A stretch of DNA of 52,740 bases from a virus (lineage: Duplodnaviria; Caudoviricetes): IMG/VR virus record IMGVR_UViG_3300025127_000054, positions 1 to 52,740 of that record; one strand, 5' to 3'. A program made the position numbers and the translations under genes. Below the pieces are notes generated by a model. It had not been told where the DNA came from, did no database searches, and saw only the letters and a program-made list of their open reading frames with translations. This document shows positions 1 to 52,740 of the stretch, piece by piece (position 1 is the first letter of the stretch; every line of letters begins with the position of its first letter).

Positions 1-203
1 GGCATGTCATAAGGACCGTCAAGTTTCTTTTTATATTCTCTCTCATCTAATACTTCATTAATAAGTTGTTTTAATTCAACCTTCAATGCATCTGATAAAA
101 GATTCATTTTATTCACCTGCATGGGTGAGATAGCAGCACGTTGTTCTTCTATAGATCTACCGCTACCACCTTTACCATACGACATACCCTGTGTGTTAAT
201 CAC
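1..203 (-). CDS. Hypothetical cyanophage protein, 3'-truncated by the window edge
   Basis: Read by hand: GTG ATT AAC ACA CAG GGT ATG TCG... = (M)INTQGMSYGKGGSGRSIEEQRAAISPMQVNKMNLLSDALKVELKQLINEVLDEREYKKKLDGPYDM, open to base 1. GGAGG lies 4 nt upstream of the GTG, which overlaps the end of the previous gene. Alternative ATG at 185. Confidence 0.75.
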   Translation of the reverse strand, partial: MINTQGMSYGKGGSGRSIEEQRAAISPMQVNKMNLLSDALKVELKQLINEVLDEREYKKKLDGPYDM

Positions 204-489
204 GTTGCCTCCAATCATCAGATCTACTATTTTTAAAGAAATCTGCTATATCTTCTGCACCTTGAAATCCTCTTTTAGATTTACGTGGATCACCTATATC
301 CAAATACTTAAGACAAGATCCGTCTTCATCTATTGATAATCTTCTTGCTTGACTTAACATACCTCTCGCTGATGTGTTTGCCTTTGATAATTTCTCTGCC
401 CATATCATATCATCTATTCCTACTTCTGTTCCTGCTGCAATTGATTTGCAGATTCCTTCTAACCGAAGGCGGTATTGTGTAGATAACAT
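196..489 (-). CDS. Conserved hypothetical cyanophage protein (97 aa)
   Basis: ORF track; MLSTQYRLRLEGICK...DMIWAEKL...DDWRQRD resembles a family I recall from T4-like cyanophages; co-oriented with the operon. Confidence 0.85.
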   Translation of the reverse strand: MLSTQYRLRLEGICKSIAAGTEVGIDDMIWAEKLSKANTSARGMLSQARRLSIDEDGSCLKYLDIGDPRKSKRGFQGAEDIADFFKNSRSDDWRQRD

Positions 490-522
490 TTACTAATATG
501 TTTGATAAGTTTGTACTATCTA

Positions 523-645
523 TTAACCTAACAAATACCTTTTTATTTTCCGTTCTGATTTCAAAAGAAATCTACTGATTCTTGTAAGAATTGGTACATT
601 TTTTCTTCTATAAACTGGTAGTATTTCTTTGAAACGATGTGTCAT
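523..645 (-). CDS. Small basic hypothetical protein (40 aa)
   Basis: Read by hand: MTHRFKEILPVYRRKNVPILTRISRFLLKSERKIKRYLLG*; its start overlaps the upstream stop as ATGA (642-645). Confidence 0.6.
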   Translation of the reverse strand: MTHRFKEILPVYRRKNVPILTRISRFLLKSERKIKRYLLG

Positions 646-806
646 TGCCAATATTCGTCAAGTACATCAAAGCATTTATTAAGGTATTCATTCGCTCCTA
701 TACATTCCCACTTACCTTTCTCTCCGATCTCACACTTGTAGTGTAGTTCTCTTTTGAGTTGCATTAGTCTATTGGTCATTGCAACCTTGTCTAGTCTTCC
801 GTTCAT
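642..806 (-). CDS. Small hypothetical protein (54 aa)
   Basis: Read by hand: MNGRLDKVAMTNRLMQLKRELHYKCEIGEKGKWECIGANEYLNKCFDVLDEYWQ*; GAGG upstream, starts 1 nt after the previous stop. Confidence 0.8.
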   Translation of the reverse strand: MNGRLDKVAMTNRLMQLKRELHYKCEIGEKGKWECIGANEYLNKCFDVLDEYWQ

Positions 807-807
807 A

Positions 808-966
808 TTAGTCCTCTAATATACAATACTCTGCAGCATGGGGATTATTAAAATCTGGTAGATCTTCCCTTGCTTGTTTTATAGCGTTATACGCATCGTC
901 TGCATACTCACAAATTTCATAGTGAGCGTTAAGGTTATCATGGTAACCTACTGTGTAATGTGACAT
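808..966 (-). CDS. Small acidic hypothetical protein (52 aa), resembling a picocyanobacterial small-protein family
   Basis: Read by hand: MSHYTVGYHDNLNAHYEICEYADDAYNAIKQAREDLPDFNNPHAAEYCILED*; closely coupled to the next ORF. Confidence 0.8.
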   Translation of the reverse strand: MSHYTVGYHDNLNAHYEICEYADDAYNAIKQAREDLPDFNNPHAAEYCILED

Positions 967-984
967 TTTAACAGCACAATTCTA

Positions 985-1007
985 CTATACTAGCTATAAT
1001 AGTATAG
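985..1007. other. Perfect 8-bp inverted repeat in the intergenic gap (CTATACTA-7nt-TAGTATAG)
   Basis: Directly visible; about 20 nt upstream of the ATG at 966; no U-tract. Confidence 0.45.
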
Positions 1008-1112
1008 CACTTGAGTATGTAGTTTGGTATCAATTATTGCTTTTTGCTGATATTACTGGGTTGCTTACAGCAACTCTCATCATGCTCTTTTTGTAGAGCA
1101 TCTATAGCGTTC

Positions 1113-1781
1113 TTAATTGTAGTGATACGCTTTTTTGTTTGTTTTTGGGAGTTTTCCACTTCTGATTTTTGTTCCTGATGTCTCACCTTCACCTTTTGGA
1201 TTTTTACCTGGATTGGATTTCCCTAGATTTACTGATTTGCTTGGTTTCTTACTTTGTGTATCGTGTAGTCTTGCAGGTTTGTCTTTGTCTTTTGTAATTA
1301 CTGATTCTTGACCATGTTTACGACCAAGACGACGCATTACTTTTCCAAATCTACGTTTTGACATTCCTTTTTTAGGACTTGTTTGGTACGTGACCTCACG
1401 ACCTGTACCTTCTTTGCCATCGTCAGATTTGTATTTATACTCTCCTACACCCTTCTTGTAACCAATACCCTTTTTCTTTAAATCTTTTTCGAGACCTTTA
1501 CGTTTAGCTCGATTTTCTTTTTCATCTGATCCTCTGTCAGCACTTATGTTACCAGTCTGTTTTGTCTTAGACTTACTTAACATACGTGTAGTAGGGTTGC
1601 CCTCTACTAATTTTACGAAATCCTGATAATACATAACCTTTAAGTTTTCCTTTTGTGCTAACTTATTGGCAGTTGCATACATGACACTTTTAGCGTCATC
1701 ACCATATAAGCGATTGAAACTTTTCTTTTTGCGTTTCATCGCCATTACAATTTTTTCTGCCTTTTGATTAACAGCTGGCAT
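1113..1781 (-). CDS. Very basic Lys-rich hypothetical protein, candidate internal head protein (222 aa)
   Basis: ORF track; TAATG overlap at 1781; extreme K/R content; internal MYYQDFVKLVE motif. Confidence 0.85.
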   Translation of the reverse strand: MPAVNQKAEKIVMAMKRKKKSFNRLYGDDAKSVMYATANKLAQKENLKVMYYQDFVKLVEGNPTTRMLSKSKTKQTGNISADRGSDEKENRAKRKGLEKDLKKKGIGYKKGVGEYKYKSDDGKEGTGREVTYQTSPKKGMSKRRFGKVMRRLGRKHGQESVITKDKDKPARLHDTQSKKPSKSVNLGKSNPGKNPKGEGETSGTKIRSGKLPKTNKKAYHYN

Positions 1782-2314
1782 TATCCACCAACTACTTGTA
1801 TCTCTTCTAATGCTATGGCATTGCCTGTGACTGCTACTTTAGTAGCACGTTTCATAACTGCCTGAGAACCAGAAGCATATGTGTAATCTGCAGATGCACT
1901 GGAAGAATCTATATCGGTGCTAACGAAGTTACCTACAACTGCAGTTATCTTTTTACCTGCAGTTCCTGCAGAAAGAAAGTTGCTATCAATAGCAGGTGAA
2001 GTACCATCATCTTCTACAGCAATAAAATCGCCCACTGAAAATGGATGACTTGATGATGTTTCTTGTAGGTGTCTACCTAATGTATAATCTGCTGTGGAAT
2101 CATCAACACCTTTTACAATTTTTGCATGACCAGGCTTACCACCTTTAAGTAGTATTGCTTCGTCTTGAATTATTGTAATTGCAGGACCGTCATTAAATGC
2201 TACAGTAGCATCTCCTGCGGTTGCTACAACACGATAGAATCCAGTCTTTACAACTTGATATTCTGTCGCACCTGCTGCAATGGCGTTAGTACTTAATACG
2301 TTTAGAACTGTCAT
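1781..2314 (-). CDS. Conserved hypothetical / putative virion structural protein (177 aa)
   Basis: ORF track; beta-rich A/G/T/V composition; ATGA overlap with gp16; late-promoter motif 32 nt upstream. Confidence 0.85.
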   Translation of the reverse strand: MTVLNVLSTNAIAAGATEYQVVKTGFYRVVATAGDATVAFNDGPAITIIQDEAILLKGGKPGHAKIVKGVDDSTADYTLGRHLQETSSSHPFSVGDFIAVEDDGTSPAIDSNFLSAGTAGKKITAVVGNFVSTDIDSSSASADYTYASGSQAVMKRATKVAVTGNAIALEEIQVVGG

Positions 2315-2745
2315 TTCTTGTCTGTTGTCTTGTCTTCCGTATCTTTATTTATGTTTTTTAACATCTTCTGTAAATCAGTAGTGCTTCCTACGAAGAGTGC
2401 ATTAGTAGTATTGTTAGTCACCTTCTTATCTTCTGCATCCAATTCTTTCATCTTTCGTTGTAAATCTATAAGTTTCTCTGTAGTATCTGCAACGTTTTTA
2501 ATCATTAATGCAGCAACTTCATATGCTCTTGGATGATCACTGCTCTGTGCGACCTCTAGGATCCCATCTACTGCCTCTTGTCCTTTAGAAACTAGATTAT
2601 GCATCTGTGCACGTGCAGTCTCGTAGTCATGTCTTACATCATCCTCTTGACTTTTCTTAAGAAGAGGTTTAACTTTATCGACATGCTTCTTCAAATCACC
2701 TTTCGGTTCTTCTCCAAATGCTTTATCTAGTCCAGAAAATTCCAT
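2311..2745 (-). CDS. gp16: Terminase small subunit (T4 gp16-like)
   Basis: DYETARAQMHNL...HPRAYEVA...NNTTNALFVGSTTDLQKMLK motifs typical of T4-like gp16; directly follows gp15. Confidence 0.95.
   Translation of the reverse strand: MEFSGLDKAFGEEPKGDLKKHVDKVKPLLKKSQEDDVRHDYETARAQMHNLVSKGQEAVDGILEVAQSSDHPRAYEVAALMIKNVADTTEKLIDLQRKMKELDAEDKKVTNNTTNALFVGSTTDLQKMLKNINKDTEDKTTDKK
2346..2353 (-). promoter_or_regulatory. T4-type late promoter (CATAAATA)
   Basis: ATAAATA core inside the 3' end of gp16, 32 nt upstream of the next start codon. Confidence 0.6.
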
Positions 2746-3776
2746 TAGATGTTCTCATCCTGTCCACTTACAGGATTATATTTCTTCATGTCAGTATACT
2801 CAGAGAACAATTCACCAAATCCAAAGTCGTCATCAGATTCTACTAAAGCATGATCATCAGCATTAACTATGAATACATTTGATCCTACACTATGTACAGT
2901 AGGAGTTGTCTTCTCATATCCTCTAATAACACTTAGATTATTACCAACCTTGTTAGAGACTCTCATGAGTTCATTACCAATGTATATGTTGTCCCATTGA
3001 TTGATACCAGAAGCATTGGCAACTGCAAATCCAGTAGCAGTTTTACTAATAGTTCCAGAAAGAGTTGTTGCTACTGTACCATCTCTATCAATAGTAGATT
3101 CTGGTTGTACAGTATATCTCTTTGCTCTTGGTGCTGTAGCAGTGTCTGTATTTGCGTAGTAATCGACTTGAGTCTTCCTGACAACTTTTGCATCTGTGAC
3201 AGGACCGTAAAGGTATGTTTTAGCAGTAAATGATAGAGTGTATATAATTGCTCTACGAGTTGCAAAATCTCCCTCATAATCATCTTCATAGTCTATATTG
3301 TTTAAGACTATAGGTACGTCTTTAGTTTCTCCAACAGTTGTTAATAATTTTACAGATAGATTATAATGAGGTTGGAATATAGGTAATATCTGTTCTATAA
3401 TTTGCAGTCCATCATCTTGGTTCTTTGCTATGACTGCTAACTCAAAACCTATGTTATATGGCACAGGCATGTATACATTTTTATTTTCGTCTGAGTCTTT
3501 CTTAAATTTAATTTTTTGTGTAGGTGAAACTTTTCTTGTTGCATCATATGATATATCATTAATCTCAAATGAAAGTCTTGGAAGAGTTATCTGTACTCTT
3601 TTATTTGTAGGATCTGGATTCTGATCTAAACGTGCTAAGAATTTTTGTTTAGGACCATATGCAAGAGGTACTTTCATAACCTCATCCGATCTACGGATTT
3701 CTATGTTATTAAACAGAGTTCCGAAAGATACAATTGTCTTACGAAATATTTCGTTGTATGAATAAGTTCCTAGCAT
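2745..3776 (-). CDS. gp15: Tail sheath stabiliser / tail terminator (T4 gp15-like) with an inserted C-proximal beta module
   Basis: FGTLFNNI...KVPLAYGPKQKFLARL...ITLPRLSFE...PVPYNI..ELA...QIIEQILPIFQP motifs; gp13-gp14-gp15-gp16 synteny. Confidence 0.95.
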   Translation of the reverse strand: MLGTYSYNEIFRKTIVSFGTLFNNIEIRRSDEVMKVPLAYGPKQKFLARLDQNPDPTNKRVQITLPRLSFEINDISYDATRKVSPTQKIKFKKDSDENKNVYMPVPYNIGFELAVIAKNQDDGLQIIEQILPIFQPHYNLSVKLLTTVGETKDVPIVLNNIDYEDDYEGDFATRRAIIYTLSFTAKTYLYGPVTDAKVVRKTQVDYYANTDTATAPRAKRYTVQPESTIDRDGTVATTLSGTISKTATGFAVANASGINQWDNIYIGNELMRVSNKVGNNLSVIRGYEKTTPTVHSVGSNVFIVNADDHALVESDDDFGFGELFSEYTDMKKYNPVSGQDENI

Positions 3777-4702
3777 TAGATTGTGTTATCAGTAATAGAT
3801 CCGACTGAACCAAATGGGTTTGCTTCAGTAAAGTCAATGATCTGATTGTCAAGAGTTTCAAAGTCATTGTTTTGATCGTACTCAGTATTAGCATTGTCGA
3901 TCGTATTATATGTAGCAGTTGTAAAGGATGCACCCGAAGTACCACCTGTCAAAGTTTCTGGTACTGTAAATGTTCCAGAACGATTAATAACAATAAGTGT
4001 TCTTGTAGAATTATCCCAAGATTTAACCTCAGCAGTTACGTTAGATGTACCCCCAGTGACAGTTTCACCAACGGTAAAGTCTCCAGTACCACCTGCAACA
4101 AGACCAACTGTAATAGCATTTGCAAAAGCAGTCTCGATAGCATCGAGTTCTGTAATACCTGTATTGATCTCTTCGTCGCTGTACTCGAATAGTTCACATT
4201 GACACTCCCAAACATAGTTTCTACCTAACTGATAGAAAGGTCTTTCTACTTCTACAAATTTTATTTCAAACAGATGTTTAGTTATAGGAAACCAAATTAA
4301 ATCCCCTTCGTTTGGTCTCCCTTCGACGTTAAGGACTGTAGAATCGTCCACGTTTTCTTTAAATTTTTCACGGGAGAATATAAAAGTTGTCTTGTCTTCA
4401 ATACGGATTCCAAATTTTGTAAGTAACTCACCTTGTCCTTCCCATCCTTCAACATTATTGACGTAAGCTCTGATAGGTTTCGCTGACTCAAATTTTCCAT
4501 CCGAATCTTCCTCAAAGATTGAATCTTGACTGACAATCGTTCTCGGAACATAGTAAATGTCTTGCCCATAAATCTCGATACTTTCTACAACTAAGTTTTC
4601 AATAAATTTTTGCTCCTGTGCAGAAGCATTTGCTTTCAATCTTCCTGCACTAGCATAGTTAGACTGAACGTAATCTTGAGCTGGTGAATTCTGTATTGCC
4701 AT
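3776..4702 (-). CDS. gp14: Neck protein (T4 gp14-like)
   Basis: EQKFIENLVVESIEIYGQDIYYVPR, RPNEGDLIWFP, FYQLG, CELFEYSDE and C-terminal DFTEANPFG motifs. Confidence 0.95.
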   Translation of the reverse strand: MAIQNSPAQDYVQSNYASAGRLKANASAQEQKFIENLVVESIEIYGQDIYYVPRTIVSQDSIFEEDSDGKFESAKPIRAYVNNVEGWEGQGELLTKFGIRIEDKTTFIFSREKFKENVDDSTVLNVEGRPNEGDLIWFPITKHLFEIKFVEVERPFYQLGRNYVWECQCELFEYSDEEINTGITELDAIETAFANAITVGLVAGGTGDFTVGETVTGGTSNVTAEVKSWDNSTRTLIVINRSGTFTVPETLTGGTSGASFTTATYNTIDNANTEYDQNNDFETLDNQIIDFTEANPFGSVGSITDNTI

Positions 4703-4703
4703 A

Positions 4704-5510
4704 TTAGCCTACAATATCCAATGGTGGTGTTTCATAACGATCACGAAGATCTTTTTCAAGATCTGCCTTGAATGTACTAGCATCTTCAAGGATTTGACGA
4801 CCATTAAGAGTCACCCCACCTAACATTTGAATACCATCATACTTGCTTAAGTTTCTACCCCATTGCTGTTGGAATAGTGCCTCAACATAATCCTTCAACC
4901 AGTTATCATTATACATGTCTGTATAGGTATCTGGATCTTGACGCATTGTCATGTCTACCATTATATAGTCTCCTACTGTGAGGTCGTCCCAGTCAAAGTC
5001 TAAGTAAAGTCTATTAGAATGTTCATTCCATTTAACTCTTCTATTTGCTTGAGAGTTAGTTACAAAGTCAAGAGTTTCTAAGTATTGAGATGTTAGGAAA
5101 TAGTGTAATATCTGTCCATGAGTCATGGAGTAGATATCATTTAAAAATATTTGATATTTAATATTGAAAATATTACCTGGTACTATACTTGATGCACCTA
5201 TGTTTGTATATACATGGTTAACACCTAAAGTACCTGGTGGTGTAGATACGTAATTATCTTGTCCATACCAAGGAGTTGATCCTTCTTGAGTAAATCCTTT
5301 TGCCTGTGTTTTGATAGCTTCAGTAACTTCAATTCTCATAAAGGTTTGAATACTACCATTGTAATGATATTCTTGGTAGTAATCTATTGCCTCTTCTATC
5401 AAATCATCTAGTTGTTCAGTCGCAACGTTAATATCTATCGTAGGATATCCTAATCTACGAAGAGCATAGTCTTTTAATTCTGTTTTACTTGCAGGTCTTG
5501 TAGCAGACAT
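4704..5510 (-). CDS. gp13: Neck protein (T4 gp13-like)
   Basis: ELKDYALRRLGYPTIDINV...QLDD, WLKDYVEAL..QQWGRNLSKY.G.QMLGGVTLNG motifs. Confidence 0.95.
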   Translation of the reverse strand: MSATRPASKTELKDYALRRLGYPTIDINVATEQLDDLIEEAIDYYQEYHYNGSIQTFMRIEVTEAIKTQAKGFTQEGSTPWYGQDNYVSTPPGTLGVNHVYTNIGASSIVPGNIFNIKYQIFLNDIYSMTHGQILHYFLTSQYLETLDFVTNSQANRRVKWNEHSNRLYLDFDWDDLTVGDYIMVDMTMRQDPDTYTDMYNDNWLKDYVEALFQQQWGRNLSKYDGIQMLGGVTLNGRQILEDASTFKADLEKDLRDRYETPPLDIVG

Positions 5511-5516
5511 AGTTTA

Positions 5517-8500
5517 TTAACCGAATGAACTGATAGTTAAGTTAGTTACATCATTAGCACCAACTGTTTCTCCTTTCTTAAAGAATCCAGATACATTATC
5601 AACTGTGACCGATGAGGAATCCATGGCTGTTATAACTCCCGAACTGTTGGAAGTTGTTCCAGTCAGTGTTGCTCCAATCTCCATAGTTGTGATGTCGGAT
5701 AGACTGAAGGTAGCATTAGTGAATACAGTTGCAACGTTAACAGTTGCGTTAGTAAAGATCGTAGCAATATCAATTGTTGCTCCATTTCCATGAATCTCTG
5801 ATACTGGGATTGTACATCCATTTCCATGAATTGCAGATACTGGAATCTGTGCTCCATTTCCATGAATCGCTGTGACATCAAAGGTAAGATCAGCACCACC
5901 GCCACCACCTAATTGAGCATCGGCAACTGTAACTGTCTCATTAACAATGAAACCTGATCCATCATCTGTGACAGTGATAGAATCAACAGTACCACCAACT
6001 CCAATAACAACGGTGAATGTTGCATTAGCACCTGATGCCTGAGTAGCATAATCAGATGTTCCTAAGGTATAAGTGCCAGGAGTTCTTGATGAATCAGTTG
6101 CACCAAAGTTTCCTACGGTCTTAATACCAGATGCATTAGCGTTAACAATAGTTATAACTTCGGATGCTGCATATCCAGATCCATCGTTATTAATTGTTGC
6201 ATCTGTTATAACTCCATTTGAAGTTGTAATATCAAGAGTCAATCCAGTTCCTGATCCAGATGATGTTGTAGCGATAGCAGTTCCGTTTGCGTATCCTGTA
6301 CCTGGATCGCTGAATGAACCAAGAGTCTTAACGCCACCTGAGTTAGCATTTACGATTGTAATAGTATCTGAAGCTGTATATCCAGATCCATCATCATTAA
6401 TTGCTACTGCTGTAATCGCACCAGAGGCATCTACAGATGATATGTCAACGGTAAAGTTTGAACCAGATCCATCATTGGTTGTTGCGATTGCAGTTCCAGT
6501 TGCGTATCCTGTTCCTGCAGTAGCGATAGATCCAAGTGTCTTAACACCAGATGCATTAGCATTTACGATTGTAATAGTATCATCAACTGCGTATCCAGAT
6601 CCTGCACCATTTATTGCTACACCTGTGACAACTCCATTTGAAGTTGTTAAGTTAAGTGTTAAACCAGATCCAGAACCAACAGTTGTTGTAGCAATAGCAG
6701 TTCCGTTTGCATATCCTGTACCACCTACAAGTGTGTCAACTGTTGCTGCACCACCTGCGTTAGGGTTCGTAATTGTGATTGTATCACCTGCAGCATATCC
6801 TGTTCCTACAGCATTAATAACAACGTTTGTTATTGCTCCGTTTCCATCGACTGTAGTATTGACTGTTAGGGCATCATCACCAGATCCAGAGTTTGTTGTA
6901 GCAACACCAGTTCCTGCTGAAAATCCACCAACACCACCAGATAATGTACCCAAGTTAAGAGTATCAACACCACCAAGATTGGAGTTAGGAATTGTTATTG
7001 TTTCTCCTATCACATAATCAGTTCCTGCTTGATTCAATGCAATTGCTGTAATAGCACCATCAGCATTTACTGTAGTATCAACTGTCAATCCAGTTCCTAA
7101 TGCAGATGCTGTTGTGGCAACGTTTGTCCCAGCTGTGTATCCACCAACACCATTTGATGATATTGATCCAAGAGTGACAACTGAACCAGGTGTAGGATCA
7201 CCAGATAGATTTAGTTTTAATGTAGTAGAAGTTGCAAGATTATTCAACATTGCTTTGAGTTGCTCAAACGCATGATCAAGTTTTGTTTGTACTCTTGCTT
7301 CTGTATGATATAGATTAGTTCCTTCTGCAAGGTTTGTAGTAGTCTTCTGACTTAGATCTAAGTTTGCACCAGTCGCAGCAGCAACTCTTGCATCTGCTCT
7401 AGTATCTGTAAAGAATACGTTTGTAGATCCTTCAGTTAGATTATCAGTATTGATATCTGACTGAGTTACAGCAAGTCCACCTGCACCATCATGCTCAATA
7501 CCTGTACCATATGTAAAGTGTCCTCTGGTTCTTGCAGCAGTAGTGTATAGATTATTAAGTCCTTCAGATAAAGCATCAGTATCATGATTATTAATATTCG
7601 CTGCTTGAGTTGCAGTTCCAGTTAAATTACCTGTAATAGTAGTGATGGCAGCAGCGTCAGCAAAAACGTTCATGTACTTTTTAGTACTAGAACCTAGACT
7701 GTATACTCCATTTGTATCAGGAATTATATTAGCTGATTCAGTTGTATTTGCTACAAGATTACCTGTGACATTACCGACCAAATTACCTGTAGTAGTACCA
7801 ATAGAAGCAGCATCAGCAAAAATATTTTGCCATTTTAAGGTAGAAGAACCTAAATCATATGTTGAATTTAAAGCAGGATCTATATCCTTAGCTTGAGTTG
7901 TTGCAGCTTCAAGATTACCAGTAAGATTACCAACTACATTACCTGTGACAGTACCAATAGAAGCAGCGTCAGCAAAAATATCTTGCCATTTTAAGGAACT
8001 AGAACCTAAGTCGTATGTTGAATTTAAAGCAGGTTTAATATCTTTAGCTTCAGTTGTAGCTGCTAAAAGATTACCTGTAAGATTACCAACTACATTACCT
8101 GTAGTAGTAGCAATAGCAGCAGCATCAGCGTAAATATTTTGCCATTTTAAGGTAGAAGAACCTAAATCGTATGTTGAATTTGTATCGGGTTTAATATCTT
8201 TAGCTAAAGTGGTAGCTGCTACAAGATTACCTGTGACATTACCAGTCAAATTACCTGTAATAGCATCAATATTTCCTGCATCAGCATGAATATTTGCCCA
8301 TTGTTTAGTGCTAGAACCTAAATCGTACGATGAATTTAAAGTAGGAACTATATTTTTGGATTCAGTTGTAGTTGCTACAAGATTACCCGTTACATTACCG
8401 ACCAAATTACCTGTGGTGGTGGCGATTGCAGCAGCATCAGCATGAATATTTGCCCATTTTAAGGTAGAAGAACCTAAATCGTACGATGAATTTAAAGCAG

Positions 8501-11500
8501 GTTTAATATCTTTAGCTTCAGTTGTAGCTGCTACAAGATTACCAGTAAGATTTCCTATTACATTACCTGTAGTAGTACCAATAGAGGCAGCATCAGCATG
8601 GATATTTGCCCATTTTAAGGAACTAGAACCTAAATCGTATGTTGAATTTATAGCAGGATCTATATCTTTAGCTTGAGTGGTAGCTGCTACAAGATTACCT
8701 GTTACATTACCAATTAAATTACCTGTGGTAGTAGTAATGGTAGCAGCATCAGCATGGATATTTGCCCATTTTGCAGAACTAGAACCTAAATCATATGTTG
8801 AATTTGTTTCAGGTTTAATATCTTTAGCTAAAGTGGTAGATTTTATAAGATTACCTGAGAAAGAAGTAGCAGTAATTACGTTAGAAGCAAAATTACCAGA
8901 TGCATCACGTAAGACTAAGTTGTTTGCAGCGTTTGTACTTGCAGATGCTACGTTGATTGTAGTATTACCAGATACACCATCAGCATTTGTTAGTGTAATA
9001 CCAGAAGATGCTGTGACTTGGAACGTACGATGAGCATAACTATTCGCACCATCTCTGACCATATATCCTGTACCAGTCTGTGCAGCAAGTGCAGTTATAT
9101 CTGCATCATTAAATGTAACTGTAAGTGTTGGATCAGAAGCACCATTGATTGATACTGAACCATCTACTACACCATCAATAGTAAGTGTTCTTGCAGTCTT
9201 CCATGCATCAGCAGTTGATGCGTTTCCTAAGAATCCTGCAGCAGCACCAGTTCCAGTTGCAGCAGTGATTTGTCCTGCAGAGAAATTACCAGATGATCTA
9301 GTTACAACACTATTACCAGTTGTGTCTGTAGCACTTGTAGTTAATCCATCAAGGAAATCTGCGTTAAGATTATTGACTTTAGTTGAAGATGCAACTACGA
9401 ATGGTGCAACACCCTGAGCAAGTTGAGAAATTATCTGACCATCAACTGTTGCTGTACCATCAACATTTAAGTTATTATCAATATCAACAGATGTACCTGC
9501 ACCAGTGACATTTAAAGAACCAATTCTTAATGCAGCATCAGTTCCTGAGAAAACTTCACTACTATTAGTAGCAGTAGTTAAGAAAGTAAATTCTTGAGTT
9601 GATCTATCAAATCCAAAGAAACCAAGTTTAGCAGATCCATCAAAATATCTAAATTCAATACCCCTATCTTTACCATCGTTTGATGCAGGAGCAGTATCAC
9701 CACCTAGAGTAAATACAGGATCATCTATAGTGACCGTTGTTGAGTTAACTGTAGAAGTTGTACCATTAACTGTAAGATTACCTGTGACAATTAAGTTAGA
9801 CTGGGCATTAACATCTCCAGCTACAGTTAAATCACCTTGTGATACTGTATTACCATTGTCGGTATCTATCGTAAACTTATCAACAGCACCAGCTGTTTGT
9901 ACTTTGAAGAACTTATTATCTGCCTTAACAATTAATTGGTTCTCAACGATTGTTGAACCTGATATATTTGCACTACTATTAAGATCAAGAGCACCTGATA
10001 ATTCAGTTCCACCATAAACCCTAAGCCCGCCACCAACTGCTAAGTTTTTACCAATACCTGCACCACCAGTAAGTCTTACAGCACCATCAGCAGCATATGT
10101 TCCTGTAAGAGTTTGTTCTGTATTATTTGTAAATGTATTGACACCAGATGTTTGGAATGTATCGTTAATCTGAGTTCCATCATTAACAGTTAAGGTACCG
10201 ATAATAGTTGTATTACCGTTATCAGTATCAACTTGAAACTTAGTTGTCTGGGCAGCATTTCTAACTTCAAAAATTTCGTTATCACCTGCAACAAGTAAAG
10301 AATCGTTGATAGATGTTTGACCTGCAACAGTTAAAGAACCAGATATATTAGTTGATCCATCAGCTGATGAAACAGTAAATTTATTAGTTGTACCTGTTCT
10401 AACTGCAAAGTTTGCATCTACATTCATTGCACTGTTAAATTCAGATGCACCTGTGACAGTTAATTGTCCACCAATAGTTGTATTACTATCGACATTAAGT
10501 GTTGAATTTAATTCAGTATGACCATCAGCAGTCAGCGTACCTTCAATATTAGTATTACCAGTTACGTTATCGACAAAGAACTTATCAGTCGTTCCGTTTC
10601 TAACTGCGAAATCAGCATCAATATCAGTAACACCATTAATATTAACTGTACCTTCAATTACTGTATTACCATTATCTGTATCTACTGTAAACTTATCAAC
10701 TGCAGATCCATTTTGAATCTTAAAGTTTTCATTTGATGCATTGATAGTGACAGAATCTTGAATAGTTGTATTACCTTCGACATTCAAAGTACCTTGAATA
10801 TCTGTATCACCAGTTGCACCAATAACACTAAACTTCTCTGTATCACCACTGTTTAATTTACCAACTGAGAACTTCTCTCCTGACGCTGTAGCACCAACGT
10901 ACAAGGATTTCATAATACCTGCACCACCATGTGCTTTTATAGTGGAGAAGTTATGAGAAGCATAAGAAGGAGATGCTTGATAAGTGTCACCAAAACGACC
11001 TCTGTATCTAACTCTCAACCAGTTCAATCTAGATTCAGTTTCTGTTGCACTATCCTTAACTTCAATAGGACCATTAACATGCAACGTACCATCAATCAGA
11101 CCAGATCCTGCTACATAGAAACCACCATCAAGTCTAAGTGCACCATAATCACTTGATTGAATCTCCCAAGCACCAGTAGTTCCGTTCTTGGCAGTAGTAA
11201 TATCGTTTGTGCTTTCTAAATGAATATCACCTGATATAGCAGCATCAGCGTTAGCATCTATATTACCAGTGACTGTGAGGATACCACCTACATCAACATT
11301 ACCTGTAGTGGTATGAAGTGTAGTTTTAGTAGTTCCTGATCCGTTTTTAAGTTCTAAGGTCTTAGAAGCACCTTGGAATACAATATTATCATCAAATCTA
11401 CTTGTAGAATTAGCACGGAATGTACCATCTACATCTAATAATCCACCAATATTAACATCATCTCCAATACCTGCACCACCTGCAACCACCAAATCTCCAG

Positions 11501-13490
11501 TAGTATTAGATGTTGAGTTTGTATTTGTTGTAAGTTTTAAGTTACCTGCAGTTATACCTGACGCTGTTCCACTAAAGACCTCTGAAGTATTTGTGGCGTT
11601 GTGTAAAAATGTGAATCCTCCGACGTGTCCTCCGAGGTCGGTGTATGAGTCATCATATCCAAAGAAACCAACTCTTGCTTGATTATCGTAATATCTGAAC
11701 TCAACACCACGATCTTTATTGTCATCACTAGCAGGAGCAGTATCGCCACCAAGAGTAATGATGGGATCATCCACTGTTGTAACTGTTGAATTAACTGTCG
11801 TCGTCGTACCATCTACTTGTAAATCTCCGTGAACTCGTACTAATCCAGTGATTGCTCTATCATCACCTGGATCAAGATGCATTGTAGCATTTGAAGTTGC
11901 AATATAGTTGTCTTGGAATCTTGCATCTTCAACATGAACTTTACCAGTAGCAGCAGATGCATCGATGTCAACAACATCTTCTGCAGTAAGAGTTAATGTA
12001 CTTGTGCCAGATCCTGCGTTAGTAGAAGCAATAGTAAAGTTTCTAGCAGAAGAACTATTCTGTGAAAGTTCAATATTAAGAATACCATCACCAGATTTAA
12101 CAATCTGTTGTGCTGTAGCACCATCAAGAATGAAATCAGGATCACTGAATAAAGTCTTTACATTAATATCTACTTCACCGTTGCCACTATCACCTGTGTT
12201 ATTAGCAGCAAATAATAAACCACCTGAGGTATTCTTTACATTTACATAATTTATTCCAGTAAATCCTCTGTATCCTGTTGTTGTGGTGAGTTCTTGATCT
12301 AATTCAAAATGCTCAACAGAATTACCATCAGCAAAAGATACTCTATTGTTTTGTAATTGTGTATTGTCTATACCTGCAGCAGCAACAGTTACATGACCAC
12401 CTGCAGTTACGTCAAAGTCTTCTTGGGCAAAGGATGCCAATCCTTTCTGTTCTGTGCTTTCGGCAGCGAGATATCTCCACCCGCCAGTGTCACCGCTACT
12501 ATGAGTAGGAGCACCTGCACCTGCAGAAATAGATTGTAATGCTTGATAAACTTTTGAAGCATTCTTAATAATATCATACCTAACGTATGAAGTCGCTGCA
12601 TTATAATCTAGGGCAGTTGTACCTTCTACAGCTGTAGCGATAGGTACATTAGTTGCAGATGTTAATCTACCACGGTCATCTACAGTGAACTTAGTAGCAT
12701 TAACTGTCTGTGTACCAAAGGGTTCTGAACTAGAACCAACAGCATTTACAGATGTCAGGGATTCCGTATTATAGTTACCTGGTACTACAGCAGTTGCAAC
12801 AATATCTATTGTTGGGTTTCCAGAAACACCATTACCATTAACTATAGAAATTCTTGTAGCAGTACCAGTAATAGTTCTGGTTGCCATATTTCCACCACTG
12901 GTTCTTGATATAATACCAGTAGTAGTAAGTCCTGATATTGCAACCAAGTCAAGGTCATATGGTTGAGCAGAAGAACCTTCTACAGTTCCGTTTAAATTAT
13001 AATCAGCAAGTGTTGATGGGAAAGAAGCGTTTGTTATTCTACCTTTTGCATCTACTACAACTTTTGTGTATGTACCAGATGAATTACCAGTACCATCATA
13101 ATGAGGTAGTGTTGGTAGAAGTTCTAATGAAGCAACAAGGTTTAAGTTTGTAGATCCGTCAAAGTTTCCTGTAGCAGTAACGTCTGAGGAAAGTTGAATC
13201 TGTCTAGTTGAAGCAAGTCTAGCAGCAGTTGATGAATTACCAATTATAGTCGCAGTTATAGTACCTGCAGCAAAATTACCATCTGCATCTCTTTGTACAA
13301 GAGTATTTGCAGTGTTTGAAGTTGATTCTACTGGGCGTTCATATCTCAGAGTGTTCCATGCAGATACACCATCACCGATTTTAAATCGACCTGTATCTAA
13401 CTCAATACCCAATTCACCTTGAGCAAGAGTAGGGTTTGCGTTTGCCCATTCCTGAGCACCACCCCTTCTTAATTGTAATCTATTTGCCAT
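5517..13490 (-). CDS. Long tail fibre / receptor-binding protein (2657 aa) with an Mtd_N-like N-terminus and several repeat classes
   Basis: N-terminal QLRRG...W..ANPTLAQGELGIELDTGRFKIGDG..AWNTL (major-tropism-determinant N-terminal-like); G/T/A/N-rich shaft repeats; lies just upstream of gp13 with its own late promoter. Confidence 0.9.
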   Translation of the reverse strand: MANRLQLRRGGAQEWANANPTLAQGELGIELDTGRFKIGDGVSAWNTLRYERPVESTSNTANTLVQRDADGNFAAGTITATIIGNSSTAARLASTRQIQLSSDVTATGNFDGSTNLNLVASLELLPTLPHYDGTGNSSGTYTKVVVDAKGRITNASFPSTLADYNLNGTVEGSSAQPYDLDLVAISGLTTTGIISRTSGGNMATRTITGTATRISIVNGNGVSGNPTIDIVATAVVPGNYNTESLTSVNAVGSSSEPFGTQTVNATKFTVDDRGRLTSATNVPIATAVEGTTALDYNAATSYVRYDIIKNASKVYQALQSISAGAGAPTHSSGDTGGWRYLAAESTEQKGLASFAQEDFDVTAGGHVTVAAAGIDNTQLQNNRVSFADGNSVEHFELDQELTTTTGYRGFTGINYVNVKNTSGGLLFAANNTGDSGNGEVDINVKTLFSDPDFILDGATAQQIVKSGDGILNIELSQNSSSARNFTIASTNAGSGTSTLTLTAEDVVDIDASAATGKVHVEDARFQDNYIATSNATMHLDPGDDRAITGLVRVHGDLQVDGTTTTVNSTVTTVDDPIITLGGDTAPASDDNKDRGVEFRYYDNQARVGFFGYDDSYTDLGGHVGGFTFLHNATNTSEVFSGTASGITAGNLKLTTNTNSTSNTTGDLVVAGGAGIGDDVNIGGLLDVDGTFRANSTSRFDDNIVFQGASKTLELKNGSGTTKTTLHTTTGNVDVGGILTVTGNIDANADAAISGDIHLESTNDITTAKNGTTGAWEIQSSDYGALRLDGGFYVAGSGLIDGTLHVNGPIEVKDSATETESRLNWLRVRYRGRFGDTYQASPSYASHNFSTIKAHGGAGIMKSLYVGATASGEKFSVGKLNSGDTEKFSVIGATGDTDIQGTLNVEGNTTIQDSVTINASNENFKIQNGSAVDKFTVDTDNGNTVIEGTVNINGVTDIDADFAVRNGTTDKFFVDNVTGNTNIEGTLTADGHTELNSTLNVDSNTTIGGQLTVTGASEFNSAMNVDANFAVRTGTTNKFTVSSADGSTNISGSLTVAGQTSINDSLLVAGDNEIFEVRNAAQTTKFQVDTDNGNTTIIGTLTVNDGTQINDTFQTSGVNTFTNNTEQTLTGTYAADGAVRLTGGAGIGKNLAVGGGLRVYGGTELSGALDLNSSANISGSTIVENQLIVKADNKFFKVQTAGAVDKFTIDTDNGNTVSQGDLTVAGDVNAQSNLIVTGNLTVNGTTSTVNSTTVTIDDPVFTLGGDTAPASNDGKDRGIEFRYFDGSAKLGFFGFDRSTQEFTFLTTATNSSEVFSGTDAALRIGSLNVTGAGTSVDIDNNLNVDGTATVDGQIISQLAQGVAPFVVASSTKVNNLNADFLDGLTTSATDTTGNSVVTRSSGNFSAGQITAATGTGAAAGFLGNASTADAWKTARTLTIDGVVDGSVSINGASDPTLTVTFNDADITALAAQTGTGYMVRDGANSYAHRTFQVTASSGITLTNADGVSGNTTINVASASTNAANNLVLRDASGNFASNVITATSFSGNLIKSTTLAKDIKPETNSTYDLGSSSAKWANIHADAATITTTTGNLIGNVTGNLVAATTQAKDIDPAINSTYDLGSSSLKWANIHADAASIGTTTGNVIGNLTGNLVAATTEAKDIKPALNSSYDLGSSTLKWANIHADAAAIATTTGNLVGNVTGNLVATTTESKNIVPTLNSSYDLGSSTKQWANIHADAGNIDAITGNLTGNVTGNLVAATTLAKDIKPDTNSTYDLGSSTLKWQNIYADAAAIATTTGNVVGNLTGNLLAATTEAKDIKPALNSTYDLGSSSLKWQDIFADAASIGTVTGNVVGNLTGNLEAATTQAKDIDPALNSTYDLGSSTLKWQNIFADAASIGTTTGNLVGNVTGNLVANTTESANIIPDTNGVYSLGSSTKKYMNVFADAAAITTITGNLTGTATQAANINNHDTDALSEGLNNLYTTAARTRGHFTYGTGIEHDGAGGLAVTQSDINTDNLTEGSTNVFFTDTRADARVAAATGANLDLSQKTTTNLAEGTNLYHTEARVQTKLDHAFEQLKAMLNNLATSTTLKLNLSGDPTPGSVVTLGSISSNGVGGYTAGTNVATTASALGTGLTVDTTVNADGAITAIALNQAGTDYVIGETITIPNSNLGGVDTLNLGTLSGGVGGFSAGTGVATTNSGSGDDALTVNTTVDGNGAITNVVINAVGTGYAAGDTITITNPNAGGAATVDTLVGGTGYANGTAIATTTVGSGSGLTLNLTTSNGVVTGVAINGAGSGYAVDDTITIVNANASGVKTLGSIATAGTGYATGTAIATTNDGSGSNFTVDISSVDASGAITAVAINDDGSGYTASDTITIVNANSGGVKTLGSFSDPGTGYANGTAIATTSSGSGTGLTLDITTSNGVITDATINNDGSGYAASEVITIVNANASGIKTVGNFGATDSSRTPGTYTLGTSDYATQASGANATFTVVIGVGGTVDSITVTDDGSGFIVNETVTVADAQLGGGGGADLTFDVTAIHGNGAQIPVSAIHGNGCTIPVSEIHGNGATIDIATIFTNATVNVATVFTNATFSLSDITTMEIGATLTGTTSNSSGVITAMDSSSVTVDNVSGFFKKGETVGANDVTNLTISSFG
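5690..7185 (-). repeat. Six nested ~70-85-aa beta-domain repeats (five openers, one complete core, five stacked closers) at the fibre tip
   Basis: Units of the form GTGYANGTAIATT...G.GY...TITIVNAN; closers HGNGxxIxxxxI x3 and FTNATxxxxxx x2. The identical 15-mer TCCATTTCCATGAAT occurs at 5781, 5817 and 5853. Confidence 0.85.
7618..8856 (-). repeat. Eight tandem 156-nt (52-aa) coding repeats
   Basis: GAACCTA anchor at 7690, 7846, 8002, 8158, 8314, 8470, 8626, 8782 (period exactly 156). Consensus AKDIKPALNSTYDLGSSTLKW(A/Q)NI(H/F)ADAAxIxTTTGN(L/V)VGN(V/L)TGNLVAATT. Confidence 0.95.
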
Positions 13491-13527
13491 TTTTAATTAG
13501 GACTTTAACTATAACATGCTTCCAAGT

Positions 13528-13535
13528 TATTTATG
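13528..13535 (-). promoter_or_regulatory. T4-type late promoter (CATAAATA) for the tail fibre and neck genes
   Basis: Intergenic ATAAATA core about 38 nt upstream of the fibre ATG. Confidence 0.8.
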
Positions 13536-13538
13536 CTC

Positions 13539-13565
13539 AAAAAAGAAGGGAACTTATGTTCCCTC
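13539..13565 (-). terminator. Intrinsic (rho-independent) terminator
   Basis: Minus strand AGGGAAC-ATAA-GTTCCCT followed by TCTTTTTT; the loop contains the TAA stop of the 76-aa ORF. Confidence 0.8.
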
Positions 13566-13784
13566 AGTTTCTGTTTCAGTTTCTACTGGAGGCTCTTCAT
13601 CCACTACTGGTGGATTGTAATACTCCAATGCTTCTAAAGCACCTTGAAGCTTTAATGCTGTTGCCTCATTCTCTCGAATTTTGTTGGCAAGTTGTTTGTT
13701 TTCCTCTATGCATTTTGCATATCGTTCCTTAAATTGACGCATCATTTCAACTTGAGAAACCTTTTCCAATGTACTATCGGTCAT
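13554..13784 (-). CDS. Small coiled-coil hypothetical protein (76 aa) with acidic tail
   Basis: ORF track; heptad-like QLANKIRENEATALKLQGALEALEY; starts 2 nt after the upstream gene. Confidence 0.85.
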   Translation of the reverse strand: MTDSTLEKVSQVEMMRQFKERYAKCIEENKQLANKIRENEATALKLQGALEALEYYNPPVVDEEPPVETETETEGT

Positions 13785-13786
13785 AA

Positions 13787-14008
13787 TTAATTGTTAGCTA
13801 ACTTTAGTAGTAGAGATTTGATCTCACTCATATCAGATTTTAGCAGAGAAACATCATTTTGTAAAGTCTCAAATTGTTGTTTCTTAACTTGTTCAGCCTT
13901 ACGAGCAGCCATATACTTTTTATAAGTATCTTGATCTGCACATGAAAGAGATCCAGTTGATGAATCTCTAAACCATCTTTCGGCATCTTGTACGGGAATT
14001 TGGCTCAT
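13787..14008 (-). CDS. Small coiled-coil hypothetical protein (73 aa)
   Basis: ORF track; RD..TG...Y..Y...LKSDMSEIKSLL pattern, which I recall following the VrlC-like gene in T4-like marine phages; ATGA overlap. Confidence 0.85.
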   Translation of the reverse strand: MSQIPVQDAERWFRDSSTGSLSCADQDTYKKYMAARKAEQVKKQQFETLQNDVSLLKSDMSEIKSLLLKLANN

Positions 14009-17000
14009 ACTGCAAGTGCTATTGCTCTAAAGTCTTTGATGATAGGTGAGTATGCCTGATTAGGTGATACGAATATAACTTTAATTTGATACTGGTCAAA
14101 ACTTAGTCCAGATACCTCATATTCATATTCATAAAATACTTCTCTTTCCGACGTTGCAGGTATTTTAGCACCTGTTGTTGGGAAAAATTCATAACCTAAT
14201 TGTTGTATTGGATCTGTTGATCCAACTGGACGTACTCTATATAGCACCTTAATCTCACTGCCTGTTGGACGGTATCCACTGAAGTATATTTTAATAGATC
14301 CAGAGGCATTTACAAGGTTTGCAACACGAGTAATATACACAGCATCATGTTCATCACCAACAGATAGTTTAGCAGTATTACTATTGGTTGGTTTATTGAT
14401 TCTATTTGATACACATGTAATTGACATTCTATCAGTATCAATGACTGGTGATAGAGTTGTCACTCCACTGGTCATTGTAAGATCCATTCTGAATGACTTA
14501 GCACCACTAAGTTCAGATGATTCATTGATACCTGAGCATATTAGAGAAGGTGCCAATAAAGGATTATCTTCACTTAATATTATATCGCTGAATACACCAT
14601 CATTAGAGAATGATGATTCTAGAACTTGATTACCATCATTGATTGATGTACCACTGATAGTATTAATTCTTGCAGCAAGACCAGTTTTAGGAAGTAACAT
14701 TCTTTCAATCTGAGGTACTAAGATCTCATATTGAATATTTTGTGTTGCGACTGTATTAATTCCACCACCCACAATACCAAGTCTAGCAATAGAACTGGTT
14801 GTGATTTCATAACTGTCAAGAGTTGGATTCATAATACCAGTATGTGTCTTGTTGATTTCTGTTAAAGGAATACCATCAAGGTTATAACATTCAATAACTG
14901 TTTCGTCAGCATGAGATCTTCCAGTTGTACCGTTTAATCCCCTCTCATGAACAGTTATTGTTTTACCATCAGTACTGATTGCACTGTAGGATACAATTTC
15001 AGCAAATGTAGCAGCAAGACCTTGAGTAGAATTCCAAATTCTAGCATAGCCAGGATTACTTGCACTTATTGCTGCACCATTAATAATCTTATGGAATGCA
15101 GTTGCATCATTAACAGAGACCGATGTATCACTAGCAGATATAGATGCAGTCAAGTAAGTTGGTGATACTTCTGATTCTACATTTTCTACAGTAACATTAT
15201 TCAACGGATCATGCATACCATGATTACTATGGAATATTTTTACTTTTCTTTGAGTTGTAGCATATGTTGGTGTTGCATCAGGGAAAGCAGGTTGTATAGC
15301 ACCACTTGATACTGCGTCTCCTGCAGGAACAAAGTTAGTTCCTGAACTAGGAAGTGTTGTTTGCTGACTTGCAGTACCACCACCTGCACCATCTCCTGTA
15401 ATAGTCTCACTATTTGAGAATGCTTTAGAAGCATAGTTTATAGCAAGAGTTGTGCTGTTTGTGACAGCAGTGATAGTAGCAGTAGCACCTGATGTGCCTC
15501 CTGTAATTACGTCTCCGATTGCATAACCAGATGTAGCAGCAACAGTTAATGTAGCAGTTGTTTTAGATGAAACAATGCCATTTGTAGTAGAAGAACCTTG
15601 TACGAATGTTCCTGTAATATCTTTGATAGTTAACTGTACACCCTGTGTAGTATCGACAAACGAAGCAATTGTACCTTGTGCTAATGATGTCTTCTGATAG
15701 ATACGAGCACCTATTGTATAAGGAGTAGTTGCAATCTGTGAGTTCATATTCAATACAATTTCTGGTACGAATGTTTGAATAGGATCTCTTCTTAATAAGA
15801 GTTTACCACCATTACCTTCTTCAAGTGAAATGTTATTTAAAACTAATTTACTACTTGCAGTATTGTTAAAGTCTGCTCTATAGATTGCAAATTTAAGATC
15901 TTCATACTGGTCTGCAGTCCATGTAGATGCGTTCTGTGATTTGAATAGAACACCTGCATATGGTTGCTCAGATATAGTTCTGTCACCAGTAATATCAATT
16001 TCACCCATTCTTGATATCCAAATCTTATATGAGTTAGAGTCAGATAAAAGAACGAAACAATGTTCAATTGACTGTGGGATGTAAACTGGTGCTCTAAATG
16101 TAAATTTAGTTGCAACAGCACCTGTCTCAGATATCTGAATATCTGCAGGTTCTTTAGTGACATCAGAGAATGGTAGAATACTTGTTGTTGGATATCCATT
16201 TTCCATTGTTCTAATTTGCATAGAAACAGGAATGTTTGTATCCTTAGTATTAAAGTAAACATCTACAGATGTTATGAATACTCCACCAGTTTCATCACTA
16301 ATGAATGACTGTGCAAGAGGGTCATACCAACCGATTTGTCTTGTCTCAGTTCTAGTAGAACGAACTGTTCTATCTTGAGTAACTGTATCACGAACAACTT
16401 CAGCGTTTCTAACAGCAAGAACATTTTCACGGACTCTATTAAGAGTTCCTTTTGCTTCGTATTCTACTTCAGCAGATGAATCTACTGCTCCTGCTAATCT
16501 TGAATCTTCTTGAGAAGTGGTCAATCTCATTGTTCTTGTACCAGTTCTCCATCTTGGATTACCAGGTACATTTGTTGGAGGAATAAAGAATGAACCTCTT
16601 AACTTACCAAAACGGTCAGATACTAATCTACGATCTTTAATAACTGCTTTAGCACCAGATGTTCCGATAATAACTTCACCAACTTGGAAATTACCAAAGA
16701 ATTGTCCAGTTGCTTGGTTTGCACTTGCTGCTAAATCTATGTTTAGAATTGCAGTTGTAGATGCATAAGATGAAGGTAATACACTATCATCATATGGATT
16801 GTATGCAAATGTTGCATTAGGTGTTGCTACTCTGAATCTAGCACCAGATGTTTGACCTATAACTGTCTCACCAATAACAAAAGGTGTTGAGTTTGTACGA
16901 TTATCTGTTGATGGATCTTTAATAAGTTCAACGACTTTAGGAGTAATGTATTCATCAATTGATCTTCCATCGAAGAAAGCATATACTCTTGTTCTTGGTT

Positions 17001-20000
17001 TTAGTCTTTCAACTACAAACTTAACGTTTCTAGATCTAATCCAAGGAATAACTGTGGTTGAAACAATACTATCTCCTAATGATCTACGATCTATTCTAGG
17101 TATAACTCTTGATCTTACACCTGTTCTTGTTTGTCCAGTTGTAACTTCAATATCAGTTATTCTATTAACACGACGCATACCACGACCACCCCAAACATCA
17201 GGTCTTGGTGATCTACCGATATCCTCTTCTAACCATCCAGAGTTTCTTTGAACTCTTGAACCAATAACTCTTTCAGTTGTCCACTGATCTCTCCACGCAC
17301 CCCATTGGATAGGAGCAAAACCATTTTGATCAAGATTCATTTCAGATGATACCGCTTGGAAATCACCTTCTACTTGTGTTACTTGAACTGGAAGTCTCTG
17401 TGTATCTAACCAGTCATCAGATGCAGGAGTTAAATCAATACGTCCAATGTAAGTAAATACGTTGAATGGGTTGATGTTCTCAACTCTAGAAGCATATGGT
17501 TGATCAATAATCTTTAGTTCTGTATATGGCAGAGTAATTAGAGGACCAGTTGCTTGGAAATTAGTTGATAGTGAATTATTAATCTCAAGACCTATGTTTG
17601 TAGTGTAGTGAGATGCTCTAGCATAACCTTGTTTGAAATCTAATGCAGCACTAAAGTCTTCGTTTTGTGTGTCTGACTTACCGTGATCTGAAAAATCATC
17701 TACAATAAAACCATTCTTAAGACGGTCTTTGCCATCTGCGTCTATAATCTTGGTATTATAAGTATCAGTCTCTAATAAGTTTAACGAAGTATAGTATTCT
17801 ACTTGATCTAATCTACGTTCTATACCACCGATATCACGCATGGTATAACGTTTGTTATCAGATCTCACTATCGCAACATCTGCTTCAGGATCAAAACCAT
17901 ATGGTTTATGATTTATGACTGCTAAGAGCATACCATCTTTTAAATCATCTGGTTCTAAAGGTCTTTCAGCAGATTTACCTTTGATAATTTGGAACTCACC
18001 ATCAGGAGATATGAATGCTTTGTCAGTTCTTGGTAGATACCAATCAAAATCACAACGCATACTTGTATTGATTTTAGGAACGTCAAAGACTGTAGCAGTA
18101 GGAGTACCACTTACATTGAATAATCTTGAATTAAAATCAAATGTAGATGCTTGAACATATGCAGGTGATGCAACTGTTCCAGTTCCAGTATATAAATTCC
18201 TAACACCTGGTCTAAAGTCCAGATAATCTGCCATAAATTTGACACCAAAGAACGGAATATCACTATAATCTGTAGAAAGATATGACTGACCTCCAAAGTA
18301 ATCGCCAGTCGCAGAGTGTGTGTAGTAATCAATAACTACTTTTAATTTTCTAAGAGGAACTGCAACACCTTTCTTTCTTACAATCTTAGAAATATCGTAT
18401 ATAAATCCAGTTTGATTTACTTCAAGGAAGTAGTTATCAGTAACAACTTTAGATCCTGCAATAATTGATCCTGCAGAGTCATTGATAATAGCACTAATAG
18501 CAATACCACTGCTATTAACACCATTGATAGTTTCACCTGCAACAAATACTCCTTCAAGATATACTAATGATAGTGTCAAACTACCTGAAGCAAAGTCAAT
18601 AACTTTTGCTCTTGCCTTAGAAGTTGCACCTGTTACAATAGTACCAGTAGCAAAGAATGTTGGTTCTACAATAGTGACAGAAGGTAATACTGGATCTGCA
18701 TCATCAAATGATTCATATACAGCATGTAATCTATAACAGTCTGATACACCTAAAGATATTTCTCTATCTTCAATACGTGTACCAAATAAGTTAGAGTAAG
18801 TTAAATTATAATTTTGCTTGTCTAAATTTTGTATAGTCTTATTAACCTTCATAACAAACATCTGATTTTCAGTCTTTGTTTTTCTGGTTGCTATATTCTT
18901 AGATATTGTAGCAGTAACTTTTACAGATGTAATTGATGTTAAGTTTTCAACCTGTAAAGTAGTTTGTTCAGATGATGTAAAGGTTGTATAACCAATAGTA
19001 CCAGATGATGATGTGTTTAGAGGTATCTCAGCACCTACAGCATAAGAACTGTTTGATCCTGCTAATACAACTATAGTATAGTTTTCATTTGTAATAGAAG
19101 CAAACTGTTCATTTTCTGGAAGAGTAATTGATATAGAGTTAGAAGATACTGTTTGTGCATCAAATGTTCTTCTGACAGTCATAGATTCATCAGAAATTGA
19201 TTTGATATACTTCTTAGGCATTGGACTAAGAAGATCTGCATTTTCTACTTCAAATAGTTTTGCACGGTATCTTAATAATGCAGTATATGTACCTGCAGAA
19301 GGAGCAGCAGTAGGATCTACTTTGACTGTTTGTCCTGTAGCTGATGTATAATCAAATATAGATGATATACCTGTTGTAGGTAATGCATTAGGATCTACCT
19401 TATCTACATCAACATATTGTGTATTATTGAAATATAATCTATCGCCAGGTCTTAAATCTAAAGCAAAGTTTGATTGTAAACCAGTAATTTTTTCTGCACT
19501 ACCTGTAGCATCATATGTAAATGTACTACCTTGTACAACTGCAACATCTTCAAGAATAATATCAGCACTAAACTCTACAGCAGATGTGCTTTCATCTCTT
19601 GCTACAAGTTGTCTTGCATCAGAGAAGTTATAATAGTGAATATTATTAACTGTATCTAAATTTAATCCATCAACAGTTATCATTTCACCTGCTTGGAACT
19701 GACCTTCAACTTGATACAAGTCAATATGATCAGCAGAGAATGTTTCTGTGACGTATCCTCTTGCACCAGATGTAGCACCAACAACTTGAGAACCTGCAGT
19801 TACACTAACTGAAGCTGCCATATCCAAAATGGTAAACATTTGAATATCAAACAATACTGTCTTATAAACATCATCTGCATCACCAAATGTTGCGTCTAAA
19901 TTTTGAGAATATTCACACGATAATATACGAGCATAACCTATAATATTACCTGCACCTGTACCTGGTGAACTTGTAAATGCATCTCTTATCTGAGCAACTT

Positions 20001-21252
20001 GATATGCATTAGCTAATGAAGAACCTGTAGCATTAGGAAATCCATATATGTTGTTTACATTTACAAAGTTTCCAACCTCAAAAGGTATATTTACATTCTG
20101 TGCAGACTGTGTATCTCTTGGTTTTTCTAAGTCAACATATGTTGGAGATAAAGTAGAAACTCTATATCCTTTTACATATGCAGTACCAGGACCAAACTCA
20201 ACTGCATACATGTTTTCTGCAGTGGTATTACCTTGAGATGTTGTAGAACCTACAGCATAAACACCATTATTAAATGTATTATCTAAGTTCTCTCTAATAT
20301 TAATGTCAAAATCTTTTACAACGTAATCACCAGATTCCTCAAAGGTTCTGGTTGCCATTGTTTTTTCTAATTCACTATATGCACTACGATCTACTAACTG
20401 TTCTACTTTAGAGTTATTGATACGTAATAGTTCAATAAAGTCTTTATCAGCATCATCTGTAAGAAGTTTCTTAACTAAATTTGTGGTGATTCTAAATCTA
20501 TGAGAACCAGGAGCAGCATAGTTAGATGTTCCTGCAGCATTATCGTTGAGGCTAAGGTCATCTTCTGGGGTGATGATTGACTCTTGAATATCAAGTCCGA
20601 TACGATAGGAGGGGTTGGTTCCATACTGATCTAATAGAATGTATTGATAAGGTACATCAACAAAGAAACCTCTAATAAAGTAAACACCATCTTGAACATA
20701 TGCAACAGAACCAGTCTGTAATGCACCTGTAGGTAATAACTGTGCAAATGGTGATCCAACTTCAATCAAAGTTGTACCGAAAGTTATTTCAGTATCAGTA
20801 ATTAACTGTTCATTGTTGGAAAATGATTGTTGTGTATTTCCTGTACCACCTGATTCAATATACTTAACATATAATGTGATATAACCTTTTGTAGATACGG
20901 TATCAGAAATACTATATAATACTTTTGCTTTGACTCCTGATGTCAAACCAGTAATAATTTTATCTGTAAGTTGAGATCTATACAATTCAACGTCAGCACC
21001 CAAGAAAGACTCTTGAACTAAGATACAGTCAACGTTTAAGTCATAACCAACTTGACCTGGTATAACCATTGCACCATCTTTGAATAGATGTGCACCAACG
21101 TTTTCAACCTGATTCTGCAAGATACTTTGCATCGAAGTAAGTTCTCTTGCCTGTATTGGAAAACCAGGACGGAACAGTACTCGATAAAAGTTCTTCGTTT
21201 TATCAAAGTCGTCGTAATACGGTGTTACGTTTAAATTAGTATTTTGTGCCAT
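14005..21252 (-). CDS. Large virion structural protein, VrlC/DUF4815-like (2415 aa)
   Basis: N-terminal NLNVTPYYDDFD..KNFYRVLFRPGFPIQARELT..Q, RYTMRDIG.IERRL...EYYTSL, DPLAQSF, LFKSQNASTWT and C-terminal DFRAIALA motifs. Confidence 0.9.
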   Translation of the reverse strand: MAQNTNLNVTPYYDDFDKTKNFYRVLFRPGFPIQARELTSMQSILQNQVENVGAHLFKDGAMVIPGQVGYDLNVDCILVQESFLGADVELYRSQLTDKIITGLTSGVKAKVLYSISDTVSTKGYITLYVKYIESGGTGNTQQSFSNNEQLITDTEITFGTTLIEVGSPFAQLLPTGALQTGSVAYVQDGVYFIRGFFVDVPYQYILLDQYGTNPSYRIGLDIQESIITPEDDLSLNDNAAGTSNYAAPGSHRFRITTNLVKKLLTDDADKDFIELLRINNSKVEQLVDRSAYSELEKTMATRTFEESGDYVVKDFDINIRENLDNTFNNGVYAVGSTTSQGNTTAENMYAVEFGPGTAYVKGYRVSTLSPTYVDLEKPRDTQSAQNVNIPFEVGNFVNVNNIYGFPNATGSSLANAYQVAQIRDAFTSSPGTGAGNIIGYARILSCEYSQNLDATFGDADDVYKTVLFDIQMFTILDMAASVSVTAGSQVVGATSGARGYVTETFSADHIDLYQVEGQFQAGEMITVDGLNLDTVNNIHYYNFSDARQLVARDESTSAVEFSADIILEDVAVVQGSTFTYDATGSAEKITGLQSNFALDLRPGDRLYFNNTQYVDVDKVDPNALPTTGISSIFDYTSATGQTVKVDPTAAPSAGTYTALLRYRAKLFEVENADLLSPMPKKYIKSISDESMTVRRTFDAQTVSSNSISITLPENEQFASITNENYTIVVLAGSNSSYAVGAEIPLNTSSSGTIGYTTFTSSEQTTLQVENLTSITSVKVTATISKNIATRKTKTENQMFVMKVNKTIQNLDKQNYNLTYSNLFGTRIEDREISLGVSDCYRLHAVYESFDDADPVLPSVTIVEPTFFATGTIVTGATSKARAKVIDFASGSLTLSLVYLEGVFVAGETINGVNSSGIAISAIINDSAGSIIAGSKVVTDNYFLEVNQTGFIYDISKIVRKKGVAVPLRKLKVVIDYYTHSATGDYFGGQSYLSTDYSDIPFFGVKFMADYLDFRPGVRNLYTGTGTVASPAYVQASTFDFNSRLFNVSGTPTATVFDVPKINTSMRCDFDWYLPRTDKAFISPDGEFQIIKGKSAERPLEPDDLKDGMLLAVINHKPYGFDPEADVAIVRSDNKRYTMRDIGGIERRLDQVEYYTSLNLLETDTYNTKIIDADGKDRLKNGFIVDDFSDHGKSDTQNEDFSAALDFKQGYARASHYTTNIGLEINNSLSTNFQATGPLITLPYTELKIIDQPYASRVENINPFNVFTYIGRIDLTPASDDWLDTQRLPVQVTQVEGDFQAVSSEMNLDQNGFAPIQWGAWRDQWTTERVIGSRVQRNSGWLEEDIGRSPRPDVWGGRGMRRVNRITDIEVTTGQTRTGVRSRVIPRIDRRSLGDSIVSTTVIPWIRSRNVKFVVERLKPRTRVYAFFDGRSIDEYITPKVVELIKDPSTDNRTNSTPFVIGETVIGQTSGARFRVATPNATFAYNPYDDSVLPSSYASTTAILNIDLAASANQATGQFFGNFQVGEVIIGTSGAKAVIKDRRLVSDRFGKLRGSFFIPPTNVPGNPRWRTGTRTMRLTTSQEDSRLAGAVDSSAEVEYEAKGTLNRVRENVLAVRNAEVVRDTVTQDRTVRSTRTETRQIGWYDPLAQSFISDETGGVFITSVDVYFNTKDTNIPVSMQIRTMENGYPTTSILPFSDVTKEPADIQISETGAVATKFTFRAPVYIPQSIEHCFVLLSDSNSYKIWISRMGEIDITGDRTISEQPYAGVLFKSQNASTWTADQYEDLKFAIYRADFNNTASSKLVLNNISLEEGNGGKLLLRRDPIQTFVPEIVLNMNSQIATTPYTIGARIYQKTSLAQGTIASFVDTTQGVQLTIKDITGTFVQGSSTTNGIVSSKTTATLTVAATSGYAIGDVITGGTSGATATITAVTNSTTLAINYASKAFSNSETITGDGAGGGTASQQTTLPSSGTNFVPAGDAVSSGAIQPAFPDATPTYATTQRKVKIFHSNHGMHDPLNNVTVENVESEVSPTYLTASISASDTSVSVNDATAFHKIINGAAISASNPGYARIWNSTQGLAATFAEIVSYSAISTDGKTITVHERGLNGTTGRSHADETVIECYNLDGIPLTEINKTHTGIMNPTLDSYEITTSSIARLGIVGGGINTVATQNIQYEILVPQIERMLLPKTGLAARINTISGTSINDGNQVLESSFSNDGVFSDIILSEDNPLLAPSLICSGINESSELSGAKSFRMDLTMTSGVTTLSPVIDTDRMSITCVSNRINKPTNSNTAKLSVGDEHDAVYITRVANLVNASGSIKIYFSGYRPTGSEIKVLYRVRPVGSTDPIQQLGYEFFPTTGAKIPATSEREVFYEYEYEVSGLSFDQYQIKVIFVSPNQAYSPIIKDFRAIALAV

Positions 21253-22784
21253 TAGAACTCGATTACGATTTTAATATCTTCTACTTGGTCGTTCGCACGA
21301 CTGATTGCTCGCCTATTATCTATGTAAACAACGTCACCGCTATTTGACTCGATTTCAGGTTTAGCATACCCATTGTTAAATTTCATACCTAAGTCATACT
21401 CTGTATTGTTGATTGTTCTTGCTGATGAGTTAGGAACAGCAGGGAAGTTTACGTCTGGAGCACCAGCCGCACCTGATGTTGCACCACTTACAACGTTTGA
21501 ACCATCAAATTCATTTTGTGTACCAGTAACTTCTGGGAAGATACCATCAACTGCGTTTTGATAATATTTCAAAACTTTAGTTGTAGCATTCCATGAGATT
21601 ACTCGTGCTCTTGCAGTCACGTTTGTACCACCAACAACTCTTGTTTGTGTGATAATTTCGTCAGGAACGTAATTACCTTGGAATGTTGGAGAGAAAATAA
21701 CCGCTTTTGTTGCAGAAACTGTCAAGTCAGAAAGAAGTTCTGCAGTACCATACTTAAGAGGATTAGTAATTAAACCAATTCTTCTGTAGTCGTTATCAAC
21801 TGGGAAGTCTCCTGCACCCTCATCATATGAGAGTTTAGCGTTGATCATGGTTCTAAAAGCACCAAGTTCAACAACTGAGTCCTTACCATGTCCGCCAGGT
21901 GGTGGAATGATAACATCAACTTGTCCACCAGTACCAGTACCGATACCAGTTATGTTGTCTACACTGATTTTACCGAATGTATATCCAGTACCACCAGATG
22001 TTACAGTAGCAGATATAATCTTACCACCGTCAATAACAATAGAAACACGACCACCAGTTCCATCACCGTTGATCGCTACATTATCGTAGGTACCATTGTT
22101 GTAACCAGACCCAGCTGCGTTAATAACAACAGTATCGACTTCACCTGCGACTGCGTTGGTTTGAACAGCAGCGTTGGTGAATACTGGCATGTAGTCGTTT
22201 GAGAAAAACTTAAGAACGCTTGCAACTGGAATAGTGTACATGTACTTCCAACGATACCCATCGCCAGTAGTAATGATGCTAGTGCTAGTACCAGTAGGCT
22301 CGACAGTGCTAGGCTTGCCATTTGGATCGGACGGAGAAGTTCCATTGTAGATTGCTTTATATACTTGATACTGAGAGTTTACGACATAAAAATCAGAGTC
22401 GTAAAGTTTAGTCGCACCAGAAGCAGCAGTTTTACTAGGTGAGTAATCATGACGATACATGTCATAGGTAAAACCTAATCCACCAGTAGTTTGTTCTGGG
22501 GATACCCAGTCAATTCTACGAACAACCTGCACGGTATCTGAAGCCAGCACTCTTTTTAGGGATACCATGTCATCATAAGAACCAGAAAACTCTGAGAATG
22601 AATCCACTGCCTGAGGCGGTGAGTTTTCATTATCCCATGTTTGTGGTCTACCAATGAAAAGATATAACCTATCTCTTGTTGCACCCGCAACCGTATCACT
22701 CTCGGTTGCATTAGGACCTTCAAGTGCCTTTATGAACTTTTGTGCTGAAAAAATTCTAAATTGGTCTGTTAATAGAGCTGCCAT
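21252..22784 (-). CDS. gp8: Baseplate wedge subunit (T4 gp8-like)
   Basis: LYLFIGRPQTW, YDMYRHDY, FYVVNSQYQVYK, STVEPT, DGYRWKYMYTI and terminal YIDNR..I.R..DQVEDIKIVIEF motifs. Confidence 0.95.
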   Translation of the reverse strand: MAALLTDQFRIFSAQKFIKALEGPNATESDTVAGATRDRLYLFIGRPQTWDNENSPPQAVDSFSEFSGSYDDMVSLKRVLASDTVQVVRRIDWVSPEQTTGGLGFTYDMYRHDYSPSKTAASGATKLYDSDFYVVNSQYQVYKAIYNGTSPSDPNGKPSTVEPTGTSTSIITTGDGYRWKYMYTIPVASVLKFFSNDYMPVFTNAAVQTNAVAGEVDTVVINAAGSGYNNGTYDNVAINGDGTGGRVSIVIDGGKIISATVTSGGTGYTFGKISVDNITGIGTGTGGQVDVIIPPPGGHGKDSVVELGAFRTMINAKLSYDEGAGDFPVDNDYRRIGLITNPLKYGTAELLSDLTVSATKAVIFSPTFQGNYVPDEIITQTRVVGGTNVTARARVISWNATTKVLKYYQNAVDGIFPEVTGTQNEFDGSNVVSGATSGAAGAPDVNFPAVPNSSARTINNTEYDLGMKFNNGYAKPEIESNSGDVVYIDNRRAISRANDQVEDIKIVIEF

Positions 22785-22811
22785 TGTATGTGACTATTAT
22801 GTCCTCCTGTT

Positions 22812-22819
22812 TATTTATG
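22812..22819 (-). promoter_or_regulatory. T4-type late promoter (CATAAATA) upstream of gp8
   Basis: In the 36-nt intergenic gap, followed by AGGAGG. Confidence 0.8.
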
Positions 22820-22820
22820 C

Positions 22821-25800
22821 CTATTTCGATCGAACTATTGCAGAATATTCGATACTCTTAATTCTATAAGAGGCACCGCCATTTCCGTTGATAAGTTCTC
22901 CACCTAAAACTGCCTGTGCAGCAGCGTTAGCACCAGTAGTATCACTGGCATTATTAGTGAATGTAACTGTAGGATGTAAGGCATAAGTTCCATCTACAGT
23001 TTGTGGAATACCATATCCACCATTGTTTATAGTAATTGATGCAACCTGATCTCCTGCAGCAGTCATTACTACAGTACCAGTTGCTTGTATATCACCTGTA
23101 TTTTCTATTGCTACAGTAGGAACTGCAGTATAGTTAGTACCCACATTTGTAATCACAAAGTCAACAATAGTATTCTTTTGTGAGAACTCATAAAGATAAC
23201 CTGCAATACCAACATTTATATTATTAGTATTGAAAGGTATAACATCCTTAACTTGTAATACACCTGTTGAAGGTATCCAAGAAACAACAGTTGCTTGTAC
23301 ACCAGATACAGAACCACTAACTATTTCGTTAGTAGAGAAGTTCTGTCCATTACCAGTTGTTTGATCTAATGTTATATTAATCAGTGCAGTGTGTTCAACA
23401 CCCTCTGATAATCCACCTGCAGCAGTAATTGTTGCAAACTTAAATGGTACATCACCATCTTTGATGTTATCACCAACTTGGAATAGAGTTGTGTTAGTAC
23501 CACCCTGTGTTTCTTCAATACCATAAAGTGAATTGTATATACCACCATCAAGTGCAATTTGATTTGCATATGTGGTATTAGCATTACTTAAATCTGGAAT
23601 ACCATCAGGTGCACCAGTTGGTATAATATCTTCAAAAGATCTATCTGCTAATACAGATAGAGGTTCTGTCAATAGATCGATAGAAGAACCTGCAGTTGTA
23701 AGAATTACATGTGGTAATACTCCTGCAGCAGAACTATCTGCAACTCCACCATCAAATTGTACGATAGCATCTTCAGTTGCTGCTCTACCACCATCGATAA
23801 ATGCTAGTTCATCAACTTCAAAGGTAACAAGTAATTCTCTTGTATTAGCATCCCAATCATATACTTTAGCAACTTTGTTATTTTGGTTTTCAACTTTTCT
23901 AATAACTCTATCACCAACATTAAATTTGTAGAGTGATACACCATTAGAATCATTTTGACCAGGATCTAATATAACTCTTTGATCATAGTTAAAGTTTACA
24001 CCACGTGTTAGACCAGTAAATTTACCTGCAGATTTAGAAGTATAACTTATTGTTTCTCTATTAAGAATGATTGATCCAGAGCCAGGATATACGTCAGTAG
24101 AATCAACAAATATGCTTGTATCAGAAGCTGTGACACTCTTAACTAATCCAGTTAAGTAAATTGCAGAAGAGTTAAATGCCTGTCTTGCTCTAGTTTTACG
24201 TTTTAATTGTACTAATTTTGTGAAGATAATATTAGGTACAGAAGTATATCCTGTGCCTGGTTCAGTAATATTAATACCTGTTATAGAACCTTGTGATATA
24301 GTTGCCTCTGCCTTTGCACCTATACCTCCACCACCAGTAATAAGAATATAAGGAGGTTCTTGATAGAACTCACCTGGATTAACAATAGAAACACCTGTAA
24401 CTTTACCTAAAGTATCAATCTCAGCAGCACCTTGTGCACCTTGTCCACCACCACCTTCAAAAATAAGTGTTGGAGGAGTTGCATAACTTCTACCTGCATT
24501 TAATAAAGATAAACCTGTAACTGTTTGGACTATAGGACTACCAGTACCACCAGTTCCTTGACCACCTAAAATTCTTGCTTGTGCAGGACCGAAATAATTA
24601 TCACCAAACTTTGTCATCTTGATATAATCAATTTGACCTGCGTTAGTTGTACTTAAAACAACATTACCTTCAGCACCTTCTGGGAAGTTAATTGCTAATG
24701 GAGGAACTGTTCCTCCTTCAAATATAGGCACACCATAATACTTGGGACCTATAGCATAAGGATATGATGGATTACCTGCAGCATCCTCAGTCATATAATA
24801 TGCATAAGTTCCATTTGGATATTCTGGGGTTTGTGAGAATCTACCATTATAAGCATCCAAAGTTCCTACAACTGCTAAGTATTTCCAGTTACTTGTAGTA
24901 CCACTTGTATGTGTGGGTGCAGTACCACCTGAACTTATTGATGCAGTTGCTTCGTAAATATATCCTGCGTTTCTTACAGTATTATACTGAACATAATTTG
25001 CTGAACTTGACCATGCAGCAGACTCATCAAAGATATAATCATTAACAAGGTCTCCTAATTGATAACCTCTATTAACTAATCTTAGTCCCATACCTGCAGT
25101 GATATAAGCAAAGACATATAGATTACCTGGTGCATCTACAGGAACTGTAAAACGTACTTCTCTCTGTGTGGTAGCACTATTGAATAAACTTACCCATGTT
25201 TGATATGGTCTTTGTGATCCATCAATCCAATATTCTACACCTTGCCCTGAATAAAGATATGCACTATCTCCAACTAATCCTGCATGCCAGCCATCACTCG
25301 TAGTCGATATGAATAGATGTTGAGATGGAGCATTTGAAGAATCTAGTTGATTGAAGACATAGGTCTTTCCTCTATCCAAAGACAAGAAGGTAGGAGATGC
25401 TCCATCAAAAAGAAATTTATTATTAGATACAGTCACAGCATAAGTCACTGTAGTAGCAGTAGTGACTATTGGTCTAGCACCTTGTAATTCTGGAGTAGTT
25501 CTTAATCTATATCCTGATCTTTCTCTAGCATATGTATTACCTGTCCTTCCATAAGGTCCGTAAATTGGATAACCATCAAATGACATACCCAATATTCTAG
25601 AATGTCCATTCGCATATCTTGAATAATCTAATGTAGCACCACTTCCATAGTATCCTTCAATATAATAAGTGTTGTTTACAACTCCTGCAGTACCAGTCTG
25701 TGTAGTACTATCAAGTGTCATATAACCTTCATCACCTGTAAACCCAGACATATATCTGTGGAACTGACAATAATAGTAAATTCTATTATTCTCATCTGGA

Positions 25801-27158
25801 TTCATTATAAACCAAGGTTTGAATTTCTCCTCATAGTCTGCAACAACAGCACCTGAAGAACCTGTGCTATTGTAATATAATGTACCACCATTTAATGTAC
25901 CATCAGCAGTGGTACTAAATTGCATAGGATGACCTTGTGTATGTACTGATGTTATTCCATTACTAGCATCTGCCTGATTCCAAATAATTAAATTATTAGC
26001 ATGTACTTTAATATCTTGTGGAGCAAAGTAATATTGACCAGCTGTGAAAGGACCGAACTCACTTGCATGAGTACCAAAATCAATATAAAAAATACCGCCA
26101 GGAAATGTTCTTGGTGCACCGCTTACTTTAAATGAGAATCCATTGGATCCTAAACATAGGTCTTCTTGAGAAAATGAATCACCTGTAAGAGATCTAAGGT
26201 ATATCCTTGTTACAACATTCTGACCATCTCTAACTAATTTTGATATTATACCTCTACCTGTACCACTAACTTCATCTACGATTCTACCAACTTCTACTTG
26301 TCCTAAAGTTTCATCAACATTAGAAACGTTAAGCATTATATTGTCAAACTCTACTTTAATATTCCAAACAAATACTCTAAGTAAACCCCACTCAAATACA
26401 CCTTTTGTTAGTGCAAATTCATCTATAGTTTTACTTGACTGATAATAATGTGTTTGACTATCAAGAACTGTATCATATACACTTGTATTTTTTACATAGT
26501 CATACTTTACAGTATCAATAGCAAAGTTTATAGGTGCTCCACCAGCTGTACTACCCCACTCTGGGGTATGTAATAGACCACCATTTGCTAATATACCTAA
26601 TGTTTTATTTCTCTGAAAATCTCTAGTGCCAGGATTTGGAACGTCCTTACCACCTCTGAATATAAATGTCTGATTAAAATTTCTATCAAGAACATCTGTA
26701 GAACCACCAGATTGTCTTTCTGTTGCATAAACCTGTGAAGGTTTTGGATGATTGTCTGATACTATAGTTAATCTATCTGTTGTTCTAGCAGGAGTGCCTG
26801 TAGTACCGAATGTTCCTTGAGTTAAACTATTTGGATGACGTTGCCAAATTCTATTAAAATCAAATGAATTTACAACAAAAGGAGTTTCCTGTTCAGGAAT
26901 AATTTGTAATCTTAATGGATCATAACCAAGACCTCTATCAAGAACACGAACGTGAACTATTTGTCCTGAGTCTTCATCTATAATTGGATATAATATTGCA
27001 TCTCTTGTTGGAGTTCCACAACCAGTCACAGTGAGTCTAGGTGGATCTGCCTGAGTATACCCAGACCCACCATTTACAACTCTTACAGCACGGACACCAA
27101 ACGTTTCGTCAAAGATAGGTTCAATGTCGGCACCAGTACCTGGAACGGTTCTTGCCAT
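22821..27158 (-). CDS. Multi-domain virion structural protein (1445 aa): split YHYH domain, two cupredoxin-like inserts, a CBM-like insert and GxGY repeats
   Basis: [19 protein letters not shown] and [22 protein letters not shown] (YHYH-family motifs); HPMQF...[10 protein letters not shown]; repeated G.GY..PP.(L/I)...GGGG units. Confidence 0.88.
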
Positions 27159-27161
27159 TTA

Positions 27162-28391
27162 TTAACTCACTACGTTGATAGTTCCTTGCATTGCAGCATG
27201 GAGTGTACACTGATAATACAGCGTAGAAGGAGCGTCCAAAGGAACAGTCCAATATAATACAGTAGTTCCACTACCAGATTGACCAGTAGTATAAGGAGTA
27301 CCAGTCAAACCTTGAGAAGACTGTATCCTAAATGGATGTCCTCCACCCTCAACACTATTATCAAATGCATAACTAAAACCTCTATGAACATAAAGTGTAG
27401 GGTCTCGGACTGCACCATTAAGTCCTGGTCCTGATATTAAGAAGTCACTACTTGCATCTTCTACAGGTGCACCTATTTCATACCAAGTTAATGGACTTCT
27501 AGTAACTACCCATGAAGTTCCATTATAGAATAGATTATCACCTTGAGTAAGACCTGCAGTGTTTGTATCCGTTAAGGCTGCTAATGTGGTAGTTAATGTA
27601 CCAGAGAAATTGACTGTAAGTGTGTCTCCTGAAACTGCAGTGGTAATATTTGTTCCACCTGCGATTGTTAATGTGTCTGTTTGACTGTCAGCAGTTGTAG
27701 ATCCTGAATCACCTGCAACTGTAGCAAACAAGTTAACAGAACTAACACCTGCGTTATCATCAGCAGGAACCCAGTTAGTTCCATTCCATTTTAAAGTCTG
27801 GTTTAAGTTTGGAGCAGTTGTTGTGACATCGACGTTTGCTAAGTCATCAATACCAGAATATTGTGTTAGTAGTGCTGCTCTAGTATCTCCAACACCACCT
27901 GCTGTTATATTAATGTTTACATAAGGTTTATCATCACCATCTACTGTGAAGAAATAACCAGTATATGTTGCTGCAGCAGGAGCAGCTGCAAGAGATGTAT
28001 ATTCGTTTTTATATTTTACTGTCGTCGGTAAGTCGATTGAACCGTCAGTGCCAGAGAAAGTGCTAGTAATGGAACCAACACCCAAAGTAAGATTACCAGT
28101 TCCGTTGGGAGCGATGTTAATATTTCCATTAGACGAGGAGATGATAGAGTTTCCATTGACATCGAGGGCAGCTGTAAGGTTTGTATAATCCGAGGGGAGG
28201 AATGTAGATCCATTATAACGTAATACTTGTCCTGCAGCAGGGTTTGTGACATTAACTGTAAGGGTTGTGCCATTACCTAATGCAGAATACAATTCTGAAA
28301 AGTTATCGTTGATCTTGTCACCACCAGCTCTCAGGGTATCCCCTGTGTTGTCGTTCGCGATTGTACCAAGACCTAGTGCTTGTTTTGCCAT
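27162..28391 (-). CDS. gp9/gp10-like baseplate-attached short fibre with a C-terminal cupredoxin-like domain (409 aa)
   Basis: N-terminal G..ANDNTGDTLRAGGDKINDNFSELY matches the T4 gp9/gp10 N-terminal motif; GQVLRYNG/LKWNGTNWVP fibre repeats; C-terminal HPF...LYYQCTLHAAMQGTI. Confidence 0.85.
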   Translation of the reverse strand: MAKQALGLGTIANDNTGDTLRAGGDKINDNFSELYSALGNGTTLTVNVTNPAAGQVLRYNGSTFLPSDYTNLTAALDVNGNSIISSSNGNINIAPNGTGNLTLGVGSITSTFSGTDGSIDLPTTVKYKNEYTSLAAAPAAATYTGYFFTVDGDDKPYVNINITAGGVGDTRAALLTQYSGIDDLANVDVTTTAPNLNQTLKWNGTNWVPADDNAGVSSVNLFATVAGDSGSTTADSQTDTLTIAGGTNITTAVSGDTLTVNFSGTLTTTLAALTDTNTAGLTQGDNLFYNGTSWVVTRSPLTWYEIGAPVEDASSDFLISGPGLNGAVRDPTLYVHRGFSYAFDNSVEGGGHPFRIQSSQGLTGTPYTTGQSGSGTTVLYWTVPLDAPSTLYYQCTLHAAMQGTINVVS

Positions 28392-28416
28392 CTTCCTCTA
28401 GATTTTTGCTATAAAG

Positions 28417-28424
28417 TATTTATG
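28417..28424 (-). promoter_or_regulatory. T4-type late promoter (CATAAATA) overlapping the gp7 stop codon
   Basis: ATAAATA core 26 nt upstream of the next ATG. Confidence 0.75.
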
Positions 28425-31400
28425 TGATTATCTCAGGGTCTACTACTTCTTCACCATATTGACTTAAATCTGGTGCAGTCCAGTCATCTGGAACAGAAGT
28501 TTCAACTGCGATATCAGGATTTTGGTATCCAGAACCTTGATTACTCATTGTAACTCCACCAACACCTACAAGTGCTCTAATATTACCTTCAAAACCAGAT
28601 ATAGAGTCAACCCTTACAGTTGGTCTTGTAGTATAACTAGATCCACCAGATGTGACCTGTACCTGTTTAATAAATCCAGTTGTTAGTGCAGCAGTTGCAG
28701 TAGCATCTTGACCAAATACAGATCCAAGATAATCAAATGTAATAAGTGAGTTAGAAGATTCAATAACAGCAACTGTTCTATCTTCAGTTTCACCCTGTAT
28801 TCTAATGTTATCACCAGGTTCTACAGGAGGTACAATTTCAGCAGCATCAACGTCTGCCTCAGAACCAACATATGAGAACGCAACGAATGTAGATCCAAAT
28901 CTAGGAATCTCAGAGAATATGATTCTAGAACCAACAATCTCAAAACCTATACCAGGTTCCTGTATAACACCGTTCAATGAACAGATGATATTGTTCTCTG
29001 GTCTAATTGATGATGACTGTACACCATCAGTCAATGTCAATGAGTAGAACACATCATTACGTTTCAAGTTGAATGACTGACGTAATGAATCAAACTCGAA
29101 TGATATATCATCTAACTGTCTAAGTTTACCAACATAGAATCCTGTGAATGATGCTCCTAAATCAGGTGCTTCAGTAAACTGAATCTGATTAGAGAACGCA
29201 GTATATGCGTTTGTAGCACCTGGTGGTTGTAGAATACCATTGATGAATATCAATAAATGTCCTGCAGGATCTGGTAGATAACTTGTACCATTATTCTGAG
29301 ATAGATTAAAGGTTGTTTGTACACCATCAAATCCTTTGAATGATCTCTTAACTCTTGCTTTAAGATCACCTTTAGCAGAAACTGCTGCCTTATAATTATC
29401 AGTACTCTGAATAGCATCGTTAACATCAAATGTTCCTACAACATCACTTAAGTATGCTCTCTTAAGAGTACCAACAGTCTTGATATCTTGAACAGTTGCT
29501 GTTGCAGCACCCGCAGTTGTTACCTTAGTAGTAATACTTGCATAACCTTGTGGGAAACTTTGTACTCCATAATCACCAACAGTATCACCATTAGTCAATG
29601 TTCCTTGGAACTCTTGTGCGTAGATATAATTATTTGGAATATCTACACCTGTAATTATAGCGTAAGTATTCAAATCTTGAACACCAGATGTAATCTTATA
29701 AAGTCTATTTCCAACTTGGAATGTAGCAAGACTGGATATAATAGAAATACCAAATCTTATATTTCCAGTAGATGCAATCTTAGCACCAACTTTAAGTTCT
29801 AATCCATCATACTTAATAACATCAAGATACTGTCTAGAACTCTCAGGGTAAACAACAGAATTGACTTCAAATGATCCATTTAAGGTTGCAGTATCAACAG
29901 TCAATGTACCACCAGTATTGTCTGTGACAGCAGCTTCATTCTGTAAGAATGATCCTGCAGGTTGTGCAGTAACTGCTGATGTATATCCTTTAAATGGTAT
30001 ATTATCAGTAAAGGTACCTTGTAAATCAATAATATGTAAACGACTCTCTATTGCACTAATCTGAGCAGTTGTAGAGTTGTTTGCACCAACAACATTATCA
30101 GTAATTGCCCAAGGACCTGCAGTCACTTTAACATCAAGATACTTGTAGTTTGCATCTTCAAAGAATCCGTAAACAACACCAGTAACAGAAGCATTACCTT
30201 GTTTCTGTACAGTCTCGTTCATAGTATAAGGACCGTCTGTTATATCACCATCAATTCTAAATCTTTGATATACCTGAACAACTTTACCTGAGTTTTCAAG
30301 AATAGATTCAAGTTCACCATATACATTACTTGATAATCCATATGCATAATCAGCATTGTTCAGTCCACCTGAAAGACCAATCGGAATATCTCTTTCTCCA
30401 TATAACTTAGTAGGAATAGTAATACCATTTTGAGATGTAATCTGAGTATAGTATGTACCAGTCTTAATTTGATTTCTAATAATATCAAGATTATATCTTA
30501 CAAGTCTACCCATTGATTTGGTAGTATAGTTTGCAGCTTCAGTTGAATCATAGAACTTATAGAATCCTGCATTAGGTGAAGGTTCTGTAAGTGTATTATC
30601 AAGTGCCTGTTGCATGTATGTCTGAAGTGTATTAATAGCATACTGCTTGATATTATATTCATTATCAGAATAGAATACTGTGCCATCACCAGACTGATAA
30701 GGATCAAGTGCAGTCTTAGTAAGTTTAACACCCCAAACATATATTCCGCTAGTTCCATCACCTGCATATGACTGAGCACCTTGAGCATTATTAATAATAA
30801 TTTTATTAGATAGAGTTGTGAAACCAAAGGAGAATGTAGTTGTGATAAATGCTCTATACCAACCATTACCAAGAGGAACTACTCCTGAGGCATCATTAGT
30901 AATACCATTTTGAGGTGTGAATACAGAACCTATAGTTCCTGCAGTTAAATTAAGGTCAAAGAATATTCTTTGTACAGCAGCTGTTCCCTCATCAAGTGAC
31001 ATTTGGAAACGAATTGATGTGTATCCTGCTGCCTTAACAAATGCTGAGAATGTAAATGTCTGATTTCCAGTTATTGATTGTGAACCTTCGTCAAATCTTT
31101 GATTAGTTGCGTCAAACTTGATTGTGCCATCATCAAATGTGTCAAATGCATTTAAGTTAAAGTCTCTATTTAAAGTGTGAAGTGCAGTAGTAGTGCTTGG
31201 TACAATCTTTTCAGAAGTAATTGTTTGATCAGGAGCAGCAATACTATTGTTTACAACACTTGCTTCAGTAGCAGTCCAATCTGTTGCAATTGCTTCTGGA
31301 TTAGTAAAGAGGTTAGCACCTGCAATTTGTCCAGTTATATTAGATGTAAGAGTTCTAGCATGTGCAATAGTTTGTACGTTTGTTGGTTTGTTATACCAGT

Positions 31401-34400
31401 CATAACCTGCAGCAACTGCATTAACTACACCTACTGACTTAGATGTTCTACCAACGATAGTATTACCATTTGCCCATTGTGTTCCTGTAAAAGGTCCTAC
31501 AATCAAGAATGATGTATCTTCATTCCATTCTAATACTTTTGCATACGCACCATTGCTTGAATGAATTACTTCACCAACTGTATAGTTTCCAATATTACTT
31601 GTTAATGTAATTTCGTATGCAGTTGTCTTATCTGTAAGATCAGTTGCAATAATATCATGAACTAAATCATCTGTAATATCTGTAATGAAGGTATCATATA
31701 CCCATGAACCTGCTCCAAACTGTGCGTTGACCTGATTTGTAATTTCCTCTTTATAGTAGTTGTAGTTGTAAAGAATATGTTTAGTAGCACTTCTACCTGC
31801 AAGTTTAGCAGGTCCTAAGAAGTCAACTGCAATTTGAACTAACTCTTTAAATCTAGTAACTACAGTAGCAATATCAGTTGGTGTTTCTGTATCTCTATAT
31901 GCAGTTTCATCAGTCTTCAATGCAGCATAATCAGGTGCAGTAAATCCACTGTTGAAATCATATAATCTATTGTTTATTGCATACTCACCAATAACACCTA
32001 CTTGTGATATAGAGTATATGAATGCTCCCAATTCTTTTTCTACATTTATTATTTGTAAATTAGAATCTAAGAATGTTTCTAAAGCTGTTATTGTACTATT
32101 ATTACCACCAGTTTGTAAGTCGGATATCATTCCCTGAATAATATCAACTAAATTTGCTTGACGTACAACCTCAGTATTACCAGTACCAGGATAACTGAAT
32201 GCTGTATATTGTACAGTGTTTAATGAATAACTAAATTCTTCTGATGTTAAACCAGTTGCTTCTTCAGCGATATACTGTCTGTTGAAGTATAATCTATCAC
32301 CTGCAATATTAAAGTCATTATTGGTAGGTGCAATTAAATTATTGACTGCTGTAATTAACGAGTCAACCTCAGTCTTAACAGCATCAAAATAAGTAGAAAC
32401 TCCATTGCCAGGAGTATCCCAGTCACCTGTAATAATATCATTGGTGTTATCATAAGTTAAATCTCCAGTAATTGATTGTTTAATATAAATTGCAAGACGA
32501 TCATGAGCATATATTGATTGAACAGGTTGTAGACGAACATGTCTTAGTTCATTATTATTTCCAAGATAGAAGTTTGCTGCCTCTGTAGTTTTTTCATTAC
32601 CACCATTTTCAATATCATTAGCAACTGCTTGAACAATTAATTGTAAATCAGTCTTACAACGTAATGTACCATCAGTAGATGTACCATTAGCGTTTCTTGG
32701 CATATCTAATGCAAGATCTGGATAACGTAGTAGCATATCGTATGCTGTTTTATCAACAATAACACTAGCATTTTGACGAATCAAATATGCAGCATCACGA
32801 TATCTGTATTGGGTATCTATATCAATTTGATTTGTATAGATTAAATCAGTTGCAGCATCATGATATGATACTGGGAATGGTATTTCTTTAAATCCTTTTA
32901 ATCGTGCACCTGCAAATTCAGCAGCAGGAGATACAGCAGTAACTGTAGCAAGATGATCTGTAGGAGATGCAGTTATAGCATTGTTTAATGTATCTGTTAA
33001 TATGGTGACTAAGTTGTTTTGAGTTGTAATAACATCAGAACAATCTGATAATGAGTAGAATACTTTTGTAACTGCATTTGAATTAGATGCAGTCCATGTA
33101 TGTGTATACTGATCTTCAGCAGCACCTACACCAACATTAACTGTAAATGTGTCTGTAGTATGTGCACTAATTGGTAATACCTGAGCAGATGCAGGGTCAG
33201 TGGATCTTGGATATGTATGAGTTGTAGTATTATTATCTTTAGTACATGTGAATGATAATGAATTATCTGAGATAATTACAGAGTCTCCTGCAACATCGAT
33301 ACCATTGCTTGTAGCAGATACGAACGTATGTGTGTAATTACCACCTGTAGATACCCCATTAGCAAGTCCAGATGCAAACTTATGTGTATAATTACCGCCT
33401 GTCTGAAGAAGTGCTCTTGTGATTCCATTACTTGTTGCAGATACAAATGTGTGTGCGTAGTTTCCACCAGTAGTTATAGAATCAGCAGTAGCAGAAACAA
33501 ATATATGATTAGAAGTGTTTGTAGAAGGAGTGCTTGCTAATGTCTGAACTGTAATTGTGTCATCAGTAACATCAGTAATTGTGACCGCAGTATTATAGTT
33601 AGGATCAGTAGTACGAGGATATGCATGATCTGTAGCATAGTTATCCTGAGCACATCTTAATACTATTGAATTTGTAGCAATCTTAATTGCAGTTCCCTTT
33701 CTTAGATTATGACGACCTATTGTAAGTGTCATGAATCCTGTTGTAGGATTATAATCAACATGTGTAGGAGTAAATTTCCTTAGAGGTGATTTACCAACAT
33801 TGATGCTTAGTTTATTATAGTCTACATTGAATACACTTAACCATTTACCAGTGATAGGATCAGTAGAACGAGGATATGCTTTGTTAGAACTATTGCCATC
33901 CATTGTGCAACTAAATGTGACTGCACCTGATGCTAATTGAATCTTTTCATGTTCTTTAATCTGATGTCCATACTGAACAGCGTTAGTTGCTGCAGATACA
34001 AATGTATGTGCAGAAGTATCTGAAATTGGTGTACCATCACCATTTACATTGACTGTAATTGTAGTTGCAGTTTCATTAGTGATTGTTAGATCATAATTGT
34101 ATGGATAATCATTGCTACTTGCTCTTGGATATGACTTCTGAGCAACGTTGCTGTCTAATGTACATGTGAATACTAAAGAATTAGGTGCGATTCTAACTGT
34201 ATCACCAACACTCAAAGTATGAGATCCAATAGTCAATACCATATCACCTGTAGTAGGATTATATGTTGCATTGGTTGGAGTAAAGTTAGTAGTTGCAAAT
34301 GTCAATTCCATGACACCAGTTGCTGCATCATAAGTTGCACCAGAAGGTGTGTACTGATGACCTGCAAATCCAGTTACAACGTGAGTAGTTGTGTTAGAAG

Positions 34401-37400
34401 GTGTATAACCATCAAGAGTATTAATTGTGATAGTTGAACCTGTAACAGCATCAATAGGAACTGCCTGAGCAACTAAAGGATCACCCTCTATAATTCCACC
34501 CTTAATAGCAGATACGAATGTATGAGTTGTTGTATTTGTAGAAGGAATCTTATCTAGAACAACAACAGTGAATGTAGTTGTAGTTGGAACAGATGCTACA
34601 AATAACCATCTATTACTTGCATAGTCTGTAGATCTTGGATATGGATGATTAGTTGCATTATTATCTTCACCACATGTAAATGTAAGAGATAAATCTTGGA
34701 ACATTATTGGTGTACCAGTTCTCAATCCATGTGCAGCTGCAGTTGTGACTGTCATTACACCAGTTACAGGATTGTAAGTTGTTCCAGTTGTAGCAGTATG
34801 TCTATCTTGCTCTGATCTTGGATATAGATGAACTGTAGCATCACTATCCTGATCACATGTCATCTTGATAGAATTAGGTGCTAACTTAATAGTTGAGTTT
34901 GCTTTACTTACACCACCAGATGTTGCACTTACAAATGTATGAGCAGTGACGTTAGTGGAAGGAATACTATCTAAAACTTGTACATCAAATGTGTTTGTTG
35001 TGACGTTAGAAATAGGAATCCACTTATTACTTACAGCATCAGTAGATCTTGGATAGTCATGGTTTGTAGCATTATTATCTTGTGCACAAGTAAATCTCAA
35101 TGAGTTATCTGCAATCTTAACTTTCTCACCATTAGAGAAGTTATGACCTGCAATAGTCAATGTCATGATACCTGTTGAAGGTACATATACTGCATTTGTG
35201 ACTGTATGAGTTGTTGGAGCAGGAAGACTATGACTTCCAATGTTTATCTCAAGTGCACCTGTGGTAGCATTATATGTTCCTGATTGAGGTTGGTAATTAA
35301 CTGTTGGTGATTTACCAATATTAACTGTGATTGTATTATCTCTCTTAGTAAGACCGTTCTCAAGAGCAGAAACAAATGTATGAAGATATTGATCAGCAAC
35401 AGCACCTATACCAACATTAACTGTAAATGTATTATCTGTCTTAGCAGTAATTCTTAACCATCTTTGTGCGTATGGATCTGTAGAACGAGGATATGAATGA
35501 GTTGTCTTATTACCATCTTTAGTACAACTAAATGTTAGAGAATTTAATTCAATTCTAACTTCATCAGTTAGTGTAAGACCATGTGCATTACTGGTAATGA
35601 CCATATCACCTGTTGTCTGGTTATATGATGCATTTGTTGCTGTAAATGTAGTACCATTAGTCCAGATTGGTAATGATGTATTATAACCAGGATCGTCAGT
35701 TCTTGGATAAGAGTGTATAGTTCTGAAATTATCTTGTGAGCACTTAAATGATACTGCATCTTTGGAAAGTCTTAGAGTTTCTCCAGAACGAACCATTGAA
35801 TTAGGTAGTGCATACTTGAATACATGAGTTGTAGTATTACTTGAAGTACCTACGTTTACAGTAAATGTATTTGTAGTAACGTTGCCTATTGCAATCCACT
35901 TATTATAGTAAGGATCAGTAATTCTAGGATATGCATGATCTGTAGCATTACTATCTTGAGCACATGTAAAGACGAGTGAATTTACACCAAACATCACTCT
36001 ATCACCAACATAGAATCCATGATTAGCAATAGTAATTGTCATCACACCTGTTGATGGATTATAAGCAATTCCCTCAGGTGTATACTTCCAACCAGTTCTT
36101 AGATCATTGTCTCCAATGTCCATTGTTAAGAATCCAGTCTCACCGTCATAAGTACCATCTGTTACTGTGTAATTTACAGTAGGAGATTTACCAACATTAA
36201 CACTAAAGTTATTTGCATCAATTCTTGTGACTTCCATCCAACCTTGACCAGCTGGATCATCAGGACGAGGATAAGATTGTGATACTGTATTACCATCAGA
36301 TGTACATGTCATGGTAATAGAATTTGGTTTTAACTTTATTCTATCACCAGTCTGAATGTTGTGACCGTTAGATGTAATAGTTAAAACACCAGTGGTAGCA
36401 GTGTATGTGGCATTTGATGCAGTAATTTCACGAGGTGAAAGTAATCCGTGACTGGAGCTGGTAAGAACCATATCTCCAGTTGCAGCATTATAAGTTGCAC
36501 CTGTAGGAGTGAAGTTTACAGCAGATGGATAATCAGAATCTTGTAAAGTTCCATCATACTTCTGTGTAAATGAATGACTTGTATCTTGAATATCCCAAGG
36601 AACGTTATTAATAACAAATTTTGATATCTTCTCTACAATTTCAGTTGCAAATACTTCTTGTGGAACATCACCTTCAATAGTTCCAGTTGCTATTGATATT
36701 GGGTTAGTTGTTCTATCAATATAAGATGCAGATGTATTCCAAATATGACTATTACTACCATTACGAAGATCATCTACTAATGCTTGTATAAGAACTTCAA
36801 GTCTTGTCATAGCAACAGCATCTCCACCTTTAACAGTATGAGCAGGGAATACCTGTTTCATAATGTACAGTGCTTCTGCCTTTATTAGATCTTTATTTAA
36901 TAATATGTGATCAGCAGCGTTTAAGTATCTGTGTGTTCTACCAACAAATCCAGCTGGTGCACCAGTAGTACGAGATGTTGCTAATATTGAATCATTATTA
37001 AACTCATCTCCAATAGCAGGAGCAACATAACCAGACCAATCTTCAGTATATGTTTGACCGTTAGAACCATCAAAATGAATTAATAACTTAGCATTTGTAT
37101 CACCTTGGTGTATTCCAGTTTGAGAAGTAAATGCTGATGTATAACGGTTAGTAGCAGATGCTCTAAATTCATCAATATATCCTGTAAATCCATTAGCACC
37201 GTTATAATCCATACCGATTCTAATTGGTTTAGCAGCAAAGTTGCTACTATCAGTTCCAGTACCAACTTCAACACCATTAAGATATATCTTAGTAGTTGTA
37301 GAAGATCTAACAATCGCTACATGATACCAAGTGTTATTATTAACAGTTGTAGCACCAGAAGTTACGAGATCTGATCCATTTACATTATAACGAATCTGAG

Positions 37401-40400
37401 CTGCTTCTAGATAAATTCTAGCAGCAACCTCAGTTGCATTTTCTCTTTGATCTACTAGAGTTGCAGTTCCAGATATTGATCCAGAACCAGGATTCATCCA
37501 GAACTCTATAGTAAATGCAGCAGTTCCCCATCCAAATTCACTAGAAGAAGCAATATTTACATAATCTCCTGTACCATCTAATAATAATGATGATCCACCA
37601 AACTTAAATGAAGCAGTAGAAAGTTGTGCATTACCTGCAAATGCAATAGAGTGAATATCTTGTCCATTGTATTGACATCTACCAATCTTACCAAGATAAA
37701 CTGTTTGTCTTGCTTGACTGAAACCAACAACCTCTGCCTTTGTACCTTCACCACTTCCTACAGAACCAATTCTGATATTTTGACCTGCTACAAAGAAACC
37801 AGTTCCTTTCTTATTATCAAATGTGATCTTACGGATCTTAGCATCTTCTCCTGCAGTAAAATCACCACTAGAATTACCATACTCTAATTTGTAATTTCTA
37901 ATATCCTCTCCTTCTTGGATTGTGCCACTAGCATTATCATATGGAATTACATAATTATTGATTTGCTCATTAGCAGGGAAGTTTTCGTTGAATGGAGTAT
38001 TATTATCTGTATAATTAACAATATTAACCTGAGAGTTAGCAATGTTATCAAGAACAACGTTTGGATATGTCTGTGATGTAATTCTGTTGAATAGTAAACC
38101 AAAGAATGATGATCCTGGTGATATATTAACCTGTCCAATAAACTCATTAGTTGTAGGATCTTGATATACACTAGATGCAGTAACCTGTGCTACAACACCT
38201 GATTGTGCAGCAATAATATAGTCATTGAGTTGAATATCAAATAATCCTGGTGTGGACTGATATGTACCTGCAGTCTTACTTAAAGTTAAAGTATTTGTGA
38301 CTGATATATCAGTGCTGTATACAGGAACATCTTCCTGATGTGAAACAGCAGTTGTACCTGACTGTGCTCTGACCACAGTAAGTGTTGTAGAATTACTATT
38401 TTGTACAACAGCAGTTACCTTAACAATCTCCGATCCAAACTGATAATTATTTTGTAATGTAAATGTTCCTGCAGGAACTACAGCATCTGCTTGAGTATTA
38501 TCAACTCTATATGCTACTACTTCTATAGAAGTTGTAGAAGTACCAACAGTATAACGTAATTGTGCAAGAGGTGTTTCCTGACCTGTCTGTAAGTTAACTC
38601 TTTCAACTTTTGCAGTATTACCTTCAAAGTTAGAAACTTGCTCATTAAATATAAACAATCCACCACTAGCAACAGTACCATTTACAGAATAAACTGTGCC
38701 AGAGAATGCTGCACTACCTGTTGCTAAAGTTCCAGTTATAGTCTCGTTTGCTTGGAATGTGCTTAGACTAATAGTTCCAGTTATAGTATTACCTAATATA
38801 CTGGTAATTGTCATTGCAGCACCAGATGTTTGACCTGTAAAGACTGTACCTGCAGTAATATCTGCATTATCAGGGAAGTTGCTTGTAGATACAGGATCAA
38901 TAACTAGAGATACACTTCTTGTTGCAATATTAGCAGAGAATCCAGTAGCACTAACAGTACATAATTCACCACCACCGCCACCTGCAGTAGGTAATATAAA
39001 TGTTCCTTGAGTTATGAAACCAGTAATAACATTACCAACAACTTTTGTGACTGTTAAACGAGCACCAGATGAAGTACCTACAACAGTATTACCAATACTA
39101 GGGAAAATACCACTAATATTACTAAAGTTTAAATCAACTGTTTGTATAAGATTGATAGTAACGTTTACATACTTAACACTAGCAGGAGGTTGTGGTGGTT
39201 CAACAAATACAATAGAGTCCTGCTGAATACTAAATGCAGTGCCAGGTGTTTGTACAATACCATTAAGAACAATCATTAACTGGTTTGCGTTAGCAACAAT
39301 ATTAGTCTGATTAACTTGTAATGGGAACGCAGTTCTTTCACCGTCGAATAGAGATGATATATCATCAATTCTCTGTACAACAGATGTTAGGATGTTCTCA
39401 GAAGATGTTAATCGTTTCTGTCTGAATAATACTTCGGTGTTATTAAATTCTGTGTAAACTGGTTCAACAAGAGCAAAGTTTTGGATATTAGGAACAATCG
39501 CTTCTTGTGCTAATTCAACTGATTTTGTTAATTGGAAGAATGTCTCTTTATTAGGAATAAATCCATACTCATTTAAGTTAAGTTCACCAAATACTTTGAA
39601 TGATGCAGGGTGTACGTTCTTGATAAGAATCTCTTTCCACTCACTAATAGAAGTAGAAGATTTAACAGCATAAGAGAAGTCCTGATAATAGTAAGAGTCT
39701 TGAATCTTCTGAATAATCTCAGATGGTTTACCAACATCATCAATAAATTGACCTGTAGTTTTAGTAATAGATCCAATCTCAAGAACACCACGAGCAATCT
39801 TAAGATCTGTAATGATACCAGAAGATTTAGATATAACACCAGTAATTCTTTGATTCGCTGCAAAGTCTCCAGTGTAATCAACAATCTTAAGTACTCTAGG
39901 TCCTACCTGCCAACCAGAGTTAGTAGAAACAAATCCCTGTGCAGTTGCAGTATCAAGTGAATCACCTTGATATACAAGTTCTCCTTCTAGGAATGTTGAT
40001 GTAATAACGTTTGCAGTAGCAGATCCACCGAATGATTCAGTTAATACTTGTTGACGACCTGTACCTGCGTTAGAGAATGATAATGCATCACCAAGTGAAG
40101 CGTTAGCAGCAGTAATAGCAAGTTTTAATTGATCTTCTTCTAGTGAGTTTGCAGTACCAGATATAGCATAGTAAGTTGTACTACTATTCAATCTACCAAC
40201 AGCACCTGATGCAAGAGGGAACTCAGCACCATCACCAGTATCAACAACATTCAATGTAACTGCAGCACCATTTGCAATACCATGTGGGAAAGCAAACTGT
40301 AGTAATCCTAAGTCAAGGTTTACAACATAGTTGAATGAAGATCTCAGTGCAACAGTTGGAGTTGAAGAATATCCTGCACCAGGATCTTTAACAATAATAA

Positions 40401-43400
40401 CATCTAATCTACCATTCTTAATTGTTGCTTCAGCAACAGCACCAGAACCTCCACCACCAGTGATAACAACAGCAGGTGCCTGTGAATATCCAGTACCTGG
40501 ATCTGTAATAGTAATACTATCAAGTATACTTGTAGAAGTAAGCTGTGCGTTTATTGGGAATGATATTTCAGGGCGTAGTGTATAGTCATGTGGATAATCA
40601 TAACCAAAGTTATTGTTCTTAAGTTTCTTAATCTTACCTACATTAGTTCCTGAAGTAAAGATAGATGCTCCTGTACCTGCAGATGGTATAACAACTACTA
40701 ATTCTGCACCTGATCCAGTCAAACCCGATCCAAGAATACCTGGTATGGCGTTAATATCAATAGTTGCTGTAGTATAATTTTTACCTGGCGATGTTACAAC
40801 AACGTTGTTTATCTGACCTGGTATTGTAGATCCTTCTGCATCAGTTCCATCTGCAACAGTGATAGAAACGAATCCACCCTCTCCATCACCACCAATAGAA
40901 ACTCCACTATAAGTTCCTACTGCATATTCAGTACCTGGTGCATTTATCTGTACTCTTTCAATTTGTCTACTTGATGTAATACCACTAACAATAGGCAACT
41001 TAGTATAGAAACCACCTGGATTGACAATACGAATATCACCAATAGAACCAACCGCTTTGGTAGAACTTGTCATATAAGATGCTTGTGATATAGTTGCAGC
41101 ACCTTCTGGTTCATTAGCAAGTGGGAACTTGAGTATATCAGCACCCTTAGTAATAGTTGCACCTGCAATAGAACTAATCTCAAATGTTCCGTTATATGGA
41201 GAATCTACAACATCAAGGTAGCTGCCAGGTACCACTGGGCTATCAGTGCCTGTTCTTGATGGATCAAAGTAATATGATATATTTGTTACTATACTTCTAT
41301 CAACTTTAAGCTTTACTGTAGGAGTTGGTTGTCCACCACCAGTAACACCAGGTGTACCAACTCTTTCTATAGAGTTGAATGAATATTCTAGTTTGTATAG
41401 ATTATCTTTTGCAAATGATAAGTTTCCACCCGCCATAGATGAATGACTTAGGTCAAACAAATACTGATGACCATAATACATCTTTAATGTAGGTGATTTA
41501 ATAAAGATACTTACATCAGATGCTGATGTAGCAGGAGCAGTTAGAGCAGCTGTCTTTAACTTGTAAGTAAATTCAAGAGGACTTACAACAGTCTGTACAG
41601 CAAATGCACCATCATATTCATCATATGAAGTGGCACCAATAGTTTGTGTTGGGTTTCCATCAACATAAACCATATCACCTGTAGATAAGTAATGACTTGT
41701 ACTTGTAATAACATACACTTCATCACTATTTGCTACAGCAGTTGCTTGAAGAATCTTAGTTAAATTAGCAACTAGAGTAATTTTAAGAACACCTGTTAAT
41801 CCAGCTATTGTTGCTTGAGAGTAATCAGCGTTCCATGTAATTGCACCAGATCCTATAGTAACTACAGATCCAACAATATATGCAGATGATCCAGAAACTT
41901 GATCTATTCTTACAGAGTAGTCAGCATCAGCATATGGTTTGAATGTTGCGAATGAGTCTAGATTACCTGTGCAAGAGTTAATAGTAAATTTAGCATCTCC
42001 ATTACCACCAGTTACTACAACTTCATCACCAACTTTATATCCACTACCTGCAGCGTTTCCTATAGTAATAGTTTGTATAACACCACCAGATGCAGTGTAA
42101 TTAACGATTAATCCAGTTGCCTCACCATTAGTTGTAGTTGTAGGAATACTATCACCAGTATTAGGATAACCTGTACCTGCTGCACTTAAAGCAATAGTTG
42201 CAGGTATATCTGCTATTGTACCATCTAAATCAAAACCATCTAAGTTGATAATAAATGTGCCAGGTGTTTGATTATTAATTTCTGCAAAAGTATAGTTTGT
42301 TATTTCATTGATATCATTAGGAATTGCACCAGTAATACCATAACTACTCTGCTCATTAAATTGTTCTGTAGATAATTGACCAGTGTTTAGATCATTACTC
42401 CAAGCATTATTATTAACTGCTAGGTAAACCTTATTATTTGCATCATCCTTTCTAATAATATAACCACTATTAACAAATTGACCAGAATCATTCTTTAATA
42501 CTAATTTAGAACCAATACTAAAGTTAAATGCTTGGTTAACAGTTAATTCTTGAACATTATCAATTTTAATTGTAGGTGTGACTTTAAAGTAGTATCTGTC
42601 TTTAACAACTGCAGTTACTTTCAGTTTTTGTGAACCTGGTGAAGGAACAGTAGCAGTTCTAGAACTCCAAACATCTTGAACATGAGATAGTGTCTCAGTG
42701 TCCTCAGTCATGGTTGTAGTACTATCATCAAAGTCTAATGATTGATAACCTGCATCACCTAGAGCGAAACCATTTACATTTATTGTGAGAGGTGAACCAA
42801 TAACAGGAGTCACAGCAGTTCTTGTGAAGGTTATACCAGTATTAGGTTTCTTACCCTGATTTCCTAATCTTGCTGCATCTGCAGGTTTGTCAACCTTAAT
42901 ACCATATCCTGCATATTCAATGTAATCATAACGACTCATTGCATCAGTAAACCATGCATCATCAACCCAGTCATATGAAAGACCATATGCACCTGCAGTA
43001 GGTAATGCTAGTATATCAGTTGGAACTGTTGGTGTGACTGCTCTATTTCTTAAACGTAAGTGATCTATGTGGAATTGACCCTGTTCATTAGATCTAAACT
43101 GACCTAATGTACCATTTGCACCAGGTATATTACCAAAGTATAGATCTTTAGCACCTAGTGATGTTCCTGATATAGTACCAGTAAGAACTTCTATTCCGTT
43201 TACATATGCCTTAAATGTATCACCACTCTTAGTTACTGCAATTGCTTGCCATGTATTATCAGCATATAAGTTTGTTTGAGATGATGTTAGAGAACTACCT
43301 GCAGAGTTAATACTTGTACTACTATTAGTGATAGTCATTGTCAAAGGACCACTCGGACCTGCAGAAGACTGATCATAGTATAAATGTAGTCCACCAGTAG

Positions 43401-46400
43401 ATACTGTAGCATCACCTATAGCAAAAAGTGTTTCTTTAGGCTGGGAGAATACATTACTGTTTGTAGCATCCTTGAATATAAAGAATTCTAATGTCCAATC
43501 TCCTGCAAGTTTTTGTCCTAAGTCTGCAGCTGCAAATTTAATATTAGTATTTGTCCAAACGCTTGGTGCTGCTGTTGTTGCACCTAAGATCTTACCCCAT
43601 CCATTTGTATTGTCATAACTAAACGAGTCGCTTGTGCTTGTAAGAGCAGCAGTATAATGGGTTGTAGTATCTGTAAGAGCACTAGATGTGAATGGTATAA
43701 CAAATTCATTTCTATTCCAATAAGTCTGACCAAATACATGTACATCACCAGATGTATCAACATCTAAAGCATGTGCCTGTAAACCTTCTATATTATCAGC
43801 AGTAAATTCTGTAGTTGTATGATTCTTAATAGTACCATTATAACCAATCTTAAGAGTATCAATTGTTTTGTACTCATTAGTATTATTATCTCTAGTATAT
43901 GCAATATTAAGATCACCAAATAAGTCAATAGCAGACTTACCACAGGATGTAACATCTCTGCCTGGTGTTAGATAACGATAGTTCCAAAGTAAAGCACCTG
44001 TACTATCAATCTTACCAACCCAAACACTGTCTCTATCAGTATCATTTGCTTTTTGTCTACATGTAGCATTAATATAGATTTCATTAAATTCATCTATTGC
44101 AATGCTAGTGTCTATCATAGAATGTAGAGAACTAGCATAAGTATTGATCCAGTCAACAGTAATGGCATTGACTCCAATCTGACACTTACCAACAGCAACA
44201 TCAACATCTAAAGCGTTTGCTGTAGATGCAGTCTCCATACAGAAATAAACATCTTGTGAACCTGTTGCTTGGTTGTAATTACAGATAATATCAGTAATTC
44301 TTTCAGATTTATTTGAAGAAGCAAATTTTCTCTTAATAGCAAAATTACCTGATGTATCAATAGATGCTATAAATGCATCATCAGGGTTTACAGAGTTTGT
44401 ATTTGTATGTCCACCGATTATATAACGAGTTGCACTATACTTTTTAATTATTGAGATATTATCAGCACGAGTACTACCAGATATACCTGCATATGCTTTT
44501 TGGAATGAAAGTGTTGCACTTAGACCGTTTGCTGCCTGTGTATACTTACAAAGAATTATATCAGGATTATATGCATTAAGAATATTGCTATTTGGTTTGT
44601 TAATACCTACAACCCAAATATCATCACCATCAACATATAATGAATTAAATTCTGCGTAATTTAATCCACCAGAGAGTTCAAGAGTTTTTGACCATTCTTT
44701 AACACCAGTTGCTGATAATTTAGAGACGAATGCAACGACGTTGCCACTTGAGTCTTTTGTTTTACCACAGATGAATACTTCCTTGTTATCGTTAACGAAG
44801 GTATCATTGACTTTGACATAATTGTTATTATTAATGAATGATAGGTAGTAATCTGCTTTTTTAAAGATCTGTGGATGTGAAAGTATAACTCTTGGATTTG
44901 CTGAGTATCCAGAACCAGAATTAATAATATTAACAGAATCAATAGAACCTACAGTAGATACAACTGCTTCCAACTCACCATCTTGACCGCTAGTGCTATC
45001 AATGATGATTGTAGGAGGAATATCAGTATTGTATCCAGATCCAGTTTGTGTAATTTGTATTTCTTCTATACCTCTATACTGACGAACAGCAAACTGTTTG
45101 TTAGTATTATCCATCACAGGTGTATAATCAACAAATATACTGTCACCTGCAACTAAGTTGTGTGGATTAGAAGTTGTTAAAACACCAAAGTTATTACCAC
45201 TTATACTTTCAAAGGTGTAAGTAGCAACTGACTCACCTTTAATACGAGAAACACGTGCAGAAGCACCGTCTCCACCAGTTCCTGTATTATCAAAAACTAA
45301 ACGGTCATTTACCTGATATGATAGACCTGAGTTCTCAATAGTAAATCCAGTAACGTTAGCATCTTCAAATTTGTTAGTTGTTTCTACTTCAATATCAACT
45401 TTTGAGTCAAATCTAACTTTAGGGAAGTAATCAAATAGTTGTAAAGGTGATTCTTCAAATAACTGTCCAAGATTTGCAACATCTTGTTCGTCAGCATCTA
45501 TTTGTCCATCTCTATTAGTATCTTCTGGATCAAATAATAGTATTAGACCATCTTCAGTTGTTAGAGCATTAGTAGAAGCGTTAGGTGCTCTTTCAACATC
45601 AATATCAACATTTTCATATGGATCACGATATCTTACAACACCAGTTGGAATATTTTGCTGTACAGCACTTGTGCTTAAGTTCCAACTATCAACAACAGAG
45701 TTAAAACTAGGACCTAAGACATAAGGGAATTCTGGATTACCTGATTCAGTAGCATCAATAGTAACAAAATAACAATATCTACCTGTAGGATACTCAGGTG
45801 TCTTACAGAATCTACCATTATACTGGTCTAGATCACCAAGGTTAAAGATATACTCATAGTCTTCAACAAAATTACCTGCTGCCTCTGCACTAAGCAAAGG
45901 ACCTGCAGTTCTTACAGGAGTTGGATTAGTATCACTTTGTACAAGAGCAGTCTGTAGTCTATATGAAGTTCTTAGTCTTGTAATAGCAGATGCTTGATCT
46001 GTAGGGTCAGTATATCCATAAGGACCGTATATTGGGTTTCCATCAAATGCCCAACCAATAATAGGAGAGTGAGTTAACTGTGTTTCTTGTTCAGTTATAG
46101 TACCTACGGTTGCTTCTTGTAGGTTATCACCAAGAATGAAACGTAATTTTTGTGGATTTGATAAATGAGCATATTCTCCACCATACTGATTATTATATCC
46201 TTCAAATACTCCACCTTTAGCAGCGTCTAATACAGATGTTGCTTGTAAGTTATATGTCCACTTAAATACTGAAGGTGTAAAGACTGCATCTTGACCAACA
46301 GATGTCATATTAATAAGAGTAGTTCCTTGAACGTATCCAATACCACGGTTGACAATAGTAATACTTGTCACTCTACCTGCGTTTTCACCATCAGTGTCTA

Positions 46401-49400
46401 TGGTAGCACGAGCAACAGCACCAAATCCAACACCTTGAATACTAACTTCAGGTGCTGTAGTATATCCTGAACCTGCAGAGATGATAGCGATAGAAATGAT
46501 TCTACCATTACTTACGATAGGCTGGGCGACGGCTCCTGAACCAGAAGATAGACTTACAGTCGGTGCACTGGTATAAGAAGTACCACCATTGGTAATATTA
46601 ACGGTATTAATAGGACCTCTGACACTTGCAGTGCCCGCAGCACCAGTTCCTCCGCCACCAACAATAGTAATAGATGGTTGTGAAGTATATCCTGTACCAC
46701 CTGCATTAATTAGAATTCTTGATACAACACCTTTAGTAATAATAGCAGTTGCTGCTGCTCCTGAACCGCCTCCACCAACGATTGATACTAGAGGAGAAGA
46801 TGTATAACCAGAACCACCTGCTGTTACTGTAATCTCAGAGATAGAACCATTAACTATAACACTAGCAGTAGCACCTGTACCTCCACCACCAGAAATAGTG
46901 ATAACAGGAGGAGATGCAGCATCATAACCTTGTCCTGCATTAGTAATAGCAATACTGGTTATAGCACCGAAAGTTTTACTTTGTGTTGACTTATATGACC
47001 ATACAGAAACACCATTTACCCATGTACCAATAGGACCTGAAGAAATAGTGTTCTTTGTAGATATTGTAGTAGGTAATGCAGGGAATCTGTTTAATTTACG
47101 TTGGTTGCCAGGTAAAAGAGCAGAACCAGGAAAAGGACCTATAGAATAGTTTGGTATACCAGTTGATGCAACGTAAGTATGATTATCATTAAAGAATGAG
47201 TTTTGTATATTAGTAGTATAAGGACCTACTGCATTTAAAATTGTACTGGTATCAGACTTACCTTTGTTTAAGTCAACTGATACTAGAATATTACCCTGAG
47301 GTACGATCGCTGCAGGTTGTGGTAGTGCATACTGGAATACTGTCTCACTATCTCTTGATGTGACAGTAAATGTACCATTATAGATGATTGGGTTTGCACC
47401 ATAGACTGTAACCTGATCTCCAACTAACAAACCATGATTGTTAGCACAAGTAACAGTTGCAGATTGGTTATTTACACCACCAAATGTAACACCACTAACA
47501 GTAATCAGTTTTTTAACGTTGTATAACCAAGTTGTAAGTAAAGGAGATGTTCCAGTACCACCTAACTTAGAAACTGTTAGTTTATCACCTTGCAAGTAAT
47601 AAGAACCTGTGTCAGTTAGAGATGTTTGTTGTGCATCAACAATACCAACAACATTCATCACAACTTCTTGTGGTGTGTCTTTATTAATCTTTACTTGGAA
47701 GTTTGATGTAACTTCAGTAGCAGAATCCCAGTCCTCTACAACTCCGTTTGCTGAACGAGTACACTCAATGAACTGGTTAAGTGATTTTTCCTTATATTGT
47801 ACTAATTCTGCAGTAGCACCCGAACCAATTATGAATTCACCGTTTCTTTCTGGCCAACCAATAGTAGAGTCAACCGTAATGATTGAGTCGGTTTGATTTA
47901 ATGGTTCAGCAAGTTTTGTCTTATAAGGTACGGTAAACGTTCCTGTAATAGTTTCTTCAGACAGAACAAGTTCAAATATTTCTACTGTAGATGTTTTGAT
48001 TGAAATATAGTTTTCAACTAACGCAGATGCAGCTCTTACATTAGGATCCGCAATATCTGCTTCTTGTTGTAGAAGACCATCTCTAATGTCTGTAGCAAGT
48101 CCAGAAACCTTAGTTGCTCTTAAAATAGTATCAATAGACCATGTTGCAGCAGATGGTTTGATAATCTGATCTTTTGGATATGATATACTTACGGTTTCAC
48201 CGTATAATAACTTGAATAGATACGCAATACTGAATGATGTACCCTTTGCGGAGTAGAAATCTTTAATAGTCTTGATTGCTGTACGAACATCAATCTTTGT
48301 ATAGTCTAGTTCTGGTACATCGGGTAAGAACTGTTGTGTATACTTGTCTAATAAACGTTTTACAAATAATGCGTCAAGACATTTTACCTCTGTATCAACA
48401 GAAGCAGCTGAGGCAGTAGTATTGTTAGAGAATACTGCATTACCATCTTCCGTGTATTCTACGATACCAGATGCAGCACGTGCACATCCTACGAACTGTG
48501 CTTTATTATATTCCTTACCTGCCTGATTAACTTTAAAACCTGTAACCTCGTTTAAACCTATATCCGCAGACGCTTCAGCACTTGGAGGTGCTTGAATTAC
48601 AACAGAAGGGGGATTTGCAGCAGAATATCCAGTTCCGAACGCACTTACGTTAATATCTGTAATTGCACCGTTAAATATTGCAGCAGTTGCGGTAGCACCT
48701 GTACCACCTGCGTATGCTCCAGTACCATCTACACGTTTATCAACAATATAAACGGAAGGAACTTCATCATATCCGCTTCCTCCGTTAAGTATATCGATAC
48801 GAATAACTCTTCCGTCTCCGTCAACAACAACTTCTAGTACTTGTGCACCAACAGGATCTACAATCGCTACTCTTGGAACGGATGTATAACCTTGTCCTGC
48901 GTTAATTGTAGTAATAGATGCAATAGTTCCGTCTGCAGCAAGAACTGTTTGGAAAGATGCTCTGATTGGATTATTACCAGTTGGTTCATCAACATACACT
49001 GTAGGAGGAGTTGTATATCCAAATCCTGCATTTACTATTGTTAAACCACCACTAATAGATCCACTAGATAACGTCGGAGTGGCAACTGTAGCACCGCCAG
49101 GTTGTCTAAAAGTGATTCTAGGTGTAAATGTATATCCAGAACCTGATCCAACTAATTCTACACCAGTAACAGCACCATTAGTTACTGTTGCTTTCATTGT
49201 TGCCTGTGTAGATCCAGTCTTAGTTGGAGACTGTACCTGAACAACAGGAGGGTTTGTATCACTATAACCTTTACCACCATCAAGAAGACTTACACTCTTG
49301 ATACCATTTACTAATGCTGTTGCTGCACCACCAGATCCAGTAGTTGTGTTAATAGAAACTTTTGGTGGATATTCAAATCTATAATTACTACCATTTACAT

Positions 49401-50352
49401 TAGTTGAGATAGCAGTAAGTTGACCTGCATCATTTACTCGTGCAAAACCTTCCGCACCACTACCAAAAGAAGGTACAGGTGCTTCTATAGAGTATAATGA
49501 TAAAAATCTACCGTTTGTAGGTGCGGTAGCAAATAGAAAGTCTGCACCATCTATAAAGTAATCTACTTTGGGTATTAATAATCTTTTGTCGTATATTGCA
49601 ATTACATATTCATCTACAATTGGTTCGTATGCTAAACCATTACGTGTTATTCTAAATTGTGTCTTACCTTCACCAAAGGAGTTAGAAATATTATCGAGTG
49701 CAACAATCTGATTCTCTACAAAACCATCTAGGTATGTAATAAAGGTGTTTATAGCATCATCAGAAGGAATCTTTGTTCTAGGAGCAGTTGCATAGGTAAT
49801 AGTGGTTCCATTGACCGTGTAATCGGTCACAGGGGTCAATACCTCGCCATATACAGACACAATCAAATGTTGTGCAGATGGAGGTGCAATTGGATTGTCT
49901 TGAGATGTTAGATTAAACTGAGTAGTAGTGCCATCAAAGTCATTAATAGGTGTGGCAAGGTTAACAAACTTAAGTTTTACCTGATCGTATGAAATACCTG
50001 GTGAAAGAGCAATGTTTGGAGAACTGGTTATACTCTCATAGTAGATAACCTCATTACCTATAAGAATAGATCCAGACTCTTCTAAGAACTGGTCAATTGA
50101 CTCTACAACAATATTTTCACTATCTGCAGTTATTGCTTCTACTAATTTTGTCTTACCATCTAATATACCAACGTCTAACCTATCAATATCAAGGTATCCG
50201 AGAAAATTGTTTAGAATATTCTGCCCAAGACCAGTCTTCTCTTGAGATTGGTAGTAATACTCAAGAAATCTATTGAATAGTGGATAGTCAGACTCGATAA
50301 ATTCGGGAGTCTGGGCAACAATTGCCTGTGAGACTTTGTTGATATTTGTCAT
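28420..50352 (-). CDS. gp7: Giant baseplate wedge initiator (T4 gp7-like, 7310 aa) with many accessory domains
   Basis: Follows gp6. Q.PEFI..DYPLF..FLEYYY, IKDFYSAKGT..SI.YLFKLLYG and IQDSYYYQDFSY.VKS...W......VHPA.FKVFG motifs. Also YHYH, beta-propeller-like, two LamG-like, helical and nested repeats. Uninterrupted 21.9-kb frame. Confidence 0.92.
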   Translation of the reverse strand: MTNINKVSQAIVAQTPEFIESDYPLFNRFLEYYYQSQEKTGLGQNILNNFLGYLDIDRLDVGILDGKTKLVEAITADSENIVVESIDQFLEESGSILIGNEVIYYESITSSPNIALSPGISYDQVKLKFVNLATPINDFDGTTTQFNLTSQDNPIAPPSAQHLIVSVYGEVLTPVTDYTVNGTTITYATAPRTKIPSDDAINTFITYLDGFVENQIVALDNISNSFGEGKTQFRITRNGLAYEPIVDEYVIAIYDKRLLIPKVDYFIDGADFLFATAPTNGRFLSLYSIEAPVPSFGSGAEGFARVNDAGQLTAISTNVNGSNYRFEYPPKVSINTTTGSGGAATALVNGIKSVSLLDGGKGYSDTNPPVVQVQSPTKTGSTQATMKATVTNGAVTGVELVGSGSGYTFTPRITFRQPGGATVATPTLSSGSISGGLTIVNAGFGYTTPPTVYVDEPTGNNPIRASFQTVLAADGTIASITTINAGQGYTSVPRVAIVDPVGAQVLEVVVDGDGRVIRIDILNGGSGYDEVPSVYIVDKRVDGTGAYAGGTGATATAAIFNGAITDINVSAFGTGYSAANPPSVVIQAPPSAEASADIGLNEVTGFKVNQAGKEYNKAQFVGCARAASGIVEYTEDGNAVFSNNTTASAASVDTEVKCLDALFVKRLLDKYTQQFLPDVPELDYTKIDVRTAIKTIKDFYSAKGTSFSIAYLFKLLYGETVSISYPKDQIIKPSAATWSIDTILRATKVSGLATDIRDGLLQQEADIADPNVRAASALVENYISIKTSTVEIFELVLSEETITGTFTVPYKTKLAEPLNQTDSIITVDSTIGWPERNGEFIIGSGATAELVQYKEKSLNQFIECTRSANGVVEDWDSATEVTSNFQVKINKDTPQEVVMNVVGIVDAQQTSLTDTGSYYLQGDKLTVSKLGGTGTSPLLTTWLYNVKKLITVSGVTFGGVNNQSATVTCANNHGLLVGDQVTVYGANPIIYNGTFTVTSRDSETVFQYALPQPAAIVPQGNILVSVDLNKGKSDTSTILNAVGPYTTNIQNSFFNDNHTYVASTGIPNYSIGPFPGSALLPGNQRKLNRFPALPTTISTKNTISSGPIGTWVNGVSVWSYKSTQSKTFGAITSIAITNAGQGYDAASPPVITISGGGGTGATASVIVNGSISEITVTAGGSGYTSSPLVSIVGGGGSGAAATAIITKGVVSRILINAGGTGYTSQPSITIVGGGGTGAAGTASVRGPINTVNITNGGTSYTSAPTVSLSSGSGAVAQPIVSNGRIISIAIISAGSGYTTAPEVSIQGVGFGAVARATIDTDGENAGRVTSITIVNRGIGYVQGTTLINMTSVGQDAVFTPSVFKWTYNLQATSVLDAAKGGVFEGYNNQYGGEYAHLSNPQKLRFILGDNLQEATVGTITEQETQLTHSPIIGWAFDGNPIYGPYGYTDPTDQASAITRLRTSYRLQTALVQSDTNPTPVRTAGPLLSAEAAGNFVEDYEYIFNLGDLDQYNGRFCKTPEYPTGRYCYFVTIDATESGNPEFPYVLGPSFNSVVDSWNLSTSAVQQNIPTGVVRYRDPYENVDIDVERAPNASTNALTTEDGLILLFDPEDTNRDGQIDADEQDVANLGQLFEESPLQLFDYFPKVRFDSKVDIEVETTNKFEDANVTGFTIENSGLSYQVNDRLVFDNTGTGGDGASARVSRIKGESVATYTFESISGNNFGVLTTSNPHNLVAGDSIFVDYTPVMDNTNKQFAVRQYRGIEEIQITQTGSGYNTDIPPTIIIDSTSGQDGELEAVVSTVGSIDSVNIINSGSGYSANPRVILSHPQIFKKADYYLSFINNNNYVKVNDTFVNDNKEVFICGKTKDSSGNVVAFVSKLSATGVKEWSKTLELSGGLNYAEFNSLYVDGDDIWVVGINKPNSNILNAYNPDIILCKYTQAANGLSATLSFQKAYAGISGSTRADNISIIKKYSATRYIIGGHTNTNSVNPDDAFIASIDTSGNFAIKRKFASSNKSERITDIICNYNQATGSQDVYFCMETASTANALDVDVAVGKCQIGVNAITVDWINTYASSLHSMIDTSIAIDEFNEIYINATCRQKANDTDRDSVWVGKIDSTGALLWNYRYLTPGRDVTSCGKSAIDLFGDLNIAYTRDNNTNEYKTIDTLKIGYNGTIKNHTTTEFTADNIEGLQAHALDVDTSGDVHVFGQTYWNRNEFVIPFTSSALTDTTTHYTAALTSTSDSFSYDNTNGWGKILGATTAAPSVWTNTNIKFAAADLGQKLAGDWTLEFFIFKDATNSNVFSQPKETLFAIGDATVSTGGLHLYYDQSSAGPSGPLTMTITNSSTSINSAGSSLTSSQTNLYADNTWQAIAVTKSGDTFKAYVNGIEVLTGTISGTSLGAKDLYFGNIPGANGTLGQFRSNEQGQFHIDHLRLRNRAVTPTVPTDILALPTAGAYGLSYDWVDDAWFTDAMSRYDYIEYAGYGIKVDKPADAARLGNQGKKPNTGITFTRTAVTPVIGSPLTINVNGFALGDAGYQSLDFDDSTTTMTEDTETLSHVQDVWSSRTATVPSPGSQKLKVTAVVKDRYYFKVTPTIKIDNVQELTVNQAFNFSIGSKLVLKNDSGQFVNSGYIIRKDDANNKVYLAVNNNAWSNDLNTGQLSTEQFNEQSSYGITGAIPNDINEITNYTFAEINNQTPGTFIINLDGFDLDGTIADIPATIALSAAGTGYPNTGDSIPTTTTNGEATGLIVNYTASGGVIQTITIGNAAGSGYKVGDEVVVTGGNGDAKFTINSCTGNLDSFATFKPYADADYSVRIDQVSGSSAYIVGSVVTIGSGAITWNADYSQATIAGLTGVLKITLVANLTKILQATAVANSDEVYVITSTSHYLSTGDMVYVDGNPTQTIGATSYDEYDGAFAVQTVVSPLEFTYKLKTAALTAPATSASDVSIFIKSPTLKMYYGHQYLFDLSHSSMAGGNLSFAKDNLYKLEYSFNSIERVGTPGVTGGGQPTPTVKLKVDRSIVTNISYYFDPSRTGTDSPVVPGSYLDVVDSPYNGTFEISSIAGATITKGADILKFPLANEPEGAATISQASYMTSSTKAVGSIGDIRIVNPGGFYTKLPIVSGITSSRQIERVQINAPGTEYAVGTYSGVSIGGDGEGGFVSITVADGTDAEGSTIPGQINNVVVTSPGKNYTTATIDINAIPGILGSGLTGSGAELVVVIPSAGTGASIFTSGTNVGKIKKLKNNNFGYDYPHDYTLRPEISFPINAQLTSTSILDSITITDPGTGYSQAPAVVITGGGGSGAVAEATIKNGRLDVIIVKDPGAGYSSTPTVALRSSFNYVVNLDLGLLQFAFPHGIANGAAVTLNVVDTGDGAEFPLASGAVGRLNSSTTYYAISGTANSLEEDQLKLAITAANASLGDALSFSNAGTGRQQVLTESFGGSATANVITSTFLEGELVYQGDSLDTATAQGFVSTNSGWQVGPRVLKIVDYTGDFAANQRITGVISKSSGIITDLKIARGVLEIGSITKTTGQFIDDVGKPSEIIQKIQDSYYYQDFSYAVKSSTSISEWKEILIKNVHPASFKVFGELNLNEYGFIPNKETFFQLTKSVELAQEAIVPNIQNFALVEPVYTEFNNTEVLFRQKRLTSSENILTSVVQRIDDISSLFDGERTAFPLQVNQTNIVANANQLMIVLNGIVQTPGTAFSIQQDSIVFVEPPQPPASVKYVNVTINLIQTVDLNFSNISGIFPSIGNTVVGTSSGARLTVTKVVGNVITGFITQGTFILPTAGGGGGELCTVSATGFSANIATRSVSLVIDPVSTSNFPDNADITAGTVFTGQTSGAAMTITSILGNTITGTISLSTFQANETITGTLATGSAAFSGTVYSVNGTVASGGLFIFNEQVSNFEGNTAKVERVNLQTGQETPLAQLRYTVGTSTTSIEVVAYRVDNTQADAVVPAGTFTLQNNYQFGSEIVKVTAVVQNSNSTTLTVVRAQSGTTAVSHQEDVPVYSTDISVTNTLTLSKTAGTYQSTPGLFDIQLNDYIIAAQSGVVAQVTASSVYQDPTTNEFIGQVNISPGSSFFGLLFNRITSQTYPNVVLDNIANSQVNIVNYTDNNTPFNENFPANEQINNYVIPYDNASGTIQEGEDIRNYKLEYGNSSGDFTAGEDAKIRKITFDNKKGTGFFVAGQNIRIGSVGSGEGTKAEVVGFSQARQTVYLGKIGRCQYNGQDIHSIAFAGNAQLSTASFKFGGSSLLLDGTGDYVNIASSSEFGWGTAAFTIEFWMNPGSGSISGTATLVDQRENATEVAARIYLEAAQIRYNVNGSDLVTSGATTVNNNTWYHVAIVRSSTTTKIYLNGVEVGTGTDSSNFAAKPIRIGMDYNGANGFTGYIDEFRASATNRYTSAFTSQTGIHQGDTNAKLLIHFDGSNGQTYTEDWSGYVAPAIGDEFNNDSILATSRTTGAPAGFVGRTHRYLNAADHILLNKDLIKAEALYIMKQVFPAHTVKGGDAVAMTRLEVLIQALVDDLRNGSNSHIWNTSASYIDRTTNPISIATGTIEGDVPQEVFATEIVEKISKFVINNVPWDIQDTSHSFTQKYDGTLQDSDYPSAVNFTPTGATYNAATGDMVLTSSSHGLLSPREITASNATYTATTGVLTITSNGHNIQTGDRIKLKPNSITMTCTSDGNTVSQSYPRPDDPAGQGWMEVTRIDANNFSVNVGKSPTVNYTVTDGTYDGETGFLTMDIGDNDLRTGWKYTPEGIAYNPSTGVMTITIANHGFYVGDRVMFGVNSLVFTCAQDSNATDHAYPRITDPYYNKWIAIGNVTTNTFTVNVGTSSNTTTHVFKYALPNSMVRSGETLRLSKDAVSFKCSQDNFRTIHSYPRTDDPGYNTSLPIWTNGTTFTATNASYNQTTGDMVITSNAHGLTLTDEVRIELNSLTFSCTKDGNKTTHSYPRSTDPYAQRWLRITAKTDNTFTVNVGIGAVADQYLHTFVSALENGLTKRDNTITVNIGKSPTVNYQPQSGTYNATTGALEINIGSHSLPAPTTHTVTNAVYVPSTGIMTLTIAGHNFSNGEKVKIADNSLRFTCAQDNNATNHDYPRSTDAVSNKWIPISNVTTNTFDVQVLDSIPSTNVTAHTFVSATSGGVSKANSTIKLAPNSIKMTCDQDSDATVHLYPRSEQDRHTATTGTTYNPVTGVMTVTTAAAHGLRTGTPIMFQDLSLTFTCGEDNNATNHPYPRSTDYASNRWLFVASVPTTTTFTVVVLDKIPSTNTTTHTFVSAIKGGIIEGDPLVAQAVPIDAVTGSTITINTLDGYTPSNTTTHVVTGFAGHQYTPSGATYDAATGVMELTFATTNFTPTNATYNPTTGDMVLTIGSHTLSVGDTVRIAPNSLVFTCTLDSNVAQKSYPRASSNDYPYNYDLTITNETATTITVNVNGDGTPISDTSAHTFVSAATNAVQYGHQIKEHEKIQLASGAVTFSCTMDGNSSNKAYPRSTDPITGKWLSVFNVDYNKLSINVGKSPLRKFTPTHVDYNPTTGFMTLTIGRHNLRKGTAIKIATNSIVLRCAQDNYATDHAYPRTTDPNYNTAVTITDVTDDTITVQTLASTPSTNTSNHIFVSATADSITTGGNYAHTFVSATSNGITRALLQTGGNYTHKFASGLANGVSTGGNYTHTFVSATSNGIDVAGDSVIISDNSLSFTCTKDNNTTTHTYPRSTDPASAQVLPISAHTTDTFTVNVGVGAAEDQYTHTWTASNSNAVTKVFYSLSDCSDVITTQNNLVTILTDTLNNAITASPTDHLATVTAVSPAAEFAGARLKGFKEIPFPVSYHDAATDLIYTNQIDIDTQYRYRDAAYLIRQNASVIVDKTAYDMLLRYPDLALDMPRNANGTSTDGTLRCKTDLQLIVQAVANDIENGGNEKTTEAANFYLGNNNELRHVRLQPVQSIYAHDRLAIYIKQSITGDLTYDNTNDIITGDWDTPGNGVSTYFDAVKTEVDSLITAVNNLIAPTNNDFNIAGDRLYFNRQYIAEEATGLTSEEFSYSLNTVQYTAFSYPGTGNTEVVRQANLVDIIQGMISDLQTGGNNSTITALETFLDSNLQIINVEKELGAFIYSISQVGVIGEYAINNRLYDFNSGFTAPDYAALKTDETAYRDTETPTDIATVVTRFKELVQIAVDFLGPAKLAGRSATKHILYNYNYYKEEITNQVNAQFGAGSWVYDTFITDITDDLVHDIIATDLTDKTTAYEITLTSNIGNYTVGEVIHSSNGAYAKVLEWNEDTSFLIVGPFTGTQWANGNTIVGRTSKSVGVVNAVAAGYDWYNKPTNVQTIAHARTLTSNITGQIAGANLFTNPEAIATDWTATEASVVNNSIAAPDQTITSEKIVPSTTTALHTLNRDFNLNAFDTFDDGTIKFDATNQRFDEGSQSITGNQTFTFSAFVKAAGYTSIRFQMSLDEGTAAVQRIFFDLNLTAGTIGSVFTPQNGITNDASGVVPLGNGWYRAFITTTFSFGFTTLSNKIIINNAQGAQSYAGDGTSGIYVWGVKLTKTALDPYQSGDGTVFYSDNEYNIKQYAINTLQTYMQQALDNTLTEPSPNAGFYKFYDSTEAANYTTKSMGRLVRYNLDIIRNQIKTGTYYTQITSQNGITIPTKLYGERDIPIGLSGGLNNADYAYGLSSNVYGELESILENSGKVVQVYQRFRIDGDITDGPYTMNETVQKQGNASVTGVVYGFFEDANYKYLDVKVTAGPWAITDNVVGANNSTTAQISAIESRLHIIDLQGTFTDNIPFKGYTSAVTAQPAGSFLQNEAAVTDNTGGTLTVDTATLNGSFEVNSVVYPESSRQYLDVIKYDGLELKVGAKIASTGNIRFGISIISSLATFQVGNRLYKITSGVQDLNTYAIITGVDIPNNYIYAQEFQGTLTNGDTVGDYGVQSFPQGYASITTKVTTAGAATATVQDIKTVGTLKRAYLSDVVGTFDVNDAIQSTDNYKAAVSAKGDLKARVKRSFKGFDGVQTTFNLSQNNGTSYLPDPAGHLLIFINGILQPPGATNAYTAFSNQIQFTEAPDLGASFTGFYVGKLRQLDDISFEFDSLRQSFNLKRNDVFYSLTLTDGVQSSSIRPENNIICSLNGVIQEPGIGFEIVGSRIIFSEIPRFGSTFVAFSYVGSEADVDAAEIVPPVEPGDNIRIQGETEDRTVAVIESSNSLITFDYLGSVFGQDATATAALTTGFIKQVQVTSGGSSYTTRPTVRVDSISGFEGNIRALVGVGGVTMSNQGSGYQNPDIAVETSVPDDWTAPDLSQYGEEVVDPEIIT
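33061..36525 (-). repeat. Eleven recursively nested ~105-aa domains inside gp7 (about aa 4610-5764)
   Basis: 11 TYxxxTG starts, 11 Cx2D motifs, 11 YPR motifs and 11 terminal His strands, interleaved rather than tandem. Confidence 0.9.
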
Positions 50353-50359
50353 TAACCTA

Positions 50360-52348
50360 TTAGGTTACCGCTACTAATGTTGGTGTTTGGTCAAACACTG
50401 TTGGACTCAAACTATTTAGTGGGATTGAAGGAGGTGGAGCAGTTCCAATCGGTGAAATTGTCACTTCAGGACTTACTAAGTTAATAATTGTGCCTGGTGT
50501 TGAGGCAGGTATGGTAGAACTGTTAGCAGGAATGAACTGAATTGGTAATGATAATGCTGTTGGTAATGCAGCTGGATCACTTACAGAACCTGCACCAGAT
50601 GTTGAATCAGTAATTGTTACACCAGTGGTGGCAATATTTGTACCTGTTCCAATAACAGATATAGGACCAAAGGCAATTTCTCCTGTGTCATAGTTGACAG
50701 TCCCTGCAGAAGTGTTAGTAAAGATCTTTCTTGTACCTGTATTGTAGAATGTTCTAAGGTTTCCATATCCATCATCCTCGAATTGTTGATCAACACCTGG
50801 TCTATCTGCTGAACGGAACTGTCCAGAGAGTAGAATTGGTTCTTTTGCTCCATCTGTAGTAAGAGATGTCTTACTTGGTGCGGAGTTATACAAAGCAGAA
50901 CCAGTAGATATTGTATATGTGTTAGTTTGATTGACTATAGGGACGATATATCTCAATAGAGTGACCTGTAGAGATACGTCTGTAATAGCATTATTTGATA
51001 GTGTAATCGCTTTCTCGTATGCTTGTGATCTAAATGTACTGTTAAAGTTGTTTATTTGTGTTTGTGTTGCCCACTGACTGATTGCAGTCTGTACATTTGT
51101 CTTGATAGTAGATGTATCTGAACTACTACCAGTGTCGTAAAGAACAAATACCTTAGTATAGATGTAAAGATTCTCTGGATCAATGATTACAGGGTCAATA
51201 GATGCCATTGCATACTTTCTTAAATCTGCAGCAATAGATTTTTTAGTCGCATCATTAAGTGTAGCACCTGTAGCAGTCTTTACCGCAACGTATACTTTAC
51301 CATATACAGGAGGGTTTAGAGAGTCTCCACCGTATGCTACCACTGCATCTGCATTAGGATATACCTTTTTAGTAAGAATAGCATAGTCTCCTGCAGTCAC
51401 AGCACGATATTGTGAGGAGTAGAACCTTGGAGCATTGTATTTAATAGACTCAATGGTCTCAGCAGCAGTTCCGTTTTGTGATCTTGACACTTTTGTAAGT
51501 GTCACAGCAGCAGGAGAATAACTTTGACCTAGTGTATCCGTCATTCTACCAGTGTATGAGAACCTATCTACGTCATTTGCCTCATTACCAGAGGTAACAA
51601 GATACTCAAACAGTACAACTTCTCCGTCTTTTAATGCTCTACCTACAGAATCATCACCAAATTTGACCTCATAACGCATATCTTCACCCTCTGAAAGGAA
51701 ATATGCACGAGAGGACGCGGTAAGTGAGGTAATTGTATCCACTAAATTGTACAAATCAGAGGTTGTAGAGGATTCGTTTGCCTTTACTCTAACAGAAAGG
51801 GTGTTTATGTCCGCATCTTCTGAGGGAACTTTGTAATTTTGTGTCGCAAATGTGTTTACAACGTACTGGAATGTGACTATAGACCCCTCTTTTAGTACAA
51901 GATTACTAAAAGTTGCTATACCAGTCGTGGCATTTACCTCAGCAGTGGTATCTGCAAGGACATTCCATATATAATTACCACCAGTTGCTACTGCACCTTT
52001 CTTTAATGTAACGGTAGAAGGGTAAGATCCGCTACTTTGTATAGTTTGTACACTTAGATTTACAGTTCCTTGACTTGCTTGTATAGATCTTGGTACATAA
52101 TTTAAGAGTTTTGCTATATTAACTACATTATCACGCACTGTGGAAGAGGGTAGGAACGCCTCATTCATTGCCATGTTCGCATTAAAGGAACTATAGTAAG
52201 TATTATATGACAGTACATCTACCAGATAGTTCAATGTTGCACCATCAAACTCATAATCTGTAAACTCTTTTCTAGTTCTCAGATAAGATTTGATTGACGC
52301 TTTGATGTCATTGAAGTCTAGTGCTGTTAAATTATTCGGTGTTGACAT
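50360..52348 (-). CDS. gp6: Baseplate wedge subunit (T4 gp6-like)
   Basis: LDFNDIKASIKSYL...FTDYEFDG..L..L.D.LSYNTYY...NE.FL.S...R.NVV..AK.L.Y.PRS and SIKYNAPRFYSSQYRAVT..DY motifs; 662 aa. Confidence 0.96.
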   Translation of the reverse strand: MSTPNNLTALDFNDIKASIKSYLRTRKEFTDYEFDGATLNYLVDVLSYNTYYSSFNANMAMNEAFLPSSTVRDNVVNIAKLLNYVPRSIQASQGTVNLSVQTIQSSGSYPSTVTLKKGAVATGGNYIWNVLADTTAEVNATTGIATFSNLVLKEGSIVTFQYVVNTFATQNYKVPSEDADINTLSVRVKANESSTTSDLYNLVDTITSLTASSRAYFLSEGEDMRYEVKFGDDSVGRALKDGEVVLFEYLVTSGNEANDVDRFSYTGRMTDTLGQSYSPAAVTLTKVSRSQNGTAAETIESIKYNAPRFYSSQYRAVTAGDYAILTKKVYPNADAVVAYGGDSLNPPVYGKVYVAVKTATGATLNDATKKSIAADLRKYAMASIDPVIIDPENLYIYTKVFVLYDTGSSSDTSTIKTNVQTAISQWATQTQINNFNSTFRSQAYEKAITLSNNAITDVSLQVTLLRYIVPIVNQTNTYTISTGSALYNSAPSKTSLTTDGAKEPILLSGQFRSADRPGVDQQFEDDGYGNLRTFYNTGTRKIFTNTSAGTVNYDTGEIAFGPISVIGTGTNIATTGVTITDSTSGAGSVSDPAALPTALSLPIQFIPANSSTIPASTPGTIINLVSPEVTISPIGTAPPPSIPLNSLSPTVFDQTPTLVAVT

Positions 52349-52740
52349 TATTCGGGTCTCTTAAGTACGAATGACACAGTTTCCACGAGTGGTTGACCCA
52401 CAATATTATAATCTATAGTGACATTGAATTGATTTGCATCATACTGCTCTACTACAGCAAGATTGTTTATCGTAATTCTGGGTTCATGTTGTCCAACAGT
52501 ATTTAGAATGTCATCTCTAATAGCGTCTGCTGTGAAACCATCCATAGGTTCAAACAATAATTGCCTAACTCCAGAACCTATTTGGGGTTGAAATAACTTT
52601 TCACCAGGTTGAGTCATCACAAGATTCTTTAATGACTGCTTAATAGCATTGTCATTAGATACTTGAGATACATCTTGAGTAAAAGGATTCCTTGCAAAGT
52701 CTACTTTTATATCTTTAAAAGCACGACTAAGGTTTACATC
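52348..52740 (-). CDS. gp25: Baseplate wedge subunit (T4 gp25-like), 5'-truncated
   Basis: The frame is open to the window end (DVNLSRAFKDIKVDFARNPFTQDV...NAIKQSLKNLVMTQPGEKLFQPQIGS...HEPRI), so the true start is outside the window and the ORF-track start at 52620 is internal. Confidence 0.95.
   Translation of the reverse strand, partial: DVNLSRAFKDIKVDFARNPFTQDVSQVSNDNAIKQSLKNLVMTQPGEKLFQPQIGSGVRQLLFEPMDGFTADAIRDDILNTVGQHEPRITINNLAVVEQYDANQFNVTIDYNIVGQPLVETVSFVLKRPE

Follow-up and report, generated by a model that had tools for sequence, protein, structure and literature searches.

Repeat proteins are normally viewed as head-to-tail arrays that change in length by slippage, a picture that a self-nested array of the kind discussed here would break. 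In chaperone-usher pili, an incomplete beta fold is completed by a donor strand from the next subunit, in forward order. At the tip of the T4 fibre protein gp37, the chain runs out to a distal head and back again, with the C-terminus returning towards the shaft, and an intertwined trimeric needle carries His-bound iron. Iron binding by this needle is described in PMC6957217. Periscope proteins are described as rods of small beta domains, variable in number, that project a functional domain (PMC8201768). Periscope stalks are single-pass tandem repeats whose length changes by one slippage event. In the T4 sheath protein gp18, domain I (residues 98–188) is described as a six-stranded beta-barrel that is itself an insertion domain, and the nesting continues with domain I in domain II, domain II in domain III, and domain III between the ends that form domain IV (PMC3004832); 'Russian doll' is a term used for sheath proteins (PMC6088184).

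The window analysed here (the whole 52,740-nucleotide stretch of the caudoviricete record IMGVR_UViG_3300025127_000054) carries, according to its ORF list, a minus-strand gene encoding a 2657 amino acid virion fibre or structural protein (positions 5517–13490). The protein matches phrog_697 ('structural protein'; E=0, 3074.7 bits) and is similar over its full length to the giant structural proteins of cyanomyoviruses in PHROG 697/T4-GC 402, with a Pfam match to Mtd_N at residues 6–43. Its last 594 residues are 95.1% identical to the orthologue in P-SSM4, which is also 2657 amino acids long and has the same gp13 neighbour, and S-TIM4 ORF108 is 56% identical to the window tail; judged by sequence and gene position, the gene is the orthologue of P-SSM4 PSSM4_087 (orf087) and of S-TIM4 ORF108. 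It lies directly upstream of the neck genes gp13 and gp14, a 268-amino acid and then a 308-amino acid ORF, the latter (3776–4702) being gp14 by its match to PF11649 T4_neck-protein (E=6.2e-35), and the order fibre gene–gp13/gp14 is annotated in P-SSM4, P-RSM4, P-SSM7, S-ShM2, S-SSM5 and S-TIM4. Few structural genes of T4-like cyanophages, which infect Prochlorococcus and Synechococcus, are larger. GenBank labels the orthologues as YadA-like trimeric autotransporter adhesins. A Pfam search of the window protein at E up to 1 found no YadA head, stalk or anchor families, and Hia_Tpr_ring_dom gave weak matches in four of 17 tip units (best E=0.013).

P-SSM4 orf087 has been listed among putative tail-fibre genes that contain complex repeats (PMC1079782). 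Every experimentally evolved population carried mutations in S-TIM4 ORF108, above all those adapted to sub-optimal hosts, marking this orthologue as a host-adaptation hotspot (PMC6224464). Neither the nested architecture nor the coupled counts set out below appears in the accessible parts of the published descriptions of these two orthologues. Within ORF108 the stack occupies gene nt 5506–6537 (residues 1836–2179). Enav et al. also report a 120-bp recombination tract in ORF108; the reference gene has no exact repeats of at least 25 nt, so that the tract is not placeable relative to the stack.

Automated segmentation of the tail, the last 594 residues of the ORF, in frame on the minus strand, gives five openers of ~70 amino acids, one complete tip domain, five closers of 11–12 amino acids and a 57-amino acid C-terminal domain, in agreement with a preliminary description that had proposed five open units, a complete sixth and exactly five short strands. 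The lead-in (tail residues 1–36; 7194–7301) comprises a helix predicted at residues 2–24 (DSSP) followed by the linker TLKLNLSGDP, and is almost unchanged across 55 tails. By segmentation and DSSP, opener 1 (75 amino acids, tail 37–111; 6969–7193) is a five-stranded open barrel ending PNSNLGG, opener 2 (73 amino acids, tail 112–184; 6750–6968) ends TNPNAGG, opener 3 (68 amino acids, tail 185–252; 6546–6749), of the '..TVDTLVGGTGY' type, ends VNANASG, opener 4 (71 amino acids, tail 253–323; 6333–6545) ends VNANSGG and opener 5 (69 amino acids, tail 324–392; 6126–6332) ends VNANASG; their predicted partners are closers 5, 4, 3, 2 and 1, respectively. The segmented tip domain, designated type A (87 amino acids, tail 393–479; 5865–6125), is divergent but complete and ends ...ADAQLGGGGGADLTFDVTAI; DSSP assigns it five strands, a short helix and then a sixth strand at 472–479 that would be its own closing strand, LTFDVTAI.

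There follow, all on the minus strand, closer 1, HGNGAQIPVSAI (tail 480–491; 5829–5864), with an AF2/DSSP strand at 483–491 and pLDDT ~90, and then, with strands from DSSP, closer 2, HGNGCTIPVSEI (tail 492–503; 5793–5828; strand 496–503), closer 3, HGNGATIDIATI (tail 504–515; 5757–5792; strand 509–515), closer 4, FTNATVNVATV (tail 516–526; 5724–5756; strand 519–526) and closer 5, FTNATFSLSDI (tail 527–537; 5691–5723; strand 530–537). The segmented 57-amino acid C-terminal domain (TTMEIGATLTG...GFFKKGETV...SSFG; 5520–5690) is nearly identical across tails; the 60 C-terminal residues have no Pfam match above cut-offs, and an ESM Atlas search with the domain returned unnamed viral clusters only.

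Structural details come from two AF2 monomer models, of the window tail (with five levels, n=5) and of an n=2 relative. The window model has a mean pLDDT of 81.6, rising to ~90 over residues 40–537, and the n=2 model reaches ~90 across its stack. In both models openers have five strands and self-closed units six, and in the window model DSSP gives a single strand for each closer. In the window model, 46 of 50 structural-alignment rows, each of ~75 residues, run from opener k to closer 6-k, the pairing predicted by the preliminary description, where strand pairing is read from the first and last aligned residues (VIA alignment ranges) and DSSP rather than from contacts. Opener 1 and closer 5 account for 28 rows (from about 32–40 to about 535–546), opener 2 and closer 4 for four (110–128..525) and opener 3 and closer 3 for eight (183–198..513–515), with rows 254/255..503/504 joining opener 4 to closer 2 and rows 319..492, 321..490 and 325..492 joining opener 5 to closer 1. 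The other four comprise the tip domain alone (399..477), one row inside opener 4, one borderline row (269..507) and one mispaired row with poor rmsd (52..525). In the n=2 model, 41 of 50 rows join opener k to closer 3-k, seven fall in the tip, two lie inside opener 2 and none is mispaired. The outer domains are thus discontinuous in the models, and both ends of each inner domain appear to leave from one loop of an outer domain, as in nested insertion. The preliminary description had further placed the stack within a terminal barrel; the flanks fall below pLDDT 50 in both models (residues 25–38 and 538–594 of the window tail, and the equivalent residues of the n=2 relative), leaving this barrel unconfirmed.

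On the evidence of these models, recursive domain insertion has quite probably shaped the C-terminal ~500 residues of this T4-like cyanophage fibre into a rod of six small beta-barrels, each of six strands. The chain would lay down five strands of barrel 1, exit through an Asn/Gly linker (N-x-N-x-x-G), lay down five strands of barrel 2 and continue in this way for five levels, after which one complete barrel would form the tip. On the return path it would contribute one 8-residue strand to each open barrel, following a short HGNG or F-x-N-A turn, the last barrel opened being the first closed; with the return strands laid in reverse order, the chain would end beside the start of the stack, and the conserved 57-amino acid domain would lie close to that point. 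The out-and-back chain, the reverse-order closure and the complete unit at the far end had all been put forward in the preliminary description, and the models, the counts and the mirrored gaps (below) support them. From the topology, every junction between barrels would be crossed twice by the chain, which should give a stiffer rod than beads on a string, and folding would proceed from the tip at the far end inwards to the base. A role of the HGNG histidines in metal binding is not favoured: outer closers carry Phe, Trp, Tyr, Ala, Thr or Arg at this position, variability that would fit a packing residue better.

The likeness to chaperone-usher pili lies in a strand supplied from elsewhere, but in the fibre stack that strand would come from the same chain and in reverse order. 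With gp37 the stack shares an out-and-back chain, whereas in the models it consists of nested monomeric barrels; fold searches with both models returned no similarity to gp37. The likeness to T4 gp18 lies in the best structural match of the unit, in nested insertion and in the sequence-related units found in a sheath protein (below). Sheath proteins supply the best fold matches of the window model, namely domain I of gp18 and a sheath from a Klebsiella phage (Z 5.4–5.7), and gp18 domain I is also the top match of the n=2 model (Z 4.3–4.7), all gp18 domain I matches lying below 8, a range in which, on the tool's advice, Z may reflect only a shared arrangement. The best rows, pairing opener 4 with closer 2, match gp18 domain I at an rmsd of 2.7–3.0 over 74–75 aligned residues (24–27% identity). 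A Foldseek search of the PDB with the full 594-residue model produced no hits at E ≤0.001, and neither phmmer with the tail nor a profile of 17 complete units found anything significant among PDB sequences. Pfam likewise gave no match above cut-offs for the tail or the 17 units, Gp18_dom_I being absent from the families found for the latter, and against the window protein this family (PF22639) reached 10.9 bits (E=0.46), below its cut-off of 27. Sheath proteins nest different folds, to at most about four levels and in fixed number; in the fibre stack a single type of barrel appears to be nested within itself to as many as seven levels. Closely related tails differ in this number, and the module is located at the end of a fibre or in a loop of a baseplate protein.

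Relatives of the openers that close on themselves bear directly on the nature of the short strands. Two alternative tip types, A and B, occur among natural tails, and comparison of the window with relative L030 indicates that, where tip A is missing, opener 5 closes on itself and so constitutes the type-B tip. Self-closed units and type-B tips end GGGGD-ATIPVSAI and closers read HGNG-ATIPVSAI; closer 1 and the strand with which type-B tips close themselves are of one sequence type. From this resemblance, we regard the closers as homologous to the genuine final strand of self-closed units. Sequence-related barrels occur as surface insertions in the metagenomic sheath protein P0055, which has the sheath families PF04984 and PF17482, contains two self-closed units at approximately residues 100–270 and matches the tail at E=1.8e-14.

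These comparisons weigh on the proposal that the 70-amino acid units are complete and that the 12-mers build a structure of their own, whether a beta ladder, a solenoid or a trimeric needle alongside the stack, with equal counts following from equal length. A regular 12-residue period with a conserved His or aromatic residue at the start of each repeat is reminiscent of fibre needle repeats, and the evidence for strand insertion comes entirely from prediction. Yet the models give openers five strands where self-closed units have six, alignments to single-barrel templates arrive at ~75 residues only by including the distant strand, in self-closed relatives this very strand comes immediately after a Gly loop, and matched opener and closer types travel together across n=4–7 and into another protein. 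A separate 12-mer structure is in our judgement very unlikely.

If each open barrel is closed by one returning strand, the numbers of openers and closers are bound together, and the preliminary description had held that they should always be equal. Equality was found in 148 of 149 distinct natural tails, with n from 1 to 7, the closer count being derived as length divided by 11.8 in both tail sets. The first set contributed 105 of 106 distinct tails and further metagenome tails 43 of 43, 39 of these automatically and four, missed by the regex on account of closers starting HA.., T.. or R.., settled by eye. Five apparent mismatches among 75 tails given by a crude regex all proved on inspection to be pattern misses. 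Among isolates the openers and closers number 5/5 in P-SSM4, 3/3 in P-RSM4 and S-TIM4, 2/2 in P-SSM7 and 1/1 in S-ShM2 and S-SSM5. Isolates propagated on different hosts vary in both level number and type of tip. An n=0 form is also present (P0048), giving a natural range of 0 to 7 levels, each of which adds 82 amino acids to the tail. The expectation of equality thus stood in all tails but one, P0008, which has three openers and four closers.

Plain tandem-repeat expansion, with no structural coupling and with counts that are equal by chance because the tails share ancestors or because of how units were counted, would draw on the length-derived closer counts and on the fact that many of the compared tails are close relatives; tails related by descent represent few independent events. 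Against it, equality holds over seven values of n, two tip types and two host proteins, a by-eye count on 13 representatives agrees, and the one tail with unequal counts, if not an assembly collapse, is a slippage product that has lost a single opener in register and is 99% identical to matched relatives. We regard accidental equality as scarcely credible. With 148 of 149 variants obeying the rule, recursive insertion would instead provide a natural, sequence-readable test of selection policing structural bookkeeping.

The order of the units can be read in the same way. When relatives one level apart are aligned, as with L047 and L021 at 86% identity, an opener and a closer are each missing once, and the two gaps mirror each other in position. 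Matrices of opener similarity correlate with reversed closer matrices (r 0.51–0.96), and among 32 tails with four or more levels the reversed order fits better than the forward one in 31. The 'TVDTLVGG'-type opener and the 'D.A'-type closer are gained or lost together among relatives, and a second F-type closer never occurs without an opener 2 that ends N.NAGG and is followed by a 'TVDTLVGG' opener. In the window, the 2+3 opener classes are mirrored by 3+2 closer classes just as the preliminary description had it, a pattern that could in part reflect conserved outer ends with a variable middle.

The tail is repetitive far beyond chance at the DNA level, a repeat finder giving 61–78% identity within families of ~210-nt units and 72–81% among three 36-nt units. 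A 15-mer recurs at exactly 5781, 5817 and 5853, and no exact repeat in the region is longer than the 26-mer whose copies start at 6343 and 6556. These exact repeats had been noticed previously and taken as a sign of recent amplification, a reading that opener comparisons do not support: window openers 1–3 are 73–90% identical to same-position openers of lineages that are only ~72–75% identical overall, but these window openers are 40–68% identical to their own paralogues, so that the outer levels would predate those lineages.

The contrast with periscope stalks is clearest here, in that the chain is predicted to run out and back, one-level differences take the form of two separate gaps, slippage at one site gives an unmatched form (P0008) and the DNA identity between the window repeats is only 61–81%. 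It had been argued that every change in length needs paired changes at two sites. For non-central levels this holds, length changing through matched events: a two-step change would alter an opener and then compensate with the closer at the mirrored site, or the reverse, while selection weeds out forms whose counts do not match. It does not hold at the centre or for the stack as a whole, where insertion or deletion of the innermost domain or of the entire cassette would shift both counts in a single step; between the window and L030, the presence or absence of tip A amounts to just such a central indel. The inner module is evidently dispensable, given the natural series from n=0 to n=7 and the empty, n=1 and n=2 states at the baseplate loop described next.

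With its two ends predicted to be adjacent, the stack should be insertable into a loop of another protein. In S-CAM22 and ACG-2014g, a loop of the DUF4815 baseplate protein indeed contains the nested cassette as a clean insertion of ~235 amino acids. The outermost pair of the cassette in baseplate proteins is a 'TVDTLVGG'-type opener with a 'D.A'-type closer. Across IMG/VR this loop site is empty or holds an n=1 or n=2 cassette, always matched; the window's own orthologue of the baseplate protein is without the cassette.

The baseplate insertion also helps in weighing the possibility that strands are donated between the chains of a trimeric fibre, by domain swapping, to give three interlocked stacks rather than independent arms. 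Phage fibres are generally trimeric and both AF2 models are of monomers, in which the lead-in and C-terminal domain are of low confidence, as expected if partners are needed; equal counts and mirrored order would look identical under such an exchange. The monomer models nonetheless close every barrel within one chain at pLDDT ~90, the same cassette works in the different context of a baseplate loop, and the self-closed single units of the sheath protein argue for a one-chain barrel. A prediction with three copies of the n=2 tail (L061 residues 12–344, alignment A2), run without controls, gave an ipSAE of 0.02 (mark 0.42), a value that speaks neither for nor against oligomerization. Overall, we consider strand exchange between chains unlikely.

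In the preferred reading, closure of each barrel within a single chain, the stack likely acts as a tunable spacer between the fibre or baseplate and a distal domain that probably contacts the host. Literature searches returned no published description of this architecture, and the RBPseg fibre atlas paper contains neither 'nested' nor 'cyanophage'. On balance, we favour the view that the stack represents an undescribed repeat topology, a self-inserted domain of depth 0–7 with one opener and one closer per level, which cyanophages would paste as a portable 'telescopic' cassette into loops of virion proteins (at the fibre end and in a baseplate protein) to set the reach of the host-contacting domain, unmatched intermediates being transient and biased, as in P0008, towards spare closers. 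A rigid spacer that can be inserted into loops and tuned in length could also serve protein engineering. Complete domains related to the tip are found in tandem in a flagellin (P0047) and in P0050.

The proposed nested stack occupies the last fifth of a 2657 amino acid ORF (5517..13490, minus strand). Its product is a virion protein of cyanomyoviruses (PHROG 697, E = 0) with an N-terminal Mtd_N as its sole Pfam domain. Gene order in the window, with a PF11649 neck protein at 3776–4702, is as in Prochlorococcus phage P-SSM4, whose orthologue (PSSM4_087, orf087) is of equal length and immediately precedes the neck gene gp13. The last 594 residues (the tail) are 95.1% identical to those of P-SSM4 and P-RSM3 and 94.3% to those of P-SSM3, and all 251 phage records matched by the tail are Synechococcus or Prochlorococcus phages. 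Orthologues in P-SSM4, P-RSM4, P-SSM7, S-ShM2, S-SSM5 and S-TIM4 are named 'YadA domain-containing structural protein' in GenBank, a name unsupported in the window protein, which matches no Pfam YadA family at E up to 1; that of P-SSM3 is labelled 'head protein' and that of S-SSM2 'outer membrane protein'. Upstream of the stack, translation of about 7400–8800 (ORF residues about 1560–2000) reads as a shaft of about ten ~45 amino acid repeats (..KDI.P..NS.YDLGSS..KW.NI.ADA..I...TGN..GN.TGNL.A.TT.A), with additional repeat classes, likewise seen in translation only, closer to the N-terminus.

Segmentation of the tail recovered, at 5690–7185, every element of the preliminary description, in which five open domains are closed in reverse order around a sixth. 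Five openers (75, 73, 68, 71 and 69 amino acids, ending PNSNLGG, TNPNAGG, VNANASG, VNANSGG and VNANASG, respectively) are followed by a complete 87 amino acid unit (the tip), five segments of 11–12 amino acids (the closers) and a 57 amino acid C-terminal segment. A repeat finder resolves unambiguous repeat families in the tail DNA. The 15-mer at 5781, 5817 and 5853 and the shared 26-mer at 6343 and 6556, which encodes the conserved motif DTITIVNAN, lie exactly where first placed.

An AlphaFold2 model of the tail, built from an alignment of 55 distinct tails with the window first, has a mean pLDDT of 81.6 (about 90 over residues 40–537 and below 50 solely at residues 25–38 and 538–594). DSSP assigns five strands to every opener and a single strand to each closer; in the tip, a short helix separates the first five strands from a sixth. 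Strand pairing was read from the first and last aligned model residues in each row of an all-against-all structural aligner, rather than from coordinates, and 50 rows (about 75 residues aligned in each) were classified. Opener 1 was matched together with closer 5 in 28 rows (~32–40 to ~535–546), opener 2 with closer 4 in four (110–128 to 525), opener 3 with closer 3 in eight (183–198 to 513–515), opener 4 with closer 2 in three (254/255 to 503/504) and opener 5 with closer 1 in three (319–325 to 490–492). Single rows covered the tip alone (399..477), lay within opener 4 (254..319), were borderline (269..507) or did not fit the nesting (52..525, rmsd 5.9). A second model, of a natural tail with two levels (n = 2; L061, 77 tails aligned), gave 12 rows for opener 1 with closer 2, 29 for opener 2 with closer 1, seven in the tip, two within opener 2 and none mispaired. 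Because these ranges join openers to their mirror closers, both models are predicted last-in-first-out nests of six-stranded barrels, in keeping with the reverse-order strand donation originally proposed.

The same proposal held that openers and closers should always be equal in number. IMG/VR loci (80 and 78), a protein search and one isolate together supplied 182 records with both flanking anchors, which gave 106 distinct tails, 105 of them matched: eight with n = 1, 24 with n = 2, 27 with n = 3, 17 with n = 4, 23 with n = 5, two with n = 6 and four with n = 7, each level adding 82 amino acids. A metagenome scan gave 80 loci (71 with both anchors, 65 distinct), and all 43 new tails were matched, 39 automatically and four, missed by the pattern, on inspection. 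Isolates agree (openers/closers: P-SSM4 5/5, P-RSM4 3/3, P-SSM7 2/2, S-ShM2 1/1, S-SSM5 1/1, S-TIM4 3/3), and one protein (P0048) represents n = 0, a single self-closed unit followed by the C-terminal domain. Equality thus held in all but one distinct tail. The exception, P0008, has three openers and four closers. It shares 99% identity with n = 4 relatives whose counts match (compared with L085) and departs from them by the in-register deletion of exactly one opener (67 amino acids) between two NAAG(T/S)GY motifs. Either slippage produced it as a genuine intermediate, or the assembly collapsed at this point.

Mirror order can also be read independently of AlphaFold2. The next-to-last closer is a second one of F type exactly where opener 2 ends N.NAGG and is followed by a '..TVDTLVGG' opener, a rule valid at n = 4, 5, 6 and 7, with both states at n = 4. 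A one-level difference between relatives shows as a gap of one opener and a second gap of one closer at the mirrored position: L047 (n = 4), 86% identical to L021 (n = 5), is missing opener 3 together with the segment ATVDIATIFAN, and five other pairs follow suit. Within tails, the opener identity matrix correlates with the reversed closer matrix (r 0.51–0.96), and the reversed order gives a better fit than the forward one in 31 of the 32 tails that have at least four levels; only L030, with its symmetric class pattern, departs from this. Part of the F-closer co-occurrence and of the matrix correlation would also arise if the ends were conserved and the middle variable, and the independent events are few because the sequences share ancestry. 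Closers are homologous to a genuine last strand, self-closed units ending ...ITITGGGGD-ATIPVSAI and closers reading HGNG-ATIPVSAI.

Changes in level number had been thought to need paired changes at two sites. This stands for non-central levels, where differences are paired mirrored gaps; two successive events are implied, with an unmatched form like P0008 between them. It does not extend to the centre: the window (n = 5, tip type A) differs from L030 and L033 (n = 4, tip type B; 86% identity) essentially by the tip-A domain, in whose absence unit 5 closes directly with a strand of its own. This is a change of both counts in one event, as is insertion of a whole cassette. Nor did the suggestion of recent amplification survive: window openers 1–3 share 73–90% identity with their positional counterparts in L021 and L023 against 40–68% with paralogues, and the outer levels are old.

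According to PMC6224464, every experimentally evolved S-TIM4 population carried mutations in the orthologue, ORF108; mutated sites were far more numerous in populations adapted to sub-optimal hosts, and intragenic recombination occurred between the repeats of this gene. The stack would form a doubly linked rod of tunable length presenting a distal domain, with the conserved C-terminal domain brought back to its base. There is precedent for nested insertion, for stalks of variable length and for out-and-back fibre tips, each on its own; open-access text yielded no account of a single domain inserted into itself recursively to a variable, bookkept depth.

The nested module is a portable cassette. 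It also lies within the giant baseplate protein next to gp8 in S-CAM22 and ACG-2014g, in the order 'TVDTLVGG'-type opener, standard opener, type-A tip, HGNGC... and HGNGAT.D.A.V, its outermost opener and last closer being of the types paired in the fibre as opener 3 and closer 3. The window orthologue, a DUF4815 protein (14005..21252, minus strand, 2415 amino acids), aligns on both sides of the cassette but lacks the about 235 residues between, leaving an empty site at about residue 583 (TFTYDATGSAE|KITGLQSNF). Among IMG/VR relatives the site is empty (L176–L180, L183), n = 1 (L174) or n = 2 (L166–L173), always matched. The 57 amino acid fibre C-terminal domain (5520–5690; G.T.TG.TS..G.I...V.V..V.GFFK.GE), which had no match in a Pfam search, resembles a repeated motif of the DUF4815 protein (e.g. 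G.SSGATGLVV...VNGSFQDGE in L082/L083), and a small domain may be common to the two proteins.

No sequence family was assigned to the unit by Pfam, or by a profile of complete units against Pfam and PDB sequences. The best structural matches of both models are domain I of the T4 sheath protein gp18 (residues 99–188) and a Klebsiella phage sheath, at modest Z-scores (5.4–5.7 for the first model, with rmsd 2.7–3.0, 74–75 residues aligned and 24–27% identity; 4.3–4.7 for the second), followed by EF-Tu-type domain 2/3 barrels (Z about 4, also modest). PMC3004832 describes gp18 domain I as a six-stranded barrel plus helix, innermost among the nested domains of gp18 itself, and 'Russian doll' is in use for sheath proteins (PMC6088184). 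Two self-closed units, sequence-related to tail units, lie near the N-terminus of P0055, a metagenomic sheath protein. Self-closed relatives of the tail units are present in several non-fibre proteins (P0047, P0055, P0052, P0063): the flagellin P0047 has two tip-A-like domains in tandem in its variable region, P0063 has two separate single insertions, and a protein of this group with a Por-secretion tail carries 40 amino acid half-units. In the window, a 7310 amino acid ORF (28420–50352, minus strand) weakly matches fibre openers 3–4 at 41881–42204 (35% identity, E = 3.5e-6) and 48853–49305 (29%, E = 3.4e-5), and this giant gp7-region protein may also hold unit-like domains.

What the first reader, a model, noticed from the sequence alone, without database searches (positions are those of the whole stretch)
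33061..36525. A branched protein tree: 11 copies of one domain recursively inserted into each other's loops in gp7
Seen: the ~105-aa unit reads (F/Y)TPTxATYxPxTGxMxLTxxxHxLxxGxxIxIxxNSLxFTCxxDxxxxxHxYPRxTDPxxxxWxxIxxVxxxTFTVNVGxxxxxxxHTFVSAxxNG. Six copies are contiguous (D ~36090, E ~35650, G ~35215, H ~34805, J ~34295, K ~33783). Five copies (A, B, C, F, I) are broken by insertions, and their pieces resume in strict last-in-first-out order: A(B(C(D,E,F(G,H,I(J,K))))). Three units break at (V/I)GKSP (about 36190, 35310, 33790), and exactly three orphan closing strands TGGNY(A/T)H(T/K)F follow together at 33300-33472. Unit A then resumes at AGDSVIISDNSLSFTC, about 1050 aa after its first half. 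Every motif class totals 11. At least five different loops accept inserts, and C and F each carry three children. Inference: the chain folds into a branched appendage, not a linear string of domains, with each internal domain tied to its parent by two strands. The whole tree sits in a loop of a helical repeat (DSDYP...FYSLSDCSDV). Single domain insertions are well known; I do not know of a described multi-level branching case, but I cannot check the literature.
Basis: partly seen in the sequence, partly recalled or inferred. Interest (0 to 1): 0.92.

Follow-up and report, generated by a model that had tools for sequence, protein, structure and literature searches.

The report
Nested beta-barrel tree in cyanophage gp7
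A giant baseplate protein of a Prochlorococcus-type phage holds eleven copies of one small beta-barrel domain inserted into each other's loops five levels deep, a rare branched architecture so far described mainly for cyanobacterial RNA polymerase.

Summary
In the 7310-aa gp7-like ORF (28420-50352, minus strand), aa 4612-5763 hold 11 homologous ~105-aa units: six contiguous, five split into 2-5 pieces. I excised full-length profile matches and searched again. This reduced the region completely in 5 rounds, and all 11 units became full-length matches (63-151 bits). None of 300 block-shuffled versions did so.

The topology is A(B(C(D,E,F(G,H),I(J,K)))).

- Phage P-SSM4 has the same tree.
- A 52%-identical orthologue keeps all 11 units but splits its D and K counterparts with six extra whole units.
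- The unit folds as a nine-strand beta-barrel (pLDDT 97.6), and the four insertion hot spots fall in loops.
- The I(J,K) sub-tree folds at pLDDT 90 with I's three pieces forming one barrel.
- The two halves of A, 1046 aa apart, dock with score 0.66 against 0.01 for controls.

At least 41 of 121 homologues reduce fully, to depth 9.

The kind is not new: cyanobacterial RNA polymerase Si3 is a published recursive, branching nest of SBHM domains. This is a new fold, a new setting and a larger scale. Function is unknown; host-surface binding is inferred only.

The parts
28420..50352 (-). Giant gp7-like baseplate wedge ORF, 7310 aa, that carries the tree
   Evidence: The finding region (window 33061-36525) is 86.7% nt identical to P-SSM4 gp7. 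Pfam Baseplate_wedge at aa 683-730 scores 34.7 bits against a cut-off of 27. The flanking genes are baseplate genes.
36433..36519 (-). Unit A, piece 1 (aa 4612-4640; strands b1-b2)
   Evidence: Profile positions 2-28. Docks on A piece 2 in the complex model.
36178..36432 (-). Unit B, piece 1 (aa 4641-4725; ends at VGKSP)
   Evidence: Profile 2-83, 91.9 bits. Heals with aa 5669-5686 to 112.8 bits.
36091..36177 (-). Unit C, piece 1 (aa 4726-4754)
   Evidence: Profile 2-29. C heals from its pieces to 63.1 bits, E 1.3e-19.
35791..36090 (-). Unit D, contiguous (aa 4755-4854)
   Evidence: 126.6 bits, profile 2-103.
35653..35790 (-). Unit C, piece 2 (aa 4855-4900)
   Evidence: Profile 25-72, 32 bits.
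35344..35652 (-). Unit E, contiguous (aa 4901-5003)
   Evidence: 125.3 bits.
35302..35343 (-). Unit C, piece 3 (aa 5004-5017; DNTITVNIGKSP strand and socket)
   Evidence: Sub-profile S4 hit at 3.5 bits. Part of healed C.
35215..35301 (-). Unit F, piece 1 (aa 5018-5046)
   Evidence: Profile 2-26. F heals to 68.3 bits, E 3e-21, profile 2-94.
34903..35214 (-). Unit G, contiguous (aa 5047-5150)
   Evidence: 151.3 bits. AlphaFold2 model pLDDT 97.6, pTM 0.89.
34804..34902 (-). Unit F, piece 2 (aa 5151-5183)
   Evidence: Profile 28-59, 22.9 bits.
34489..34803 (-). Unit H, contiguous (aa 5184-5288)
   Evidence: 121.4 bits.
34360..34488 (-). Unit F, piece 3 (aa 5289-5326) plus a 5-aa linker; F closes here
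   Evidence: Profile 59-94, 10.5 bits. Its closer is weak.
34291..34359 (-). Unit I, piece 1 (aa 5332-5354)
   Evidence: Profile 2-26. Two strands at pLDDT 86-96 in the I(J,K) model.
33973..34290 (-). Unit J, contiguous (aa 5355-5460)
   Evidence: 118.3 bits.
33781..33972 (-). Unit I, piece 2 (aa 5461-5524; ends at VGKSP)
   Evidence: Profile 23-82, 62.1 bits. Strands b3-b7 in the model.
33469..33780 (-). Unit K, contiguous (aa 5525-5628)
   Evidence: 119.2 bits.
33415..33468 (-). Closer of I (aa 5629-5646; TGGNYAHTF...)
   Evidence: Heals I to 109.1 bits. Forms strands b8-b9 at pLDDT 88-91.
33349..33414 (-). Closer of C (aa 5647-5668)
   Evidence: Sub-profile S5 hit at 8.1 bits. Part of healed C.
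33295..33348 (-). Closer of B (aa 5669-5686)
   Evidence: Sub-profile S5 hit at 19.1 bits. Part of healed B.
33064..33294 (-). Unit A, piece 2 (aa 5687-5763)
   Evidence: Profile 28-104, 80.1 bits. Heals A to 107.8 bits. Complex score 0.66 with A piece 1.
36520..37035 (-). Host module, N-side flank (aa 4440-4611)
   Evidence: Joined by coordinates to the C-side flank, it aligns across the junction to aa 6017-6193, E 2.3e-5.
32833..33063 (-). Host module, C-side flank (aa 5764-5840)

Best explanation
Aa 4612-5763 of the gp7-like baseplate protein encode a branched tree of eleven homologous ~105-residue beta-barrel domains. The tree was built by recursive domain insertion and has the topology A(B(C(D,E,F(G,H),I(J,K)))).

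How the unit works as both guest and host:
- Each unit is a nine-strand barrel whose first and last strands pair. Its two ends therefore sit together, and it can plug into a loop of another unit.
- Four loops act as sockets: b2-b3, b5-b6, b6-b7 and b7-b8.
- The b7-b8 socket in B, C and I has a dedicated junction motif, (V/I)GKSP before the insert and TGGNYxH after it.
- A split unit folds by bringing together pieces that lie up to 1046 residues apart.

The whole tree is itself an insert in one copy of a repeated module of the protein.

The tree grows and shrinks in evolution by whole balanced units or sub-trees, and its shape differs between related cyanophages.

What is shown and what is inferred:
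- Shown by sequence: homology, order, balance and orthologue differences.
- Shown only by prediction: that the pieces reassemble into barrels.
- Inferred only (about one chance in three): the tree is a rigid, multivalent surface appendage of the baseplate periphery that binds host envelope glycans and contributes to host range. The grounds are the fold's likeness to the inserted beta-barrel of phage endosialidases and the fast turnover of topology.
For: Sequence.
- A profile built from contiguous units only (517 unique units) maps every fragment to complementary profile ranges.
- Peeling reduces the region to nothing in 5 rounds, joining residue 4611 to 5764. All 11 units come out full length (63-151 bits) with no residual hits.
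- Controls: 14 of 200,000 symbol shuffles parse. In 300 sequence block shuffles, 0 reach 11 units.

Comparison with other phages.
- P-SSM4 gp7 and contigs L001-L003 and L006 have the same topology.
- P0010 (52% identical) has a best-matching counterpart of every unit A-K at 53-81% identity, in the same nesting. Its D counterpart is in three pieces carrying five extra units, and its K counterpart is in two pieces carrying one.
- L010 (55% identity to unit D) keeps A-E. In place of F(G,H) and I(J,K) it has one different three-unit sub-tree, and it has two orphan closers instead of three.

Structure predictions.
- Single unit: pLDDT 97.6, pTM 0.89, nine strands.
- In one representative of each of 23 fully reduced topologies, 291 breaks cluster at unit positions 22-31, 57-64, 72-77 and 85-92. 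All four clusters are loops of the model.
- I(J,K): pLDDT 90.2, pTM 0.76. I's pieces carry strands b1-b2, b3-b7 and b8-b9.
- Ten single small barrels from the PDB superpose on model range 1-, 2- or 6-..319. Examples: 1kk0, Z 6.0, rmsd 3.1 A, 72 aligned; 9b3j_A, Z 5.2, rmsd 2.3 A, 60 aligned. J and K are matched separately at 25..134 and 193..300.
- The two halves of A: score 0.66 (runs 0.64-0.70) against a best control of 0.01. That mark was reached by 58 of 80 solved complexes and 2 of 110 mismatched pairs. The partner's pLDDT was at least 77 and the runs agreed on at least 96% of contacts. b2 pairs with b7, and the N-terminal strand pairs with the C-terminal strand.

Socket motif. Of 183 b7-b8 breaks, 57 have G.SP before the break and 62 have GG.[YF].H after it. 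Among 175 contiguous units, 2 have G[KRQ]SP (a narrower pattern than G.SP, which was not counted in contiguous units) and 0 have GG.[YF].H.

Context. Baseplate genes lie on both sides, and Pfam Baseplate_wedge matches the N-terminal part.
Against: - No coordinates of the models can be read here. Which strands pair inside I(J,K) rests on pLDDT, the strand pattern and aligned ranges that give only the first and last residue.
- The alignment used for I(J,K) is deep only for I piece 2, K and I piece 3. I piece 1 and J had 7 near-identical rows.
- The whole 1170-aa tree, and units B, C and F, were not folded.
- F's closer is weak (-5.2 bits), and F aligns only to profile position 94.
- The crude symbol parse gave 0 of 121 perfect parses among the homologues at the 2.5-bit and 5-bit thresholds, and 2 of 121 at 0 bits.
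- Peeling fully reduces only 41 of 121 homologues and leaves 584 residual partial hits in all. The rule is therefore not shown for the whole family.
- In RNA polymerase Si3, some recursively inserted domains swap strands (PMC11515920). The same could happen here.
- Nothing tests function. Fold matches have Z below 8, which may mean only a common arrangement. The Pfam endosialidase-barrel hit is far below its threshold.
Confidence: 0.8

Rival explanations
1. The units are homologous and interleaved, but they do not fold as discrete nested barrels. The strands are exchanged between neighbours (domain swapping), giving one interdigitated beta structure in which parent and child are not separate domains.
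For: Recursively inserted HABAS domains of RNA polymerase Si3 in some cases exchange secondary-structure elements (PMC11515920, passage read). No contact map could be read for my models. Linkers between pieces are only 0-5 residues.
Against: J (25..134) and K (193..300) are each matched as whole barrels in the I(J,K) model. Single small barrels also superpose on range 1..319 at rmsd 2.3-3.1 A. The strand pattern of I's pieces equals that of contiguous units. The A halves alone form the b2-b7 and N-C strand pairs expected of one barrel.
Confidence: 0.1
2. The first reader's exact tree, A(B(C(D,E,F(G,H,I(J,K))))), with I nested inside F.
For: Peeling of two orthologues (P0005, P0007) printed this bracket string.
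Against: In those two proteins, F's last 'piece' beyond I is a single residue, an alignment spill. In the window, F's d and e segments (aa 5289-5326, profile 59-94) precede I's opener at aa 5332. With F closing after I there would be four units awaiting a closer (B, C, F, I) but only three orphan closers, leaving one unit unclosed.
Confidence: 0.03
3. The partial pieces are decayed remnants of a tandem repeat array, unfolded or linker-like, and their apparent complementarity is coincidental.
For: Some pieces score weakly on their own: C opener 4.7 bits, F opener 5.7 bits, two closers 5.2 bits.
Against: Complementary profile ranges sum to exactly 11 full units. None of 300 shuffles does so. Every split unit A, B, C, F and I has a best-matching counterpart in P0010 at 53-81% identity. 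The Cys, YPR and closing His are present in all 11 units. I's pieces have high pLDDT.
Confidence: 0.03
4. Assembly artefact: repeats were mis-joined in a metagenomic contig.
For: The record is a 52.7-kb metagenomic viral contig, estimated 30% complete.
Against: The cultured phage P-SSM4 genome has the same topology, as do four independent contigs. DNA copies are only 60-90% identical over 27-206 nt, so there are no long identical repeats to mis-join. The frame is open for 7310 codons.
Confidence: 0.01

Closest known systems
Si3 insertion of cyanobacterial and chloroplast RNA polymerase beta' (rpoC2): recursively nested SBHM/HABAS domains
   Same: - Many copies of one small beta domain are inserted into each other.
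- Some copies are continuous and others are built from distant segments. In T. elongatus Si3, SBHM-1, -6, -7 and -8 are continuous and SBHM-2 to -5 are discontinuous (PMC10895346).
- The Prochlorococcus rpoC2 model has six levels and bifurcating nodes (PMC13114784).
- The whole nest sits in a loop of a host element.
   Different: - Different fold as far as tested: the top structural matches of the unit are the endosialidase barrel, the Uba1 FCCH domain and FNR-type barrels. No RNA polymerase chain appears in the top 50, which does not exclude one.
- The setting is a virion baseplate protein, not an enzyme.
- The scale is 11 units here and up to 28-29 units and 9-11 levels in homologues, against 8-9.
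- The topology differs between related phages, whereas Si3 is described as an ancient, retained insertion (PMC11515920).
- There is a dedicated socket motif.
Beta-barrel domain of phage endosialidases (K1F 1v0e, phi92 4hiz; Pfam PF12195)
   Same: It is the best structural match of the unit: VIA Z 7.6, rmsd 2.4 A, 80 aligned; Foldseek TM 0.56, probability 1.0, E 0.1. From recall, not from a call: it is itself a domain inserted in another domain and binds sialic acid.
   Different: The Pfam match is far below threshold (16.9 bits against 35, E 0.006, covering only residues 8-39). Sequence identity is 13-23%. No ligand residues were compared. Endosialidases carry one copy, not a nest.
T4 gp7 baseplate wedge protein and the P-SSM4 / P-SSM2 'gp7' giant genes
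   Same: Same gene position between gp6-like and further baseplate wedge genes. Pfam Baseplate_wedge matches in the N-terminal part. P-SSM4 orf080 is annotated gp7 and is 86.7% nt identical over the finding region, window 33061-36525. Sullivan et al. 2005 noted these genes of more than 15 kb as gp7 fusions that likely encode tail-fibre subunits (PMC1079782, one passage read).
   Different: From recall, T4 gp7 is about 1000 aa and has no such domain array. The nested architecture is not mentioned in the passage read.
First catalytic cysteine half-domain (FCCH) of ubiquitin E1 enzymes, and FAD-binding barrels of FNR-type reductases
   Same: Similar six-strand barrel core (Z 7.5 and 5-6). Several FNR-type matches align over chain ranges of 200 or more residues with about 70 aligned. 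This fits a barrel that itself hosts an insert.
   Different: No sequence relation was found, Z is below 8, and the function is unrelated. This is a likeness of arrangement only.

Membership tests
Recursive nested domain-insertion architecture (type case: RNA polymerase Si3) | Several homologous copies of one domain in one chain | tested here: met
   11 units, each a full-length profile match after peeling (63-151 bits).
Recursive nested domain-insertion architecture (type case: RNA polymerase Si3) | Some copies are discontinuous and resume in last-in-first-out order over two or more levels | tested here: met
   Five split units and 5 levels. Shuffle controls: 14 of 200,000 and 0 of 300.
Recursive nested domain-insertion architecture (type case: RNA polymerase Si3) | Bifurcating nodes (one host carries several inserts) | tested here: met
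   C carries D, E, F and I. F carries G and H. I carries J and K.
Recursive nested domain-insertion architecture (type case: RNA polymerase Si3) | Discontinuous pieces reassemble into one folded domain | tested here: inconclusive
   Supported by prediction only: I(J,K) pLDDT 90.2 with single barrels aligned over model range 1..319; A halves score 0.66 against 0.01 for controls. No solved structure, and B, C and F were not folded.
SBHM / HABAS domain (the Si3 repeat unit) | Hybrid-motif fold (CATH 2.40.50.100) | tested here: inconclusive
   No RNA polymerase or lipoyl-type chain is among the top 50 of Foldseek or VIA-wide for the unit. Absence from a list does not exclude the fold.
Endosialidase beta-barrel (Pfam PF12195) | Score at or above Pfam's gathering threshold | tested here: not met
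   16.9 bits against a cut-off of 35, E 0.006, residues 8-39 only.
Endosialidase beta-barrel (Pfam PF12195) | Same fold | tested here: inconclusive
   Best match, but Z 7.6, rmsd 2.4 A, 80 aligned, TM 0.56, Foldseek E 0.1. Z below 8 may be a common arrangement.
Endosialidase beta-barrel (Pfam PF12195) | Sialic-acid or glycan binding site | not tested
T4-type gp7 baseplate wedge protein | Baseplate_wedge domain (PF23786) above threshold | tested here: met
   34.7 bits against a cut-off of 27, aa 683-730, though only profile positions 174-221 of 284.
T4-type gp7 baseplate wedge protein | Gene position inside the baseplate wedge module | tested here: met
   Upstream: phrog_219 baseplate wedge subunit (E 3e-219). 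Downstream: phrog_677, phrog_708 and phrog_438 baseplate wedge proteins.
T4-type gp7 baseplate wedge protein | Presence in the virion baseplate | not testable with these tools
   Needs proteomics or cryo-EM.

The most novel reading that the evidence does not exclude
A self-hosting beta-barrel with dedicated socket loops lets cyanophage baseplate and fibre proteins grow rigid, branched 'dendrimer' appendages by inserting or deleting whole units. The trees reach 28-29 units and 9-11 levels, which is deeper than the six-level Si3 nest, the deepest case named in the passages I read. They are reshaped between related phages and serve as an evolvable multivalent host-recognition surface.
Probability: 0.4. 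Interest if true: 0.8.

Novelty: new variant of a known kind. Interest (0 to 1): 0.7.

Why it matters
- It gives a second, independent natural example of recursive, branching self-insertion of a domain. The fold differs from the Si3 case, the scale is larger, and the turnover between close relatives is visible. The evolutionary steps (whole-unit gain and loss, specialised socket loops) can therefore be read directly.
- It marks a domain family with no Pfam model. I found 770 cluster representatives among 1.84 billion proteins. The split copies defeat ordinary domain annotation.
- It predicts a branched, doubly tethered and therefore rigid appendage on the baseplate of abundant ocean phages, six per virion if gp7 stoichiometry is as in T4 (recalled). 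This could bear on host recognition.
- For protein design, it offers a natural scaffold that tolerates inserts in four loops.

Tried and rejected
- Symbol-string stack parse of the homologues. It gave 0 of 121 perfect parses at thresholds 2.5 and 5, and 2 of 121 at 0. The short d and e pieces are missed by sub-profiles. I dropped it in favour of peeling.
- First peeling thresholds (profile end at least 97). These stalled at F. I relaxed to profile end at least 93 and profile start at most 8. With the stricter setting, 32 of 121 homologues reduce fully, and P0006, L004, L005 and P-SSM4 stall at F.
- P-SSM2 gp7 gave only 4 units and 7 residual partial hits. Its tree was not resolved.
- Alignments A3 to A6 for folding I(J,K). 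MAFFT placed rows of simpler nested pairs on the wrong units, for example a child on K or a parent's closer on K's closer. I rejected them because they would feed false couplings to AlphaFold2. A7 was used. In A7, units most like J still aligned to K, so J and I piece 1 stayed shallow.
- The whole 1170-aa tree was not folded.
- Pfam found no family for the region.
- A profile search of PDB sequences found only a weak hit to iota-carbonic anhydrase 7c5x (E 8e-5, unit positions 13-54) and nothing else below E 0.6. This was not followed up.
- No RNA polymerase Si3 chain appeared among the top 50 structural matches. This shows nothing either way.
- Literature searches found no paper describing nested insertion in cyanophage gp7 or in phage tail proteins. 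The library holds only open-licence papers and preprints. Supplements were closed, so Si3 topology figures and tables were not seen. Searches were poorly targeted.

Full report
WHERE IT IS

The window is a 52.7-kb viral contig, an estimated 30% of a genome. It comes from a T4-like cyanomyophage. The finding region (window 33061-36525) is 86.7% nt identical to gp7 of Prochlorococcus phage P-SSM4, and the same to P-RSM3.

The finding lies in one open frame of 7310 codons on the minus strand, 28420..50352. The frame sits between a gp6-like baseplate wedge gene and further baseplate wedge genes. The protein also carries Pfam Baseplate_wedge (aa 683-730), YHYH and two Laminin_G_3 domains.

The region is aa 4605-5774. 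Pfam has no family for it. PHROGs only files it with giant 'tail fiber / virion structural' families, matched in 9-10 stretches.

CHECKING THE OBSERVATION

I built a profile from the six contiguous units. I then rebuilt it from 517 unique contiguous units found in 121 large homologues. No split unit went into the profile.

The profile maps every remaining fragment of the region to a partial, complementary range of the 105 positions:
- Openers at profile 2-28.
- Middles at 25-72, 28-59 and 23-82.
- A d+e end at 59-94.
- Closers at 86-104.
- A's remainder at 28-104.

Four sub-profiles each count 11 copies. F's closer is weak at -5.2 bits. The only hit in the other ~6100 residues scores -4.0 bits. 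An independent profile search of the record returns the same six full and eight partial matches.

IS IT NESTED?

A strict stack (last-in-first-out) parse of the 44 segments is perfect. Only 14 of 200,000 shuffles of the 20 blocks parse.

The stronger test is peeling. Full-length profile matches are excised, the remainder is searched again, and this is repeated. In 5 rounds the region disappears and residue 4611 becomes the neighbour of 5764. All 11 units are recovered as full-length matches with no partial hit left:

| Unit | Bits |
|---|---|
| A | 107.8 |
| B | 112.8 |
| C | 63.1 |
| F | 68.3 |
| I | 109.1 |
| Contiguous units | 118-151 |

In 300 block-shuffled versions, 6-10 units are recovered and never 11.

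The tree is A(B(C(D,E,F(G,H),I(J,K)))).

DNA copies are only 60-90% identical over short blocks. The units are therefore old, and the order is not an assembly artefact.

RELATIVES

The cultured phage P-SSM4 has the same tree, as do four metagenomic contigs.

P0010, 52% identical over the region, has a best-matching counterpart for each of A-K (53-81% identity) in the same nesting.
- The counterpart of D, which is contiguous in the window, is cut into three pieces. They carry a four-deep chain of units and one further unit.
- The counterpart of K is cut in two by one unit.

Contig L010 (55% identity to unit D) keeps A-E. In place of F(G,H) and I(J,K) it has one different three-unit sub-tree, and only two orphan closers follow instead of three. 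Openers and closers therefore change together, by whole balanced units.

Across the 121 homologues:
- Peeling recovers 1446 units, 773 of them split.
- 41 proteins reduce completely, giving 29 distinct topologies of 10-28 units and depth 4-9.
- Two proteins with 29 units reach depth 10-11 with one or two residual hits.
- The other 80 leave partial hits, 584 in all 121. The rule is therefore shown for a third of the family, not for all of it.

Some proteins are arrays of a regular four-level nest, '((()))' repeated 4-7 times.

The family is small. It has 770 representatives at 50% clustering among 1.84 billion proteins, and all 150 listed have 2-30 matched stretches.

STRUCTURE (PREDICTIONS)

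Single unit. Unit G, with 113 diverse contiguous units as alignment, folds at pLDDT 97.6 and pTM 0.89 into nine strands.

Insertion sites. In one representative of each of 23 fully reduced topologies, 291 insertion breaks cluster at unit positions 22-31, 57-64, 72-77 and 85-92. These are the b2-b3, b5-b6, b6-b7 and b7-b8 loops of the model.

Nearest solved folds:
- The beta-barrel of phage endosialidases: Z 7.6, rmsd 2.4 A, 80 aligned; Foldseek TM 0.56.
- The FCCH barrel of ubiquitin E1.
- FNR-type FAD barrels.

All have Z below 8, so this is a likeness of arrangement and not proof of kinship.

The sub-tree I(J,K) (aa 5330-5648) folds at pLDDT 90.2 and pTM 0.76.
- I's three pieces have pLDDT 86-96 (piece 1), 81-96 (piece 2) and 88-91 (piece 3).
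- They carry strands b1-b2, b3-b7 and b8-b9, which together make the pattern of a contiguous unit.
- In a structural comparison, endosialidase and E1 barrels superpose on J (25..134) and K (193..300).
- Ten other single small barrels of about 70-110 residues superpose at rmsd 2.3-3.8 A, with 60-82 residues aligned, on model ranges starting at residue 1, 2 or 6 and ending at 319. This requires I's first and last pieces to belong to one compact barrel.

The two halves of A (aa 4606-4641 and aa 5686-5768), given as separate chains, dock with score 0.66 (runs 0.64-0.70). The best of three controls scored 0.01.
- The mark was reached by 58 of 80 solved complexes and 2 of 110 mismatched pairs.
- The partner's pLDDT was at least 77, and the runs agreed on at least 96% of contacts.
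- The counts hold only roughly, because my own alignments were used.
- The best-defined contacts are b2 with b7, and the N-terminal strand with the C-terminal strand. The ends of a unit therefore lie together, as an insertable domain needs.

Caveats: no coordinates are visible to me, and the alignment for I piece 1 and J was shallow. B, C, F and the whole tree were not folded.

HOW IT LIKELY WORKS

The unit is both guest and host. Units split in the b7-b8 loop form a sequence class of their own.
- Of 183 such breaks, 57 have G.SP before the break and 62 have GG.[YF].H after it.
- A second group uses G.SGPN before and H.PQS.H after.
- Of 175 contiguous units, 2 have G[KRQ]SP (a narrower pattern than G.SP, which was not counted in contiguous units) and none has GG.[YF].H.

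B, C and I of the window carry (V/I)GKSP and TGGNYxH. I read this as a socket kept by selection, with hosts descending from hosts.

Each inserted domain is held by two short connections of 0-5 residues. The result should therefore be a compact, rigid, branched body rather than beads on a string (inference). The pTM of 0.76 for three domains fits that.

The tree is itself an insert. With it removed, the flanks align in one stretch across the junction to aa 6017-6193 of the same protein (24% identity over 192 columns, E 2.3e-5). That this module is helical was not tested.

Function is not shown. Three things make a multivalent host-surface binding appendage the best guess:
- The likeness to the endosialidase barrel.
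- The place in a baseplate protein that Sullivan et al. 2005 took for a fibre fused to gp7 (PMC1079782, one passage read).
- The quick turnover of topology.

I give that about one chance in three.

WHAT IS KNOWN

There is one: the Si3 insertion of cyanobacterial RNA polymerase beta'.
- The crystal structure of T. elongatus Si3 has eight SBHM domains. Four are continuous and four are built from distant segments (PMC10895346, passages read).
- Alvarez-Carreno et al. 2024 call the units HABAS and describe them as recursively inserted and partly domain-swapped (PMC11515920, passages read).
- A 2026 survey of 2.7 million domains reports most insertions as single-level. It singles out the Prochlorococcus rpoC2 model as a six-level recursive nest with bifurcating nodes (PMC13114784, abstract and passages read).

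The principle is therefore known. What is new here:
- The domain family, which has no Pfam model and no solved relative by sequence.
- The fold.
- The virion setting.
- The size and depth in the family.
- The socket motif.
- The fact that related phages differ in tree shape.

My searches found no paper describing this in phage proteins. They cover open-licence papers and preprints only, and supplements were closed.

VERDICT

It is wrong in one node of the tree and in the claim of no precedent.
- Novelty: a new variant of a known kind.
- Interest: 0.7.

Noticed in passing
window 33064-36519 (all 11 units); alignment A2: Cys43 and His92 of the unit are present in all 11 window units, and His24 in 9 of 11. 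All three are 90% or more conserved in 113 units. They lie on three different pieces of a split unit (end of piece 1, the middle, the closer). A metal site or H-bond cluster that ties the pieces together is conceivable.
   Followed up: no
window ~46200-49400 (aa ~330-620 and ~1090-1300 of the ORF): Long runs of a short repeat of about 40-50 aa with the motif G(S/T)GY(T/S)..P.V.I are visible in the translation. They look like a plain tandem array, unlike the nested region.
   Followed up: no
homologues P0013, P0020, P0030, P0038 and others: The precomputed Pfam list for several giant homologues includes PF00502 (phycobilisome protein). That is odd for a virion protein. It may reflect the repeated, presumably helical module that hosts the tree.
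   Followed up: no
window 32200-33063 and 36520-37035 (aa 4440-4611, 5764-6193): The module that hosts the tree recurs downstream without an insert (aa 6017-6193; weaker match at aa 5849-5919). The motif D(L/I)..GGN recurs in each copy.
   Followed up: partly
unit positions 13-54; PDB 7c5x: A profile of the unit weakly matches residues 99-140 of iota-carbonic anhydrase (E 8e-5, 25.7 bits). This is the only PDB sequence hit below E 0.6.
   Followed up: no
homologues P0018, P0028, P0035, P0041, P0078; locus L069 aa 1305-1712: Other giant phage proteins hold regular arrays of a four-level nest (host in the b7-b8 loop, again b7-b8, then b6-b7, then a leaf), repeated 4-7 times, each followed by consecutive closers.
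   Followed up: partly
window 5517-13490 and 14005-21252 (minus strand): Two further giant ORFs (2657 and 2415 aa; phrog_697 'structural protein', phrog_358 unknown) lie in the same module. Neither contains the nested unit.
   Followed up: partly
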